Made by a program: the position numbers and the translations under genes. A stretch of DNA of 64,000 bases from Tricharina praecox (taxonomy: Eukaryota), in NCBI RefSeq assembly GCF_024521635.1, contig NW_026250415.1:1-64000 (forward strand), read 5' to 3'. This document shows positions 1-64,000 of this stretch, in pieces. The notes below the pieces were generated by a model, which was not told the DNA's origin, ran no database searches, and saw only the letters and a program-made list of their open reading frames with translations. Each line of letters starts with the position of its first letter. Position 1 is the stretch's first letter.

Positions 1-101
1 CGGTCGGCGGGAGCCGCGTCGGTCGACATGGCGGAGGGTGTTTGCGCTGACGATGGTGATGACGATGATGATGATGATGATGGGGTGGTGGGGGATGCCA
101 T
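1..101 (-). CDS. Possible 5' end of a gene running off the left edge (Ser/Pro-rich N-terminus MASPTTPSSSSSSSSPSSAQTPSAMSTDAAPAD...)
   Basis: ATG at 101-99 in ACCATGG context, open to the window edge, with a microsatellite-rich UTR-like region upstream. Too short to identify. Confidence 0.35.
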   Translation of the reverse strand, partial: MASPTTPSSSSSSSSPSSAQTPSAMSTDAAPAD

Positions 102-107
102 GGTCGT

Positions 108-190
108 GATGTGTGATGTGTGCTGTGTGCTGTGTGCTGTGTGCTGTGTGCTGTGATGTGTGATGTGTGATGTGTGATGTGTGATGTGTG
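108..190. repeat. Heptamer microsatellite (TGTGTGC/TGTGTGA)n
   Basis: Directly visible tandem array. Confidence 0.9.
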
Positions 191-469
191 CACGTTCTTG
201 AGAGAACGGACGGACGAAAGAACGAAGGTGCTTTATGCTGCGGCTTTAAGCTGCGGCTTTGAAAGGCGTTTGTCAGTCTTGCCTTTCAATTGCAGCTTGC
301 AACTTGCGGGCTCCGTGCCGTCGCCGCTGGGGGTGCAGTGCAGTGCAGGCTGGAACTATGTACTCACATGCAATGCGCGATAGGATTGATGCAGGCCGGC
401 TGGAGATGGCGGGATGTGGCGGTGGGGGCTGGGGACGGTGATGGTGATGAGGACGACTGCTATGGAGTA

Positions 470-580
470 ATAGTAGTCGTTGTATAGACGATGGTCGCAG
501 GAGTAGTAGTAGCAGTAGTCGTATAGACGATGGCAGTAGGAGTAGTCGTACAGACGATGGTAGTGGGAGGAGGAGTAGTC
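470..580. repeat. Imperfect ~30-40 bp tandem repeat (core GTAGTCGTATAGACGATGG, 3 copies)
   Basis: Directly visible. Confidence 0.75.
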
Positions 581-3299
581 CCCGGCGATGAGAGCGCGGG
601 TCGGTGGTGTGGAGGAATTAAGTTGGAGAAGAGCGAGCTGGGAGCTCTCTTATGTATGAGCGAACGAAGAGAGCTCGAGCGCTCGCGGGCAGTGACAGTG
701 CTGTCACACACAGGCCAGGCGCCCGGGAACACTGTACGGTACAGCCCCATCCCATCCCCGCCCGAACCGAGCTGCTGCTGCTGCCTGTAGACTGCCGGAC
801 TGCTACCGATTCGATGAGGCTGATTGAATGAATTTACGAGTAATCCCCGCATGGCGATGAATCCCAGCACGCGGAACGCCCTGGATGACTCGGCCGGATT
901 GGCAAGCGTTCGGTTGAGTCAGACGAGGGAGGGAGGAAGGCTCTCCAGACTACACTAGCATGATCGTGGCTGCCCGGAGTCGAGCTGCGGACTCCATGAG
1001 TCCAGTCGGGATGATGCAAGCGGGGCGAGATTCCGTGGTTTTTCTGTGCGCGCAAAGAGACAGTTCAATGCAGCCTCACGCCCGTGCCCGCTTGCAGACT
1101 TGCAGTCGGTCGGGGAGTCTCACGTAGCGCTGCGGACTCCAGAGCGGCCACTGTCCACTGTTGGGCCACGGCCACAGCAGCGCGAGGACGGGCTGCGCGG
1201 TGGAGAATATGAAGAAGACACATACGGTACTCTGCTATGGACTACAGGACGAGAGAAAAGCACACGCGTCCGTTGCATCTACGAGCGCATGCACAGCCGT
1301 CTTCACGCGTTGTCGTTGCCGCTACGATTCGTCTCTCCCGCTGCAACCGTCCGCCCTGGCCTGTGGGGGAAAGTCCACGCGAGATCTGCCGAGCTCGCGC
1401 TGTCTCTCTGTGTCGAGCAACTAACCACACAGAGTAAGTACGGGCTTGCAATTCAGCCCTGCCATCTATGCGGATCGATTGCAGCCTTGCACTTGCAGGG
1501 GGGGTGGAATCTTCCGGTGGCCAGGGGAGTCATACTCTGTGTACGCGGGGGGGCTGTGTGTGGCTGTGTCCACCCGGCGCCCGCTACCGTATCGGCGTAT
1601 CCTAGGCATCCACCGGTCTGCACACTCTAATCGATGTTGGGATCCGGATAGATGGAATACGGTACGGTAGCTGGTAGGCAGGCAGGTACAGGTACAGCGC
1701 ACACGACCGCACACCGCCCGTTAGTTATTCCCGCAGCGTTTGCTCGGTGGGAGTGGAGCATTCCGGAGATACATGTGTACATGGGCAGCTACAACGGCCT
1801 TCTCGATGCAACCGGTGAATTGGTGGTGGTGATTCATGTTGCATTCAACTTGCATCATGTCTACATACCTCCCACCACTCACTCCAGTGCAGTAGAGAAT
1901 CGCACTCCAGGTCTCCTATCGCTAGTTGGTTGTCTGGATGGTTGCCTACCTACCGGTACTTCGCGCCAATCGGTGGAATGGGCCGAAGAAGGAAGACCCG
2001 CTGAGTCACCGTACAACCGGTCAAGAAGAACCACTGCACCAGTGACTCGGAAGTTAGTGAGCCATCTCCAATCGAGTCGTTAACTAACAGTTATTCTCGC
2101 AACTCGCTCGTGTCGTCGGAGAGTCCGAGGTCGGAGTATCGCTGGCAGTCTAGACTCGCGACTCCGGCGACGTCGGGCCAGTGCTCACTCTCCACTCTCC
2201 AGGATCGCTAGACGAGATAACTACCGTAGGGCTGCAGGTGTCTCACAGGGCGGATTTTACGTATCACATCTGATCTTACCCAGTCTCGTTAACTAAGGTT
2301 CTCTCGTGAGTCGTGGCGCCGTTGCGGTAGTTCCGGTGGATACGCTGGGTATGGTACGGTGGTTACCGCCCTGTCCTCCTCCTGCTGCCGGACGTGACAA
2401 TGTGACACATGCACTCACCGGTGAGCGATCTAGAGTCCGCGCCGAAGCGCACAATCCGTCACTCCTTTACACTACAGTTACAGCGAGCAGTTTTACTACA
2501 TATACAGCTCGATGCCATTCTGTAGAGGATGTCGGATGAGATAGGTACTAGTAACACCGGGTCTGCTGCTGCATAACTGGAAACTGGAAACCCGCGATAT
2601 GGGAAGCTCGGAATAACCAATCGATCGGTACCCGTTTAATTCAGCCTTTCAGACTTTCAGGAACCGGTATGTAAGTAGGTTTTACCGCATAGGTGACTGT
2701 AGTGACGGAACACATCAGCACCATCGGGATGCATCACACCAGTGACCAGTACTCCGTGGTCGAACCAGTTTCACGCGTGAAACATTGTGCGGTGGGGGGG
2801 GCCAGTCAGGACTCGTCACTCGTAGCGTCCAGCCATACCGTATGTTGAGAATATGAGTGTGAGTGTGATATTATTCAGTTGCTTGAATCATTCGCAGAAC
2901 ACAGCAGATGACCAGCTAAACATACCAGACAGAGAATAAACAGGATTCTCGAGGTGCCCTCAAGGCGCCGTCGAAGAGGCGCAAAACTTGGCGCATATGA
3001 CCAATATGACAAATGTGCAACATCTTGGACGAGTGACAACGGTGGCTTTTCAGCCAGAACGAGAATCGCAACATACCGTACCTCAAAGCCCGTGTTTCTA
3101 CCGCTAGGTGCAATGACGGCTTGAATCCAACAACCGATCATCTTGCGTGTGAAGCGCTCGGATAGGTTGTCTGCTCGGTCCTCAATTTCTAATATGTAAG
3201 CCTGTACAAGTGCCGGAAAGGCCTGAGTCGCTGAGTCGCTGCTGGCCAAGTCCGTGTTGTAACATGTGGCGAGACGTAACTGATATGAGGGCCAGTTGA

Positions 3300-3401
3300 C
3301 GTAGTCCTGGAAGGGAAATGGCGAAAATGAAGAATGATGGAGAAGTTGAGGTTCTATTCAACGTCAAAGCGCCATCTTATGGCTCTCCTCTGCTACCCTC
3401 A
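3300..3401 (-). mobile_element. Degenerate solo-LTR-like remnant homologous to 20155-20276
   Basis: gatggagaagttgaggttctattcaacgtcaaagcgccatct-tatggctctcctctgctaccctca aligns by eye to gatgaagaagtggaggttgtattcgacttcgaagaaccatct(actctga)tatggctctcctccgctacctaca. Confidence 0.65.
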
Positions 3402-3873
3402 ACTGTCAAATATACTGATATACACCGTCTGGATTAAGTCCTCGCCGAAAGGCCCAAGGGGGCTCTCGTCACCCCACCAAAAATATGCGGCGCCGAATGA
3501 TCGGCGGTGGAGCACCGCGAGCGGCGGAGGATGGCAGAACCTAGATGTGCATTCAGCATCAAGAGCCTAGTTTCATCAGTATCTAAGTTTTCACTGTCCA
3601 TCTAACATACTTTACTTTCCATATTATCAATCTATTCACATTTCGCATCAACAAAATAGGTATGTAGGGTCGCAGTCGGCTCCCGTGAGAATGAAATCCC
3701 GCAGTAAATCACTGAAGGTAAGAACGCCTAGGCATGTGAAGAATTTACGGACGAAGGGACATGCGACGAGTAACTCACGGTAGGTAGTACGTACAAAGGT
3801 ATTTAGAAATGGACGAAATGAAACAAAAAAGCCATTGACTCCAAATGCCTCATTCAAGCCTGCAATTCTTTTT

Positions 3874-5812
3874 CTACTTTACTCGTAGTCTCGTATACAT
3901 CATCGTTTCTAAAGGTCGAAGCGATCGATCCCTCATCTTCTGGTTTTCATCAGAGCCAACTTCGTGCTCGATAGCGGAATCGAGTAGTCCAGCTGTCCTC
4001 AGCACCTGTACACGAGCGAGATGGTAGGCTTCCTCTCTCCTCATGTATTCGTCGCGAGCGAGATGGTGGGCTTCCTCTCTCCTCCATTGTTCGCGAACGA
4101 GACGAGACGGCGGGCAACCAAATTCCCGCCCCCTCGGTGCCGATCCCCGGGCCTTCGCGCCGCTACGGGGGTAGCAGGTACACCTGCGTCCCATTGCGGC
4201 ACGGAGGGAAAGCGGGGATACCCGCTGACTTCACCAAAGCCTAGGAGGTCGAAAGCCTCGGCTCACTGCGCCGCGCCGCCGCCTTGGGGGTGGCAGGTAC
4301 ACCTGCGTCCCATTAGCGGCGGCGCGGCGTAGTTGAGCGACAGCGAAGTTGCCGACCCCGAGATGGGGCGCACGCCACAGAATCCACTCGGTGTGGGCCT
4401 GCCGTTCAGCGGATTCGAGCGGCGCTTGCTGTCGTAAAGCTTTTGCCTGAGTTGCTGCACGCTGCTGGATGGTGGCGCTGGATGGCCCACGGCAGAACTG
4501 GCAGAAACAGAGTTGTCCTGGTTGGCAGCATAAACAGTCTGCTGCTGTTTTGCAAGCTTGTGAGACTTGGTGATAACAGTGTTCTTCACCTCAACGAGGA
4601 GAACTGCATCTTGAGCCACGCGAGCCTGTTCTTCAAGGAGCTTCTTTGTTAAGGCATCAACCATTGCCTCTCGGCGCTTCCAGTAGATGATGTTTTCATC
4701 AATCTTCTTTGAGTACTTGCCCAAGTATTCAAGCGACAGCCCGGCCAGACCTATGGCACTGAGTGTTCCCTGCGGGATAGCTCTGCGCGTGATGTCCTCC
4801 CAGCCCATTTCGAACTGAGCGACAGCAGCGACAGCGACAAGGTCGGCCTCGGCTTCCTCGTCACAGATGGCACGAGCATGCTCCAGCATCTCATCGGTGA
4901 TAAGAACGTCCCCGGGCGTTTCGGGGTCTGCGCTTGGACCAATGTCCTGGTTGTAATCGACGACGGGTTTCTGGAACCCATTGCTGGATTGTGGTGTTTG
5001 CTGGCGCGGCCGCGCGACGGAAGCTCCAACTTGGTAACTACCAGGAGCACTGGGCTCCTCAGCAGCAGTTGCATCCTCTGGAGCCTCAACGGCTCCTGCC
5101 GGGTTCGTCCGGCGTCTTCCCCTCAGCCGGCGCATCCACGTGCGTTCCGGCTGGTGTTGTGACCTCGATCCTCGGGATCGCTATCACCCCCTCCTCCTCC
5201 TCCGACCACTACTCAACAGTTCCTAGTGGAGCTGTTGGAGCAAGTGGACCATGGTCCAATGTCTGGGGGCGAGAACCCCTCCGCCCCAGCTGTTGGGTTG
5301 CTGCGCTGGCATTCGTGGCCAGCCACAGCCTGGGGAGTTGCAGCTGGCGTCGCAGTCAAGGTACGACGCCGGAATCTGCAACTCCCCACCACCACCACCA
5401 CCACCATCGATGACTAATCGTATACTCAGCGTCCACGGCTAGAGTTGCCGACACAGTACTGCACTGGAACCTGCAACTCCCCACCACGACCACTACCACC
5501 ACCACCACTACCGCCAGCAATGGTCACTGGTATCCTCGGGAGTCTTCATCTCCGCGGAAGTCACAGCTGGAATTGCCGGCGCAGTACCACACCAGAATCC
5601 AAAACTCCCCACCATCACCAGCGGTGGCTCACTACATCCTTTGGAGTCTCCGTCTCCTCGGAAGTCTTGGTCTCGCCAGTGAGGTGCGACTCCTCCTCCG
5701 TAGGAGCCTCCACACCCGCGCCGTCGAATGAACTTGACCCATTTTTTGGCCCGAAGCCGAGGGAAATAATTCTATCTTCGGCTCGCACATCTCCAACTTC
5801 GATTACTGTCAT
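3874..5812 (-). pseudogene. Disrupted hypothetical gene (segments 5812-5615, 5135-4263, 4194-3874) with internal tandem duplications and a coiled-coil-like segment
   Basis: Protein-like composition in the 290-aa ORF. Frames are broken by stops and duplicated blocks, and no domain is recognisable. Confidence 0.35.
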
Positions 5813-6329
5813 CTAGTTAGCTTTGGAACTGGGATGATGGATCCGAGGGGTAGGAAGGTTAATACCGTCACTAATGAATCTTTCAAGGTCGAATCCTTCA
5901 GGCCTGCTGAGGGTTGAAAAAGTGAATTGTATTGTTTCGTGTTGTGTTGAAAGTAGGAAGTAGAGAAAGGTGATGTTGTGTTGAAAGTGGAGAGAGGGAA
6001 CGGGTGGAAGGGGTAGAAGTAGGTGGTGTTGTGGGTGTGAGATGTCTCGGCATTCACTCAGCTGACAACCCTCACTTAAGCTAACGCAGTTAGCCGGATT
6101 ACCCTAATCTAATCTACATAATCAAGGAGATTTCATTCATAGTATCTCACTCCGGCAGCCCAGTTGAGATCCCCGCAACGCTTTCTCGCAAACATGTCGA
6201 TGGGCAGGGGAAGTGGGGGGGCCGCATCGGACTGGTCAGTACCGGGGGCTTTCACCTCGACTGGCCAGAGCGGGAAGGAAAAGGAGTTCTTTGGTTCGCC
6301 ATAGTCTAGATAGGCTGCATGCGAAATAA

Positions 6330-6460
6330 ACTGAAGATCTCTTTCGGAAAAGTATCATGAGGTTCGGAAGAAGACGGGGAAGTGTAAAGGCTGCTTCAAA
6401 ATCCGGGGCTTGCTCGCAGACGAGAAATGCAGCCAGGCTATCCTAGACTTACTCTCATAC
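6330..6460 (+). mobile_element. 3' remnant of a non-LTR (LINE/Tad1-like) retrotransposon ORF2
   Basis: Frame from 6359 reads EVRKKTGKCKGCFKIRGLLADEKCSQAILDLLS. This resembles the EVRKETGRxKxRxKIRDLLADxRCSQAVLDFLS C-terminus I recall from ascomycete LINE proteins (recognised from memory, not searched). Confidence 0.5.
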
Positions 6461-8646
6461 TACGTAGCATTCTGATTGTTATCGCCAGCCAGTTTTACAC
6501 AGTTGACTGATGCATCATCCACCTGCTCCATGGTTTTACTAGCCCATATACTGTACGCACGCCTCGGCGCAAGGCTTGAAGCTACATAATGCCAGAGAAG
6601 CGAGCGCAGGGACTTATCGCCGACTCGCCGCCCGTAGCAATTTACTGTCAACTGAGAAAAGCGAGTGATGGTGCGTGATGCAGAGGCTCGCAGATTCATA
6701 ACGAAGAGGCTAGTAGCTAAGTACGGACATGACTACATATAAAACAAGTGGGGTGTAGGAAATGTGCTACGGATCGAAAGGACTGCGTATATGCACATGT
6801 TCACCGTGATAGCGGGGATACTGAGGCTGAAGTCCCAGACGTACAACTACATAACACTCAAACGGTCATACTCGAACCATAGCTGTATACAGCAGCCGGA
6901 GATCAATATTTCGGCGCTTAAGTTTAAGCTAGGACACCTAACCCGCTGTTATCCGTGAGAGGGGTGGAAGGGGCAAGGTTGCATCATGTACTCTACTTCC
7001 ACCTAACTACCTACTGCCCTCCGCAGTTGCTCACGGAAGACAGACACACACCCACCCACCCACCCAGACAATCCTATCCGCCCTTGGCCCTGGAAAATCC
7101 TCTCTCATATGCGGCTTTCCCATCGGGAGCTTATCGCGGATCTTCGCATCAGGCACCGATCAGTCAACGTCGCGGCGGGGGTGGGTCTCACCCCCGACGA
7201 CCGGCTGCTCCTGCTCCTGCTCGTAGAGCTGATTCACAAGTCCACGGCGAACAAGTCGCACGTGAGTCGTGCTCACCCAAAGTTCGAGTACACCTCCGTC
7301 TGACGCGCGGTACCAGGACTCGAGGCGCGGATGCTGTGGCCAGCCTGGATGCGGGCGGGCGGGTGCCGCGGGGTATCCAACGGCCGCGCAGCCTGCAGCC
7401 TGCAGCCTGCGGGACGGCGCGTACGAGATAGTGACGGCTGTGTGGAAGAGCTCCATAGGCGGGCGGCTGCTTACCAGCGGCGGAGTCCGGACACGACAGC
7501 GGGCGGCGTCAGAGTCAACATCCGCCGGAATAACGAGACAAGACGGTCTGAGTTTCCGACGATCTATGGGCGGACGCCGGCGTTTATTGCGCTAGCCCGA
7601 CGCCGTCGATCTCCAATGCGGGACGTTGTGGAGACTTTGGATGGTCAGCGTGGGCGATGAGTTGCAGAGCATGTCGGAATACAATACCACAAGGTACCGT
7701 ATCCGCTGTGTATGTCACACCCTCGAGGCGTGAGTTCTCTGGCATAACCGGCGAATAGCGAACGGCCAGAACTAATTCATAGGATACTCTGTCGACAGTC
7801 GAGCACAATGCGGAGAAACATCCTGTCATGGTAAGGCTTGCACCTCAGCCCCGAGTCCCCGACCGCTTCGAGACGATTCTGATGGAACTTTGGGGGTCGC
7901 GACGTTGTATGTTTTACAGAACGAGGACGAGAAGGAGGAGTAGTGGAAGTGGACTTGTGTGTCCGTTAGCTACGCGGCGAAATCTGCCAGCCTGACCGTT
8001 TCCCCTCGACCGTTGAAGCGATGAATTCTCCAGCCGAGTACCATAACCCCCAAGGTGCCAGTCCATCATACGAGTGGAACCACAGATGGACCACGTTCAC
8101 CAGGCGAAGCCCGAAATCCGTCCCCCTCCAGCGTGGAGACGGCTCGTCAGCGACCGCCCATGCGAGCGACGAAAAAGTCCGGCTCTCCCTAGCAACGCCG
8201 CTTGCGTCCCCCTGGTCGTATCTGGCTAGAGTAGCCGGTGGTCATGCAGGACGGGCCGATACCCGACACCCCACCCGACGACCCCCCACGGAAACTCGAC
8301 CCAGCCGATTCCACTAGAGTTTGTAGGCGTCGGCTTCGGGATGGCTGTAGAGTAGCCGTTCGGACTACCGGACTACCGGAGCCAGGGGTGGAGGGCGTGC
8401 TGACGGGGCCGTGACTCCGTAGGAGGCCGGGAAATTGCATGGCCGCGGGCCGGTAAGCGCTAACTGGCACTAGAGTAAGAGAGAGAGGGAGAGAGCCGAA
8501 CGGCGTGTCATGGGGTGAGTGATAGACATGCATTTCTTCCACATTCTATCTACTCCAAGACGAAAGAAATCAAACAGCTACGAGTATGTACACGATGCAC
8601 AAAAAGAGACAAGACACAGACGGAAAAGCAAGAAACTCCCAGGCAA

Positions 8647-9868
8647 CTACTCCTCCTCGGGCCACAGGTTGAAGCCGAAAGTATCCTTCATATTGACGAA
8701 GCGCGTGTGTCTTCCCTCAGCGACGGCATTGACCGCCTGGAAGTCGTCCTCGCTCAATTCGAAGCCCTCAAAGTTACTCCTGATCCTGCTCGGGGTTGCG
8801 CTCTTAGGCAGCACGGGATAACCGCGCTTGATGCCCCAAGCGATGAGGACCTGCGCCAGCGTATGTCCCGTCCTCCGCGCGACCTCGTTCAGCGTGGCGT
8901 TCTCGGACACCCTCTCGCCGGTGGTGGGGACCTGGTTCTGCGAGCCCAGCGGCGAGTACGCGACGAGCAGGATGTTCTTCGACTTGGCGAAGTCGAGGAG
9001 CTCCTGGTTCGGGAGGAAGGGGTGGATCTCGACCTGGTTGGCGGCGGGCGGGATGGACGCGAACGAGAGCAGCTGCTCGAGCCGCGGGATAGAGAAGTTG
9101 CTCACTCCGATCGCCCGCGCTTTGCCGCTGCGGTACAGGTCTTCCATCGCTCGCCAGGTTCGCTCCGGGTTGTTGGTTAGGTCGTGCTTGATGATGTACT
9201 GTGAGAAGCGTCAGTGGGAGGTTCCGTCATTCGCTTCCAGAGAGCATGTTGGCACGGGAGGACATGAAGCGTACTTTTCCATCCGGGCCGAGCTTGGGCT
9301 GGTAGTCGTCTGTCCTCTCGGCAGCAATGGGCCAGTGCAGCAGGAAGAGGTCAACATAGTCGAGCTTGAGCTTTCGCAGTGAGTCTTCCATCGACCACTT
9401 GACTACGTCATCACCATTCGTATCAGCACTGTCTTCTTCTTCTTCACCACAGAGAAATCCGGAGCGAGAAGTGAAAAGAAAAAAAGGAAGAGAAAAGCTC
9501 ACCCTCTTCCGGCTCGTGGAGGTGGTTCCAAACTTTGGTGCAGATAAAGAGGTCCTCGCGCTTCACCTTTCCTCCCTGCTCCTTCAAGAAGTCCGCAATG
9601 GCTTCACCGATCTCTTCTTCGTTCAAGTAGAACCACGCACAGTCGAGGTGTCTGTTTTCGCCCTTCGAGTCAGCAATTGGTCGCGTGCAATCGAGGGACT
9701 TGTCATGTCAGGATCTTGCAAAAAACACACTTACCGATAACCAGCTTCCAGAGCACATTTTGTGGACTTGTAGGACTCCCCTTTGGCGCCTTCATTGGCG
9801 AAGGTTCCAAATCCGACGGCAGGAATCTCGGTTCCCGTGTTCAGCTTGAATGTTTTTCCCAAAGACAT
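8647..9868 (-). CDS. gldB: NADP(+)-dependent glycerol dehydrogenase, aldo-keto reductase family, 320 aa; exons 9868-9735, 9651-9503, 9402-9275, 9198-8647
   Basis: GT-AG introns give one frame. Motifs: [82 protein letters not shown]. Closely matches Aspergillus GldB-type sequence. Confidence 0.93.
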
Positions 9869-12631
9869 GATTGCGGTTGGATCGGTACGGTAAGGGTGGG
9901 GTGGGGGAAGGTGATGAGGTGATTCGGAAGACGGTGACGAGGATGATGATAACGAAGCAGGAACCGTGCAAGGCGGTGGTGAAGATGATGATAACGAAGC
10001 AGGAACTGTGCAGGACTGTATCTGTCGTGATGGAGGGCGGATTGAATCGCTTTGAGCAGGAGAGAAGCGGAATCCAATGCGGGTTATCCTTCGGTGGTCT
10101 TTTACATCTCCCAAGAATGCGCTCGATCGAAGCCAGCCAGCCCCGTTCGACGTGCATGTACGCTTGCCAGAGCGTAGCTTTCCTCCCTTGCGTTGGCCTC
10201 GAAGGTTTTCCCTTCGGATGTTCCCTATGCTGTCGACACTGTGTCTGCGGCCGCGCGAGGAGGCGACGATGACGCAGATGTTCGCGGTGGTGCATTAGTC
10301 CATAACCGTAGCGTGCTGATATGTGCGGCAACTTTTGCGTCAGCATTCGAAACGAGGACCCTGATCCGAAAGTCTGCCGATTTCTCTTTTTCGACGCTGT
10401 GGACACTGGAATCCGCCGCCGCCGCCGCCGCCGACCCGCGAGGTATGTAGATAGATGGCTATCTTTCTTCTCGAGGCGGTTATCTACATTAATCTACATT
10501 GTTTTCCGCCGTCAAGGTTTGCTCGATGCTCGCGAGGGAGGCCTTCGATATCACGCGTGGGACTGCCGTGCCAGGCGAACAGAGAGATGATCAGTCAGAT
10601 CATCACTATCATGATCCTGGGGGTTTCCGTCGCTGCTGGGTACCCACTACCAGGGGGAGTTGAGAGTGGAGATTCTCGCTGCAGGTACTCACTCTATTGT
10701 ACCCACCTATCCGCGTCGTACAGCATATTTGTTATTTTATTCTTCGCGATCACGACTGGGCGATCGCCTCGGATCGCAGGGTGCACTCTATGTGGGCACT
10801 TTGTATGTGCATGCCATGTACCATGGAGTACTCCCTACTCCATCTTCATCGCCCGTTGAAACGATGCAATGTTCGCTGCGCGCCGCAGTGAAGGATCGAA
10901 GAAGGGGGGTTGGTTGGAATCCACCGATCGAGCGCAGCAGAATGGTTTGTACCAAACACACAGTACTCTGCATACCGGCACCTACTCTACTCCACTCGAC
11001 TCCACTCCACTTCCCCTGACGATGATGATGGCACTGACTGCGCTCCATCAATATTGGTACCACAAGCTACATTATGTACCGGCACATACGGGCACCGGCT
11101 ACGACAGCGAGTCAGCTTCCTTGTGCCCGAAGAGTCGTAGGGCGGGCCGGGCGGCGATGAAAACTCCGCCTAGCCGCACCGTCCGTGCATAAGGATGACG
11201 CAAAGCGTGTCAGAGAATTATCCGCTACGGGCCGTAGGATCGACAGACCGACATGGGCGTTTTCCCTGCGTTCCGTGACAGCTCAACCACATCCCAACCT
11301 CCGCCGGCGCACTTGGAGGGAAGGGGACAGCATGGGTCCATGGGATAACGGCTTTCGGCACGTTAGCCGCCAATCGTCCACACACCACCGCACCACCATA
11401 CAGACCGCTGCACCACACGAACACACGCCGCCGACGCCGACGCCGCCCGCCGCTGCTGCTGCCTCTACCTCTGGCTGCACTCGGTCGTCATCGCTATCCA
11501 TGTGGGCCCAACGCCCGAGAGCGTCTGTCCGTTTGCATCGGCCACTGGCGCATCCCACGCTCAGGATGGCTCGTTACCAGGAAGGGCGATATTCGGGAGA
11601 TCCATGGGCATGTACATACGGTACCTAGGGACTCTGCCTACTCCTGCATGGCGCCCGGCGGCCGGCTTCTCTGACTTGGCGATGAGCCTTTCACCGCTCG
11701 CTCGCAACGGCTTCCCTGAACAGAGTTTTCTCTGTGGCCTTCCGCCGAGTTCGAAATTCGAATCCTCACCCACCACCATCATCAGCCGCATCCGAGACAA
11801 TTCCCTCAGGTTCGGGATCTCCACTCGGCCAAGCTACCGGCAGGCCAAGTACGGCCAAGTGCTCAGTCCACCCCCCTTCGATGGCCTCTAAACCCACCCC
11901 AGCCAGCGCAGACCCTGAGTTTCCTGGGATCGCCGTCTCGAACATCCACAAGTGCGAGCCAAATCCTCAGATCCTGAGCGGGCTGCTCCAACCTGCGCGA
12001 GGGGACGTATTGGGAAAAGGGCTCCAGCTACTGTAGCCGAATTTACGAGAATCCACACACTTTTCTGCGGCCGAACTGTACATTTGGTCCCGCTTGAGGT
12101 GGTCGTGGTCGTGGCCATGGGTCGATGGTATGACCGTGCAGACTTCAAACCTTCGAAACAGACACAAGCTCGGTGGTCTAGCTGCGTCAACAACCTTGTG
12201 GGGCCTCATTTGTGCCCCATATCTGAATGAACAAGAAAAAAGAGTCCCGAGGTTTCCCGAGCCGACGGGTTCGAACGACGATCACAAGAACTGTGGGAAT
12301 GAAGGGTCTCGTGTTCTGCGCCAAGCTGCCACCGGCTCGTCTCTAGCTGTACCAACCGCCGCCTGAGCCACGCTTGCGTGCATGGTTGACTGACTCTTTA
12401 CGTCATCCAGCTGCTTCTGCTCTGTTGCTGTGAACGTACCAGATGGACAGACTGTCGAACAAGCGTCCGTTTCCGAACGAACGTTATATACCTCCCCTTC
12501 CCCCCCTCATTCAGTAACTATTCCTCAGCTTGCCTTAAATCCTACCTACCTACTACCCATTCGCACTCTTAAAACTCACCTCCTTGTATTACCTCTTCAC
12601 CCTACACAACCTCCACATAACTTCTTTAATC
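9869..12631. promoter_or_regulatory. Shared divergent promoter region with CRE/ATF-like sites (TTACGTCA 12398-12405; TTGCGTCA 10335-10342; TGACGCAA 11196-11203; TGACGCAG 10270-10277) and TATA-like TTATATA near 12484
   Basis: Motifs are seen in the sequence; function is inferred from bZIP (Atf1/AtfA) site consensus. Confidence 0.45.
9942..10012. repeat. 42-bp-period duplication in the gldB 5' region (GATGATGATAACGAAGCAGGAAC[C/T]GTGCA x2)
   Basis: Directly visible. Confidence 0.85.
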
Positions 12632-14207
12632 ATGTCTCCCTCCGCGGACGAAGTTTCTGCCACCTTCACCAAGAACGCCAATGGCAACGGTGAAGATGTT
12701 GCCACATCTAACTCTGTACCGTGAGTTACTCTTTGATTCGATATACCCCCTCGAGTTTTCAATTGACTGACAGAGCATCCAGACAAATGCACACCGACAT
12801 TTCCCGGTCAGACGACGACCCACCATCTCCGATCGAGGTGCCGGCCACCCGACTGGCTTTGGCGGAGGTGGAGCGTCTGATGCACCCTCTCAGCATCCAC
12901 CCGTCGCAGCGTGAGCGACGGGCGTCGCGAAACTCCTTTGGTGCTTCGCTCCCGATTCCCCGAGTACCCCGGCGGTCGGTTCTCCAGATGCGCCCTGGAA
13001 TGCCCGATTCCATCCCCTCGTTCGATATTCTGGCGAGGAAGGCGCAGGATATGGCGCAGCAGAAGGTCGCCAACGCTAAGAACATGGCGTTCGCTTTCGA
13101 TATCGACGGCGTGCTCGTTCATGGTGATCGGTTGATTCCTGAGGGACAGAAGGCGCTCGAGATCCTGAACGGTGATAACGAGTTGGGTATCAAGGTATGT
13201 ACATCCAGCACCACAACCACCGGTTTGTCGTGGCTGACTTGATTGCGTGCTAGATCCCGCACATCTTCCTGACCAACGGCTCTGGAAAGCCCGAAGCCGA
13301 AAGATGCGCCCAGCTCTCCAAGATTCTCGGCTCGCCCGTGTCGACGAAGCAGTTCATCCAGGCGCACACGCCCATGTCCGCCCTGGCGCAATACTACAAC
13401 ACCGTCCTGGTCGTCGGCGGAGAGGGCTACCGCTGCCGCGAGATCGCCGAGCTGTACGGCTTCAAGGACGTCGTCGTCCCCAACGACATCGTGGCCTGGG
13501 ACGAGACGATCGCGCCATACCGGGTCTTCGGCCCTTGGGAGCGCGCGTCCGCCCGTCCCCGCGACTTCGAAAACATCAAGATCGAAGCGATCCTCGTCTT
13601 CTCGGACAGCCGCGACTACGCCACTGACTACCAGATCATCATGGACCTGCTGCGGTCCGACGGCGGGCGCCTACACACCCAGGCCAAGAACCCGACCAAA
13701 CAATCGCTGCCGATCTACTTCTCGCAGGGCGACTTCCTGTGCCCGACGGAGCACCCAATCCCGCGCATGTCGCAGGGGACGTTCCGCGTCGGCCTCGAGG
13801 CCATGTACAAAGCCATGACGGGCATCGAGTTGGAGCGCACCATCTACGGCAAGCCCGAGATCGCAACCTACACCTACGCAGACGAGGTCCTCTCCTCGTG
13901 GATGGAGGATATCCACTCCGAAAACGTCCTGCCGAAGAATGTGTACATGATCGGCGACAACCCGCAGTCGGACATCGTCGGCGGTAATGCCTACGGCTGG
14001 AACACGTGCCTCGTCCGCACCGGTGTCCACACCGGCGACGAGAACGATAAGGAGAACCCCGCGAGCATGGGGCTGTTTGAGAATGTCCTCCATGCCGTCG
14101 TCACTTGCATGCAGAGAGAACTCGGCCATGACTTTAAGTTCGAGTTCGACCTGAAGGCGCATAACCCCACCCTGCTGGACGCGCCTGTCTCCGCTATCGA
14201 AGTATAG
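12632..14207 (+). CDS. HAD-superfamily subfamily IIA hydrolase/phosphatase (CECR5-like), 487 aa; exons 12632-12720, 12774-13194, 13254-14207
   Basis: Motif I FAFDIDGVL, II FLTN, III GKP, IV MIGDNPQSDI; canonical introns restore the frame. Confidence 0.92.
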
Positions 14208-15679
14208 TCCGCCCGCTACCGCCTCGTGATACCGCCGTTTGTCGCTTGTCTTTGATTGAGGGGATTGATTTGGGGGATGGGGGATGGGTTGGAGTGGGGG
14301 GGTGGAGCCCCTCCACCTACTACTACTACTACTGGCTGGTATTTGATCTTTGGGTCTGATTATTCACATTTTGGGAGTTCTATAGCCGCGGTTACTCGCT
14401 CGAACGTTTCGTTTATCTTTTTTCTTCTGTGTTTTTCTTCTGGGTTCGGTCTGTTAGATTTCTGCTTGCTCGCGCGCTGTTTTGGATCTGGTTTCGGATT
14501 AGGATTTCCTTTTATACTTAGATACTTGGTACGTCGTCGGTCGATAGAGAATCGGAGAATGGCGATGTTGCCAACCAATTGTTGATTTCGTGAAGCGGTG
14601 ATTTGAATGATGTCTCGACTTGAACGGGATGATGCGCGAGTGGGACGTGAATGGTCACGTGAACAGACGCACATATTGGAAGTGTCTCGACCTCCCGCAG
14701 GCTGCAGCATCAAGCTCCGGCCACATATGCATCCTTTACATAGACCCATTGAAACCGGGCTCTTGGAAGTTGACACCTTTCGATGTAACTGGTGGGGCCG
14801 CAGACACGGTACGCAATCGCAAACGACATGTGTCCACTTCGAAGTCTAACTGTAGAGTACTCGGGTACTGACAAGCTTCCTGACGAAACCAAACCAAACC
14901 TTCCTTGAGGTTCCCTCTCCATGCCTAGATCATGGCTAGGATGGTTCAGATCACGTGCCAGTCGGACTAATCTCCACGCCACACCACATGCTGTGGCTAG
15001 CCAGTGGTCGGTGGATCCAGATCGTCCCATTCCTGAATGCGCCCCAACAAACAGAAACTCTCCAACCTCCGGATCATAATGTCTACCGATCCAACGGAGT
15101 ACATACGACGCCCCACTTTCCAAGAAGTTCCAATACCCAGGAGCATCTTTTTTGTCATATTAACTTCGCTTGAGATCGGGCAGAAATCAAATTCTACGAA
15201 AGAAACTTTGAAGGTCGGTCTGGTGCGACGGCAATTACGAATTTACGGTATAGTTCTAGATGGCGAACATTTCCCCCTAGTTATGTTGTGCTGTCTTGTG
15301 GGCTGGACGTGAGAGCATGGCGGTTTATTTGGAGAGGTGCAATCCTGATCGAGCTGAGACTTGGTGTGATTGGGCGGCGTCATGGGATATCACTCGGCAG
15401 TGGCGATTGGCGTCGGGCTTGGAACAGTCAGTAAAATTTCCAAGACGAATCCCGTAGGTCGTCAACATTATTTCAGTCGATCCGGTGTGGTGCGGGGTGG
15501 CAATCTGGCGAAGATGGGCGAGATGTTGCTGCAGCAGCGGCGAGTGATTTTCCAGTCGGCCTACAACTCTCGCCCTCCATTCCCATCGTTCACGACAAGC
15601 TCCCGCGCAACTCAACAGCTTGTGTCCTCCTCCTAGCCTCCCATTCATTACCCATGTATACACATTCTCCATCCCCGCC

Positions 15680-17797
15680 TCCGCCGGCAGCGTATGCCAA
15701 AGCCCAAAGCACACATCCTTACACAGGGCGACCTTACTTCCCACAACCCTACAATGTGCGCAGGCATATCCCGTAGCATGTACGGCTCCCTTGAACGTCT
15801 TTGCATCCCTCGACTCGGGCCAGTTCTTGGCCTGCTGGCGCAGGTAGCGGCACATAAAACATGGCGGGGGCAACACCGGCGCCTTGGAATTCGAGGAGGT
15901 GCGGACCGAACGAGTCGATGCGGCATGTGGGAAGGCGGTAGTTCTTGCTGATGTAGCCTGGTGGTGTGAATGTCAGTATGGGAGGGAAGGGTGATGGAGT
16001 ACAGGGTACTGCGTACCCTGCTGCCTGCTCTCGGAACAATTGCCTTGAGGCCTGTTGCCCTGTAGGTATTTTCCATCTGCGACTCGCTTCATCGGTTCGC
16101 CTTGCTGCGTATGGGGACGACGGAGGGGCGGTAATCCCGGAGCGGCCGCTTAAAAATCCGTCTTGTGGGCGTGGTCGTCGCGATATCCCTCCTGTACCAG
16201 CTGCCACGCCAGATCTTTCAGGAAAGTTCTACAATCGTCGAAGCATTCCTCTTCGCAATTTCCACGTTCCCACTGGTCCTGACGGGCAACGACAAAGGAG
16301 TTTATACCGGCGGTGGAGAGCAGCCAGAACAACAGCGGAACTCAGGTTCTGCGCACGGAGAGGTGGCTGCAGATGTAGCTGCGTTGCTCGTCTGCAAGCC
16401 AGGAGTCGACGCCGAAGCCGCCGCCGCCCATGTGCTGGTGCTGGTTGTACTCGGAGACGATTATTGGGTTTGGGAGGCTCTTTTGGCCCCTACTGTCTTT
16501 CCAGCTCCACTCCGTGTCGCTATAAGTTGCATACGGAGGTCGCACAACGTATTCGGTCGTCATCAACCGCGCCAGTTTCTTGTCCTGCAGGATGATGCAC
16601 AACACACCGTCCACTACCTCTCCGGCCGCCGTGCCCCGTTCAAAACCGCCATGTTTCTCCTCGGCCCGTCGACGTATCGCCGGATATTCATCACAACTTG
16701 GTCTTGCCGTAGCGCAGCAAGTAATTCTATGTCTCAACAGAGCTCTGAACAGCGGAACATTAGCGAAGTAGCTATCGCAGAAAATCATGAACCGATGGCC
16801 GCCCCAGGGCAGAGCATAGCACAGCCAAAAGAACGCACGCGAAGTTGCGCTTAGGAGCAACGGGTTTTCGGGGCCGTCGGGATGCGGGCCTGGATACGGC
16901 TGATCAAATCCAGGGCTCAAGCCGCCGGCACGCGATGAAAACGCCCAGTTATAAGTGTAGCCACGGTCGCTCAGGGCCAAAATCTTGTAACCGTTCAGAA
17001 GAGGCTTCGATGACATGCGGAGGGTGGGTGGTGTCCGGCACGTAAACTTCACCATCATCGAGTCTAGCGAAAGATGGCTTGCCGGGAGATGGCGCTGGAA
17101 GCGCGCTTTGAGGTGCCCGTTCAAGGGCTCTAGCTTGTCGTACCACCGTGTGCGCGAATGTGTCGATGGTGGTGAGACGTGGAACCAGCGTTTGATCTCT
17201 TCGAACCGCACTCGGCCCATGTAGGTGGTGATCCTGCAGATGGCACACTGTCAGTACGTACATGCATTACCAAAGAAAAGGTGTAGGATAAAGAGACCTG
17301 TAGTTTGGCGCCATGTGATTTTATCCCAATACTCCTCCACCGTCGCATCTCTATACACGCCCATATATATCAACAGCCCGACAAAGATCTTCATCGAACC
17401 TGGAGTGACATCCTTCTACCACTTCCCTCTCCCCCTCGTATTCTGCTCTTCCGTAGCCTTGTGCGCTCGGTAGGCATTGGTATTGGCCGCCAAGGTTTCA
17501 AACTCGCTGTCTGGGAAAAAGAGCTTGAAGTAGTCGATTGGGGCGAGTGAGGAGTCCGCGTCGTTGAATCTCCCGGGCCACGGCAGTAACTGCAGCTTGC
17601 GTTTATGGATTGGTTGCGGATGTTGATATGGAATGTACTCGGGTACTGGTGGAAGGCGAACTTCAACATCCGACGAAAGGTTCGGCGCTTTCATGCTCGG
17701 CTACTTCATGGTTGGCGATGTTGCCATCCAATTCCGCATCCTCGTCGAATGACCGACCCCTTTGGTTCTCGTAGGTATATTCTTCGTCCAGCATCAT
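15680..17797 (-). pseudogene. piggyBac (PGBD/DDE_Tnp_1_7) transposase fossil with C-terminal Cys-rich domain; stops at 17416, 16342, 16150; several frameshifts; probable introns 17297-17234 and 16016-15958
   Basis: PIDYFKLFF..LAANTNAY, IFVGLLIYMG..EEYW, RFEEIKRWFH, LSLDSMMVKF, GYKILAL..GYTYNW, FCDSYF, YN..MGG..VD..AD, RRT*VPLLFWLL..INSF, CFMC...CAHC..LC..CF..WH. Confidence 0.9.
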
Positions 17798-18003
17798 GGT
17801 GTTGCGAGAGCCAGAGCGAGAGCCAGGCTTGGATTTTCTTTAGCCGAAGCGACCTCACCGTACATACCACTGCTTGGCATCAGTCCGACATCAGCCCGAC
17901 ATCATAACCTACACACTAGAGTAGTTGCCTCCACCCACCTGTAGCTCGGCTCCGCGGAAACAATCAAATTGGGCGCGTGAGTCAACATAAAGAATCCATC
18001 ACG

Positions 18004-20276
18004 ATGCACGCGGAGATCTCACTCGTGAATAGTGAGGTAAAACAAGGTTGTTTTCTCAAATCTCAACCCTCATGGTAGGAGCTCCTCATATCGCTCACTG
18101 CCCAAGTCTTCCTCCAAGCTGACCCCCATTGCGTCTCGTCTACAGTTCATTCCAACCAGCTTTCGCCACCCCTTATAAGACAACATCAGATAACATCCTT
18201 TCCTATGAGCCATCGCCATGAATCTTAGCTGGCATACAACAGTCCTGCACAACCAGGAAAAAATGCCCATCATTAGGGCAATCAAAAGAGAAAACACGAA
18301 ACAACCGCACAAACGTCTTGCCATCTTGCAAAGCTTTTTAAACAATATTTCATAGTAACGTCTCTATTCAAGCACACCGCCAAAGCAATTCTTTCGGTCC
18401 TCACACAGGCTGTAATAAAAGAACTCAGCAAATCCACCCTCGTTTTCCGCGAAGAAGGTATCCACGAAGTATTGATGGTGCGCATCGTATACGGCGTCAC
18501 CGGTATCTGGCACAAGATGCACTGGTTGACCGGAGACCTCGGTACAGAAGAGCCTCGGGGTAAGAATTCTCATGCACATCGAGTCGAAGTGGTTTTTTCC
18601 ACAATGGAGGCAGGGCCGTAAGGGCTGGAGACGCTCTGCTGGTGCAGCGGTACAAGGCCTCCTGGCGGTGTTGGTTGGCGTCCATCCGAGCCATGAAATC
18701 GACTGTGGAAACCGCCGGGTGTCTGGTTCTCGGACGGGCTGTTGCGGCTGCCGCTCTCCCTGGCGGTTCTTCCGAGTCCCCACCCTGCGGAGTTTGGGTT
18801 GCGATTCTCTTGCCGGTGCCTGGCTGGCCTGGTTTTCCACAACTTCCGAACCGCCGAAGGGCCAGCAGTTAGGGGTTCGGGCTGGGCCCTGGTACGGCCC
18901 TGGGCATGGACTATTCGGGTTCCTTCCACCGCGCAAACGGTTATCCTGCGCGATGAGCGCGTCACGTAGCCCTTCTTCCACATTCTGCAATGCTAGTAGA
19001 TGAGACGAGATGGAGCGGTCCGCCTGAACGGTCGGCAGACATTTTTGCAATTCTGGGTCTAGTTTAAAATGGGCCGCACGAAGTTTCGAGTTGTCGTCGG
19101 AATTCGGATAGGCGTCAGTGACGAGGGACAACATATCTGTAAACCAATACATCAGGGAAGCACCAGACATAAACTGCTCCACCGTAAAGCAGGAATCTCG
19201 ACAGGAAAAATTTGCCATGGCCTCCCCGACGGGAAGGCGGAATTTTTCCTGCAACGTCTGAATCCAAATTGCGCAGGTGCCTGAGTTGTCTCTTATGCAC
19301 GCATTCTTGATATACTGGTCTGCTATGTTGTTCCACCAGGCCACGGCTGCGCCCCGGAAGCAACTCGGGAGGTTCCTTGCAACTGTGTCCGCCCCGTATG
19401 TTGCGATCCAGTTGGCGATGCAGTTGGTGAAGGTGTGAACATCACGGAATAGGCATCCATCACCGGGACGGTACACAATTCGTCCGGCCCCGTAGAATGC
19501 TGGCACGTCAGGCCAGAAAGATCCAACAAACTTCTGGTTCCACTCCCGCTTATAACGTTTTGCGGTGTTGAAACCCGTCCCATCATGAGTGGTCGATGCC
19601 TCGCCATCATCCGTCTGCTGAATGCGAAGGGCTTCCGTAAAAGCGTGAGCGATACGTGCATCTTCGTGGGTTGGCAGCTTCCCACTGCTAGTCTGGTCGC
19701 CCTGTGGTGGTAGGATGAAAGACACCCTGTCTTCTTCGATGGTGGGTGATGCAGGAGACGATACCGTTTGGCGGTGGGGTAAGGGTGAGTGTCCGGGGGC
19801 TGCTGTTGCAGCGGGCCTGTTGAAGAGAGGGGAGGTGGGGTTTGTTGGTCTGATGGGAAGGGGAATGTTCATAGGGGATGTTGAACAGCCTTGCAAGCCT
19901 GCACCGCTGTCGGAGGGACGCTGGAGGTTTTCGACAATGGCGATGCTACTGGCGAGGTGGGATCAGCAATCCTGTCGAACAAGAACGCGGTGAGGAGGTG
20001 ATTCTCTCGATGAGAGTCTCCCTTATGTGCTCTCGCTCGGATCAACTCTTGTTGCAGTGAGTGTTAGACTTACTAGTGTACGGTGGGTATGTACGCGGAG
20101 ATGGTACTCGTGACAAGTGAGGCGAAAGAAGAAGGTTGTTTTCTCGAGCTCTCGTGATCAGGAAGGAAGACGATGAAGATAAAAGATGATGAAGATGAAA
20201 GATGATGAAGAAGTGGAGGTTGTATTCGACTTCGAAGAACCATCTACTCTGATATGGCTCTCCTCCGCTACCTACA
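18004..20276 (-). mobile_element. LTR retroelement (Ty3/gypsy-like) carrying gag only; 5' LTR ~20276-20050 (TGT...ACA), partial 3' LTR 18064-18004
   Basis: Direct repeat 18004-18064 ~ 20089-20153 flanks a gag-like ORF; no RT/RNase H/integrase present. Confidence 0.7.
18364..19896 (-). CDS. Retrotransposon Gag-like protein with CX2CX3HX4C zinc knuckle (~500 aa; first ATG at 19872)
   Basis: Uninterrupted ORF; FRDVHTF..NLPSCFRGAAVAWW..WIQTLQEKFR capsid-like motif; RPCLHCGKNHFDSMC knuckle. Confidence 0.78.
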   Translation of the reverse strand: MQGCSTSPMNIPLPIRPTNPTSPLFNRPAATAAPGHSPLPHRQTVSSPASPTIEEDRVSFILPPQGDQTSSGKLPTHEDARIAHAFTEALRIQQTDDGEASTTHDGTGFNTAKRYKREWNQKFVGSFWPDVPAFYGAGRIVYRPGDGCLFRDVHTFTNCIANWIATYGADTVARNLPSCFRGAAVAWWNNIADQYIKNACIRDNSGTCAIWIQTLQEKFRLPVGEAMANFSCRDSCFTVEQFMSGASLMYWFTDMLSLVTDAYPNSDDNSKLRAAHFKLDPELQKCLPTVQADRSISSHLLALQNVEEGLRDALIAQDNRLRGGRNPNSPCPGPYQGPARTPNCWPFGGSEVVENQASQAPARESQPKLRRVGTRKNRQGERQPQQPVREPDTRRFPQSISWLGWTPTNTARRPCTAAPAERLQPLRPCLHCGKNHFDSMCMRILTPRLFCTEVSGQPVHLVPDTGDAVYDAHHQYFVDTFFAENEGGFAEFFYYSLCEDRKNCFGGVLE

Positions 20277-21849
20277 ACGTTCGGTGTCACTCGGTATGGC
20301 TAGTCCGGTATCACCAACTGCGTTGGGTGGTGTGACCATGGGCGGAGGGTGTTGTTTTGATTCGATTTGAGAGCGGGCAGGACCGACGCACGAGCGGTGG
20401 AATTTCGCCGACCTGGCTAGACTAGATTCGGTGGGGCCAAACCGTCGAAGAGCTCTTGTTTACGTTGTCGGCCGGTCTGTCTGTTCATCGTCCATCATCT
20501 GTTTTATCGTTCTCATCATTGCTTTCGTTGCTTTCGTTACTTTTCATCGATCGTTGTTTGTCCTGATCTCGCCATTCAACTCGCGGGGTACTTGAGGTTC
20601 ATCACCTGAAGAACACAGATGGCTTTTTCTTTCATTGACACTTCTCTCCCTAGTCAAATACAATCGGTCTTTCGTCTCTCATCACAGTTGCCTGAGGGTC
20701 ATCCATGTCCCTAGTGCTTCACAAGATATCACCAACAGTCGGAATCACCGATCCGACTAGCCCGCCTTCTATTTTATCTTATCTGATCCTCCATCTATCC
20801 TACATGTGCTCCTCTCATGGTGGTGGCAGACGACACAGCACCAGACACAAACACAGAACCCGCTCACCTCCCCTCCCCATTTTCCTTCCCTTTCCAGCCT
20901 AATTACCTAATTATGTAGGTACGCAACCGAGGAACTGGATTTTGTAGTCGAGCTCACAGGAGGTTAGACGGGACGAGAACTAGACTAATGAGTGCCTGGT
21001 ACCTTCATTCATTGATTCAGTCATTCATTCTCCCATTCCTTCTTTCCTTCTTTCTGCCTTTCTTTCCAGTGGGCTAAGCGGAGATGATTGAGCGGGGAGG
21101 AACAGGGAGGGGTTGACTCACGGGGAGGGCTGGCCAGAGTGCAATGTTAGGTAATCGGCACGGTATCGAGCTCACGACCAGCGGGGTCGGCGCCAACAGC
21201 CGTGTGGAAACGGATATGTAATCTTCCATGATATACTAATACCAAGGTCAAATGCAATGATTGTACAAAAAAAAACCCCGGCAGCGCAAGGCGTGTCACC
21301 CGTCGAGTGATATATAGTGCTTCATCCCTGATGCCCAAAACAAAAACCGTAGAAAATAAGGCAGCAACTTTCAAGGCGGTCACGTCCCAGGCTCCAGTCA
21401 ATGTCAACTGCAACTCTGCGACTCTGCAAGCGAGCAGGATTAATTAAATTACTGCTTATACTAAAGGCTGAAGCCCTGGGGCGAGCGATGATAACTTGAT
21501 CCGTGGCTACTCAAGAAGCAGTGGGATGATTGCTCCCCCAACTCCCGAGTTCCTTCTCCGGTCGTGTTCATCCCATCGATGGTACTACCACGTACCTATG
21601 CTACAGATCCAGCTGAAAAGATCGAATCAACAGTTGTCGGTGACTGACCCTCGCTGACATCTCCGAGATTGGACTCTACCCGCAACCCATACCGAAGCAA
21701 ACATATAGGTAAACCCTTCTTGGATTACAATCTGAACGGAACTAAAAATACACCCAAACCACCAAATGGCAACGCACACTACGATACAATTCCAATCTCC
21801 AATTTCTGTCTGTCAGACTGTTCCACCTCATTACTCATCTTTTACCTAC

Positions 21850-23745
21850 CTATCCAGCATAAACCCCCCGTCCCGCCTGCCTCCAAACCCACTCAGCAAC
21901 GCTCCTTCCAACCGCGCCACGTTCAACCGCCGCACCAACCCACCCAGCAACCGTTGCAACGCCGACAACCAGCCCACCCCAGAGCGCCCAATCCATGACC
22001 AGTTCCATCTCCGATTTCTCACCGTCCTGGACACGGTCGTACTTAGTGAATCTCTCGACGCCTTCGCGGCGGCGGACAACGTCTCGGCCACCGTCGCGGG
22101 GACGCTCAGCTTGCAGGTTTACGACTGCCATCTTGAGCGTCGAGACTTCGTTCTGGAGCTCCCAGATCGCCGTGTCGCGGGGCGCGAGGATGCTGTTGAG
22201 CTGGGAGCGGGAGAGGCCGGGGAGCTGCAGGAGGGGCGTCTCTGGTCGTGGGGTTTCGGGACGCGATCCAGGGCGGGTTTGCGGGCGGCGGTTGGTGCCC
22301 TCGAGGAATTGGCTGGTCGGGGGGAAGCGCCCGATGTAGTCTGTGGGCGACTGCTCGGCAACGGGGGTGCTGGCTGGGAGTAGTTTTTCCTGTGCGAGGG
22401 GGGGTACGGGGACTTCGGGCTCAATGCCGAGTTCGATGCTGGAGCGCCGAGGAATCTTGCCTTTGTGGCCTTCGTCAACACCGTCGCCGGGGCGCTTGGA
22501 TGGCTCGGTGATGGAGGGGCGATGGCGAGGGGTGGCCGGGCCTGAGGTGAACTCGACGGGTGGTTGTTGTGGGATGGCGATGGGGCGGGTGGAGAGAACA
22601 TGCTGGAGCTTCTTGTGTTCGAGTTCCTCGTGCGCAGAACGTTGGTGCACCGCGTCGCCAATGTTGGTGCCGAAATCTCCAGGTTTGATGTGGCTATGCT
22701 GGAGCTCGCGAGTTTCGGCGTCCGGAGCGGCATCCTTTCGGTGGTGTTTGCCGTCTGACGGATGGTCCTTATCAGCCACCTCTGGTTTCTTCACATGTTC
22801 GGCATTGCTACTGCCCTTCCCTCCGTGCGACGCGCGAGCCTTCGTAGCCGCATGCTCCGCGTCAGCATGCATATCACCCTGATGCCTCGATGGCTCCATT
22901 GAGTTCCCCATGCGCTCGCTCTCATGCTTCAACTCTTGATGCAGACGATCACCAATATTCTCGCCCATCTCGTCCGGCCTCAACTGGATCTTATCAAGCT
23001 CAGGAACCGCGGGCGTATTCTGCCCTCCGCTTCCGGGGCCAGCCTTTGTATTGTTCGGAGTCTTTGGTACGGTGCTGGGAGACATCGAAACGTTTTCGTA
23101 GGAGCCGCCCAGGCCGCTCTCGTCTTCGTGAGGAGTGTCGGTAGCGGCAGCGGCAGCGTAGCTGTGATCCTCGGAGCGCGAGGTTGGGGAAAGGTTCGCG
23201 TCTTTCTCCTCCTGGGTGCCGGCCAGCCGGCCAGCTTCGATCTTGGACTTTGCAGTTGCAGACTCCATTTCCTTGCCACCGAAGGTGTATCGCACGGTGA
23301 CGGGACTCTTATCCACTTTCTGACCCCCCTCTTGCTTCGCCTTAGGCTCAACCTTGCCCTTATCAGTCCTCTGCCGCTGAAGCACCTCTTTGTTCTTCCC
23401 GCTCAGGTACCTCACCCTCGTAGGACTATCCCTTCCCTTCCCTTTCTTGTCCTTGTTGCGTTCGCCGCCCTGATCTCCGTCGTTCCTCGCTTCAGATTCG
23501 GTCAAACACTCTGCGAGATTGTCCCTAACCGCCTCCTTCTCCTTCTCTTCGCTCAACCGTCTCTCGAGCGACTCCTCAAAGCTATGGGCGTCGGGCGTCG
23601 CTCTGACAGGCGAGATCTCGCCGGGGCTCGTGTCGGATGAGGAGCCTGACAGTGGGGTTTGCGGATCGCTGGACGCGAGGATGTGGGCTGGCGGGTTGTT
23701 TGGGGGGGGATTGCGGGTGCGCTTGGATTTGGAGGTTTTGCCCAT
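21850..23745 (-). CDS. Hypothetical 631-aa largely disordered protein with short coiled coil and C-terminal transmembrane helix (tail-anchored-like)
   Basis: Long ATG-started ORF, charged low-complexity body, IWELQNEVSTLKMAVVNLQAE heptads, hydrophobic WALWGGLVVGVATVAGWVGAAV near the end. Confidence 0.7.
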   Translation of the reverse strand: MGKTSKSKRTRNPPPNNPPAHILASSDPQTPLSGSSSDTSPGEISPVRATPDAHSFEESLERRLSEEKEKEAVRDNLAECLTESEARNDGDQGGERNKDKKGKGRDSPTRVRYLSGKNKEVLQRQRTDKGKVEPKAKQEGGQKVDKSPVTVRYTFGGKEMESATAKSKIEAGRLAGTQEEKDANLSPTSRSEDHSYAAAAATDTPHEDESGLGGSYENVSMSPSTVPKTPNNTKAGPGSGGQNTPAVPELDKIQLRPDEMGENIGDRLHQELKHESERMGNSMEPSRHQGDMHADAEHAATKARASHGGKGSSNAEHVKKPEVADKDHPSDGKHHRKDAAPDAETRELQHSHIKPGDFGTNIGDAVHQRSAHEELEHKKLQHVLSTRPIAIPQQPPVEFTSGPATPRHRPSITEPSKRPGDGVDEGHKGKIPRRSSIELGIEPEVPVPPLAQEKLLPASTPVAEQSPTDYIGRFPPTSQFLEGTNRRPQTRPGSRPETPRPETPLLQLPGLSRSQLNSILAPRDTAIWELQNEVSTLKMAVVNLQAERPRDGGRDVVRRREGVERFTKYDRVQDGEKSEMELVMDWALWGGLVVGVATVAGWVGAAVERGAVGRSVAEWVWRQAGRGVYAG

Positions 23746-24195
23746 CGTGGTTCTTTCTTTCTTTCTGGGAGAAAGCAGATGGCCGAGGGGGAGGGGGGAG
23801 GGATGAGGGAGGGATCAGCAATGGTGCAGATGGTAGGACGCTGCGAGGTTATGTAAGGATTGGACGATGTGGTGGGAGTTGCGTCATGAGATGCCGTGAT
23901 GGTGACGTCAAGGAGATGTGTGAGGGCCACGGGAAGCGAGCGAACAGAAAGGCTGCCGAGAAGGCTGTAATCACGGTATCACGGGTCGGGGAGGATGATG
24001 GCATGGGAAGCGAGGGGTGGACGGTCCTCGGTCTGTGTAACTCGGGCCGTTCGTAGCCCAACAATCGTGTAGGACAGTCCCGTAGCCAGAAGTTGACCAC
24101 TGTGAAATCTGCCGAATACAAGCACTTTGTTAAACTTTTGAATCCGCACCAAATATTTTGTTTCGCTAATAGCACACAATTATCAATCATAAACA

Positions 24196-25811
24196 TTACC
24201 CCACAATCTCCCTCCCCTCGGCCACCGGCTTCTCCGACGCCCGCTCCAGGTCGCTCGCCTTGACACTGGCCACCTCATCCTCCTCGAGACTCAAATCTCT
24301 ACCCAACTTCTCGGGCCCCAAAAACACCAAAACAATGACATACGCGAACACAGCACCCATGAATATGGCCATGACCTTGGCGTAATCATATCTCGCCTCA
24401 CCGCCATCACTATCCTCGAGCGGGAACCTCTCGCCAATCGTGGCCTCGATAGTCGAGCTCGCCGAGCTGACAAGGTTACCGAGCTGGTACGCGGTTCCGA
24501 CCACGAACGTGCGCATCCCCGGCGGCGATAGCTCCATCAGGTGGATGGGGATCACGCCCCACGCCCCCTGCACCATGAACTGCTCAAAGAACGCGGCCGC
24601 CATGATGTTGTTGCTGCGCACGTACGTGTACGGGTACACCAAAGCGCCGCCGAGGATGCACGCGCCGATTATGGAAGTGCGTCGCCCGATGGTTTGCGAC
24701 ATGTATCCCATCGTCGTGCCGCCGAGCATGGCGCCGAGGTTCGCGACGACTTGCGTTACCGTTACTTGGTTGGACGAGAACTCCAGCTGGCTCTCGAGGA
24801 GGGTGGGGTATAGGTCTTGGGAGCCGTGGGACTTTGGATCGGTCAGCGGGAGTTATGTAAGTGAAGGATGAGAGTGCAAACAAACCATAAAGTTGAATCC
24901 CGCCATCATAAGGACCATGTACACAAGCGTGATCCAATGTTTTTTGAACCCGACCTTCGCCTCCTTCATGAACGTGCTACCGACGCCCTCCACCTCCGCA
25001 TGTTTCCTCAGCTCCTGTCTCGCCAGGAACGCGTTGGTCTCGGGCAGGTACAGGCGCCACAGGATGATGAGCGCGGGCGGGCAAGCACCGAACCAGAACA
25101 GCGGGCGCCACCCGTGGGTGGGGTCGTGTGCGAGCGCGCGAGAGAATACCGCCGCGAGAAGGTACCCGAACGCGTAGCCTTGCTGGAGCATGCCGCTGAG
25201 AATTCCGCGCGCTTCCGGTGGTGCGTCTTCGAGTGCTGTGGCGGCGCAGTTGCCGTAGATTCCGCCCATCGCGATGCCGAAGAAGGCGCGGACGATCAGG
25301 AAGCCTTTGTAGCTGGGTGGGGGTTAGTAGGAGGGAGGGTGGCGGGAGAGAATGTTGTACGCACCTGGTCATGAAACCGGTGAGGAGCTCGAAAAGGATG
25401 AAGAGCAGGTTGTTGATGATGAACGGCCACTTCCTTCCCCACTTGTCGGCGGCGATACCGAAGGTGATGGCACCCACACTTCGCAGCATCAGCACCAATG
25501 TTATGCCCCATGTGATGTCCGTCTTCGAACGGTCGAATTCTTTGGCCAGCGCGGAGACGGTAAGCGACACGGTGAAGAAGTCGAAAGCATCCCTATGCGA
25601 TTCCCATCTGTTAGCATGCGCAAAGACAGGCTGGTGAGAGGGGGAGGAAATCGTACCAAGTCCAAGCGACAAAAGCGATCAAGAAGAACCGCCATTGATG
25701 CCAGGTGAGCGTCCTCAGCACCGCGAAAGGGTTGGGCGGTACATTTCCGGTGGGCTTCAGTGTAGTGAATCTCGTAGCAGCGTAACGACCAACGCTCATG
25801 TGTTCCGCCAT
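24196..25811 (-). CDS. JEN1: MFS carboxylate/H+ symporter (Jen1/SHS family), 481 aa; exons 25811-25657, 25592-25365, 25312-24886, 24831-24196
   Basis: AWTWDAFDFF, ADKWGRKWP, GILSGMLQQGY, and the Jen signature NFMSHGSQDLYPT reconstituted across intron 3. Confidence 0.93.
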
Positions 25812-28226
25812 TTTGGTGATGGGCCGCCGGGTGGATGATATCGACGAGATGCTGGTGCGGGTTCGGAACACGGACTGACAGACAGAGGGGTTGCCATCCA
25901 CACTTTATCGAAATCCAATCCGCAGTGATAATCCCTATGGATTACCGCTTTCGATCGCAGAGGGAAGGCAGGTGGGTCTCGTGAGGGATTTCGCACTATA
26001 ACCGACACTCCGGCGGGGGAAGCACGATTACTCGCTCGCCCACGCCCTTCGGGTACCCACCCTGCAGTGTATAAATCCAGTATTACCGCACCCTCACGAT
26101 TCGCGTGGGATGTCTCCGAAAACTGTTCGATGAACCAGTTTCTGGGTACGTAAGGAAGTACATGGCATGTACCGTAACGTTGGACCGGTGCTTAAGTGAC
26201 ACCTTCAACCATGGATTAACAAACTCGACATACACCGGTGGGTACTTGCTTAGGTACGTACCCCGGCTGTCACCGTCAACAAGTCAGGTGGATTGTCCTC
26301 GTCGCCATCGGCACCCCCAGTCCCACCGCACGAATTCTCGTCCATGACGTTTCGATCGTGCATGCGATCATGGATTCTAAACGTCGAAGTAAGCATTTGC
26401 ATGCATGAAGATCGGCAGCGTGCCGCATGCCGAACAGCCGCGCGGGTTCACCAGCCCAATTAGGCAACAATTCCGGGCGCAGTAGGTGTGATTGCCTGTG
26501 TTCGCGCTGGTGGTCCGAGACTACTGCATGCGGGGTAAGGAAACCCATCTGTAAGTAGAGAACGGAAGGAACCGTTCACGGGAGCCGACGGGTGGAATAG
26601 TATATGTGGAGTAGAGTAGGCTGTGTATATGGCCAAATCTTATCTCCGTCCACCAAGACGCCATGCCTGTCTCCCTGCCTCTCCAGGGTCACGGAGAGAT
26701 TCCGGAGGAGAAACTGGATCTCCATCTCCATCCCCACCCCTCAATGCACGGATATATGCATGTATGGCCTTAGAAAAGTCCGTGCTGACATCCATGTGTA
26801 AGCATAACTCCATCTCCGGCGAGCCGAAGATTGGCCTCCACATCTCGGGGAGCATTCCGAACGGTAGCGGGTTCGAGTGCAGGCAAGCGCCCGCTAATTC
26901 CCGCAGATGCACTCTTCTTTATCGCGGACACGTACTTGCCTACCGACCTCCTACATCCATAAGGTGGATACCTTCCTACAATCCTGCAGAGATCTCTCGT
27001 AAGTCTATACGCGTCGGCGAGCACCTTCCCAGCGCCTACACACTTACACACATACCTTATTAACCTGCTATCTCCTTCGGCTACAGCCTTGTACCTACCG
27101 TACCGTATCCACGTATCCCGTTTCCACGCATGTAGGCCTGCACCTACGTGTATCTCCGAGATCCAGCGGCAGTATCCGTCGGCCTCGGCAGATCTCCTCG
27201 TCTCCACCACGGAACTAATCGGTCCCGTCCCGTCCCGTCCGAGCGTCGCTTATATACGGAATAAATAGATAAACGGTGAGATGGACCGTGTCACCGTGGA
27301 CGCCGGCCGACGGGAAGAGATGGCGAATTGAGGATTCGAGGACATGAAGACCCTACTAGTATAGTAGAATGTGGAGTAGAATGTGGAGCCGCAACGCCAG
27401 CCTCCCATCGATGCGCTACATAGCGGAGGAGGAGAGTGGAGGAGAGTGGAGGAGAGTAGGTAGAGTAGAGCAACCTTCCGGCGTGTCCCCGGATCGGCCG
27501 TACGCGTAGGCTTGCTATGTAGGAGATATCTACCAGTGATTTCGTCGTAGGCATGTACGTACGAATATTGGTATCTAGACTCTCACGGACCGGTCGTCGT
27601 CGTCATCGTCGTTGTGGACCGTGGACGTCGCATCGGTGGAGATGTTCGGGGTTGCTCGTGGTTGCCGAACACCTGTCATGATGGATAACGAGGACGGAGA
27701 GGATTATAGGATCCCAGGAGCTTGCGGTTGACCTCTCGTTAGTTATCCGTGCAGCCTTCCGGCCTCTTCACTTGACTCTTGCGAGGTAATACTTTAATCG
27801 CCATTTTTGGTAGTAACATGAGGACTTTCTGTATCTGACATCTTGACTGCTGATGTGGAAGACAATTCCATATTTTTATCTCTTTTACTTCCCATTCATT
27901 ACCTTGTAAGTGTATTAATACGCGTACCTCAACTCTTGGCATTTCCCATATCCAGGTTGTTGTTTGCCACGATAGTATTAGGGGGTGATATCTAAATGAG
28001 ATAAGATGGATGGATAAGGATGGAGCGATGGATAAGATAGGAGATAGGCGATAAGGGAATTAGGACCAGAAGGCATTGGGAGAGAAAAGGACTCTGCGAC
28101 ACCACCACACAGCACGCTCAGCAAAACGTCGCGACAGAAATAAAATACATAGAGATGAAACAAAACATTCTCGGCAAACAAGTCTCAAGTTACAAGTCTT
28201 CTCTAGAAGGCAGGAGACCTTGCACT

Positions 28227-28996
28227 TCAAGGTTGAACGTCGGATCGGATGTCGGTGTCGTTTAAAATGGACCGATTATCGCTAAGTTTGATACCGCGTT
28301 TCGCATTCTGTATATCTTTCCTATTTGAAATATCAATATACAAACAACTCAAATAATCCGATGTACCTAGCACAACATAAAGTACCTTGTAAGGGAGCTA
28401 CCGCCAGCAGCCTCCAAATTTGAGTCTGCGCCTTCAGTTTTATTGATGCCTTTCAGCGCGCGAAAGATCTGGGACGCGGTGTAACGATTTTTCTTGACCT
28501 CCGAGACGATAACTTGCTTGACGACGGACGGCAGGCCACAGATGCGAAAGATTTCGTCAAGGCTGTGGGTGTGTGCGGCGGAGGTCTTTCTTTCCACCAC
28601 GACTTTGACGGGCTCACTGCTGGATTCCGGAATCGTATGCGTGATTTTCATCTGCACCTGGCAGAGATCCTTGACGCGTGCCTCGGTGCTGCGCGGCTTC
28701 ACCACTCGTCCGTCTTTTCGCGAAATGTTCGTGCCCGTCTTCTTGCTCTTGCGCAGGCGGCATTCGTAGTGCTGTACGCGGATGGCACCGTGTCGCTGTA
28801 CGGTGCTACCGCCGATCTTCGTCCATACCGTGTCGACCAACGGCCAGTATTCGGCGAATTGCTGCGTGCTCAGCACCACCGGATGGTCCAGGCGGAAAAG
28901 CATCTCGCGGAAGATATCTGCCTGTTCGGGTAAAGGGATCTTGGTATTTATCGCCGAGGGGGAGGAGGAGGAGGCGGAGGTGGAGGATGAGGACAT
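28227..28996 (-). CDS. Mutator (MULE)-type N-terminal WRKY/GCM1-like zinc-finger protein, 234 aa, lacking the transposase catalytic domain; exons 28996-28386, 28320-28227
   Basis: YECR...C.V.MKI...HTH zinc ligands; AAGGSSLTR|KDIQNA joined across a GT-AG intron; AT-rich degraded continuation (YGIVF) at ~27740-27960. Confidence 0.62.
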
Positions 28997-31900
28997 TTTC
29001 TGGCTTCGAGTGAGGCTGATTGATATGTGCTGAATATCCGGTGGTGGTAGGTAATGCGTCTGCAGAAAGGTTGTCCTCCCCCTGAACGGTGACGCCTCGC
29101 TAGAGTAGTCAAGCCGATTCGTCCCGAAATCTCCTACAGGATCGCAACGGGTTCAGCGCTACTGATCGTCTTAGTGTGAGCACGTCCCTCCACATAGAGT
29201 CCACAGTGCCTGCCGCGCCGGCAACTCGTCACTCGCAGAGTCGCAGAAATCTAAAGTCAACAACAGGCCACATTTTACTCTATGATGTATTATTATCGAC
29301 GACGACGACCCCACTCTGGCAACATAGATACATACTGGGTGGCTCCCTGAGCCCGATGAATTTTCGCCCCCGTCTGACATCCATCTACACCGTCGTTTAT
29401 TCGAGACTTGAAGTCCGTTGCCGAGTGCGAGCTGGTGGTATACTCTCCCTGAAGACCAGACTCCACTCTGCTACACACAGAGGAACTACAATGCCAGACT
29501 CCACGAAACTGAGTGGCCAACATTCTCGCCAGGCCAGCGTGCCCGAACTTCGTCCTGTGTGTTGCCGATGATCGATCGCAAGACTTGACGCGGCTCCCAT
29601 TCACACGCATCCATCAGGTTAGTCATCGACTCATCGCTGGAAACGGTTCCAGACTTCCAGTCAGTTACTTTCGGCCTGAAGGCTGAAGCTGGGCCTGCCA
29701 CCATGATGATGTAGTTTTACGGAAAGATACGCCAACAGCCAACTACTCCATGGGAGACGGCGACCTCGTGCGATGAATCATGAATCGCGTGGAGCCGGGG
29801 ATCTTTCTCCCTGTAACCACAGTGGAAGACCGTAGGTGAAGCTTTGCGAGAACACTGTGCTGGCTAAGGGCTTCAAGTTTCAACGGCCATCGGTTCGGCG
29901 ATGTCGTCTGCGTGGAAAGTTGAAACGTCAGGTCGACGGATGCGCTGACGAGCAGCAGAAGGGTGCCAGCCTTCCAGGTACGCTCGCTGCAGTGAGTGCA
30001 GCCTTATGGACCATGGAACGTTTGAAACCAAGGTGGTAAATCGGGTTAATCGCGACGACTATTGTACCGTCAACAGTTCGGTATGTAAACTGCAGACTGC
30101 AGACTGTAGGGTAAGATCCTTTAAAACTTGATCGTTTATTCCGGTCCGAATAAGATCTATGTGCGTACGTAAACAAGGCTGAGGTAGACGTGCACATTTC
30201 ACCAGGACTGCAACCTGTGTTTCATCTAATCCCTCGGACGATGGATAGAGTAATAGAATAGGAACCGAGTCAGCCTGGAAGTTTGTCACCACCTCCACCC
30301 ACCCCCCCCCCCCCCCCCCACGTGCACGGTGCCTGCTGGATGACCACCCGGTCCCACGTCGTTGCGAAGCGGCGGAGCCCATCATCGTAGATCACCCGCT
30401 CTGCACCACCGCAGTAGACGCGGGCTCTCCCGTCCACAGCTGAACCGGCTCGACTACGGTACGGTACGCTACGGCGAAACAGAACTGTTTCGTAGGTGTA
30501 TATATCGCTGAAGGTATAAAAGCAAAGCAAAAACCACGCACGCCGGCAGCGAGAGCCGACGCATGAATACGAGTTTGCGATGGATGACCAGCGAGTTCCA
30601 GCTTCCAACTTCCCCGCTCTGCAGTCTACGAACACAGCCGATACGCACGCATAAATGCCCGCACGTCGTTGACCTGACCTGTAACAGTGTTACCTATGCC
30701 GCGACGATCGTCGCGGCCAAGGTCCAAGCTTCGAGAAGAGGTACGGTATGTGCGCATCGTCTAAACGGCCACACATACGACGTACGCAGCGCAGCACACT
30801 GACTACCTCAGGTAGGTAATTGCTTCTTCGCTGACGCAATCACCTCCCCCGCCGACATATATCCACCTGGAACCTGCGCATGCAAAGCAGCGACGGACTT
30901 CCGTCTCCCCGTCTCCCTGTCTCCTATGTAGATAACGGCGTTCCGTCAGCTGTTAAGTTTCAACGGAACAGGCATTCCGCATCCAGTGGGCAGTGAAGGC
31001 TGAAGGCGGCCGCGCATGCAACAAGTGCGCCCCAAAGTCGTAGCTGGGGGTTCCAACGGGGGGGGGGGGAGTGCGCCGAGTGATGCGGGGGAGGGGGCTG
31101 TGCTTTGCTTGTTGCATGGGATGGGATGGCGACGGCATGATCCGTTGGGCTGCAGGCTTCTGGCTTCTGGCTGGCTTCTGGATGGTGCGGAAAATGATCG
31201 ACAGCCTCATCGCTAACTGACATGCATGTTGTGCGCGTGCGGGGTGCATGAGGATGGTGATGGGAATGGGGTAACTACGGTATGGTCGGTGTCCACCTGC
31301 ACCTGAAGGTAATATGGAGTCAGGGGCACTGTATGTACTAGCTGGTAGTTATACCCGACAGGCGGGGTAACTCTAGTATCTAGGTACTTAGTCAATGTAG
31401 CTCTGGAAGCACGGGCACGAGCACGAGCACGAGCACGAGCACAGGCACATGCACCAACACTACCACGAGCGACATCGCAATGTGGGGGATGGAGGGGAAC
31501 ACTTAGCACCCTGCACGTTCGCCTGGGTATTCAATCCCCATCTTCCAGGGCTCCAAGCATCAGGGCAAAGTCTTCTTCCGTAGTACGGAAAAACGAAAGA
31601 AATAATCGGACAACACTCGCCGGCGCGGCACTTTTTCTATTTCCGCTCGGCATTACGTACGTATCGTACATACATACAGAAGTGCATATCACCTGTAGGA
31701 ACGCTCCAGGTTGGGTACCTGACGACTGGTACGATGGTTGCGGGGAAACTTCAAACCCCAAACTCCAAGCTTTCTGCAGGCTGCACCTACGTGTATATTG
31801 GACAGTTTGACGGTAGGGGCGGGCATCTTATTGGCGGCTAACTAACTACAGGTCGCACGAGCAGTGCGCACCGATCGTGCGCCTGTCCTGCACAAACAGA

Positions 31901-32138
31901 AGGGTTGTGTGCGCGAGGAGCAAAAAAAAATGTCAAGCTTCGAGATGGATGGATGGACGTAACGAGTCCCCGTCTGGAATCTGGATTGCGTTTCGCGCGG
32001 ATGAGGATCCAACTATCTACCTCTGCATAGCTGAACTACACACATACGAGGCTTGTTGAAAAAGGCCGCGGTGCCCCGGCCGGAAGTCCGATCGTTCGGT
32101 CCGCAGTCAACTCCGCATGTAACACGGCCTCTCTTCCG

Positions 32139-34144
32139 ATGGCAACTCGCGCGCTATTCCCCCTCCTCTTCCTTGCCTGCGCGGCGCAGGCGGCAAAGAC
32201 GTACCGCGACCAGTGCGACCAAAAGATCGTCGAGGTGCTATCCTACAGCAACAGCAGCCACTACCGCTTCCCCGACACGACGGACATGATCAGCGGGCGA
32301 CAGCGGGTGCACCTATGGGCGTGCGAGGAGATCTGCGGCGCCGAGTCGCGCATGTACCCGTGGCTCGACATCTTCCAGCGGATAACGCTGTGGAAGGTGC
32401 CGCTGCTGCTGCTGATAGGAAATTTCCAGTTCGCGCAGCTGGGGCTCGGAAACCTGCTCTGCGTCGTGTGCCACCTCCTCGGCGACCCCATCGATACCAT
32501 GTGCAGCCTCCTCACCAAGCTAGAGGTCTCCCGCCGCCTCTACACCCGCTGGGCGACTATCTCCGAGCCCGTACTTCCGCCGGCGGGCCTAGACGAAGAG
32601 GCCCGCCTGGGCTTCACCACGCTCCCTGACCCTGCTTTCCAGCTGACGCTAAGCCAAGCGCAAGACCTTGCCGCCGTCAACGCCGTCTTCGACGACTGGA
32701 TGCATAGTTCAGACATGGTATTCGTAGCGATGCGCAGTGCGCTTATGCGGCTGCCGCCCAAGCTACGAGTGCAATTCATCACGGCGATCACGGAAGCGGC
32801 CCACAAGTTGTCCGAGTCGCGGGCGGACGACCGGCTGCGCGCGTGGCTGGCGATACTTGGCTATGCCGTTGCCATCATTGCGGCGTTCATGCGCACGCTC
32901 GACCAGGGCCCCGAGAAGATGACGGCGCATAGCATCGCGTTCGCAATGAGCATGGTGTGGCTGGTGCCCGCGGTGATGATTTCGACGACAGCCGGGGGGT
33001 TTACGTCGAAGCGCGCGGGAATGAGGATCGTCCGCGAGCTGCAGGATGAGCTGGGCGCTGCGTGGCCTGTCCAGAAGATCGAGGAGTGGACGTGTACTAG
33101 CACCGTGTGGAATCCGGCTGGGAAAGGGAGGAGCGTGCTGTGGGAGAGCACGGTGCCCCTCGGGGAAGCCCTGCCTTGGTGTGGTGGGAATTATAGCTAT
33201 CGTGCGTTCAAACGCTTGGAGAGCGCACATCTTAATCCTCCAGAGATGCGCCGTGGGTTGCCGACGTTCGCGGCGGAAAGGCCCACCGCTCTGTTGTACT
33301 TCTACTCCGTCTTGAGCGTGCTCCTCGCGGTCGGATGTGCGATGGCCCTTTCATGTCTCACATCGACAGTCGGCCTTGGTTGCCGGTTTGTCCCCCATCT
33401 AATCCTCTCCTCCCTTCTGCTGCTGCTGCTGCTGACATACCCAGAACAATGACGCAAATGTCCTTCTTCCTCGGCTGGCTCTTGAGCGTTGCGTTGACGC
33501 GCCTCTTCCGTCGTTATCTCTCCGGAAAATACCACTGGTACGCAATAGTCTTCAAAGACTTTATCATCGGCTTCCTCGTGATCGGCTTCATCGTCGCCGC
33601 CTTCATCGGCAAGTTCGTTTCCCCTTCCCTCCCCTTCCCCCCCCCCCCCTCCCCCTCTGCATCCCCCACTAACCACCGCAGATTCAACTCCTGCTTCTGC
33701 TGGTCCGCGTACTTCTCTCGCTTCAGCGGTGCATACGTGGAAGTGCACTCTTTTTACTTCGACGCGAACCTGCGCACCCTGACGATGACGAAATGGCCGA
33801 TCCTTGTGGCGGTAGGACTAGGCGGGCAGGCGATAATGCTGGTGATCATGGGCTGGGGAAACTCGCAGGGCGTGTTGCTGCTGTTCTGTCGCGAGGAGAA
33901 GGAGCAGGAGGAGTATTTTGTTAATGTATTGCCGATGCAGGTTAAGACTATTGAGAGAAGGTGCAGTGAGACCGAGTCCGAGGATAGTTGGGCGGTGTAT
34001 GGGGCTGGAAGGAGGGGGAGCGCACAGCCGGGGGTGCTGGATTGGGCCGCGGGGAGTGTGAGAGCCTGGTTGCCGGTGAGGTGGTGCGGGAGGGAGAGGG
34101 AGAGGGCGGAGAGGGAGAGGGAGAAGGCGGAGAGAATGTGCTGA
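32139..34144 (+). CDS. Multi-pass integral membrane protein of unknown function with signal peptide, 625 aa; exons 32139-33385, 33445-33612, 33682-34144
   Basis: N-terminal hydrophobic leader, many TM stretches, motifs HLLGDPIDT, GLGCR, FNSCFCWS; introns with CTGAC/CTAAC branch points. Confidence 0.82.
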
Positions 34145-35213
34145 TCTATAGGAAAATTGTCAAAGGCTAAAAGTGAGACGTGATGGGTTATGAGTTATGA
34201 TGTATTTCTAGTAATATGAAGACTGTGTATGAAGACCATTTCACTTCAGCCGGCCAGTCATGAGAGGATGTGATGTTCAACGTTCATCCTGATCGTGACC
34301 AAGACTGACGAGTGCAAACGAGCGGCAACCCCCATATTTTGACGCAGAAATTGCGATAGAAGCGCCGACGATGTTGATGTCGGACGGGCGGCCGCAGGTA
34401 GTCTCGGGTCCGGTATGTACCGCCAACATGTACGACTTGGAAAACCGCCTATACGCGGCAGCACGGCTATTTTCCCGCGCGCGTCCCATCGTCCCATCGT
34501 CCCATCGTTCCCCGTTCGTTCCCCGCTCGCTCGGCTCACTCGCTCAGTAGACCCTGCCCACCGGACCCTGCAAGGCTGCCACGGCTGCCATTGCCGAAAG
34601 GCGAGAGGCGAGAGGCGAGAGTGAATCCCTCCGCGCCTTATGGGCCATGGGCCATGGGTCATCCTGTCTCACGCGGGGCTCGGGTCTCGGATACCCGCTC
34701 GGGACCAGTGGCTCCGGGGAGTCGGGGAGTGCCCGATCGGATCCCGAGGCTCCGAGGCCCTACGACCAACCGGGGTTGGGGTGGGAGAGGGAGATCCTGT
34801 CCCACGCGTTTTTTTTTGATTCGCTCGTAGTTTCAGCGTGCTGAAGGAGTTGCTGGGTTTGTTTCGGTTCAATAGGCTTTGCATTCGACCTTGTTGGAAC
34901 GGATTTATCACCGGATAGTTACCGACGTGGCGGCGCGATTGATAGCGGAGGATTCAGTGAATACTGTGAATTAGGCAGACTCACCGCCCAGAGGGATCGA
35001 TGGAACAGTACTGGTACTGTTAGAATATTCCGCGCACGTGATGGTAAACAGTTTATTGATCCGATCCCCTCGATGATCGGACCCATTCGGACGGCTGGTA
35101 ACATGACAGAGTAAGTAGTATAATAATATAAGTACAACACAAGTGATTACAACGAACGTAAGAAACCTCCCTAAAAGCGAAAAATATACAAGTCCAGACT
35201 AGGTAGGTAGACT

Positions 35214-37290
35214 CTAGTCGTCCTCCGGTTTCATACCTGTAACGTGCCACCTACATAGTTTTCCATCGTTCTGTCAGCAGGTGTATCATCACTGGGAAGG
35301 GGGGTATGTAACGAACATGATCTGATATGTATGCACCCTCTTCCCGCCCACATCCGCTTGCGCAAGTCTACACAGCGCCACAACATCCTCGGCGGACATA
35401 TCTAGGTATCGCGTGAACAGGGCCATGGCGTAAGCCTTTTCACGGGTGCAGCCTAGGTATTAGCTTCTGGCTGCGGGGCTCGTCGTAAGGAGTGGGAGTA
35501 TGCAAATGCAAATGCATGTACATACCTCAAACCCGCCTTTCCCAATCGCCAGAGCACAAGTCTCGCCTATCTTTTTCATCTCCGCGTTCTTTGGCCACGC
35601 TCCCCATGGTTGTTTATAGTAATGAATCTGCCGCCGCGTCATTTTCCATCAGCCCTCTTCCCCCCGCTCCCCATCCCTCCCCCTCCCCCTCCCGCCCCAC
35701 CCCGCCAACGCATGCATACCTCAACATCCACAAACCCGGCCTCCTCGGCATACTGCCTGAGGACATTCCCGTCGGGTGCCAGCAGTCCCGCCTTAGTCCC
35801 GGCCTTCCAAAAGTTGTTCATATAGCGCTCGAGGTTTGAGCCGGCGTAGGTGCCGTCGTCGCAGTGCAGCTGCGCCTCGGTCTCCGCCAGCTCGACGTAG
35901 CCCCCCGGACGCGTGCTGCGGAACATCTGCCGCAGGTAGCAGGGCCAGTTCCGGATCGACTGCGCGATGTTGCGAGAGTGGATTAGGTCGAAGTAGTCCT
36001 AGGGAGGGGGTGGGGGTTAGCTGCGGGAGGGGGGAGGGGGGGGAGAAGGGGAAGGGGGGAGGGGGGCAAAGTACTTCTTTGAACGTCCACTCCAGCTCTA
36101 GATCGTCAACTTCGAATTTGACCTACAGACCCGGGAATCCAACTTTAGTCCGATTGGGATTTATGCGGGGTGTGGGGAGGATTTAGGCGGGGTGCAAGAC
36201 GCTGCAGCAAACGACAGGAAGTGATCACATTTGGGAATACCCTGGAGGAAAAAAAAACTGTTCAGCGTGGTTTTGAGAATGGAAAGTGCCAGGTAAGTAG
36301 GTGAGTTTTGGATGATGGTGTGTTTTTGTTATTACCATGTTGGCTGTATAGGGCTCAGATCCACGCCGATGACCTGCGCGCACGGGAACATCTCGCCCAT
36401 GTCTAGCGCCCAGATTCCGGTGCCGGTGCCGCAGTCGAGGATGTTGTGCGGGTTGCCCTTGAGCGGCGCGGTGTATAGCAGCCCCCGTAGTGAAAGGAAT
36501 TGGAAGTGGTGGTAGATGTCTAGCCTGCCAGCGGGAAGGTGGTTACATCAGATGGCCTGTCCCCGACGTGATCAGACGTAAGGCCCGAGAGAGATATACC
36601 GGTCTTGTTCGGTCTATACGGAGTCAGCGAAAGGTTTTTATTCCGGTCCGGAGCCGGGGGAGGGGGCGTACCTCGTCGTTGGGCATCATGTATTTTCCGG
36701 CCTGAAATCTGTGGTACCGACGGCCTACCAACCGTGGAGCGGGGGAGTTAGACTTCGAGCAGCAAAGCCAACAAGCTTCAGGTGGGGCGTAGACGAACCG
36801 TTTTCGTACACGTAATCAATGACCGAAGCCGTAAGACTTTTCGTTGAGCTCACTCTTTATCGCCGCCAGTCAGTCGTGATTGTCCCGACCACAGCAGCGA
36901 ATGTGTCGGTGTATGGTAGGTATAACCAAGTATGCAGTACGTACAAACTGTCACCGTAGCCCGAGTTCACGTCACCGGCGTCGTAGGCATCCTCTGGATT
37001 CGTTGCGGCATCGTCTTCTGCTTCGCTGGCAGTTGCTGGTGCAGCACTTTCCGCTTCCAACTAACGAGGTCGGGGAGTTGGGATCAGCGAATGGACAGCA
37101 GTGAGGTGGGGGCCAGAGGGGAGATGCTACCCAGACAGGGAGTGCATTCGTCCGTGCAGAAGAAGAAGAAGAGGACAGGAAGGTAGTGACATGGGTAAGA
37201 TGGGTGTAATAGACTTACCTCGAGAATTCCCCAGTTATTCGATACAAGGGGAGATGGAACGGTTACAAAATCCTGGTGGTCGGACGTCAT
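35214..37290 (-). CDS. LaeA-like (LLM) class I SAM-dependent methyltransferase, 365 aa; 12 exons: 37290-37219, 37060-36945, 36854-36799, 36724-36672, 36613-36600, 36524-36336, 36241-36229, 36122-36075, 35998-35720, 35627-35526, 35435-35317, 35250-35214
   Basis: YVYENGRRYH, MPNDETEQDRLD, ILDCGTGTGIWA, IGVDLSPIQP, FEVDD, FDLIHSR, PGGYVELAE, PWGAWPK; total exon length 1098 nt keeps frame. Confidence 0.9.
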
Positions 37291-40084
37291 ATTCAAGCGA
37301 TGTGTGGGGGTGTTTCTTTCGGTTCGGTTCGTCGGTCTTTCTTTTTTATTTGCCCGGCGCGAAGAGCAGAGTGGACTATGGACCTGATCGATTAAGCACT
37401 CGCAGACTGCAATTGCAGGTTGGCCCGCGGCGAAACGGGCCACTCCGCATTTATATGTGCACCCTCTGAGTGCGCAGGGCTGCCATGCCACCAAGAGTAG
37501 AGTAAACTAGAGGAAGTATCGTTGAGTGCAACCGGGTTGGAATTAGCTGTGGATAGCGCCGGACGATTTAGATGGTTTCGTGCCCACGGCCACCACACCA
37601 ATACCAACGTCCGGCCAATGCGCCGCTCCCATCTTACCGGAGGGGGGGGGGGGGGGGGGGGGGGCGAGTCTTAGGGGCGATTGGTCGGCCTGACGGCGAG
37701 AATTCGGTCCGTAATCTGGATTCTGCACAGCGCAGCCGGGAATAACCTGATTTCCGAGGCGCGTGCTCACGGTAGAGCACCGTGGAAAGCCTAGATCCAA
37801 GTACCCAAGCACTTTGAGTACCTTTGTAGATATGTATCGACCACGGCCATGATCGTCTGTGAACTCGTCACCACGAGTTCTACGACTATATACGAGCGCG
37901 AATCGTGGAACGTTGAGCGTGTCGTCGCGGCCGGCCATCGGGAAACCCGCGTTGCCCCCCCGGCCACCCCTTTGGAGATCTCCACATTTCGCGACGGCAT
38001 CATCCGCCCGTCCGTCCTAGATAGGATCAGACCCGTCACCCGTCACGGGGAAGGAAGCTCACGGGACAACCCTCGTTCGTTCAGTCCTGCCCTGCCCTGC
38101 CGCCGCGCCACTGCGAGTTTGCTCCGCCAAAAAAAAAAAATGCACGCATGCACGCACGCTTTTATCACCGATCGCCCCCACGCCTCGCCCATGCAACCTC
38201 GCCTCGCCTAGTGCCGTGGTGGTCGTGTTGGCTAGCCGAGTGCAGCTCTAAGGGCCGAGAGTCGAACTTGAACTCGAACTCGACCGCGAACCCGAGGGGT
38301 GCTCCGACTTCTCACGTTGAGTCGTTCGTTGACGAGAACTTTGCTCCGGTCTCTGTGCCCGATGATCAGAGATTTGTGGCGATCCGTGATGGGGATAACT
38401 ACCGTAGATACTAGTGCACGAAGCTCGTGTGTCCGGCGGATGGTGGCGAGGCACGGCACATAGGATGGTTAGGTGGAGAAGCTTAAAGGCACCTTCATCA
38501 CGGCGATGCCGGCGCCAATCGATTCCAGGATAGACACGCTCGTGACTGTGGTGGCTTAAGCCCTGCGTCGACGGTAAGCGATGTCGATGTAGAGCCCGCA
38601 GGGTGCACATTGCTGTCTGTATGGAACAGCATCTGCCATTTGCCTCCAACTGTAGCATACTCGTACGGTAGGTGTCGTATGTAGTCGTACGTCTCGCACC
38701 GTTGGTATCGATCCTGCCCCTCGAACGGTCGAATCATAGATGGAAATTGCAACAACCGCGCCCCATTACGCGCGCACAGTGTCAGTTCAGTCTCCAACAA
38801 GACCACGGTTCTACGATTCCTCCGCTCTGTCTCCTGCGCCATATTCAAGCCGTCACTGCATAAAACACCAACAAGATCAACATCAACATCAACAGCAACA
38901 ACAGCAGCAGCAACAGCAGTTCGTTCGCGTATGCATAGCTCGGAAAAATATTCCTTCAAGTTCAAGCCAACGGCTGTGCAACCTGCAGGGATCGAGCAAA
39001 GATCAAACCGCACGGCGTCTTCCGTTCGCTTATTTATCCAGCAGCTTCCAGCTTGCTTGGCTGGGCAGTGGGCAGTGGGCAGTGGGCCAGGCATTCGAAT
39101 TTCGAATGCCATGGTGAGCTATAAATTATCTGCGTGCATAACTATCATAATACATGCACGAGGGGATTGGGGTGAAGATAACTACCGGTATGCGTGTAGT
39201 CTACTAACTGGTTTGCAATGGAATAGAATGGAGGAAAGGTGTAGAGTATGTTGGTAAGTAACCTCTTGAGTATAAACACCCGATCGATGGACGTTAGAGT
39301 CTGTACAGAATCACACCACGATCGCCCGTAGGCCGTAGCGATCATACTCTACCCAGATAGCCCCGGTTTGTGAAGCGAGAAGCGCGATGCGCGGCCTCGA
39401 CAATCGGACCGGCCTCGACAATCGGACCGGCCTGACCGAATCGATGCGTATCGGATCCAAAGCCACAGGTCGGTTGTGTGACGGCGTCCCGCATGCAGGA
39501 CGCTCTAAGCTTTCTAACTTTTCTAACTACCGCTCTGCCCTGTCCTGCCCTCGAGCGGGAGGGCGCAAGTTGCAAGTTGCCACAGACTTCAAAGTTCACG
39601 GAACGAGGCCTCGAGCCCACGGCGCCACGCAAGAGCGAACGCGAAAGCGAGAATGATTATCTATGCGCGGGCAGCTGGTTTCGGTCCGAACGAGCGAACG
39701 AACGAGCGTCGAGCGGCCGGGCGGGCGGGTGATTGCCCAGGGGCGTCGCCTGTGTTTTGCTTTGCTATAGCAATTCTAGGTGCCGACAGGTGTTAACTAC
39801 TAGCCGCTTCCGAAAGCTCGCCACTGGGCTGCCGCACACACGGCGCACACACGGCCTCGGCGCAGAAATGCCTCATCCGTCGTCCTCTTGGAGACGGGAG
39901 TCCTTGACGCTTTCGAAGTCATGTACATATGTAGGCTGTGTAATGTGCATAGCATCCATCAGCTCCGCTTTTGGGCTTGACTTCAGGGCTTCGAGAGTTG
40001 AGATGCAAGAGTCAAGACTATGCGATTTGCGATATGCGAGCTGCAAGCCGCGAGCTGGCGGGTGGTTGATGGCTTTGAGACTTG

Positions 40085-40298
40085 TAGTGTTCTCCAGAGT
40101 CCAGTCCGTCCGTCTTGAGCCTTGGGCGGGATTGAACTGTATCTTGGCAATCCGTCCGGCGGCAGTGTTCGGATGGACTGGACCAAAAGAAATCGACGGC
40201 AGAACGGACTGCAGTCGACAGTCCGCATCCAGTCCACGAAATCTGTGGACTGGACGGACTACTTTTACGCAGTCCGGACTGGACTATGTCGAACACTG
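40085..40298. mobile_element. hAT-type MITE, older copy (214 bp)
   Basis: Termini TAGTGTTC.../...GGACTATGTCGAACACTG; flanks GAGACTTG / GAGACGTG (7/8 TSD); co-linear with 59426-59663. Confidence 0.85.
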
Positions 40299-40612
40299 GA
40301 GACGTGTGGACCTATCACCTATTTGTGAGGCTTGCGAGTGCAGCGGAAGTTGGAACATGCGTCGATTTTCTCTTTCTCCAAGCCTGTGTGTACCGGCATT
40401 GGTGTCACGAAGGATTGCCACGCCATGAACCAACTGGTAGGCTAGTACATAAATACCGATATGTCTCAGTTTCGAAGTCGATGAGACGATTCCACCAGGC
40501 TTTCAAGAATACCGATACCCCTCACACACTTGTTCGAGTGTCGAATGTCGAGTCTGGATTCGGGACAACATGCGCGGCTTCGTCCAGCGGCCAGTCTGGT
40601 GGGATAACATAT

Positions 40613-42030
40613 CCCTAGGGTACAAGGAATGCGGCAAGCCACAGATAAGTAAATGCGAGCCTGCCTGTAAACTGGCTCCTGACACAAAATGCGGCTCATT
40701 TGCTGTGGTAATTCAGGCTTCTGCTAGTAGATTGGCCTAAGCTGAGGCAATAGGCGGTTGGTAGTAATTGCGGCCAGTTTATGATGGCCAAATTGGGCTC
40801 TTATACTAAATATGGCTGTCGATACTCAATGTGTCGATTGGAGAGGAGCCTAATTTGGCGTTGAGGTGTAAACTGGCGATCGGCAGTAAATTCAATATCT
40901 CTCCAACACTCTCTTCGGGCATCCGTAGCTAAAAAGATACCTTGCCGCTCATTAGGCTTCCGGCTCGAGTGATGAATAGGCTTCGATTTATAAATGGAGC
41001 ATTTTCTCCTTATTCGCCGACCCCGCCATGCCCACTACTAACCACATTCGCTTCTTCCCGCCGACGGCTATTCCATCACTTCCTCATCTCGCTGACAACT
41101 CCTCCTCTCCTCCCCTCTCTAACAGCTCCTCCTTCCCTTCATCCCCTCGCCCACAACTCCTCCATCGCACCCCCCCGGTGCCTCGCTGACAGCTATTCCA
41201 TCACTTCCTCATCTCACCTACTAACGCTCTCCCATTACAGACAGCTCCCTCCTCTCGCAGACGGCTCCTCCTACAATTCCTCCACTTCCTCCTCTAACCC
41301 ACAGCTCCTCCATCATTGAGTCCTCTCGCTGACAGCTCCTCCTCCTCCCGCCGCAACTCCTCCTCCCGCCGCAACTCCTCTCGCTCCTCATCTTGCTAAC
41401 AGCTCATCCGCTTACTAACGGCTCCTCCTCTCGCTTCCACATGGCGTCGATAGCTCCTCCATCACTGTCGTTCACTCTCTCACAGTCTCTGGTCTTCCCA
41501 CAGTAAGTACGTATTGCGCTCCTAGACCTAGCTCGCTGCAGATACCTCACTGCCATCGCCGGTACTGACGGACTGTCTATTCCGCACGCCGGCCATGTTG
41601 AATTTGTGTCAAGGTACCCGGGTGAATGCCGGAGAGCGGGGAGAGCAAGGAGAGCGGAGAGGCGGGGAGAGGCGGGTTCCGGTTTGCATAGGCGCGGAGG
41701 GGCGGAGGGGCGGATATATATGGGGTTAGCAGCAGTAGCTATCATACATAGAATCACAGCAATTTCAATCAGCAGTTCGTGCTCGTGTGATTGTTGAGGT
41801 CAGCCATATAAGCTCCTAAAAGCCGTATGAGTGACAGCGCCCTTTTAGAGCCCTTGTACGTAGAGCCTTTTTAGACTATAGAGCCCTTTAAGACTATGGA
41901 GCCCTTTAATAGCCGGATTAGGGCCTTTTTAGGAGCCCTTTTAGAGCCGTTTGACTGTCATCCTCCCAGGCCGTATTAACTCGTGCCCATTTAGTTAATA
42001 CGGCAGTGCCGCATTCCTTGTACCCTAGGG
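40613..42030. mobile_element. Non-autonomous TIR DNA transposon (~1.4 kb)
   Basis: 24-bp perfect inverted repeat CCCTAGGGTACAAGGAATGCGGCA (40613-40636 / 42007-42030); subterminal GAGCCCTTTTA-like repeats at ~41838-41950; low-complexity interior. Confidence 0.85.
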
Positions 42031-43309
42031 TATAGCTGGGTGAGGAATCACGTACGACTTTGTGGATCGTTCGTTCACTCGTTCGTTAGTTCGCTGCGGC
42101 TAATGCCCGGCGAAGGACTGGCAGCCCTCAGCCTTCCGGTCCCCGATGGAGGGTGCAATCCATCCTGGCTGAAAATCAGGTACTGGTAGGTATGTGCTAA
42201 AGACAGGTCAACGGAATGGTACTCTGAACTTAACCCCCGCGTTTGGCAAATTATTGTCGAACAGTCGAACTTCGAAGTGTGTATCATACATACAGCTACC
42301 GAACAGTCCATGCGGGTCCTGGCGTCCGCCGTCTATCCGCCCGGTTAGTCCGGCATCCGTACTCTGGCAGGCCAAAGACGGGCCGGACCCGCCGCCGCAT
42401 CGACAGCCGTTTCAACTTTCAAGGTGCTCGAACTGAAGAGGAGACAATGCCTGATGTACGGAAGATTTGGACTCAGCGAGCAAACGAAATACCAACTTAC
42501 AAAGACAAGAAAATCCAAGAAATGGTCAGTGTCTGTGTTTCCGCTTGGTCGGTGTTTCCACTCGAGCAGTCAACCAGTACTCTAGCTAACGGGGGGTTGC
42601 CAGGGCAAGCAAAGACTCGGGATTCAGCCCATGCCATCAATTATCACTATCGCTCCGTAACCGGCTTCCCACAACCCACCGCTCACCGTCGGCCTCGGCA
42701 ACTCCTGACGATCCAGGCAAATGCAATATATTCCCTTCCCCGGCCTACCTGCTCCATATGAACTCTGGAATAGAGTAGCTAGAGTGCCGTTAGGACGATT
42801 GGCGGGACCTACTTATGTACTACCTATACCGCACATAGTAACTATGGCTGAGGTCGCCGCCAGCAGGAATATTCGTCAACGTACCTAATAGTAGTGGAGT
42901 TCCGCCAGTCGCCGGTTGGGGTGTGCCGTACTATGAGGGCCATGATGGGTTACGCCATCTCATATGAGCATCGGAGCATCGAAGGGTGTTGATTTTCCGC
43001 CGCCGCCCGCTTCACTCCACTTCACTCCGCGCAGGTTACAGAGCGGAGGGATGCAGACACGGTAGGGATTGATATCGAACCGAACCGACCACAACCGGGC
43101 CGCCCAGTAACCGTGAAAGCGTGCTCCGTCGGCAGAGGTCCCAACTATGGCCCGCCGAGCGACATATATATCGTCCCTGCGGGATATTTGGAATTCAGTT
43201 TTTGTTTCGCGTCTGGTCTGGTCTGGTCTTTCCGTTCGATTCGATTCGATCCGCAGTTCACACAGACTCACCCGCAGACATTTGGCATCTCGATAGCGAC
43301 AGACAGAAA

Positions 43310-44350
43310 ATGCGGGGATTGACACAGGCGTTGGGCTGCTTGCTCCTTTTCCTCATGGCGGTTGCGGCCGCAAGTTCCGCCGTTGGTGTGTTGTCGGCGG
43401 GAGCGAGAGGTGGTGGAGTCGAGACTGACAGACCACACACAGCTGTGGCCGAAGCCGAATCTAGTATCGTCATCGAACGTCCGTTTACATCCACCCATCC
43501 CCCCAGATCCAGCCGACTAACAACCATACACACAGGCCAGACACCCAGCGCCAACCGCCTCGTCGGCGTCGGCATAGCCGTATACGACCTCTCCCGAGCC
43601 TACGCCTTCTACACCACGGTGATGGGAATGAAGCCGCTAACAACCTACAACACGAGCACGTACGACGAGATAGTACTATACTACCCGAACACGACGACCG
43701 CATCACTAGTGCTGATGTCATGGCACGACGGGCGTGGCCCCTCTCAGACCACGCCCGTGCCGGTGAAAGTCGTCTTCTTCGTGCGCGACCCGCGGGGATT
43801 GGCGCGGCGGATCCGCGATGCCGGGCTGCAGGTCACGAGTACGCCCGGCAGGTTCACGACGGGGTTCGCGAGGGACCCGGACGGGTACACGGTCGAGATC
43901 AATAATGTTGCCGCGCTGGAGACGGACGCGGACGCGGTGTTGGCCGCTGTCGGCATTGGCATGCAGGACTTGCCGACGGGGCTCAAGTTCTACCAGGAGG
44001 CGGTCGGGATGGAGAGGCAGAGTACGCTGAGGCTTGGTGGCTGGGACGAACATATACTGAATTTTCCGGGGGCGGAGGGGTCCTCGCTGGTGCTGGTTAA
44101 TTGGCATGATGGCAAGACGAGGGAGTATAAGGATGTGCCCGTCAAGCTCGTGTTTGGCCTGCAGGATCCGGTCGCGTTCGCGAAAAATCTGGCGGTGAAG
44201 GGCGGGACGGTGATCCAGGAGCCGGCGCCGAGACCGGAGGTTGGCGGCGCGACGGTCGGGTTCGGACGGGACCTGATGGGATACTTGTTGGAGATGGTCA
44301 AGTTGAGTCAGCTTGGGGGTAGTACCGCGAGCAATGCCACCAAGCTATGA
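43310..44350 (+). CDS. Secreted tandem VOC (glyoxalase/bleomycin-resistance fold) protein, 322 aa; exons 43310-43463, 43536-44350
   Basis: Signal-peptide-like MRGLTQALGCLLLFLMAVAAA; two repeats of GI.V.DL....FY...GM ... PVK.VF ... F.RD..GY..E; 72-nt in-frame intron with CTAAC branch point. Confidence 0.88.
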   Translation: MRGLTQALGCLLLFLMAVAAASSAVGVLSAGARGGGVETDRPHTAVAEAESSIVIERPFTSTHPPRSSRLTTIHTGQTPSANRLVGVGIAVYDLSRAYAFYTTVMGMKPLTTYNTSTYDEIVLYYPNTTTASLVLMSWHDGRGPSQTTPVPVKVVFFVRDPRGLARRIRDAGLQVTSTPGRFTTGFARDPDGYTVEINNVAALETDADAVLAAVGIGMQDLPTGLKFYQEAVGMERQSTLRLGGWDEHILNFPGAEGSSLVLVNWHDGKTREYKDVPVKLVFGLQDPVAFAKNLAVKGGTVIQEPAPRPEVGGATVGFGRDLMGYLLEMVKLSQLGGSTASNATKL

Positions 44351-44582
44351 GCTTGGACGGATGGAACCGTCGTTTTGTATGTAGGTATGTACTCAATGTT
44401 GCTGGATGATTTGAGCCGTGCTCTAGCGACTTACGATACGTCAAGTTGTAAGCATAAATAGTATTCAACGGTCCTCATGACTCGATAAAGGTTGCAAAAA
44501 ATCGGAAAATCGGAAAATCTATTAACTCGCTCACCATGCTACCTATTAATCTCGACTCTAGAGAATAAACAAGCCCCCTCCA

Positions 44583-45533
44583 TCACCAACTTCCGCGCTC
44601 CCAGGTGGCCGGCGTCAAGCCACAACTCTGCTCCCAAAAACTGGCAATATCGTCAATCTCGTCGGGTATCTAGAACTGTAAGTCCAAGTAACGTTCGGGA
44701 ATCGGGAATTAACGAACCTTTATTCTATGCGGAAGCCCGCGGTACCTCCTCCACACCACATCCATGCCCAGCGCCTTGAGGCCCCCGTAGATCTCCCTCC
44801 CAACCAGGTACTTGACCACCTCATCCGAATCTCCGTGCCCGAGCCACGCCGGGGTCTTCAGCACCTGGGAAACGACCTCCTTCTCGAACGCATCCTGGCC
44901 CAGTACCCGCTCCCGTAGCGCACCCAGCACCCTTGTCCTCTCCCGCAGCTTGAAGGCCTCATCAGCATCCCAGATCGGCACGTCAACATCCCTAGTTCCC
45001 GTCACCACCGCGCCGACCGGCATCCCTTTCCTTGCCAGCTCCCTCCTGATCTCGAGCGCGAACGGCAACCACCCGCTGAGCCCGAGCACACCTCCCAGTC
45101 TCCTCCCACCCAGCAGCAGCGCCACGAGCGCCACCGCCGCGCCCTGGCTCAGCCCCCCAAGCAAAATATTCTCCGGCGGGATGCCGGCGGCGACCTCGTC
45201 CTCGATCAGCGCATGGATGTGCTCGACGACGCCGCGCAGGCCCTCGAGCTGCGTCGGCGTGTACGACTTTGGGTCCGTGCCATTATAAAAGTCGAACCAC
45301 TGCGCGATGTGGCGGCGGAACGTGCACGAGAACGTTTCCGACGGGGTCGGGAACACGAGTTTTAGGGTTGGGTATCGGCGCGAGGCGGTGAGGTCCGCGG
45401 TGAACGCGGGCCCGAACACCGACGCACTGTCGCCGCGCCCGTGGAGGAAGATCAAAGTGTGGGTGTGGTCCGTCTTTGCGGGGATCGTCAGCGGCGTCAG
45501 GAACGCCGGCGGCTGCTGCTTGCTGGTCGACAT
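44583..45533 (-). CDS. Phospholipase/carboxylesterase (acyl-protein thioesterase-like alpha/beta hydrolase), 300 aa; exons 45533-44718, 44669-44583
   Basis: LIFLHGRGDS, QWFD, GGLSQG nucleophile elbow, LSGWLP, HGDSDEVV, GLPH, then IPDEIDDI after a 48-nt intron. Confidence 0.9.
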
Positions 45534-47348
45534 GGCAGATCGTGTGCTGGCGGGGATGTTTTTGTGGTGGGGGGATTCGGGGATAAACCGAACAGGGAGT
45601 GGGATCAGCGGGCGGTCGAGCAGCTGGCTGCTGGGGTGTAAATGTAGTCGGTCGATGCGGGATGCGGGGTACCCTGGATGACGTAGGGGCAAAGGACTGT
45701 CGTGCGAAGCCTGTTGGATCGCTGGACCGGCCATGGCGCCAAGTAAGTAACGTGTACTCTAATTTCGATTAAGCGAGCCCGAATACGAATGAGCGGGGAA
45801 TTCAGGATCCTCCGAAAGCATATCTATCTCCGTGTCTCTGATGGGCTGGCTGTCCAAAGGCTTCGTCGAAGGCCGACTTGCATATTCAAAGGACCGGCCA
45901 CTGGTCATATTCTTTCCCGCGGCATCGATTCGATATTCTTGTTCAGGGCCACCGTCCCATAAACCACGAGGAGCTATTCACGCATTCTCCGTCGATCCAG
46001 ATGGATGAATTAGGTGATTTGATTTCACATGGGGTGGTTCTATCCTCAAAAGCTCTTCTCTTCTTCATATGTACATATGTATATTGATTGGGCCATTCCT
46101 TTTGCTTTTTCCATCTCCCCTCGGCCAACTTGCACAGCTCGATTGCATCCTTCACGTATATACTAGCTTTGCTTTCGGACTGAAACTGGCATCGAGGTGT
46201 CGAGTTTCTATGATATGGTATTTCCCCGATCTCCGAGACTTCGTCATATGGGAGCTTTACCGGCAAAGCGCCGGGCTCGAATTGGTCTGGTCTTGTACAT
46301 GCATACACCACTCCATCAACAACATGCCTTGCATCTGTTCCACCGGTAGCGACCCGAACACTCCCTGTGTACCAATTATCCCCTCGTCCTTTACTCCTCG
46401 AAACCAACTTCTGACTTCCGACTCGAACCCGATTGAGCACGTGCGCAGCTTGGCTTTCTGCACGCTGCGATGACTGTTCGGAGCCGAGAAGGAATCGATT
46501 GGCCCGGGCAAAGTCCTCATGCATGCAGGAGTACTGAGTACTTATGCACCGCAGTAACGTGCTTTGGGGGCCGATCTTTATTCTGACATCGGAACTTGGC
46601 AGCAAACACGCAGAGTGACGGCCGATGATCCTCGTAAGCGGTGGCGATAAGTTTCGGTGGCCCTAGTTCTCGCTACCACAGTTGTACTCTGCTTAGGGGC
46701 GTGTGCCGTGCGGGGACGTTGCGGGAAGCTTGGCGGTCTCGCTCCCTCGCTCGCTCGTGCTTGGAGGCGTCCCTGCTTGCTTTGTGCGAGCTCACGGCAC
46801 ACGGCTCCCCATTATACGGGTTCTCTGGGCACCATCTACAGCCCGTCTCTTAGTCTATTCTGACGACGGCCCAAGCTTCAACCAACTATTGATATTGCCG
46901 GAACCCGCATCCATGCACGGGTCTTTCCCAACAGCGCCGATAAGGCCGAAGGGTAATTGGTTTCTATCCAAAAGTGTCGCCAACACTGAACTTGGGCGCT
47001 TCTGAGACCACAGTGTTAAGGTCCGATCGGGCAGACTGCGCGCGGTTAGGTATGTATCAGCCGCGGAGAGTACTTTCCAACTCTATCCAGGTCTTCCCAG
47101 CATCCCCCAGCAACCATCCAGATAGGAAACCCTGCAAAGTGACATTTCAGCCGGATATGACATACATGATGTACCTACTCTATATACTTCGACCGGAAAC
47201 TCGAGCAGCCGAGCTCCTTTTCCGGTTCTCAGCTCACTGGAACATGGAGGCTTCACCCTCGGACAGAGTCCATTATCTCCATCGCCTCTGCATAGCCCTT
47301 TCACCCTCAACTTTTTGCTCCCTACTCTCAGTTACACCTCAGCCCCCA

Positions 47349-47866
47349 TGGACCCTGCTAAACACGAATCCATCTCCTCCACCTCACGCCCGGAAACCCC
47401 GGTGCGCAGGCAAGCAACAAGCGCTGGCGATTGCAGCGGAGGCGGAGTGGTCGCGCAGTGCTGCTTCCGCCCCGAAGTCATACTGCAGCGCACACGGAGC
47501 GAGACGATCCACAAGCGGGTTGAGCTCAGCACCAGCTCTTACTCCTCACGTACGCCGACCGCAGCGGATGCGGAAACCTACGATACATCCCTCCTGGGGA
47601 CTTTCTCGAGCATGACGGTCAAGAGGAAGAGGGTGGATTGTGGCGTAGAGGATGCGAAGGAGGTAGTGGAGGAGGGTGAGCGGACCACGAGGTATCATCG
47701 GCGGCGGCGGCATCCCGGCGGGTTATTGCCGCCGGGGAAGCGCAGGAATCGGGAGAAGAGGAAGGCAGCCGGGCAACAAGGGAAGGCCGAGAGCGACAGG
47801 CCGAGAAAGAAACAGTGGGAGGGAGTCGAATCGGCGGAGACGAAAGCCGCCACCGAAAATCCGTAG
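47349..47866 (+). CDS. Hypothetical basic/charged small protein
   Basis: ATG-started ORF of ~172 aa; no recognisable domain. Confidence 0.25.
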
Positions 47867-48370
47867 ACCGGCCGGCCAGCCCGCACTCTACGCCCCGGGG
47901 TTAAGAACACGAATAAGCCCGCCTGTGTATGGCTCGGTTGCGTCGTGTCGTCTTTTGCTGCGGTTCGGTGTTTGCGTGTGCGCCTACGACGCCTGCACGT
48001 ACCGGCGCGGAGTTGCGGTGTTGGTTACACACACCTTGCCCCGGACTTTATTTCAGGCCAACACGGGGTTTAGCGGGGTCGGGTAGATTGGGTGGCCGAT
48101 TGCGCCTGCGGCCTACGTCCTCCACCTCCGGGCATGCCGGAGCTATCGTTTTCGGAGTCGTGGTGATGCCGATAATGAGTGCGAGGACGTCACCACCAAC
48201 ATATTTCTGAAGAGTCATTGGTATCTATCGACAGAATATAAATGGCCTGGTGATCCGGAACGAGAGGAGGAACACATCAACCTCAGCCGCAGCAAGCATA
48301 CGAACCACCACACAAGACCACCACCTCACCTCCAGCCTCTAAATCTCCACTCCCCAACCCCAAAACCACC

Positions 48371-49120
48371 ATGACCTCAGTCCAGCACCTCGCCTTCTTC
48401 GGCGCCACCGGCGGTTGCGCGCTAAACGCACTGATCCACTCTCTTACCGTGGGGCACATCTGCACCGCTTTGGCCCGCACCCCCTCCAAGCTGATCACAC
48501 TACTCACCGCGGCCGCCGCGCCCACCGAGAACCTAACCATCATCCCGGGGGACATCGACACGCCATCGGCGGTAGCCGACACACTCTCCAACGCCACAAC
48601 GGTGATCTTCGGCGTGGGCGGGGCACCCGCATTCTCGCCGAACCCGCTCACGTTCTTCATGACGCTGAGCGACCCTACGATCTGCGAGCGGGGGATCACG
48701 CAGGTGCTCTCGGCGCTGCGCGCTCGCGCGCAGCGCCCCCTGGTCTGCGTCATCTCCACTACCGGCCTGGGCGACAAGAGCGATCTGCCGCTCGCCATGC
48801 GGCCGCTGTACAAAGCTCTCGATGTCCCGCATAGGGATAAGCGCGGCATGGAGGAGCTGGTGGTTAAAGCGGAGCAGGAGGGGGTCCTGGAAGCGTATGT
48901 CATCGTTAGGCCCGCGCTGTTGACCGATGGTGAGAAGACGGCGAAGCTCAGGGCCGGGTATAGGGGTAGGGCGAAGACGGGTGGAGGCTGGGGGGATGTC
49001 CAGGGCGAGGCTGTTGGATGCACCGTCAGCAGGAGGGATGTGGGCCACTGGATCTTTGAGGAGGTCGTGCAGGGACGCGGCGGCGAGTGGAAGGGACACG
49101 GTGTGAGTCTGGCGTATTAG
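48371..49120 (+). CDS. NAD(P)-binding Rossmann oxidoreductase (atypical SDR / flavin reductase-like), 249 aa, intronless
   Basis: AFFGATGG, ALARTPSKL, GD, ISTTG, PHRDKRGME, IVRPALLTDG, VSRRDVG.WIF; TATAAA at ~48237. Confidence 0.9.
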   Translation: MTSVQHLAFFGATGGCALNALIHSLTVGHICTALARTPSKLITLLTAAAAPTENLTIIPGDIDTPSAVADTLSNATTVIFGVGGAPAFSPNPLTFFMTLSDPTICERGITQVLSALRARAQRPLVCVISTTGLGDKSDLPLAMRPLYKALDVPHRDKRGMEELVVKAEQEGVLEAYVIVRPALLTDGEKTAKLRAGYRGRAKTGGGWGDVQGEAVGCTVSRRDVGHWIFEEVVQGRGGEWKGHGVSLAY

Positions 49121-51688
49121 GCGGGCCATCATGAAGGATGGGGAGTTAGGAGTTTGCGATGCGGTTTTGCGACTATGTCACCATGGAAGGGTCTTTTTTT
49201 TGTTTTATGTCTGATTCGATTCGAGGTTCTTCAATACAAAAAGTAATCAATAATCGTTGTGTCGCTGGTTTTATAGTGTCCCTGCTTGTGATTCCAGTAT
49301 TGTGACCTACTGAAAGTCACGATCGCTTTGGCACCGCAGTACTCTCTTCCAGTCGACGGTGGGGTCTGGGGCCAATTAACAACGGTGTTGCACAATGTCT
49401 CACTCGCACTCGACCACGACTTCGGAGTCTCGGACCCGTGGATTGCCGACTGTCCAATCAATTATCAGCCGCCGGAAGCGACCCATAGCCTCATCACCGC
49501 GAGAAAGTGGCTCGGGGCTCTACCGGATCTGGAGACACCATGCGCGGTGGAAGCAGTGGACGGTGCACGTGGTGTCCCGTGTGTACGTAAATACACTGTA
49601 TGTAGATATCACGGCCGAGGGAACATGCTGTTGGCTCGTTCAACGCAGGCAGGGTTGTGGTGGAGCTTGTCCGCCAAGGGTGGCACCAACCACTTTATAA
49701 TAATCGAATTCACATTTCCAGCACGAAAAAAAACCCCGTGTGGTCTAATGGTCTGGTACCGGGGCCATGCAATCGGCGAGGGGAGCTGAGGGAAAATTAC
49801 GGGTTCAACCCAGGTATAAAATCTTCCTATTCAGCTCTTGTGATTTCCAAGCCACCCGCCGGGGGTGGTGACAGTTTTTGTTTTATTTTTGGCAAGACGG
49901 GTGGAGCACAGGAAGTCACTCGGTCATAACTATCACGTGACACCCCTGCGCTGCTGGTTTTTTTTCCCCAATCATCCCTTAGTAGATCATGGCAGATTAA
50001 ATAACTGTCTTCAAATGGCTGTCACTGACAGCTGGCCGCGAGCTCGATACCGGTTCCTTGTTGCTTTCTGCCCAGCCCTCCCCGTGAGTCAGCCCTCTCC
50101 GCTCCTTGCGCTGCCGGCTGTGGAGGCGAGAACCCCCACCTATGATGAACTTCAACATCGATAGAAGGGAGAAAGCAAAACGAACGGCCAGGAACTCCGT
50201 TCCCCTATACAGGAGGCAAGACGATATAAAGATGTATCAAGACTGGAAGATGGGTCGGCGGGCTCCTTAGGGTACAAGCAGTGATGAATCACGTATTGAC
50301 TGTAGTATAGATTACACTAAATGCAAATCAAGGGGTATGACAGGGTACGGCGGCCGGGTGACGGCTCGGCTGGGTAGCTGGCGCATCCAAGTTCCTATGT
50401 ACGCGCACTCACGGTCAAAGCCAACGTTTTACGCTCGTGGGGGGGGTGGGGGGGGGGGGGGGGGGGGGGGGGTTGCTTGCTACAGGTAACAGGAACGTCG
50501 AGCTGTATGGGGTTTCCCCTCTCGATGACAGGCTGACACCGACTCCCGACTCCCGATGGGTTTCAGAGGCGTCATGTCTCGTTAGAGTAGTTACCCCTCA
50601 CCTTCACCCCACCCCACCCACCCTACCCCCGCATTACCGGCTCGCATGTCTCTCGATGTCATCTATTTTCCTCCCCCGCTTCCAGCAGCCACCTTCCTTT
50701 TAGTGCCCCCCCAATCAGAATAGCGGGCCTTCTCTGGTGGCACGAGTGATAGCCCATGGAACGCAGTACCCCGTAACCATCCGAGGTTGCAGGTTGCAAG
50801 GTGGGCTAGAGGGAGCAGCTGAATGGCTGTTGTCGTATCGATTGGAATTGGAACGTGTTGGAACGTGCTGGAACGTGTTGTAACGTGTTGGGGCGTGTTG
50901 GTTGGGGTGACTCGAAATTCGAATGGCTGTTGTCACTCTAGTTGGAGTCTTGGAGTCTTGGAGATGCGTATCAGAGTATGGGCATGCTGCTGCTTGAAGA
51001 TGGCTCTCTGCATGAAGAGGCCTGCCTGCCCAGTGCCCGATGCCCAATGTGCAGTGAGTGCTGTTTGAGTTCCGCAGCACGTCGCACCGGGGGGATTGTC
51101 CGGCCGTGTGCGAGTAAGCATGTTTACGGTAATGGTCAGTTGAATGTTGATAACGGAAATGGTATGGCCATTAGTTTAAGTTATCGCTGAGTGGCGGTTT
51201 CTACCCGCATCTGTAAGTAAATACTTGGTGTGGTCCGTGTGGTGTGGTGGGATTCTGGATCGCAAAGCTGCTTTCGGGCCTCTAATAGTTACGCGCTGTG
51301 TTCTCGTGGTCACTATGCGCTGGCGGATACACCTGGACCTAGTCCCACTGGACTCCTCTAGTTATCGGTAATAAAAGATCCACTGACTGTATCATGTATG
51401 ATGTATCACGTATGTACTCCTGTGGCGATGTGCCGAGCACAGGTAGGTATACATATGGCCCAAGGGAATCCCGAAACTCCTCCGAAACTCCTCCGACGGC
51501 CTAACGCCGATGCGATCCTAAACGCCGAGGGCCACATCCCGATATACACCACCTATATATGTACGAATCATTCGATGGTGCATTTCCCAGGCACTTATGT
51601 ACGTAACGAAAAATAAAACGCAAGCCTAAGTACATAACGCCGCTACCATCCCCCCTCCCGCCCCCCTCTCAAAAAAACCAACAATCGT

Positions 51689-54010
51689 CTACGGAAACGG
51701 TACATACAGAAGATTCTGCCAGAAGTTATCCGCCTCCAAGCCGTCCATCATTCCCGTCCCGAACTGTACCGTCGTGTCCAGTCCGTGGGTAACCACCATC
51801 GGGTCCGGCAGCGGCGCGGCCAGAATCTCTTCCAACTCTCGAGTCGACAGGATGCTGGTGTTGATGGGCGCGAATCCATTACAATTACCAGTGCTATTAT
51901 TCGAAAAGCCCTCCACCGGCAACTCCAGCCACCCGTCGCTATCGCTATTCGCCAGCGACGAGCTAGGGGAGTGCGAGCTCTGATGAGTATATTTCGCGGA
52001 GGAGAAAGAGTTCGCGCTGTCGGTGGGCGACATGGAGAATGCATTTCGCATGCGGAGGTGCTGGGACGCCGCGTTCGACGACTCGGCTTTCTTGATCAGC
52101 AAGCTGAGGATTGTTGCGCCCTTTTCGGCGAGCTTGACGCGGCGCCCGAGACGCTCCATACGCTTCTGCCCCTCGCGGATGGAGGCGAGGGCGATGTCGA
52201 GAAGGTCTTGCGAGAGCGAGAGCGGCTGCGTGATGATGATCGCCGCGATCAGGACCGCGGGATCGAAGGTGAAGAAGTTGAGCGTGTAGATGGTGTGGTG
52301 GTGCTCTCGCGTGGCTTCCAGCAGCCGCTGTTGCGACTCGAGCACGGATATTCCGGCACGCACGATCTCGATTCGGCTCTTCTGCCGCGTGAAGACGAAG
52401 GGGCGGTGAAGGCCTACGATCAGGCTGTATGTCGAGCATCGAAGCAGTTCGGCCTGGGCGCGCAGAAACACAGTGTTCGGTCCGCCGTCGTGGCTGGTGT
52501 CCCGGTTCGAGACGGCGAGGCCGGGAGGATAGCACTCGATGATCGACTCAATACTGAACTGGAGCCGGTCGGTCCCCTCGAAGCTGTGCGACATGTTCTT
52601 GGCCGATTCCATCTGCAAGTCGTCGATCTCATTAATCATGTGGGCCAGCTGGTAGTCGAGGAGGCGCTGGGTGAACTGCGAAGGGGGGTCAAGTGGGCTT
52701 CGGGGGACGGGAGGCGTGCGGGTTATGTCATTGGGGATATTGCAGTCGAGCGGTGGGGTAACGGTGCAGTGTCGGTCGTTTATCAGGGTTGGTCGACCTA
52801 GAATCATGCTCATGAAGCTGACAGAGTTTGTTCGTTAGGATTGCTCACATCGATGGAGCTGTATGTAGTAGAAACTCACCGATCCCACACGTATAGGTTC
52901 GTCCATACTCTCTTCTCGATCTCACGCTGCCACAGACTGGCAACATTCTCGACACCACCATTATAGGTCCGCGGCTGCTGGCTGTGCAGACCGAGCTCCT
53001 GCGCCTCGCGAATCGACTGGCCCAGCGCGTGCCAGGACTCGATAGCGCGTCCCTCGCTTTTGAGCCACGACGCGCGCAGAAACCACTGCTGGACGCGCGA
53101 CAACGTAGCCTGATACGGTGCCAGAAGCGTCGCCAATTCGCACGCAGAGTTGCTGTACGCGATCGACAGCGATCGAAAATCCTCCTTCCCGAGGATATTC
53201 AGCTGCGACATCTGCTTGTAGTGTTCACGCGGCAGCATCTGCAGTGCCACAGCACACATTTGCAACAGCAACACCGGGAACTGCGATAATGCCCTTCGCC
53301 GCTCGCCATCGCCCGACTTGCCGTGCGACGGCACCGGAGGTGTCTTGGACGTGCAGCGCTCGTACCACTCCTCGAGCAGCTGACAGAACGAGCCTGGGTG
53401 CACACACCAGTATATCCAGTTGCACTCGGCGAAGAACACCTTGACGAGGAGCATGGTGTATGGCCGCGGGGGAATGGTGGTGATGATGCGGTTGTAATTC
53501 TGCAGCTCGGCCTGTTCGGCATTGTCCAGCACGGGCTCCGGTCTCCACGGACCGTCCTCAAGATCCAACTGTTCGGTCAGCTACGGTCCGGCATCCTCCC
53601 GCAACAAAAAAGAAAGAGAAAAAAGAAAGAAAACAAACCTTCTCGAGCACATCCACAGCGCTGCACCCACGATTCCGCACGTACCCGAAGGAACCGGTAA
53701 CTTCCGCGCTGGCCAGGATAGCCGATGTCGTTGTCGCCGTCGAATCGATAGGGCTCACACTAGTCGGCGACGAACTGTCCGACCCTCGGCGGGCCGGTTT
53801 AGTCTCGTACTGACAGAGATGGCTTGCCGATCGCAGGGTGCAGTTTCCACACGGCAGCTGTCTATCGCACTACGCGTCGTCAGTGTTTCCAGCGTTCCAA
53901 GACGAGAGGAATCGTTGTACTTTCTGTTTCCGCCTGTGGCATTCGGTACACGAAATGATGGGGCGTTGACGCTTCCGCTTCTTTGCCTGGGTCTCGGGCG
54001 ACGACGACAT
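51689..54010 (-). CDS. Zn(II)2Cys6 fungal transcription factor with Fungal_trans middle homology region, 712 aa; exons 54010-53921, 53869-53639, 53568-52880, 52817-51689
   Basis: SCTECHRRKQK|CDRQLPCGNC..CQY; AQELGLH; EKRVWTNLYVWDR|FMSMILGRP; LHRPF. Confidence 0.93.
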
Positions 54011-57000
54011 TGTGGGAGTTGGTGATCGTTATGTTGGGTGTTTCCGGTTGAGTGTCTCTGGGCGTGTATGACGTCGGGGGAGGGAGTGGAGGTGGGAATG
54101 GAGTCCAGGTAGCGATTGAGAGAGCACCAGGGCCCAACAAGGTATTTATCCGATTGCTGGTGTAGCTATGGGTCGCGGTGATTCTTTCGTTCGCGAGCTT
54201 CGCCACCTGCGGAATTATTGAAGACTGCCGAAAGAGGGGTTGTATCGTTTCGTACGCCTAATGAAGTGGCAGGGGTAATCTGCACCATGGTACGGTAGTG
54301 ACGGGATGTATCTGGGGGTGGGGGGGATGGATGAAGCACCCGTTTCCGTTACAATGGCCAGCATTCAGGTGATTGGTATTGGTGATGGTGATGGAAGGAG
54401 AATAACCGATTCCTGGATAAATAAGCACTCACTGAGCACTCCCAGCAACTGCAGAAGCCCGACTGCTTCGTTTGATGGCATTAACTGCATGTACATCCCG
54501 ATCAAGTGTCGTGGTATTATGGCAAGGACATATATGACGGCTGTCATTCTAGAACTCTTCTGGGGCTGAGTCAGGAATGGCCACGTTGAGAGTTGACCCT
54601 GCGCATCGATACGAGATTCGGAGTGCAGTAGTTACGATGCGTAGGCTTGTCCAGGTAGGCAGGAAGCTAGTTGGCCAGTAGGAAAGGCGTTTTGTTTTTT
54701 GTTTTTTTTGTTGCCCACAGCGAGAGCGCAGGCTGGCGGACTACTATTCCTTCGATAGCCTGTTGATCAGGGCTTCGAATGTGGTTTGCATCGGGGCCAT
54801 CGGGGCCTCTGAATTTCATGCCCGCAGTCGAGATGTCGACACTGGCTGAACCGTACGTACATACGGCTAAACACGGCCACCGGGAGACCAACAAGTTCCA
54901 CCATGGACGTCTTGAATGCTCGGGAAGAACCAAAACCGGGGGACCCAATACCGGTTGGTGAAGCTCCGGATGAGCCTAAGGGATCCTGTTCTGATTGCAG
55001 GAGGTAAAGCTCCAGATGGGCCGAAGAGGTCCTGTTCTAATTACAGTAGCTATTGACTATCTAGCTAGCAGTTCATTGACCCGGAGATCCGCCGAATCTT
55101 TTCTTCTTCTTCTTTTTCTTCTTCTTCATGGTCTACTGCGCGTGGAGGTCTTATGTACTCTACATAAGGTGGGGGCATCCGAACCCCATGCATGCTGCAG
55201 CTTTTTTACACCAGAGGCTAGGACGGTGCTACAAATGCCAGTGTCCCTCGACCAACCACCGGACTCTCCGGCTTTGGGCCGGTTTTCTGTAGGCATTCGT
55301 CTCGAGCTCGACCAGCTCCCCCCTAACTAAACCACGGACGTCAGGTGACCGTGGAGTCCGATCAAGGAGGATGATGGTTAGTTTTGGGCGACAATATCCA
55401 CCGGATTGTCCGCGGGGCCACAGCCATGGTCCCGGTCCAATGGCATCACCACTCGAACCAAGCAGCTGCGTAGTTGACGCCTATATACAATGTACCCTAC
55501 AGACCGGCATACGGTTCTATGTACCATACAGTATTCCCTACCGAAAGAACGTGCGCGGTACGGCCGGGGATATCACCGTATCGAACCCATGCCGGCTAGG
55601 TAGAGTACATACCAATGTTACCACCCACTGCAGAATGGTATCGAGCAGCCGTCAATCCAGTTAGAGTGCTGACATGGCTACTCTATGTACTCTACATTGT
55701 TCAGTACAGGGCACGGGGGGGAGGAGGGTGTGAGGTTATGGAACGTGACCAGATGTAATCCGCGCCCCAATCGCATATCCGCTGCTCGCCTAATTATCAC
55801 CGGCTTGGGCTATCCACTCCGCTAAATTGGTCGCTTATTACGCGCTTATGTCGTGAGCGTCCCCAGCATCCGTCCCGTCCTCCACGGCTCCGTCCACCAC
55901 CACCACAATTGCCCCGAGTGCAAATCTAGACGCTGGAATGATCTCGCCGGCCGTCCTCAAAGAGTCGGCGGCTCGACCTCCGATGCGCACGGTTCATGAT
56001 CCCCATTTAACTATGGCCCGATACCCAAAGCAGCATCCGCCAGTTTCCTGGCTGGCAGGCTGACATAACGCACATAGAGTACAGTCCATGGACCGGGGCA
56101 TTAAATCCCCCTCCATGCACGACGCACGATGCTCACGCACCGGGCAAATCCACAGGCCGACATGCACGATTCTCACGTCCCCCGCATACTACTGGTAGTT
56201 AGTACACATCGCCCCGACCGACCGAAATATCATATCGATCCACCCATGATATCCCTCCCACCCACATTTTTCCCGCCAACTTTAATCAATCCCGCAGATT
56301 TGCAATAGCGGCGTCAATGCCGGCTCCACCTGAAGTCGCAACGACAACAATAGCAACGACGAGGAGAACGACAGCAACAGCGACAACGACAACGACAAAA
56401 ACCTGTGATTACATCGCCTGGCACCGCGTTTGCGTGAGTAGTTAGTTGGCCGGCGAAATCCTTCCTGTTTTCACCGGCCGGGTCGGACGGCATGCACCAA
56501 CGAACGAAGTTACGACACCTGCGCATGTGAGAGAGGCCGAGACAGCCGTAATGCGCATCCCAGGTATTTGCCAGAACCCTCCGTATACGACTCGCTTGCG
56601 GGACTCCCTCCATCTAACTTCAGGCCGCCAGTTGATTGGTATGCATACATAGGTACATAGGCCGTTTGCCGGTGAGACTTGAATTTTTACCCCACAGAGC
56701 GAGTGCCATACGTAGGTACATACGGTAGAGTAGGTGCTTGGGTGAAGGTTTTCGGGAGTGAATCCCGATTCCATCCCCAGCAGAATTCAAGGGGTGTGGA
56801 GGAACCTTCACAATGAGCCCGGGTCGGCTGTTCGGAATGCCACAGTATGCTACCTACTATTCTTACAGTCTCACAGGTGTATCCGAGCATTCCGAACCAG
56901 CGAACGATCCACGTACGTACGTAGGTACATACAAGAGAGCATCAATGATCAGCCTGATATGGGATCTAGATTCCACCAGGTACATACATGCCTATGTGCT

Positions 57001-59425
57001 TACCAGTAACCATGGCCGCTTTGCCTGGTTGATGAAACTGCTTAGGGGGGTGGAGGGGGGTGTTGAATGCTTGAAATTCTCTGGCGCTGGGAACAGGGCT
57101 ATTTACAGACAACAGTAAAGAACGCACCGGACGGCACTGTGTTGTGCGGCGAAATACATCACTTCGCAGCACTACCACTCCCCATACCTACATAGAGTAC
57201 CTAGGGGACAAGAGACATAGCTGTCCGCTGGCCTGAACGTATATATCATACCTATCATACATGATACATAGCATACGGCTCCACGCTCCTTGGAGGCACG
57301 CACGGATTCTGACATTCTGTGCTCGGACCAAGACAGGTACACACCCCCGACCTCCTGATCCACGGCCCCGGGACCGTTGGGTATCATGTATGTATGTAGT
57401 ACGTACACATTAGAAAGATAATGTGCAAAACGTTAAGCACGAGTCGACGACGGCTCCGTCGCATTTCCCCCAACGAGTCACGACGCAACGCAGGAAGCCG
57501 TATATTGCTGCATGTGTACCAATGTATGCGCTGGAAAGTTATGTATTTAGACCTTCCTTCGATCTGTATGTACATACTACATACAGATGTGATAACATGC
57601 GCATACCTACGCAGGTAGGTAGGTAGGTAGGCACCCGGGTGTACATTCCGCCATGAGACATCACTCGGCAGATCTGATGCTTCCGGGGCTTCCGAGATCC
57701 CTGGTTGGTGGGTTGGCCAGCCTGCCTGCCAACCGGCCAATAATCCTCCACTCGCACGTTAGGTTTTGAGTAAGGGACGACAGTGAAGCGGATGGAGCTC
57801 CGCCGCACCGCCTCTTCCCCACCCGGTTCGGTACCTCCACTCGCAGTGGCCGATTCGTACGCAAGCAGCAAGCTCCACCATCATGGCCGTTGTCAGCCCT
57901 AGGCTACTGGATCATTCTGGAACTGTTGATAATTGATGTACCTACTACCAAGTATGTACCTACGACGTATGTACATATGTACTTATATATAGAGCTCATC
58001 TACCATGTACCTACTCGATCAATATGATAAGATTGATGATTGATCTTTAGTCCGTTCCCCAGGACAAGTGTGATGTAGAGTACCCAGGCACTTTATCGTG
58101 GCCTTCTAGGAAATCCCGCTCCCACGACGACATCGACTTCCCCATTAGATTTCCCCGCTCATCCCTCCAATGCCACACACACCTCCACCAGCCCACTCCA
58201 TCACTTCAGCCTCTGAAGGCATATTCCTTCCCTTCCCCGGGAGTCACTTTCCTACCGCTGCAGCTTATGTACAGAATTATAGTATGTACATAATGCAGCA
58301 CAACGGGGCACCTCCGAGGTGGGAGCTGCAGCTGTAGTCCTTCCATGCCCGATGAGCCAGGACTATATAAATACATCTAGGAAAGCTTGAGCAGCCTGTC
58401 TCGGATTCGGCGGTAATAACGAATGGCATGGTTAATAAGTTTTGAACCGGGTTTGCACAGAATCCAGATGAGATGACCCGCTCACGCATATCAAGAAAGG
58501 TCCCAGTTAACGGCTACCGGGTCTCGGGATAGCGGAGAGGCTCATGGGCTCATGGGCTCGATTTACCCCGTCAAGGTTCCTGCCCCCCCCCGCGAGCGTT
58601 CCTGGGATGGCCGGATGGCTGGTTGGCTGGCTGGCAACTGTCCATGTGGCACCCTACCTATGTAGACACGTGATTCGGTCCTACGGACGAGCACCCAGGT
58701 AGTAGGGAGGATGCAGTACTCTACTCTGGCCAGTCCGGATGCACCAACCAACCAACCAACCAACCAACCAACCAACCACTTGGCCAAGTACGTATGCTGC
58801 AAGTGAGCCGGCGTGGCACCAATCCCTCCATCCGTTCCTGACCGCATGCATCTCTCGCATCTCACCCTCCTCCCGCCGATCCTCCTCCAGCCAAAATCTA
58901 CCAAAACTGCCGTGTCGTGTACATCGAATAGTAGCAAACTTCAGCAGGTTCTCTCTTTAATTATCTTGCTCCCGCCCCCACCACACAAGCCTTGCATTGT
59001 TCTGGGCGAAGGGGGTTGGAATTGTGCAGGAGACACTTTATGATTTCCGGGGGAGGGTCGGCGCATCCTATGCTGGGCATGTCAAAACATCGCCTCTTCG
59101 CTTGCAGTGACAGTGTGTGACAGTGTGTGGAGCTTGGAGATTGTCGTTGTGGCGGTGTGGCGTTGTGGCAGCAAAGGGTGGCGAGTGAGATCGTCCCATA
59201 TGTGACTAGCGTGGTGCTGGAGGGACTCTGGTGGTGAGGACCCAAAAAACGGGTGTGGAACAAAAATGTGATCAATTAGACTAGAATTCTCGGTCGATGA
59301 TGATGATTTACAAGGTGATCACCCGATGAGGTCCGAACAACGACAGGAAGAACAGACGTGGTGACAACAGAAACAATTCAACGTTCAACGACCTCATTGG
59401 GTCTGCATCAGGTCTGCATCGGGTC

Positions 59426-59663
59426 CAGTGTTCGACCATAGTCCAGTCCGTCCGTCCTAGGCCTCGGGCCGGACTGGACTCTATCTTGGCAGTCCGTCCG
59501 GGAGCGGTGTTCAGACAGACTAGTCCAAAATGTTTTGGGGTCAGGACGGACTCCAGTCGACTGCATTCCCCTCCAGTCCTCGGAATCCATGGACGGGACG
59601 GACTACTTTTAGGCAGTCCGTCCAGTCCGGACTGCAATCCCGACCGGACTATGTCGAACACTG
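59426..59663. mobile_element. hAT-type MITE, younger copy (238 bp)
   Basis: TIR CAGTGTTCGAC(C)ATAGTCC / GGACTATGTCGAACACTG; perfect 8-bp TSD ATCGGGTC (59418-59425, 59664-59671). Confidence 0.93.
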
Positions 59664-60372
59664 ATCGGGTCCCACATCCATAACACGTGGGTCCCACCAG
59701 GCCTGTCCTGACAAAGTTAGTGCCAAGCTGCCTCTTGCTTCGCGCTCCTCAGTAGGTAAACCGCCGTAGCATCTGGGCCTTTCTCTTTTTTCTCTACACC
59801 CCATAGAGAGGAGTCGATCGAATCGCGGCCGTCATTTCTATTTCCTCGTTCCACGTTTATGGCCTTTCTCTCCTGCCCCCTCACCCCTAGTGGTATACCT
59901 ATCAATCTCTGTCGTAGCCACCGGGTCCATATTTTTCGTGCTATCCCCGAGCCATGCTACCTATTATCGTCTTGCCCACCGTCTGAGTGGCCCCACCGCC
60001 CAGTGCTCCGCAGCAGCAGGCCAAGTTGCAACCAACCAACTGTTCTACGACTTTCAACCCTAACCGCAAACCGAGTGACAAGCCAACGCCCGAGCGATTT
60101 TGGAATCTTGGAATCTTGGATGGCAACACAAATTCCTCACTATGAACCCGTAGAAGACGGAAGATACGGAGCAAACGGCTCAGACGCTTCAAAAAAAATA
60201 TAGGTAGGTAGACAAATAATACATACACGCACGGCCTGCTCCCTTCGGGCACAGCTCCAGCCTCCAGCGCCCTTCAAAGTTCAAAGTTCAAAGTTCAAAC
60301 ACTCCCATAGCCTAGGCTCTTGTCCTCACGAACCCAATTCCAACTCGCAGTCCAGCACCCTGTCCAGTCTGT

Positions 60373-62437
60373 CTACACGCCGACCAACACACCGCGCAAC
60401 CAGCCGTCGACAACGCCATCGCCGCCCTCCTGCAGCCCAGCGACAACACCCACGTAGCCATCCGGCCTCACGACAGCGACGGCGCCCTTCGCGACATCAA
60501 CGCTAAACGTGCCATAAACACAGCCATAGTGATCCCCGAGTACCGTCCACTCCCCCTGAGCTCTCACGCACGCCGGAAAATCCGTCCACTCGAGGTTGCC
60601 GCGCTCGCCCGGGAAGACGATTACCGTTTCTACGGCACCTTGCGGGAAGCGTGCGGGGATGTCGGCGGAGTACGCTGTGAGCAGTCCCGCAAAGTCGCCG
60701 GGGGTGGCGCGGAACGCGCTGGGAAGGAGGACTAGCAGCCGGTATACACCGGTGCTGGGCATGTCGTCTTGCAGGTCGCGCGGGTTCGCGTCCGCGAACC
60801 GCTTGGTTCGCACGTTCATCACTCGGCGTCCGGGCCAGAGCAGCCCGGACTCGCGCAGGCCATCGGTTACCACCCCGCGCACCGAGGTGTCGACTAGGGT
60901 GGAGCCAGAGTACTCGATCCCGCAGCCACTGGTGAAGCCGCCGCCAGTGCGGAAGACACGCAGGAACTCGTCGTGTGTGAGCCCGGAGGTGGTGTGGGAG
61001 GTTGTGGTGAGCGGGGTGGAGAAGAGTGTCGAGAAGGAGCGGTCGAAGGCGATTAGTTGCTCGGCTATGGAGTGGCGCTCGGATTCATAGGTGTGCAGGA
61101 TCGAGCTGGGGGCCAGGCCGAGGAGGGTGTGCGCCAGTTTCCAGGAGAGGTTGTAGGCGTCCATCATGGAGACGTTCATTCCCTGGCCTGCTTTTGGCTG
61201 GGTGGTGTCAGTGTGTATACCTCGACAGTGGAGGAGAAGGGAGTAGAGGCCATACACTATGGGTATGACATGCGTCGCCAGCAATGTGCACCCTCGGCAC
61301 ACCTTTGCTGTCGGACATCTGGAACTTTGGCGCCACTCTCTGCCCGATCTGATATGCCGCCCACCAATCGACATGACCGAACTCGATCGTGTACGGCGCC
61401 AGCACGCGCCTCGCCTGCTCCATTATCCTCTCCAGCGTAACCTTTCCCCTGCTCTCTTTCGACGCCACCTTGTCAGCCGCCGGAGAGTCCTCCATCTGAC
61501 AGTAGATGCGTGTGAGCACCGCCCCGCCGCTGATCCGCTCCCGTGGGATTATCATTATGCTCCCGGCACTGCTGTGGATCGCACAGCGCTTGCGGATGTC
61601 GGGGAACGTCGTCGTGCAGACTGTGTCGATTACGCCCCTGTACGTACCTGTCAGCGAGAGCGCGGGGACAGTGAGGGACAGTAAGATGTGCAAACCAGAC
61701 GTGATCGGTCGTGTCCCCCTCCAGACTCAAACCCATCCCCTTCCGGACCGTCGAGTGCGCACCGTCCGCGCCAATGAGGTGCTTACACCTGACCACCCTC
61801 TTCTCATCACCACCAGTCTTCTGCATCGTCACCACCACCGGAAACTCCCCCTCCCCTTCCTCGAGCTGAAACTTGGTAACCTCCCATCCCCGCTGCACAG
61901 CATTACCGTGCTTCTCGAGGTCTTCATTGAGGATCCTCTCGATCCGTCCCTGGTGGATAGTGACTTCGTGCGGATACCTCGCCGCAACCGCCACATCCGG
62001 CACGAAAGCCGTCCTCTCAATCCCCTTGCCATCGCCATCCGTCGGGTTCCAAAACGCAACTTGAGCGGTCAGCACAACACAAGATGAGAATCAAGGAAGG
62101 GGGTGGAAGTACCTTCATGCATCTGACACCCCTGCGTCAACACTTCATGTGCAAGATCAAGCGACTGGAGGACCTCCAGCGTCCTCGGCTGCAAGCCATC
62201 GGCCTGGCCCGCATGGACACTCTCCGGCTTCGAGTCGACGGTGAGGACGGAGGCGAGCCCGTAGCGGGCGAGGAGAACCGACGAGAGGATCCCCGCGGGC
62301 CCGGAGCCCACGACGACTACCTCGTAATTGTCTCCCTCAGTCGGCGGCGGGGCAGCGAGCCGCGGCAGCGCAGTGAGGTGCGCGGGGTTGATCCGCGTGT
62401 CGCGAGCGTCGTGTGCGGATTCGACGAAGACTGGCAT
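60373..62437 (-). CDS. FAD-dependent phenol 2-monooxygenase (phenol hydroxylase family), 631 aa; exons 62437-62113, 62059-61696, 61637-61256, 61197-60373
   Basis: [78 protein letters not shown], C-terminal VRPDGYVG dimerisation domain. Confidence 0.95.
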
Positions 62438-64000
62438 CTTGCGTGCGTGCGTGAGTGAGTGAGTGAGTGGGGCCCGGAGGGATGTAGGTTGGTGGACACG
62501 GACAGGACTGATGTTGAGGACGGTCAGCGGCTGGATGGCGCTATATACCTATTCTGTAGGTATGCACAAACATACACAGCCGCTCATTCCTACATATGTT
62601 ACATGTACGCCGGCGGATGTTGATCAACACCGTATATCCATATATCCACCCGGCTCCGGGGATCGCGCACGCCTGGAAGTGCCACTGCACCTCGCCCCTC
62701 CCGTCCCCACTATGCAGCCCCGCTATGTGCTTCCCGCTGTGGACTCGTTCCAGAAGGGTGGGTGAGGGGATGGGTATAATGCCGGTATGTACCTTACCTC
62801 ACCTTACATGAGTACCTTACCATACCTTTCCATATCATACCATATCATACCTCGCCATAGGGCAACATCCCACCTTGGGCCGGCCAGAGCACCGTAACTA
62901 GGTCCGTAGCTGCTGAGTACGTAGGTGCAAGTGGATGTGTAAGTGCTTAACTCAACCTGACAATACAAGTTGTAAGTTCCCAACGTCTCTCGCTTCGGAA
63001 TTAAGTACATATGCACATGTGCAGGTAATAGGTGTGTGATAGAAAATGTGGGATAGGTACATACAATTTTTACCCCATAAATCCATGGGGGGTAATCACT
63101 TACATACATACGCCCCTCCCCCACTATGATGCGCATTCAAAATTTGGAAGGATCCGTCAGGTTATGTTAAGCACTTACACATCGGCAGGCTAACCGAGTG
63201 TAGAGTACCCCAGCGCACTAGTGGTGCATCCATGCGCGCGTGTGTGTGGGCGTATATGCGGGGGTGTGTGTGGTGGGGCCATAGACGGTTAACTATGGCC
63301 GAGGACCGTGCCGTGGTGGACACTCGACACGGAGTCTGGAGGATGGGAACCGACGGGTGCGGGGGAGGTCTGGGTGAGGAGGTATGACATAGCTACATCG
63401 TGTGGGTTGTGGGTTGCACGGTGGTGGGATCATGGGATTGGGGGAGGGTGTGAATCGTACCTAGAGTACCTATGGTACTACCAGTACTTCCGAAGCCGGA
63501 TTTACATAGGTAGCATTGCGGTGAGCCGGATTAACTACTGGTAGGTACTGGTAGATCCGGCGAGCGCTACTTTCCCCGACTTCGTCAATTACTGGTAGTT
63601 AAGTATTTGGTAATACTTCCGAGTCCCAACATTGTCTCACCGAATTATTCCGTCGCTCGTCGTTCGTCGTGAGCCCGCCAGGCTGACAGACAGGATTCTT
63701 CCAAGCTCCGTACTCCAAAACCGCCAATCAGAGTGTCACTGTCTCACCTACGTCAGCCGAATACCAAAGCCGATCTCGGAAGTACTCGAGCCTTGCACCT
63801 TACACACACAGTTGCACAGTTGCAGTTACACAGCACTCAGCGGCGCCAGCCAGCCTCGTCTCGTCATGAAACCGTACTCGATTCTCGCTCATGTGGCTAA
63901 ATGCTGAAATTTGCGGTGTGACCGAGACCGAGGCTGAGTGCGCGATATAGTAGGGCTTTGCGAAGAAACATACCATATACCGTATTGCGTGACTGGGCGG

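What the first reader, a model, noticed from the sequence alone, without database searches (positions are those of the whole stretch)
8647..14207. Head-to-head gldB + HAD-IIA phosphatase: candidate two-gene DHAP->DHA->glycerol osmolyte module
Seen: an NADP-glycerol dehydrogenase and a HAD-IIA phosphatase are transcribed divergently from a ~2.76-kb shared region with several CRE-like sites. Established: GldB-type enzymes make glycerol from dihydroxyacetone during osmoadaptation in Aspergillus, and some HAD-IIA enzymes dephosphorylate DHAP (e.g. Corynebacterium HdpA). Inference: the HAD supplies DHA, giving a co-regulated glycerol route that bypasses glycerol-3-phosphate. I believe this adjacency also occurs in other ascomycetes, so it may be conserved and partly described already.
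Basis: partly seen in the sequence, partly recalled or inferred. Interest (0 to 1): 0.72.

Follow-up and report, generated by a model that had tools for sequence, protein, structure and literature searches.

The report
Conserved fungal cutA–gldB glycerol gene pair
Two back-to-back fungal genes, a glycerol-forming reductase and a small phosphatase, are a new copy of a gene pair already described in Neurospora and Fusarium as helping the fungus make glycerol under salt stress, so the idea is reasonable but not new.

Summary
A four-exon aldo-keto reductase (320 aa, minus strand, 8647-9868) and a three-exon HAD-IIA phosphatase of the CECR5/TIGR01456 family (484 aa, plus strand, 12632-14207) are transcribed divergently. 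The 2763 bases between their start codons show no hidden gene. The "CRE-like sites" are no more frequent than in shuffled sequence.

The pair is not new. In Neurospora crassa the phosphatase is cut-1 (NCU04924) and the adjacent gene is the glycerol dehydrogenase gcy-1 (NCU04923). [quoted passage not shown] As I recall that paper, which is not held, it already describes divergent linkage to gldB and proposes CutA as the DHAP phosphatase.

My searches show the two genes on the same contig in 7 of 8 named species found in both hit lists. They also share five unnamed contigs of 10-53 kb. The linkage therefore spans Pezizomycetes, Dothideomycetes and Sordariomycetes.

The DHAP-phosphatase step remains unproven. 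The yeast homologue Ykr070w was crystallised with glycerol-3-phosphate and is mitochondrial. The fungal long form has an acidic, disordered N-terminus with an almost invariant RRxSRNS...LPIP motif.

Verdict: a new Pezizomycete member of a known pair, of low to moderate interest.

The parts
8647..9198 (-). Reductase (GldB/Gcy-1-type AKR) exon 4, including the stop codon at 8647-8649
   Evidence: Reading frame. Pfam Aldo_ket_red E=1.6e-28. Splice model and 320-aa product. End-to-end blastp to Pyronema P0003.
9275..9402 (-). Reductase exon 3 (holds His117 of the catalytic tetrad)
9503..9651 (-). Reductase exon 2 (holds Asp48, Tyr53 and Lys84)
9735..9868 (-). Reductase exon 1, with the ATG at 9868-9866
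   Evidence: alignment starts at residue 1 of both proteins.
9869..12631 (.). Shared 2763-bp divergent intergenic region. No hidden gene was detected.
   Evidence: None of 10 ORFs of 110 aa or more has a Pfam hit. No Rfam hit. No codon-position GC signal. Motif counts are at chance level.
9928..10016 (.). 42-bp unit repeated 2.1 times (85% matches), 60-150 bp upstream of the reductase ATG
   Evidence: Tandem Repeats Finder, score 136. Also visible.
12398..12405 (+). The only ATF/CREB-like octamer (TKACGTMA) in the spacer, 234 bp upstream of the phosphatase ATG
   Evidence: 1 observed, and 57 of 500 shuffles give at least 1.
12632..12720 (+). Phosphatase (CUT-1/CutA-type HAD-IIA) exon 1, with an acidic N-terminus
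   Evidence: aligns from residue 1 with Sphaerosporella P0123; 1 basic and 4 acidic residues in the first 30.
12783..13194 (+). Phosphatase exon 2. It holds the rest of the N-terminal extension and HAD motif I (DIDGV, 13099-13113).
12916..12960 (+). Conserved N-terminal motif RRASRNSFGASLPIP (residues 75-89), a basophilic-kinase-type site
   Evidence: Present in 106 of 110 full-length homologues. Its core residues are invariant in the 38-sequence alignment A1.
13254..14207 (+). Phosphatase exon 3. It holds motif II (FLTNG), the cap, motif III (GKP) and motif IV (GDNPQSD). The stop is at 14205-14207.
   Evidence: TIGR01456, 230.8 bits. Ykr070w structures 3kc2/3rf6, E=6e-51. Motifs.

Best explanation
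This is the Pezizomycete copy of a conserved fungal two-gene unit, known as cut-1/gcy-1 in Neurospora crassa and cutA/gldB in Fusarium fujikuroi.

The minus-strand gene encodes an NADP-dependent aldo-keto reductase of the glycerol 2-dehydrogenase (GldB/GLD2) group. That group reduces dihydroxyacetone to glycerol. The plus-strand gene encodes a CECR5/TIGR01456-type HAD-IIA phosphatase. It has a roughly 135-residue disordered N-terminal extension specific to filamentous ascomycetes.

The two genes share one divergent promoter region. By orthology they act together in accumulating glycerol under osmotic and other stress.

The most likely mechanism is inferred, not shown. The phosphatase removes the phosphate from a three-carbon glycolytic ester, most probably DHAP. 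This gives dihydroxyacetone, which the reductase converts to glycerol with NADPH.

The conserved RRxSRNS...LPIP motif suggests that the phosphatase is also controlled by phosphorylation.

Shown: gene identities, architecture and conserved linkage. Taken from the literature: the osmotic and glycerol phenotype of the orthologues. Inferred: the substrate, the cytosolic location and the regulation.
For: - Gene models and families.
- Catalytic residues: all four HAD motifs (DIDGV 136, FLTNG 172, GKP 366, GDNPQSD 401) and the reductase tetrad (D48, Y53, K84, H117) are present.
- Naming of relatives: reductase relatives at 68-72% identity carry source names such as 'Glycerol 2-dehydrogenase (NADP(+))' and 'glycerol dehydrogenase'.
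- Reductase tree: in a 34-row tree the window protein sits in a Pezizomycete clade (SH-aLRT 99). The family largely follows fungal classes, with 7 label changes against a minimum of 5 and a shuffled mean of 18.1.
- Linkage in N. crassa: NCU04924 is listed as 'cut-1, phosphatidyl synthase' (passage of PMC6468284). NCU04923 is gcy-1, reported to have glycerol dehydrogenase activity (passages of PMC13158570).
- Linkage elsewhere: 12 pairs of hits share an identical 'longest contig' length. These are 7 of the 8 named species present in both lists (Pyronema, two Pestalotiopsis, Phyllosticta citrichinensis, Dendryphion, Westerdykella, Coniothyrium). They also include five unnamed contigs of 9830, 10113, 17587, 27283 and 52764 bp (matched by eye).
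[quoted passage not shown] - Pocket size: the best structural match of a model of the 81%-identical Sphaerosporella protein is 3rf6, 'glycerol-3 phosphate bound HAD-like phosphatase from S. cerevisiae'. Other HAD-IIA matches include glycerol-phosphate and phosphoglycolate phosphatases.
- Not obviously mitochondrial: the first 30 residues hold 1 basic and 4 acidic residues. Among 110 homologues the median net charge is -2, and only 1 has no acidic residue there. Residues 1-90 of the model have pLDDT below 50.
- Open slot in the pathway: a 2026 paper draws the DHA-to-glycerol route through the GldB-type reductase. In the passages I read it names no enzyme for making DHA.
Against: - No DHAP phosphatase assay of any member of this family turned up.
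- The primary cutA and cut-1 papers are not held. The divergent cutA/gldB linkage in Fusarium, the co-induction, the low glycerol of the deletion mutant and the authors' DHAP proposal are all from my recall.
- The yeast homologue was crystallised with glycerol-3-phosphate, not DHAP, and its other entry is titled 'mitochondrial'.
- Ykr070w is described as a mitochondrial orphan that co-precipitates with Coq proteins.
- Human HDHD5 is treated as a mitochondrial protein phosphatase.
- S. pombe SPAC22A12.08c, whose name many fungal homologues inherit as 'phosphatidyl synthase-like', is listed as a mitochondrial fusion protein.
- No stress-element enrichment was found in the spacer.
- No fusion of this phosphatase with a reductase appeared among the 7 longer relatives found.
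- The papers disagree on the reductase group. One says NCU04923 is the predicted homologue of T. reesei GLD1, the glyceraldehyde reductase. Another puts Neurospora proteins with GldB/GLD2 and places T. reesei GLD1 in a different family.
- The characterised GldB and GLD2 sequences were not in my tree.
- A. fumigatus and A. nidulans gldB were not induced by fludioxonil.
Confidence: 0.6

Rival explanations
1. The phosphatase is a glycerol-3-phosphate phosphatase, or a broader C2-C3 phosphoester phosphatase. It serves the classical DHAP -> glycerol-3-phosphate -> glycerol route. The adjacency then co-regulates two parallel ways of making glycerol rather than two consecutive steps.
For: The closest solved structure, 3rf6, is titled as glycerol-3-phosphate bound. 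Other HAD-IIA fold matches include the M. tuberculosis glycerol phosphate phosphatase Rv1692 and mouse phosphoglycolate phosphatase. A low-glycerol deletion phenotype (recalled for Fusarium cutA) would fit this reading equally well.
Against: A bound ligand in a crystal is not a measured substrate preference. If glycerol-3-phosphate were the substrate, there is no obvious reason for selection to keep the gene beside the dihydroxyacetone-reducing enzyme across three fungal classes. A separate glycerol 1-phosphatase step is listed for N. crassa.
Confidence: 0.2
2. The phosphatase does the same still-unknown mitochondrial job as yeast Ykr070w and human HDHD5, in lipid or CoQ metabolism or in protein dephosphorylation. 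The neighbourhood with the reductase is inherited synteny around a shared promoter, with no pathway link. Osmosensitivity of mutants would then be indirect.
For: Ykr070w is a mitochondrial orphan associated with Coq proteins and lipid-related interactors. HDHD5 knock-out changes mitochondrial phosphosites. The S. pombe homologue is listed among mitochondrial fusion proteins. Source names such as 'phosphatidyl synthase-like' reflect that fusion. The match to Ykr070w is strong (E=6e-51).
Against: The N-terminus is acidic and predicted disordered, unlike a presequence. Orthologues are tied to osmotic stress and glycerol. CUT-1 was found in complexes of the MAP kinase MAK-2. Linkage to the glycerol reductase is kept across three classes.
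Confidence: 0.15
3. The adjacency is a chance neighbourhood in this genome and means nothing.
For: Divergent neighbours are common in compact fungal genomes. No motif enrichment was found in the spacer.
Against: The same two families share contigs in 7 of 8 named species checked, and share five small unnamed contigs. They also have consecutive locus tags in N. crassa.
Confidence: 0.03

Closest known systems
Fusarium fujikuroi cutA (HAD) with its neighbour gldB (Garcia-Martinez, Castrillo and Avalos 2014, Microbiology 160:26)
   Same: The phosphatase family is the same and the partner is a glycerol dehydrogenase-type reductase. [quoted passage not shown] Recalled only: divergent arrangement, co-induction, low glycerol in the deletion mutant, and the proposal that CutA is the DHAP phosphatase.
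   Different: This copy is from a Pezizomycete, an early-branching class of filamentous ascomycetes. Nothing is known of its expression. I could not compare the spacers or read the paper.
Neurospora crassa cut-1 (NCU04924) and gcy-1 (NCU04923)
   Same: Consecutive locus tags. cut-1 encodes a HAD-family protein implicated in the osmotic response (text and reference title). gcy-1 has glycerol dehydrogenase activity.
   Different: The N. crassa sequences were not in my hit lists, so orthology rests on family, names and position. One paper calls gcy-1 the homologue of T. reesei GLD1 rather than GLD2.
Saccharomyces cerevisiae Ykr070w (PDB 3kc2, 3rf6) and human HDHD5/CECR5
   Same: The same TIGR01456 family. 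E=6e-51 to the solved structures. The best fold match has 37-40% identity over the core. All catalytic motifs are shared.
   Different: The yeast and human proteins are described as mitochondrial. The yeast chains are 352-355 residues and align only with the core. The window protein carries a roughly 135-residue acidic, disordered extension with the RRxSRNS...LPIP motif. I did not check the yeast or human sequences for that motif.
Aspergillus nidulans GldB (AN5563), Trichoderma reesei GLD2 and T. atroviride GLD1: NADP-dependent glycerol 2-dehydrogenases
   Same: Aldo-keto reductase fold with an intact tetrad. Relatives at about 70% identity are named after these enzymes. The literature ties this group to osmotic glycerol formation from dihydroxyacetone.
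   Different: The characterised enzymes themselves were not compared. Activity and cofactor use are untested. Whether Aspergillus keeps the phosphatase next door is unknown: no held paper mentions AN5562 or AN5564.
Corynebacterium glutamicum HdpA, a DHAP phosphatase
   Same: A HAD-superfamily phosphatase that makes dihydroxyacetone from DHAP. It does the reaction proposed here.
   Different: The relationship was not tested because no HdpA sequence was at hand. The passages read do not give its subfamily. It has no solved structure. The only bacterial relatives my scan found are generic HAD-IIA proteins in Rhodococcus and Mycobacterium, with uninformative neighbours.

Membership tests
HAD-IIA, TIGR01456 (CECR5) family | Score above the curated family cut-off | tested here: met
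   Exon 3 alone scores 230.8 bits against a cut-off of 139.25. TIGR01460 HAD-IIA scores 155.8 against 100.15.
HAD-IIA, TIGR01456 (CECR5) family | The four HAD catalytic motifs (DxDG nucleophile, Thr/Ser, Lys, acidic pair) | tested here: met
   DIDGV at 136, FLTNG at 172, GKP at 366 and GDNPQSD at 401. Motif I was found in 110 of 110 homologues.
HAD-IIA, TIGR01456 (CECR5) family | Core-plus-cap architecture like solved members | tested here: met
   Pfam Hydrolase_6 plus Hydrolase_like. Ykr070w 3kc2/3rf6 at E=6e-51. The model of an 81%-identical relative matches 3rf6 and 3kc2 best (TM 0.71-0.77 on the target) and then NagD-type phosphatases. The model is of the relative, not of the window protein.
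CUT-1/CutA group (filamentous-ascomycete long form) | Long N-terminal extension with the conserved RRxSRNS...LPIP motif | tested here: met
   135 residues precede motif I, against a median of 148.5 in 110 homologues. The motif lies at residues 75-89 and is present in 106 of 110. That this feature defines the group is my own reading of the alignment.
CUT-1/CutA group (filamentous-ascomycete long form) | Divergent adjacency to a glycerol dehydrogenase-type reductase | tested here: met
   Seen in the window. N. crassa has consecutive locus tags. Contigs are shared in 7 of 8 named species and in 5 unnamed contigs. Orientation in the other genomes was not seen.
CUT-1/CutA group (filamentous-ascomycete long form) | Induction by osmotic stress; osmosensitive, low-glycerol mutants | not testable with these tools
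   Needs expression data and mutants.
GldB/GLD2-type NADP-dependent glycerol 2-dehydrogenase | Aldo-keto reductase fold with the Asp-Tyr-Lys-His tetrad | tested here: met
   PF00248. D48, Y53, K84 and H117.
GldB/GLD2-type NADP-dependent glycerol 2-dehydrogenase | Groups with the characterised GldB/GLD2 enzymes rather than with GLD1-type glyceraldehyde reductases | tested here: inconclusive
   The nearest relatives carry GldB-derived names and form one class-following group. The characterised enzymes and their paralogues were not in the tree. Two papers disagree about the Neurospora gene.
GldB/GLD2-type NADP-dependent glycerol 2-dehydrogenase | NADPH-dependent reduction of dihydroxyacetone | not testable with these tools
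   Needs an enzyme assay.
DHAP phosphatase (HdpA-like function) | Measured phosphatase activity on DHAP | not testable with these tools
   Needs an enzyme assay. None was found in print for this family.
DHAP phosphatase (HdpA-like function) | Sequence relationship to HdpA | not tested
   No HdpA sequence was available from a tool. The passages read say only 'HAD superfamily'.
Mitochondrial Ykr070w/HDHD5-type protein | N-terminal mitochondrial presequence (basic, without acidic residues) | tested here: not met
   The first 30 residues have 1 K/R and 4 D/E. Only 1 of 110 homologues lacks acidic residues there. This is a simple composition test, not a trained predictor, and internal targeting signals are not excluded.

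The most novel reading that the evidence does not exclude
The CECR5/HDHD5/Ykr070w family as a whole may be a triose-phosphate (DHAP) phosphatase family. On that reading, the linkage to the dihydroxyacetone reductase predates the split of the filamentous-ascomycete classes.

The cytosolic long form would then be switched by phosphorylation of the almost invariant RRxSRNS...LPIP motif. That would tie stress-kinase signalling directly to the supply of dihydroxyacetone.

If so, the fungal gene pair would give the still-orphan yeast and human proteins a testable substrate.
Probability: 0.15. Interest if true: 0.6.

Novelty: new member of a known kind. Interest (0 to 1): 0.25.

Why it matters
The enzyme that makes dihydroxyacetone for the fungal NADPH-dependent glycerol route has not been demonstrated in anything I could read. 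The candidate belongs to a family whose yeast and human members are still described as orphans or only loosely assigned.

This window adds only comparative support. The pairing reaches back to Pezizomycetes, and the fungal form has a conserved, probably regulatory N-terminal motif. The idea itself is already published for Fusarium and Neurospora, so the value lies in prompting the missing enzyme assay, not in discovery.

Tried and rejected
- **Accession-number adjacency.** I used equal contig lengths and published locus tags instead.
- **Primary papers.** Garcia-Martinez 2014 and the 2015 JBC survey of yeast HAD phosphatases are not held. Details of the first are recalled. Nothing is taken from the second.
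- **Literature searches with no relevant result.**
  - cut-1 + gcy-1 + Neurospora returned 0 papers.
  - cutA/gldB/F. fujikuroi/HAD returned 2 papers, neither mentioning gldB.
  - cutA + dihydroxyacetone + Fusarium returned 16 papers. I opened two and both were irrelevant.
  - AN5562 and AN5564 occur in no held paper, so Aspergillus adjacency stays unchecked.
- **Promoter motifs.** CRE, CreA, STRE and HSE sites are all at chance level. The bacterial promoter/terminator scan is not meaningful for a fungus.
- **Hidden gene or RNA in the spacer.** None found.
- **Fused forms.** Only 7 longer relatives were found, none fused to a reductase or to a CDP-alcohol transferase. One Uncinocarpus protein has an F-box domain. 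The tool notes that finding none is weak evidence.
- **Bacterial relatives.** Three actinobacterial loci hold generic HAD-IIA proteins. The one I examined lies beside siderophore transport and purB genes, which is uninformative.
- **Not attempted.** No complex prediction was run, because I do not claim the two proteins bind. No fungal genome collection was available, so the order and orientation of the pair in other fungi were not seen directly.

Full report
**What is in the sequence**

The finding's two ends are the stop codons of two genes that point away from each other.

The minus-strand gene has four exons: 9868-9735, 9651-9503, 9402-9275 and 9198-8647. The plus-strand gene has three: 12632-12720, 12783-13194 and 13254-14207. 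All five introns are 59-100 nt and begin GT and end AG. The spliced products are 320 and 484 residues with no internal stop.

The models are supported by end-to-end local alignments. The reductase is 81.5% identical to a Pyronema omphalodes protein over residues 1-319. The phosphatase is 80.8% identical to a Sphaerosporella brunnea protein over residues 1-469. The nearest relatives of both proteins are Pezizomycetes, so the window comes from a fungus of that class.

**The two proteins**

The minus-strand product is an aldo-keto reductase (Pfam PF00248). Its catalytic tetrad is intact: Asp48, Tyr53, Lys84 and His117. Relatives at 68-72% identity over the last exon are named 'Glycerol 2-dehydrogenase (NADP(+))' or 'glycerol dehydrogenase' by their sources.

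I built a tree of 33 named relatives, chosen by hand from the 120 listed, plus the window protein. The window protein falls in a Pezizomycete clade (SH-aLRT 99). The family largely follows fungal classes.

The plus-strand product is a HAD-IIA phosphatase of the CECR5 family. TIGR01456 scores 230.8 bits against a cut-off of 139.25 on the last exon alone. All four HAD motifs are present. Its only close solved relatives are the two structures of yeast Ykr070w (E=6e-51).

**The spacer**

The 2763 bases between the start codons show no sign of another gene:
- None of 10 ORFs of 110 aa or more has a Pfam match.
- There is no Rfam match at E<=0.1.
- The excess of G+C at third codon positions never passes 0.13 there, against 0.32-0.43 in the large exons.

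The 'CRE-like sites' are not a signal. I tested both readings, the ATF/CREB element and the CreA site. I also tested stress and heat-shock elements. All were compared with 500 dinucleotide shuffles, and none is enriched.

The single TKACGTMA match lies at 12398, 234 bp upstream of the phosphatase start. A 42-bp unit is duplicated just upstream of the reductase start.

**The pair is already known**

A table in PMC6468284 (passage only) lists NCU04924 as 'cut-1, phosphatidyl synthase'. PMC13158570 (passages) gives NCU04923 as gcy-1, with glycerol dehydrogenase activity. The two Neurospora genes therefore have consecutive locus tags.

The reference lists and one-sentence summaries of three papers give the primary sources:
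- Youssar, Schmidhauser and Avalos 2005: the cut and ovc gene encodes a HAD-family protein.

Neither paper is held. From memory of the 2014 abstract:
- cutA is divergently linked to gldB.
- Both genes are induced by salt, heat and light.
- The deletion mutant has little glycerol.
- The authors propose that CutA dephosphorylates DHAP to feed GldB.

I mark this account as recalled.

**How widely the linkage holds**

I therefore compared, by eye, the 'longest contig' columns of the reductase hits (120 listed) and the phosphatase hits (120 listed, 7).

Eight named species occur in both lists, and seven of them match:
- Pyronema omphalodes (610,956 bp)
- Pestalotiopsis sp. 9143b (424,029 bp)
- Pestalotiopsis sp. 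NC0098
- Phyllosticta citrichinensis
- Dendryphion nanum
- Westerdykella ornata
- Coniothyrium glycines (271,043 bp)

The exception is Phyllosticta citriasiana (2,007,754 against 2,022,962 bp), where both clusters hold several members.

Five unnamed contigs also hold both genes, at 9,830, 10,113, 17,587, 27,283 and 52,764 bp. On the two smallest contigs (9,830 and 10,113 bp) the genes lie within about 10 kb of each other.

Equal length is a proxy for 'same contig', and orientation was not seen. With that caveat, the linkage spans Pezizomycetes, Dothideomycetes and Sordariomycetes. Aspergillus, where GldB was characterised, stays unchecked.

**What bears on the mechanism**

In favour of a small three-carbon phosphoester substrate:
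- A model of the 81%-identical Sphaerosporella protein was made (mean pLDDT 73.4; core mostly above 85; residues 1-90 below 50).
- Its best match is 3rf6, titled 'glycerol-3 phosphate bound HAD-like phosphatase from Saccharomyces cerevisiae'.
- Other HAD-IIA matches include glycerol-phosphate, phosphoglycolate and pyridoxal-phosphate phosphatases.

In favour of a non-mitochondrial location for the fungal long form:
- The first 30 residues hold 1 basic and 4 acidic residues.
- Among 110 full-length homologues (of 127 fetched; 17 dropped as partial or outside 440-600 aa) the median net charge is -2. Only one lacks acidic residues there.

The roughly 135-residue extension contains RRASRNSFGASLPIP. 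This motif is present in 106 of 110 homologues, and its core residues are invariant in a 38-sequence alignment. CUT-1 is reported as a phosphoprotein found in MAK-2 kinase complexes. Regulation by phosphorylation is therefore a reasonable inference.

**What speaks against, or for the rivals**

- The ligand in the yeast crystal is glycerol-3-phosphate, not DHAP, and the other yeast entry is titled 'mitochondrial'.
- Ykr070w is described in 2026 as a mitochondrial orphan that co-precipitates with Coq proteins (passages).
- A 2026 preprint treats HDHD5 as one of ten resident mitochondrial phosphatases affecting protein phosphosites (passages).
- Many fungal homologues are named after S. pombe SPAC22A12.08c. 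That protein is listed as an uncharacterised mitochondrial fusion protein.
- No reductase fusion was found among the 7 longer relatives.
- The reductase's place in the dihydroxyacetone-reducing group rests on inherited names and a published tree, not on a comparison with the characterised enzymes. One paper calls the Neurospora gene a homologue of the glyceraldehyde reductase GLD1 instead.
- I found no assay of DHAP phosphatase activity for any family member. Supplements were not consulted.

**Comparison with HdpA**

The passages I read describe HdpA as a HAD-superfamily DHAP dephosphorylase without a solved structure. They do not give its subfamily.

A scan of bacterial and archaeal genomes found only three weak actinobacterial relatives, which are generic HAD-IIA proteins. 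The one examined has uninformative neighbours.

**Verdict**

What this analysis adds:
- The pairing reaches back to Pezizomycetes and holds in three classes.
- The fungal form has an acidic, disordered N-terminus with a near-invariant basophilic-kinase-type motif.
- The nearest solved homologue binds a three-carbon phosphoester.

The substrate remains unproven. I rate it a new member of a known kind, with interest 0.25.

Noticed in passing
window 12916-12960 (+), residues 75-89 of the phosphatase: An RRxSRNS...LPIP motif lies in the otherwise poorly conserved, predicted-disordered N-terminal extension. It is present in 106 of 110 full-length homologues. It looks like a basophilic-kinase phosphorylation site. 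Its function is unknown.
   Followed up: partly
window 9928-10016: A 42-bp unit is repeated 2.1 times (85% matches) just upstream of the reductase start codon, probably in its 5' leader or core promoter.
   Followed up: no
window 16345-17250 (-): An open frame of 302 aa matches the piggyBac-type transposase domain DDE_Tnp_1_7 (E=2.9e-19). It lies about 2 kb downstream of the phosphatase gene. I did not check whether it is intact.
   Followed up: no
window 24199-25678 (-): Three adjacent frames match the sugar and MFS transporter families, so this is one spliced transporter gene about 10 kb from the pair. I did not test whether it is a glycerol or polyol carrier.
   Followed up: no
window 43073-44347 (+): A 425-aa frame has a glyoxalase/dioxygenase-superfamily domain (E=5e-15). 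It is about 30 kb from the pair, and no link to triose-phosphate or methylglyoxal metabolism was tested.
   Followed up: no
window 44712-45758 (-), 48254-49117 (+), 52879-53580 (-), 60376-62548 (-), 35642-35998 (-): Other recognisable genes in the window: a phospholipase/carboxylesterase-type hydrolase, an NAD(P)H-binding protein, a fungal-specific transcription factor domain, an FAD-dependent phenol-hydroxylase-like monooxygenase in several exons, and a methyltransferase fragment. None is glycerol-related by name.
   Followed up: no
window 18367-19962 (-) and 21853-23814 (-): Two long open frames (532 and 654 aa) have no Pfam match at E<=1e-4.
   Followed up: no
P0246 (Uncinocarpus reesii, 847 aa): One annotated relative joins the phosphatase domains to an F-box domain (PF12937). 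This may be a gene-model merge or a real fusion.
   Followed up: no
literature: Two 2026 papers assign the Neurospora reductase differently. One calls it a homologue of T. reesei GLD1. The other groups Neurospora proteins with GldB/GLD2 and places T. reesei GLD1 in another family. The naming of GLD1 and GLD2 across Trichoderma species is inconsistent.
   Followed up: partly
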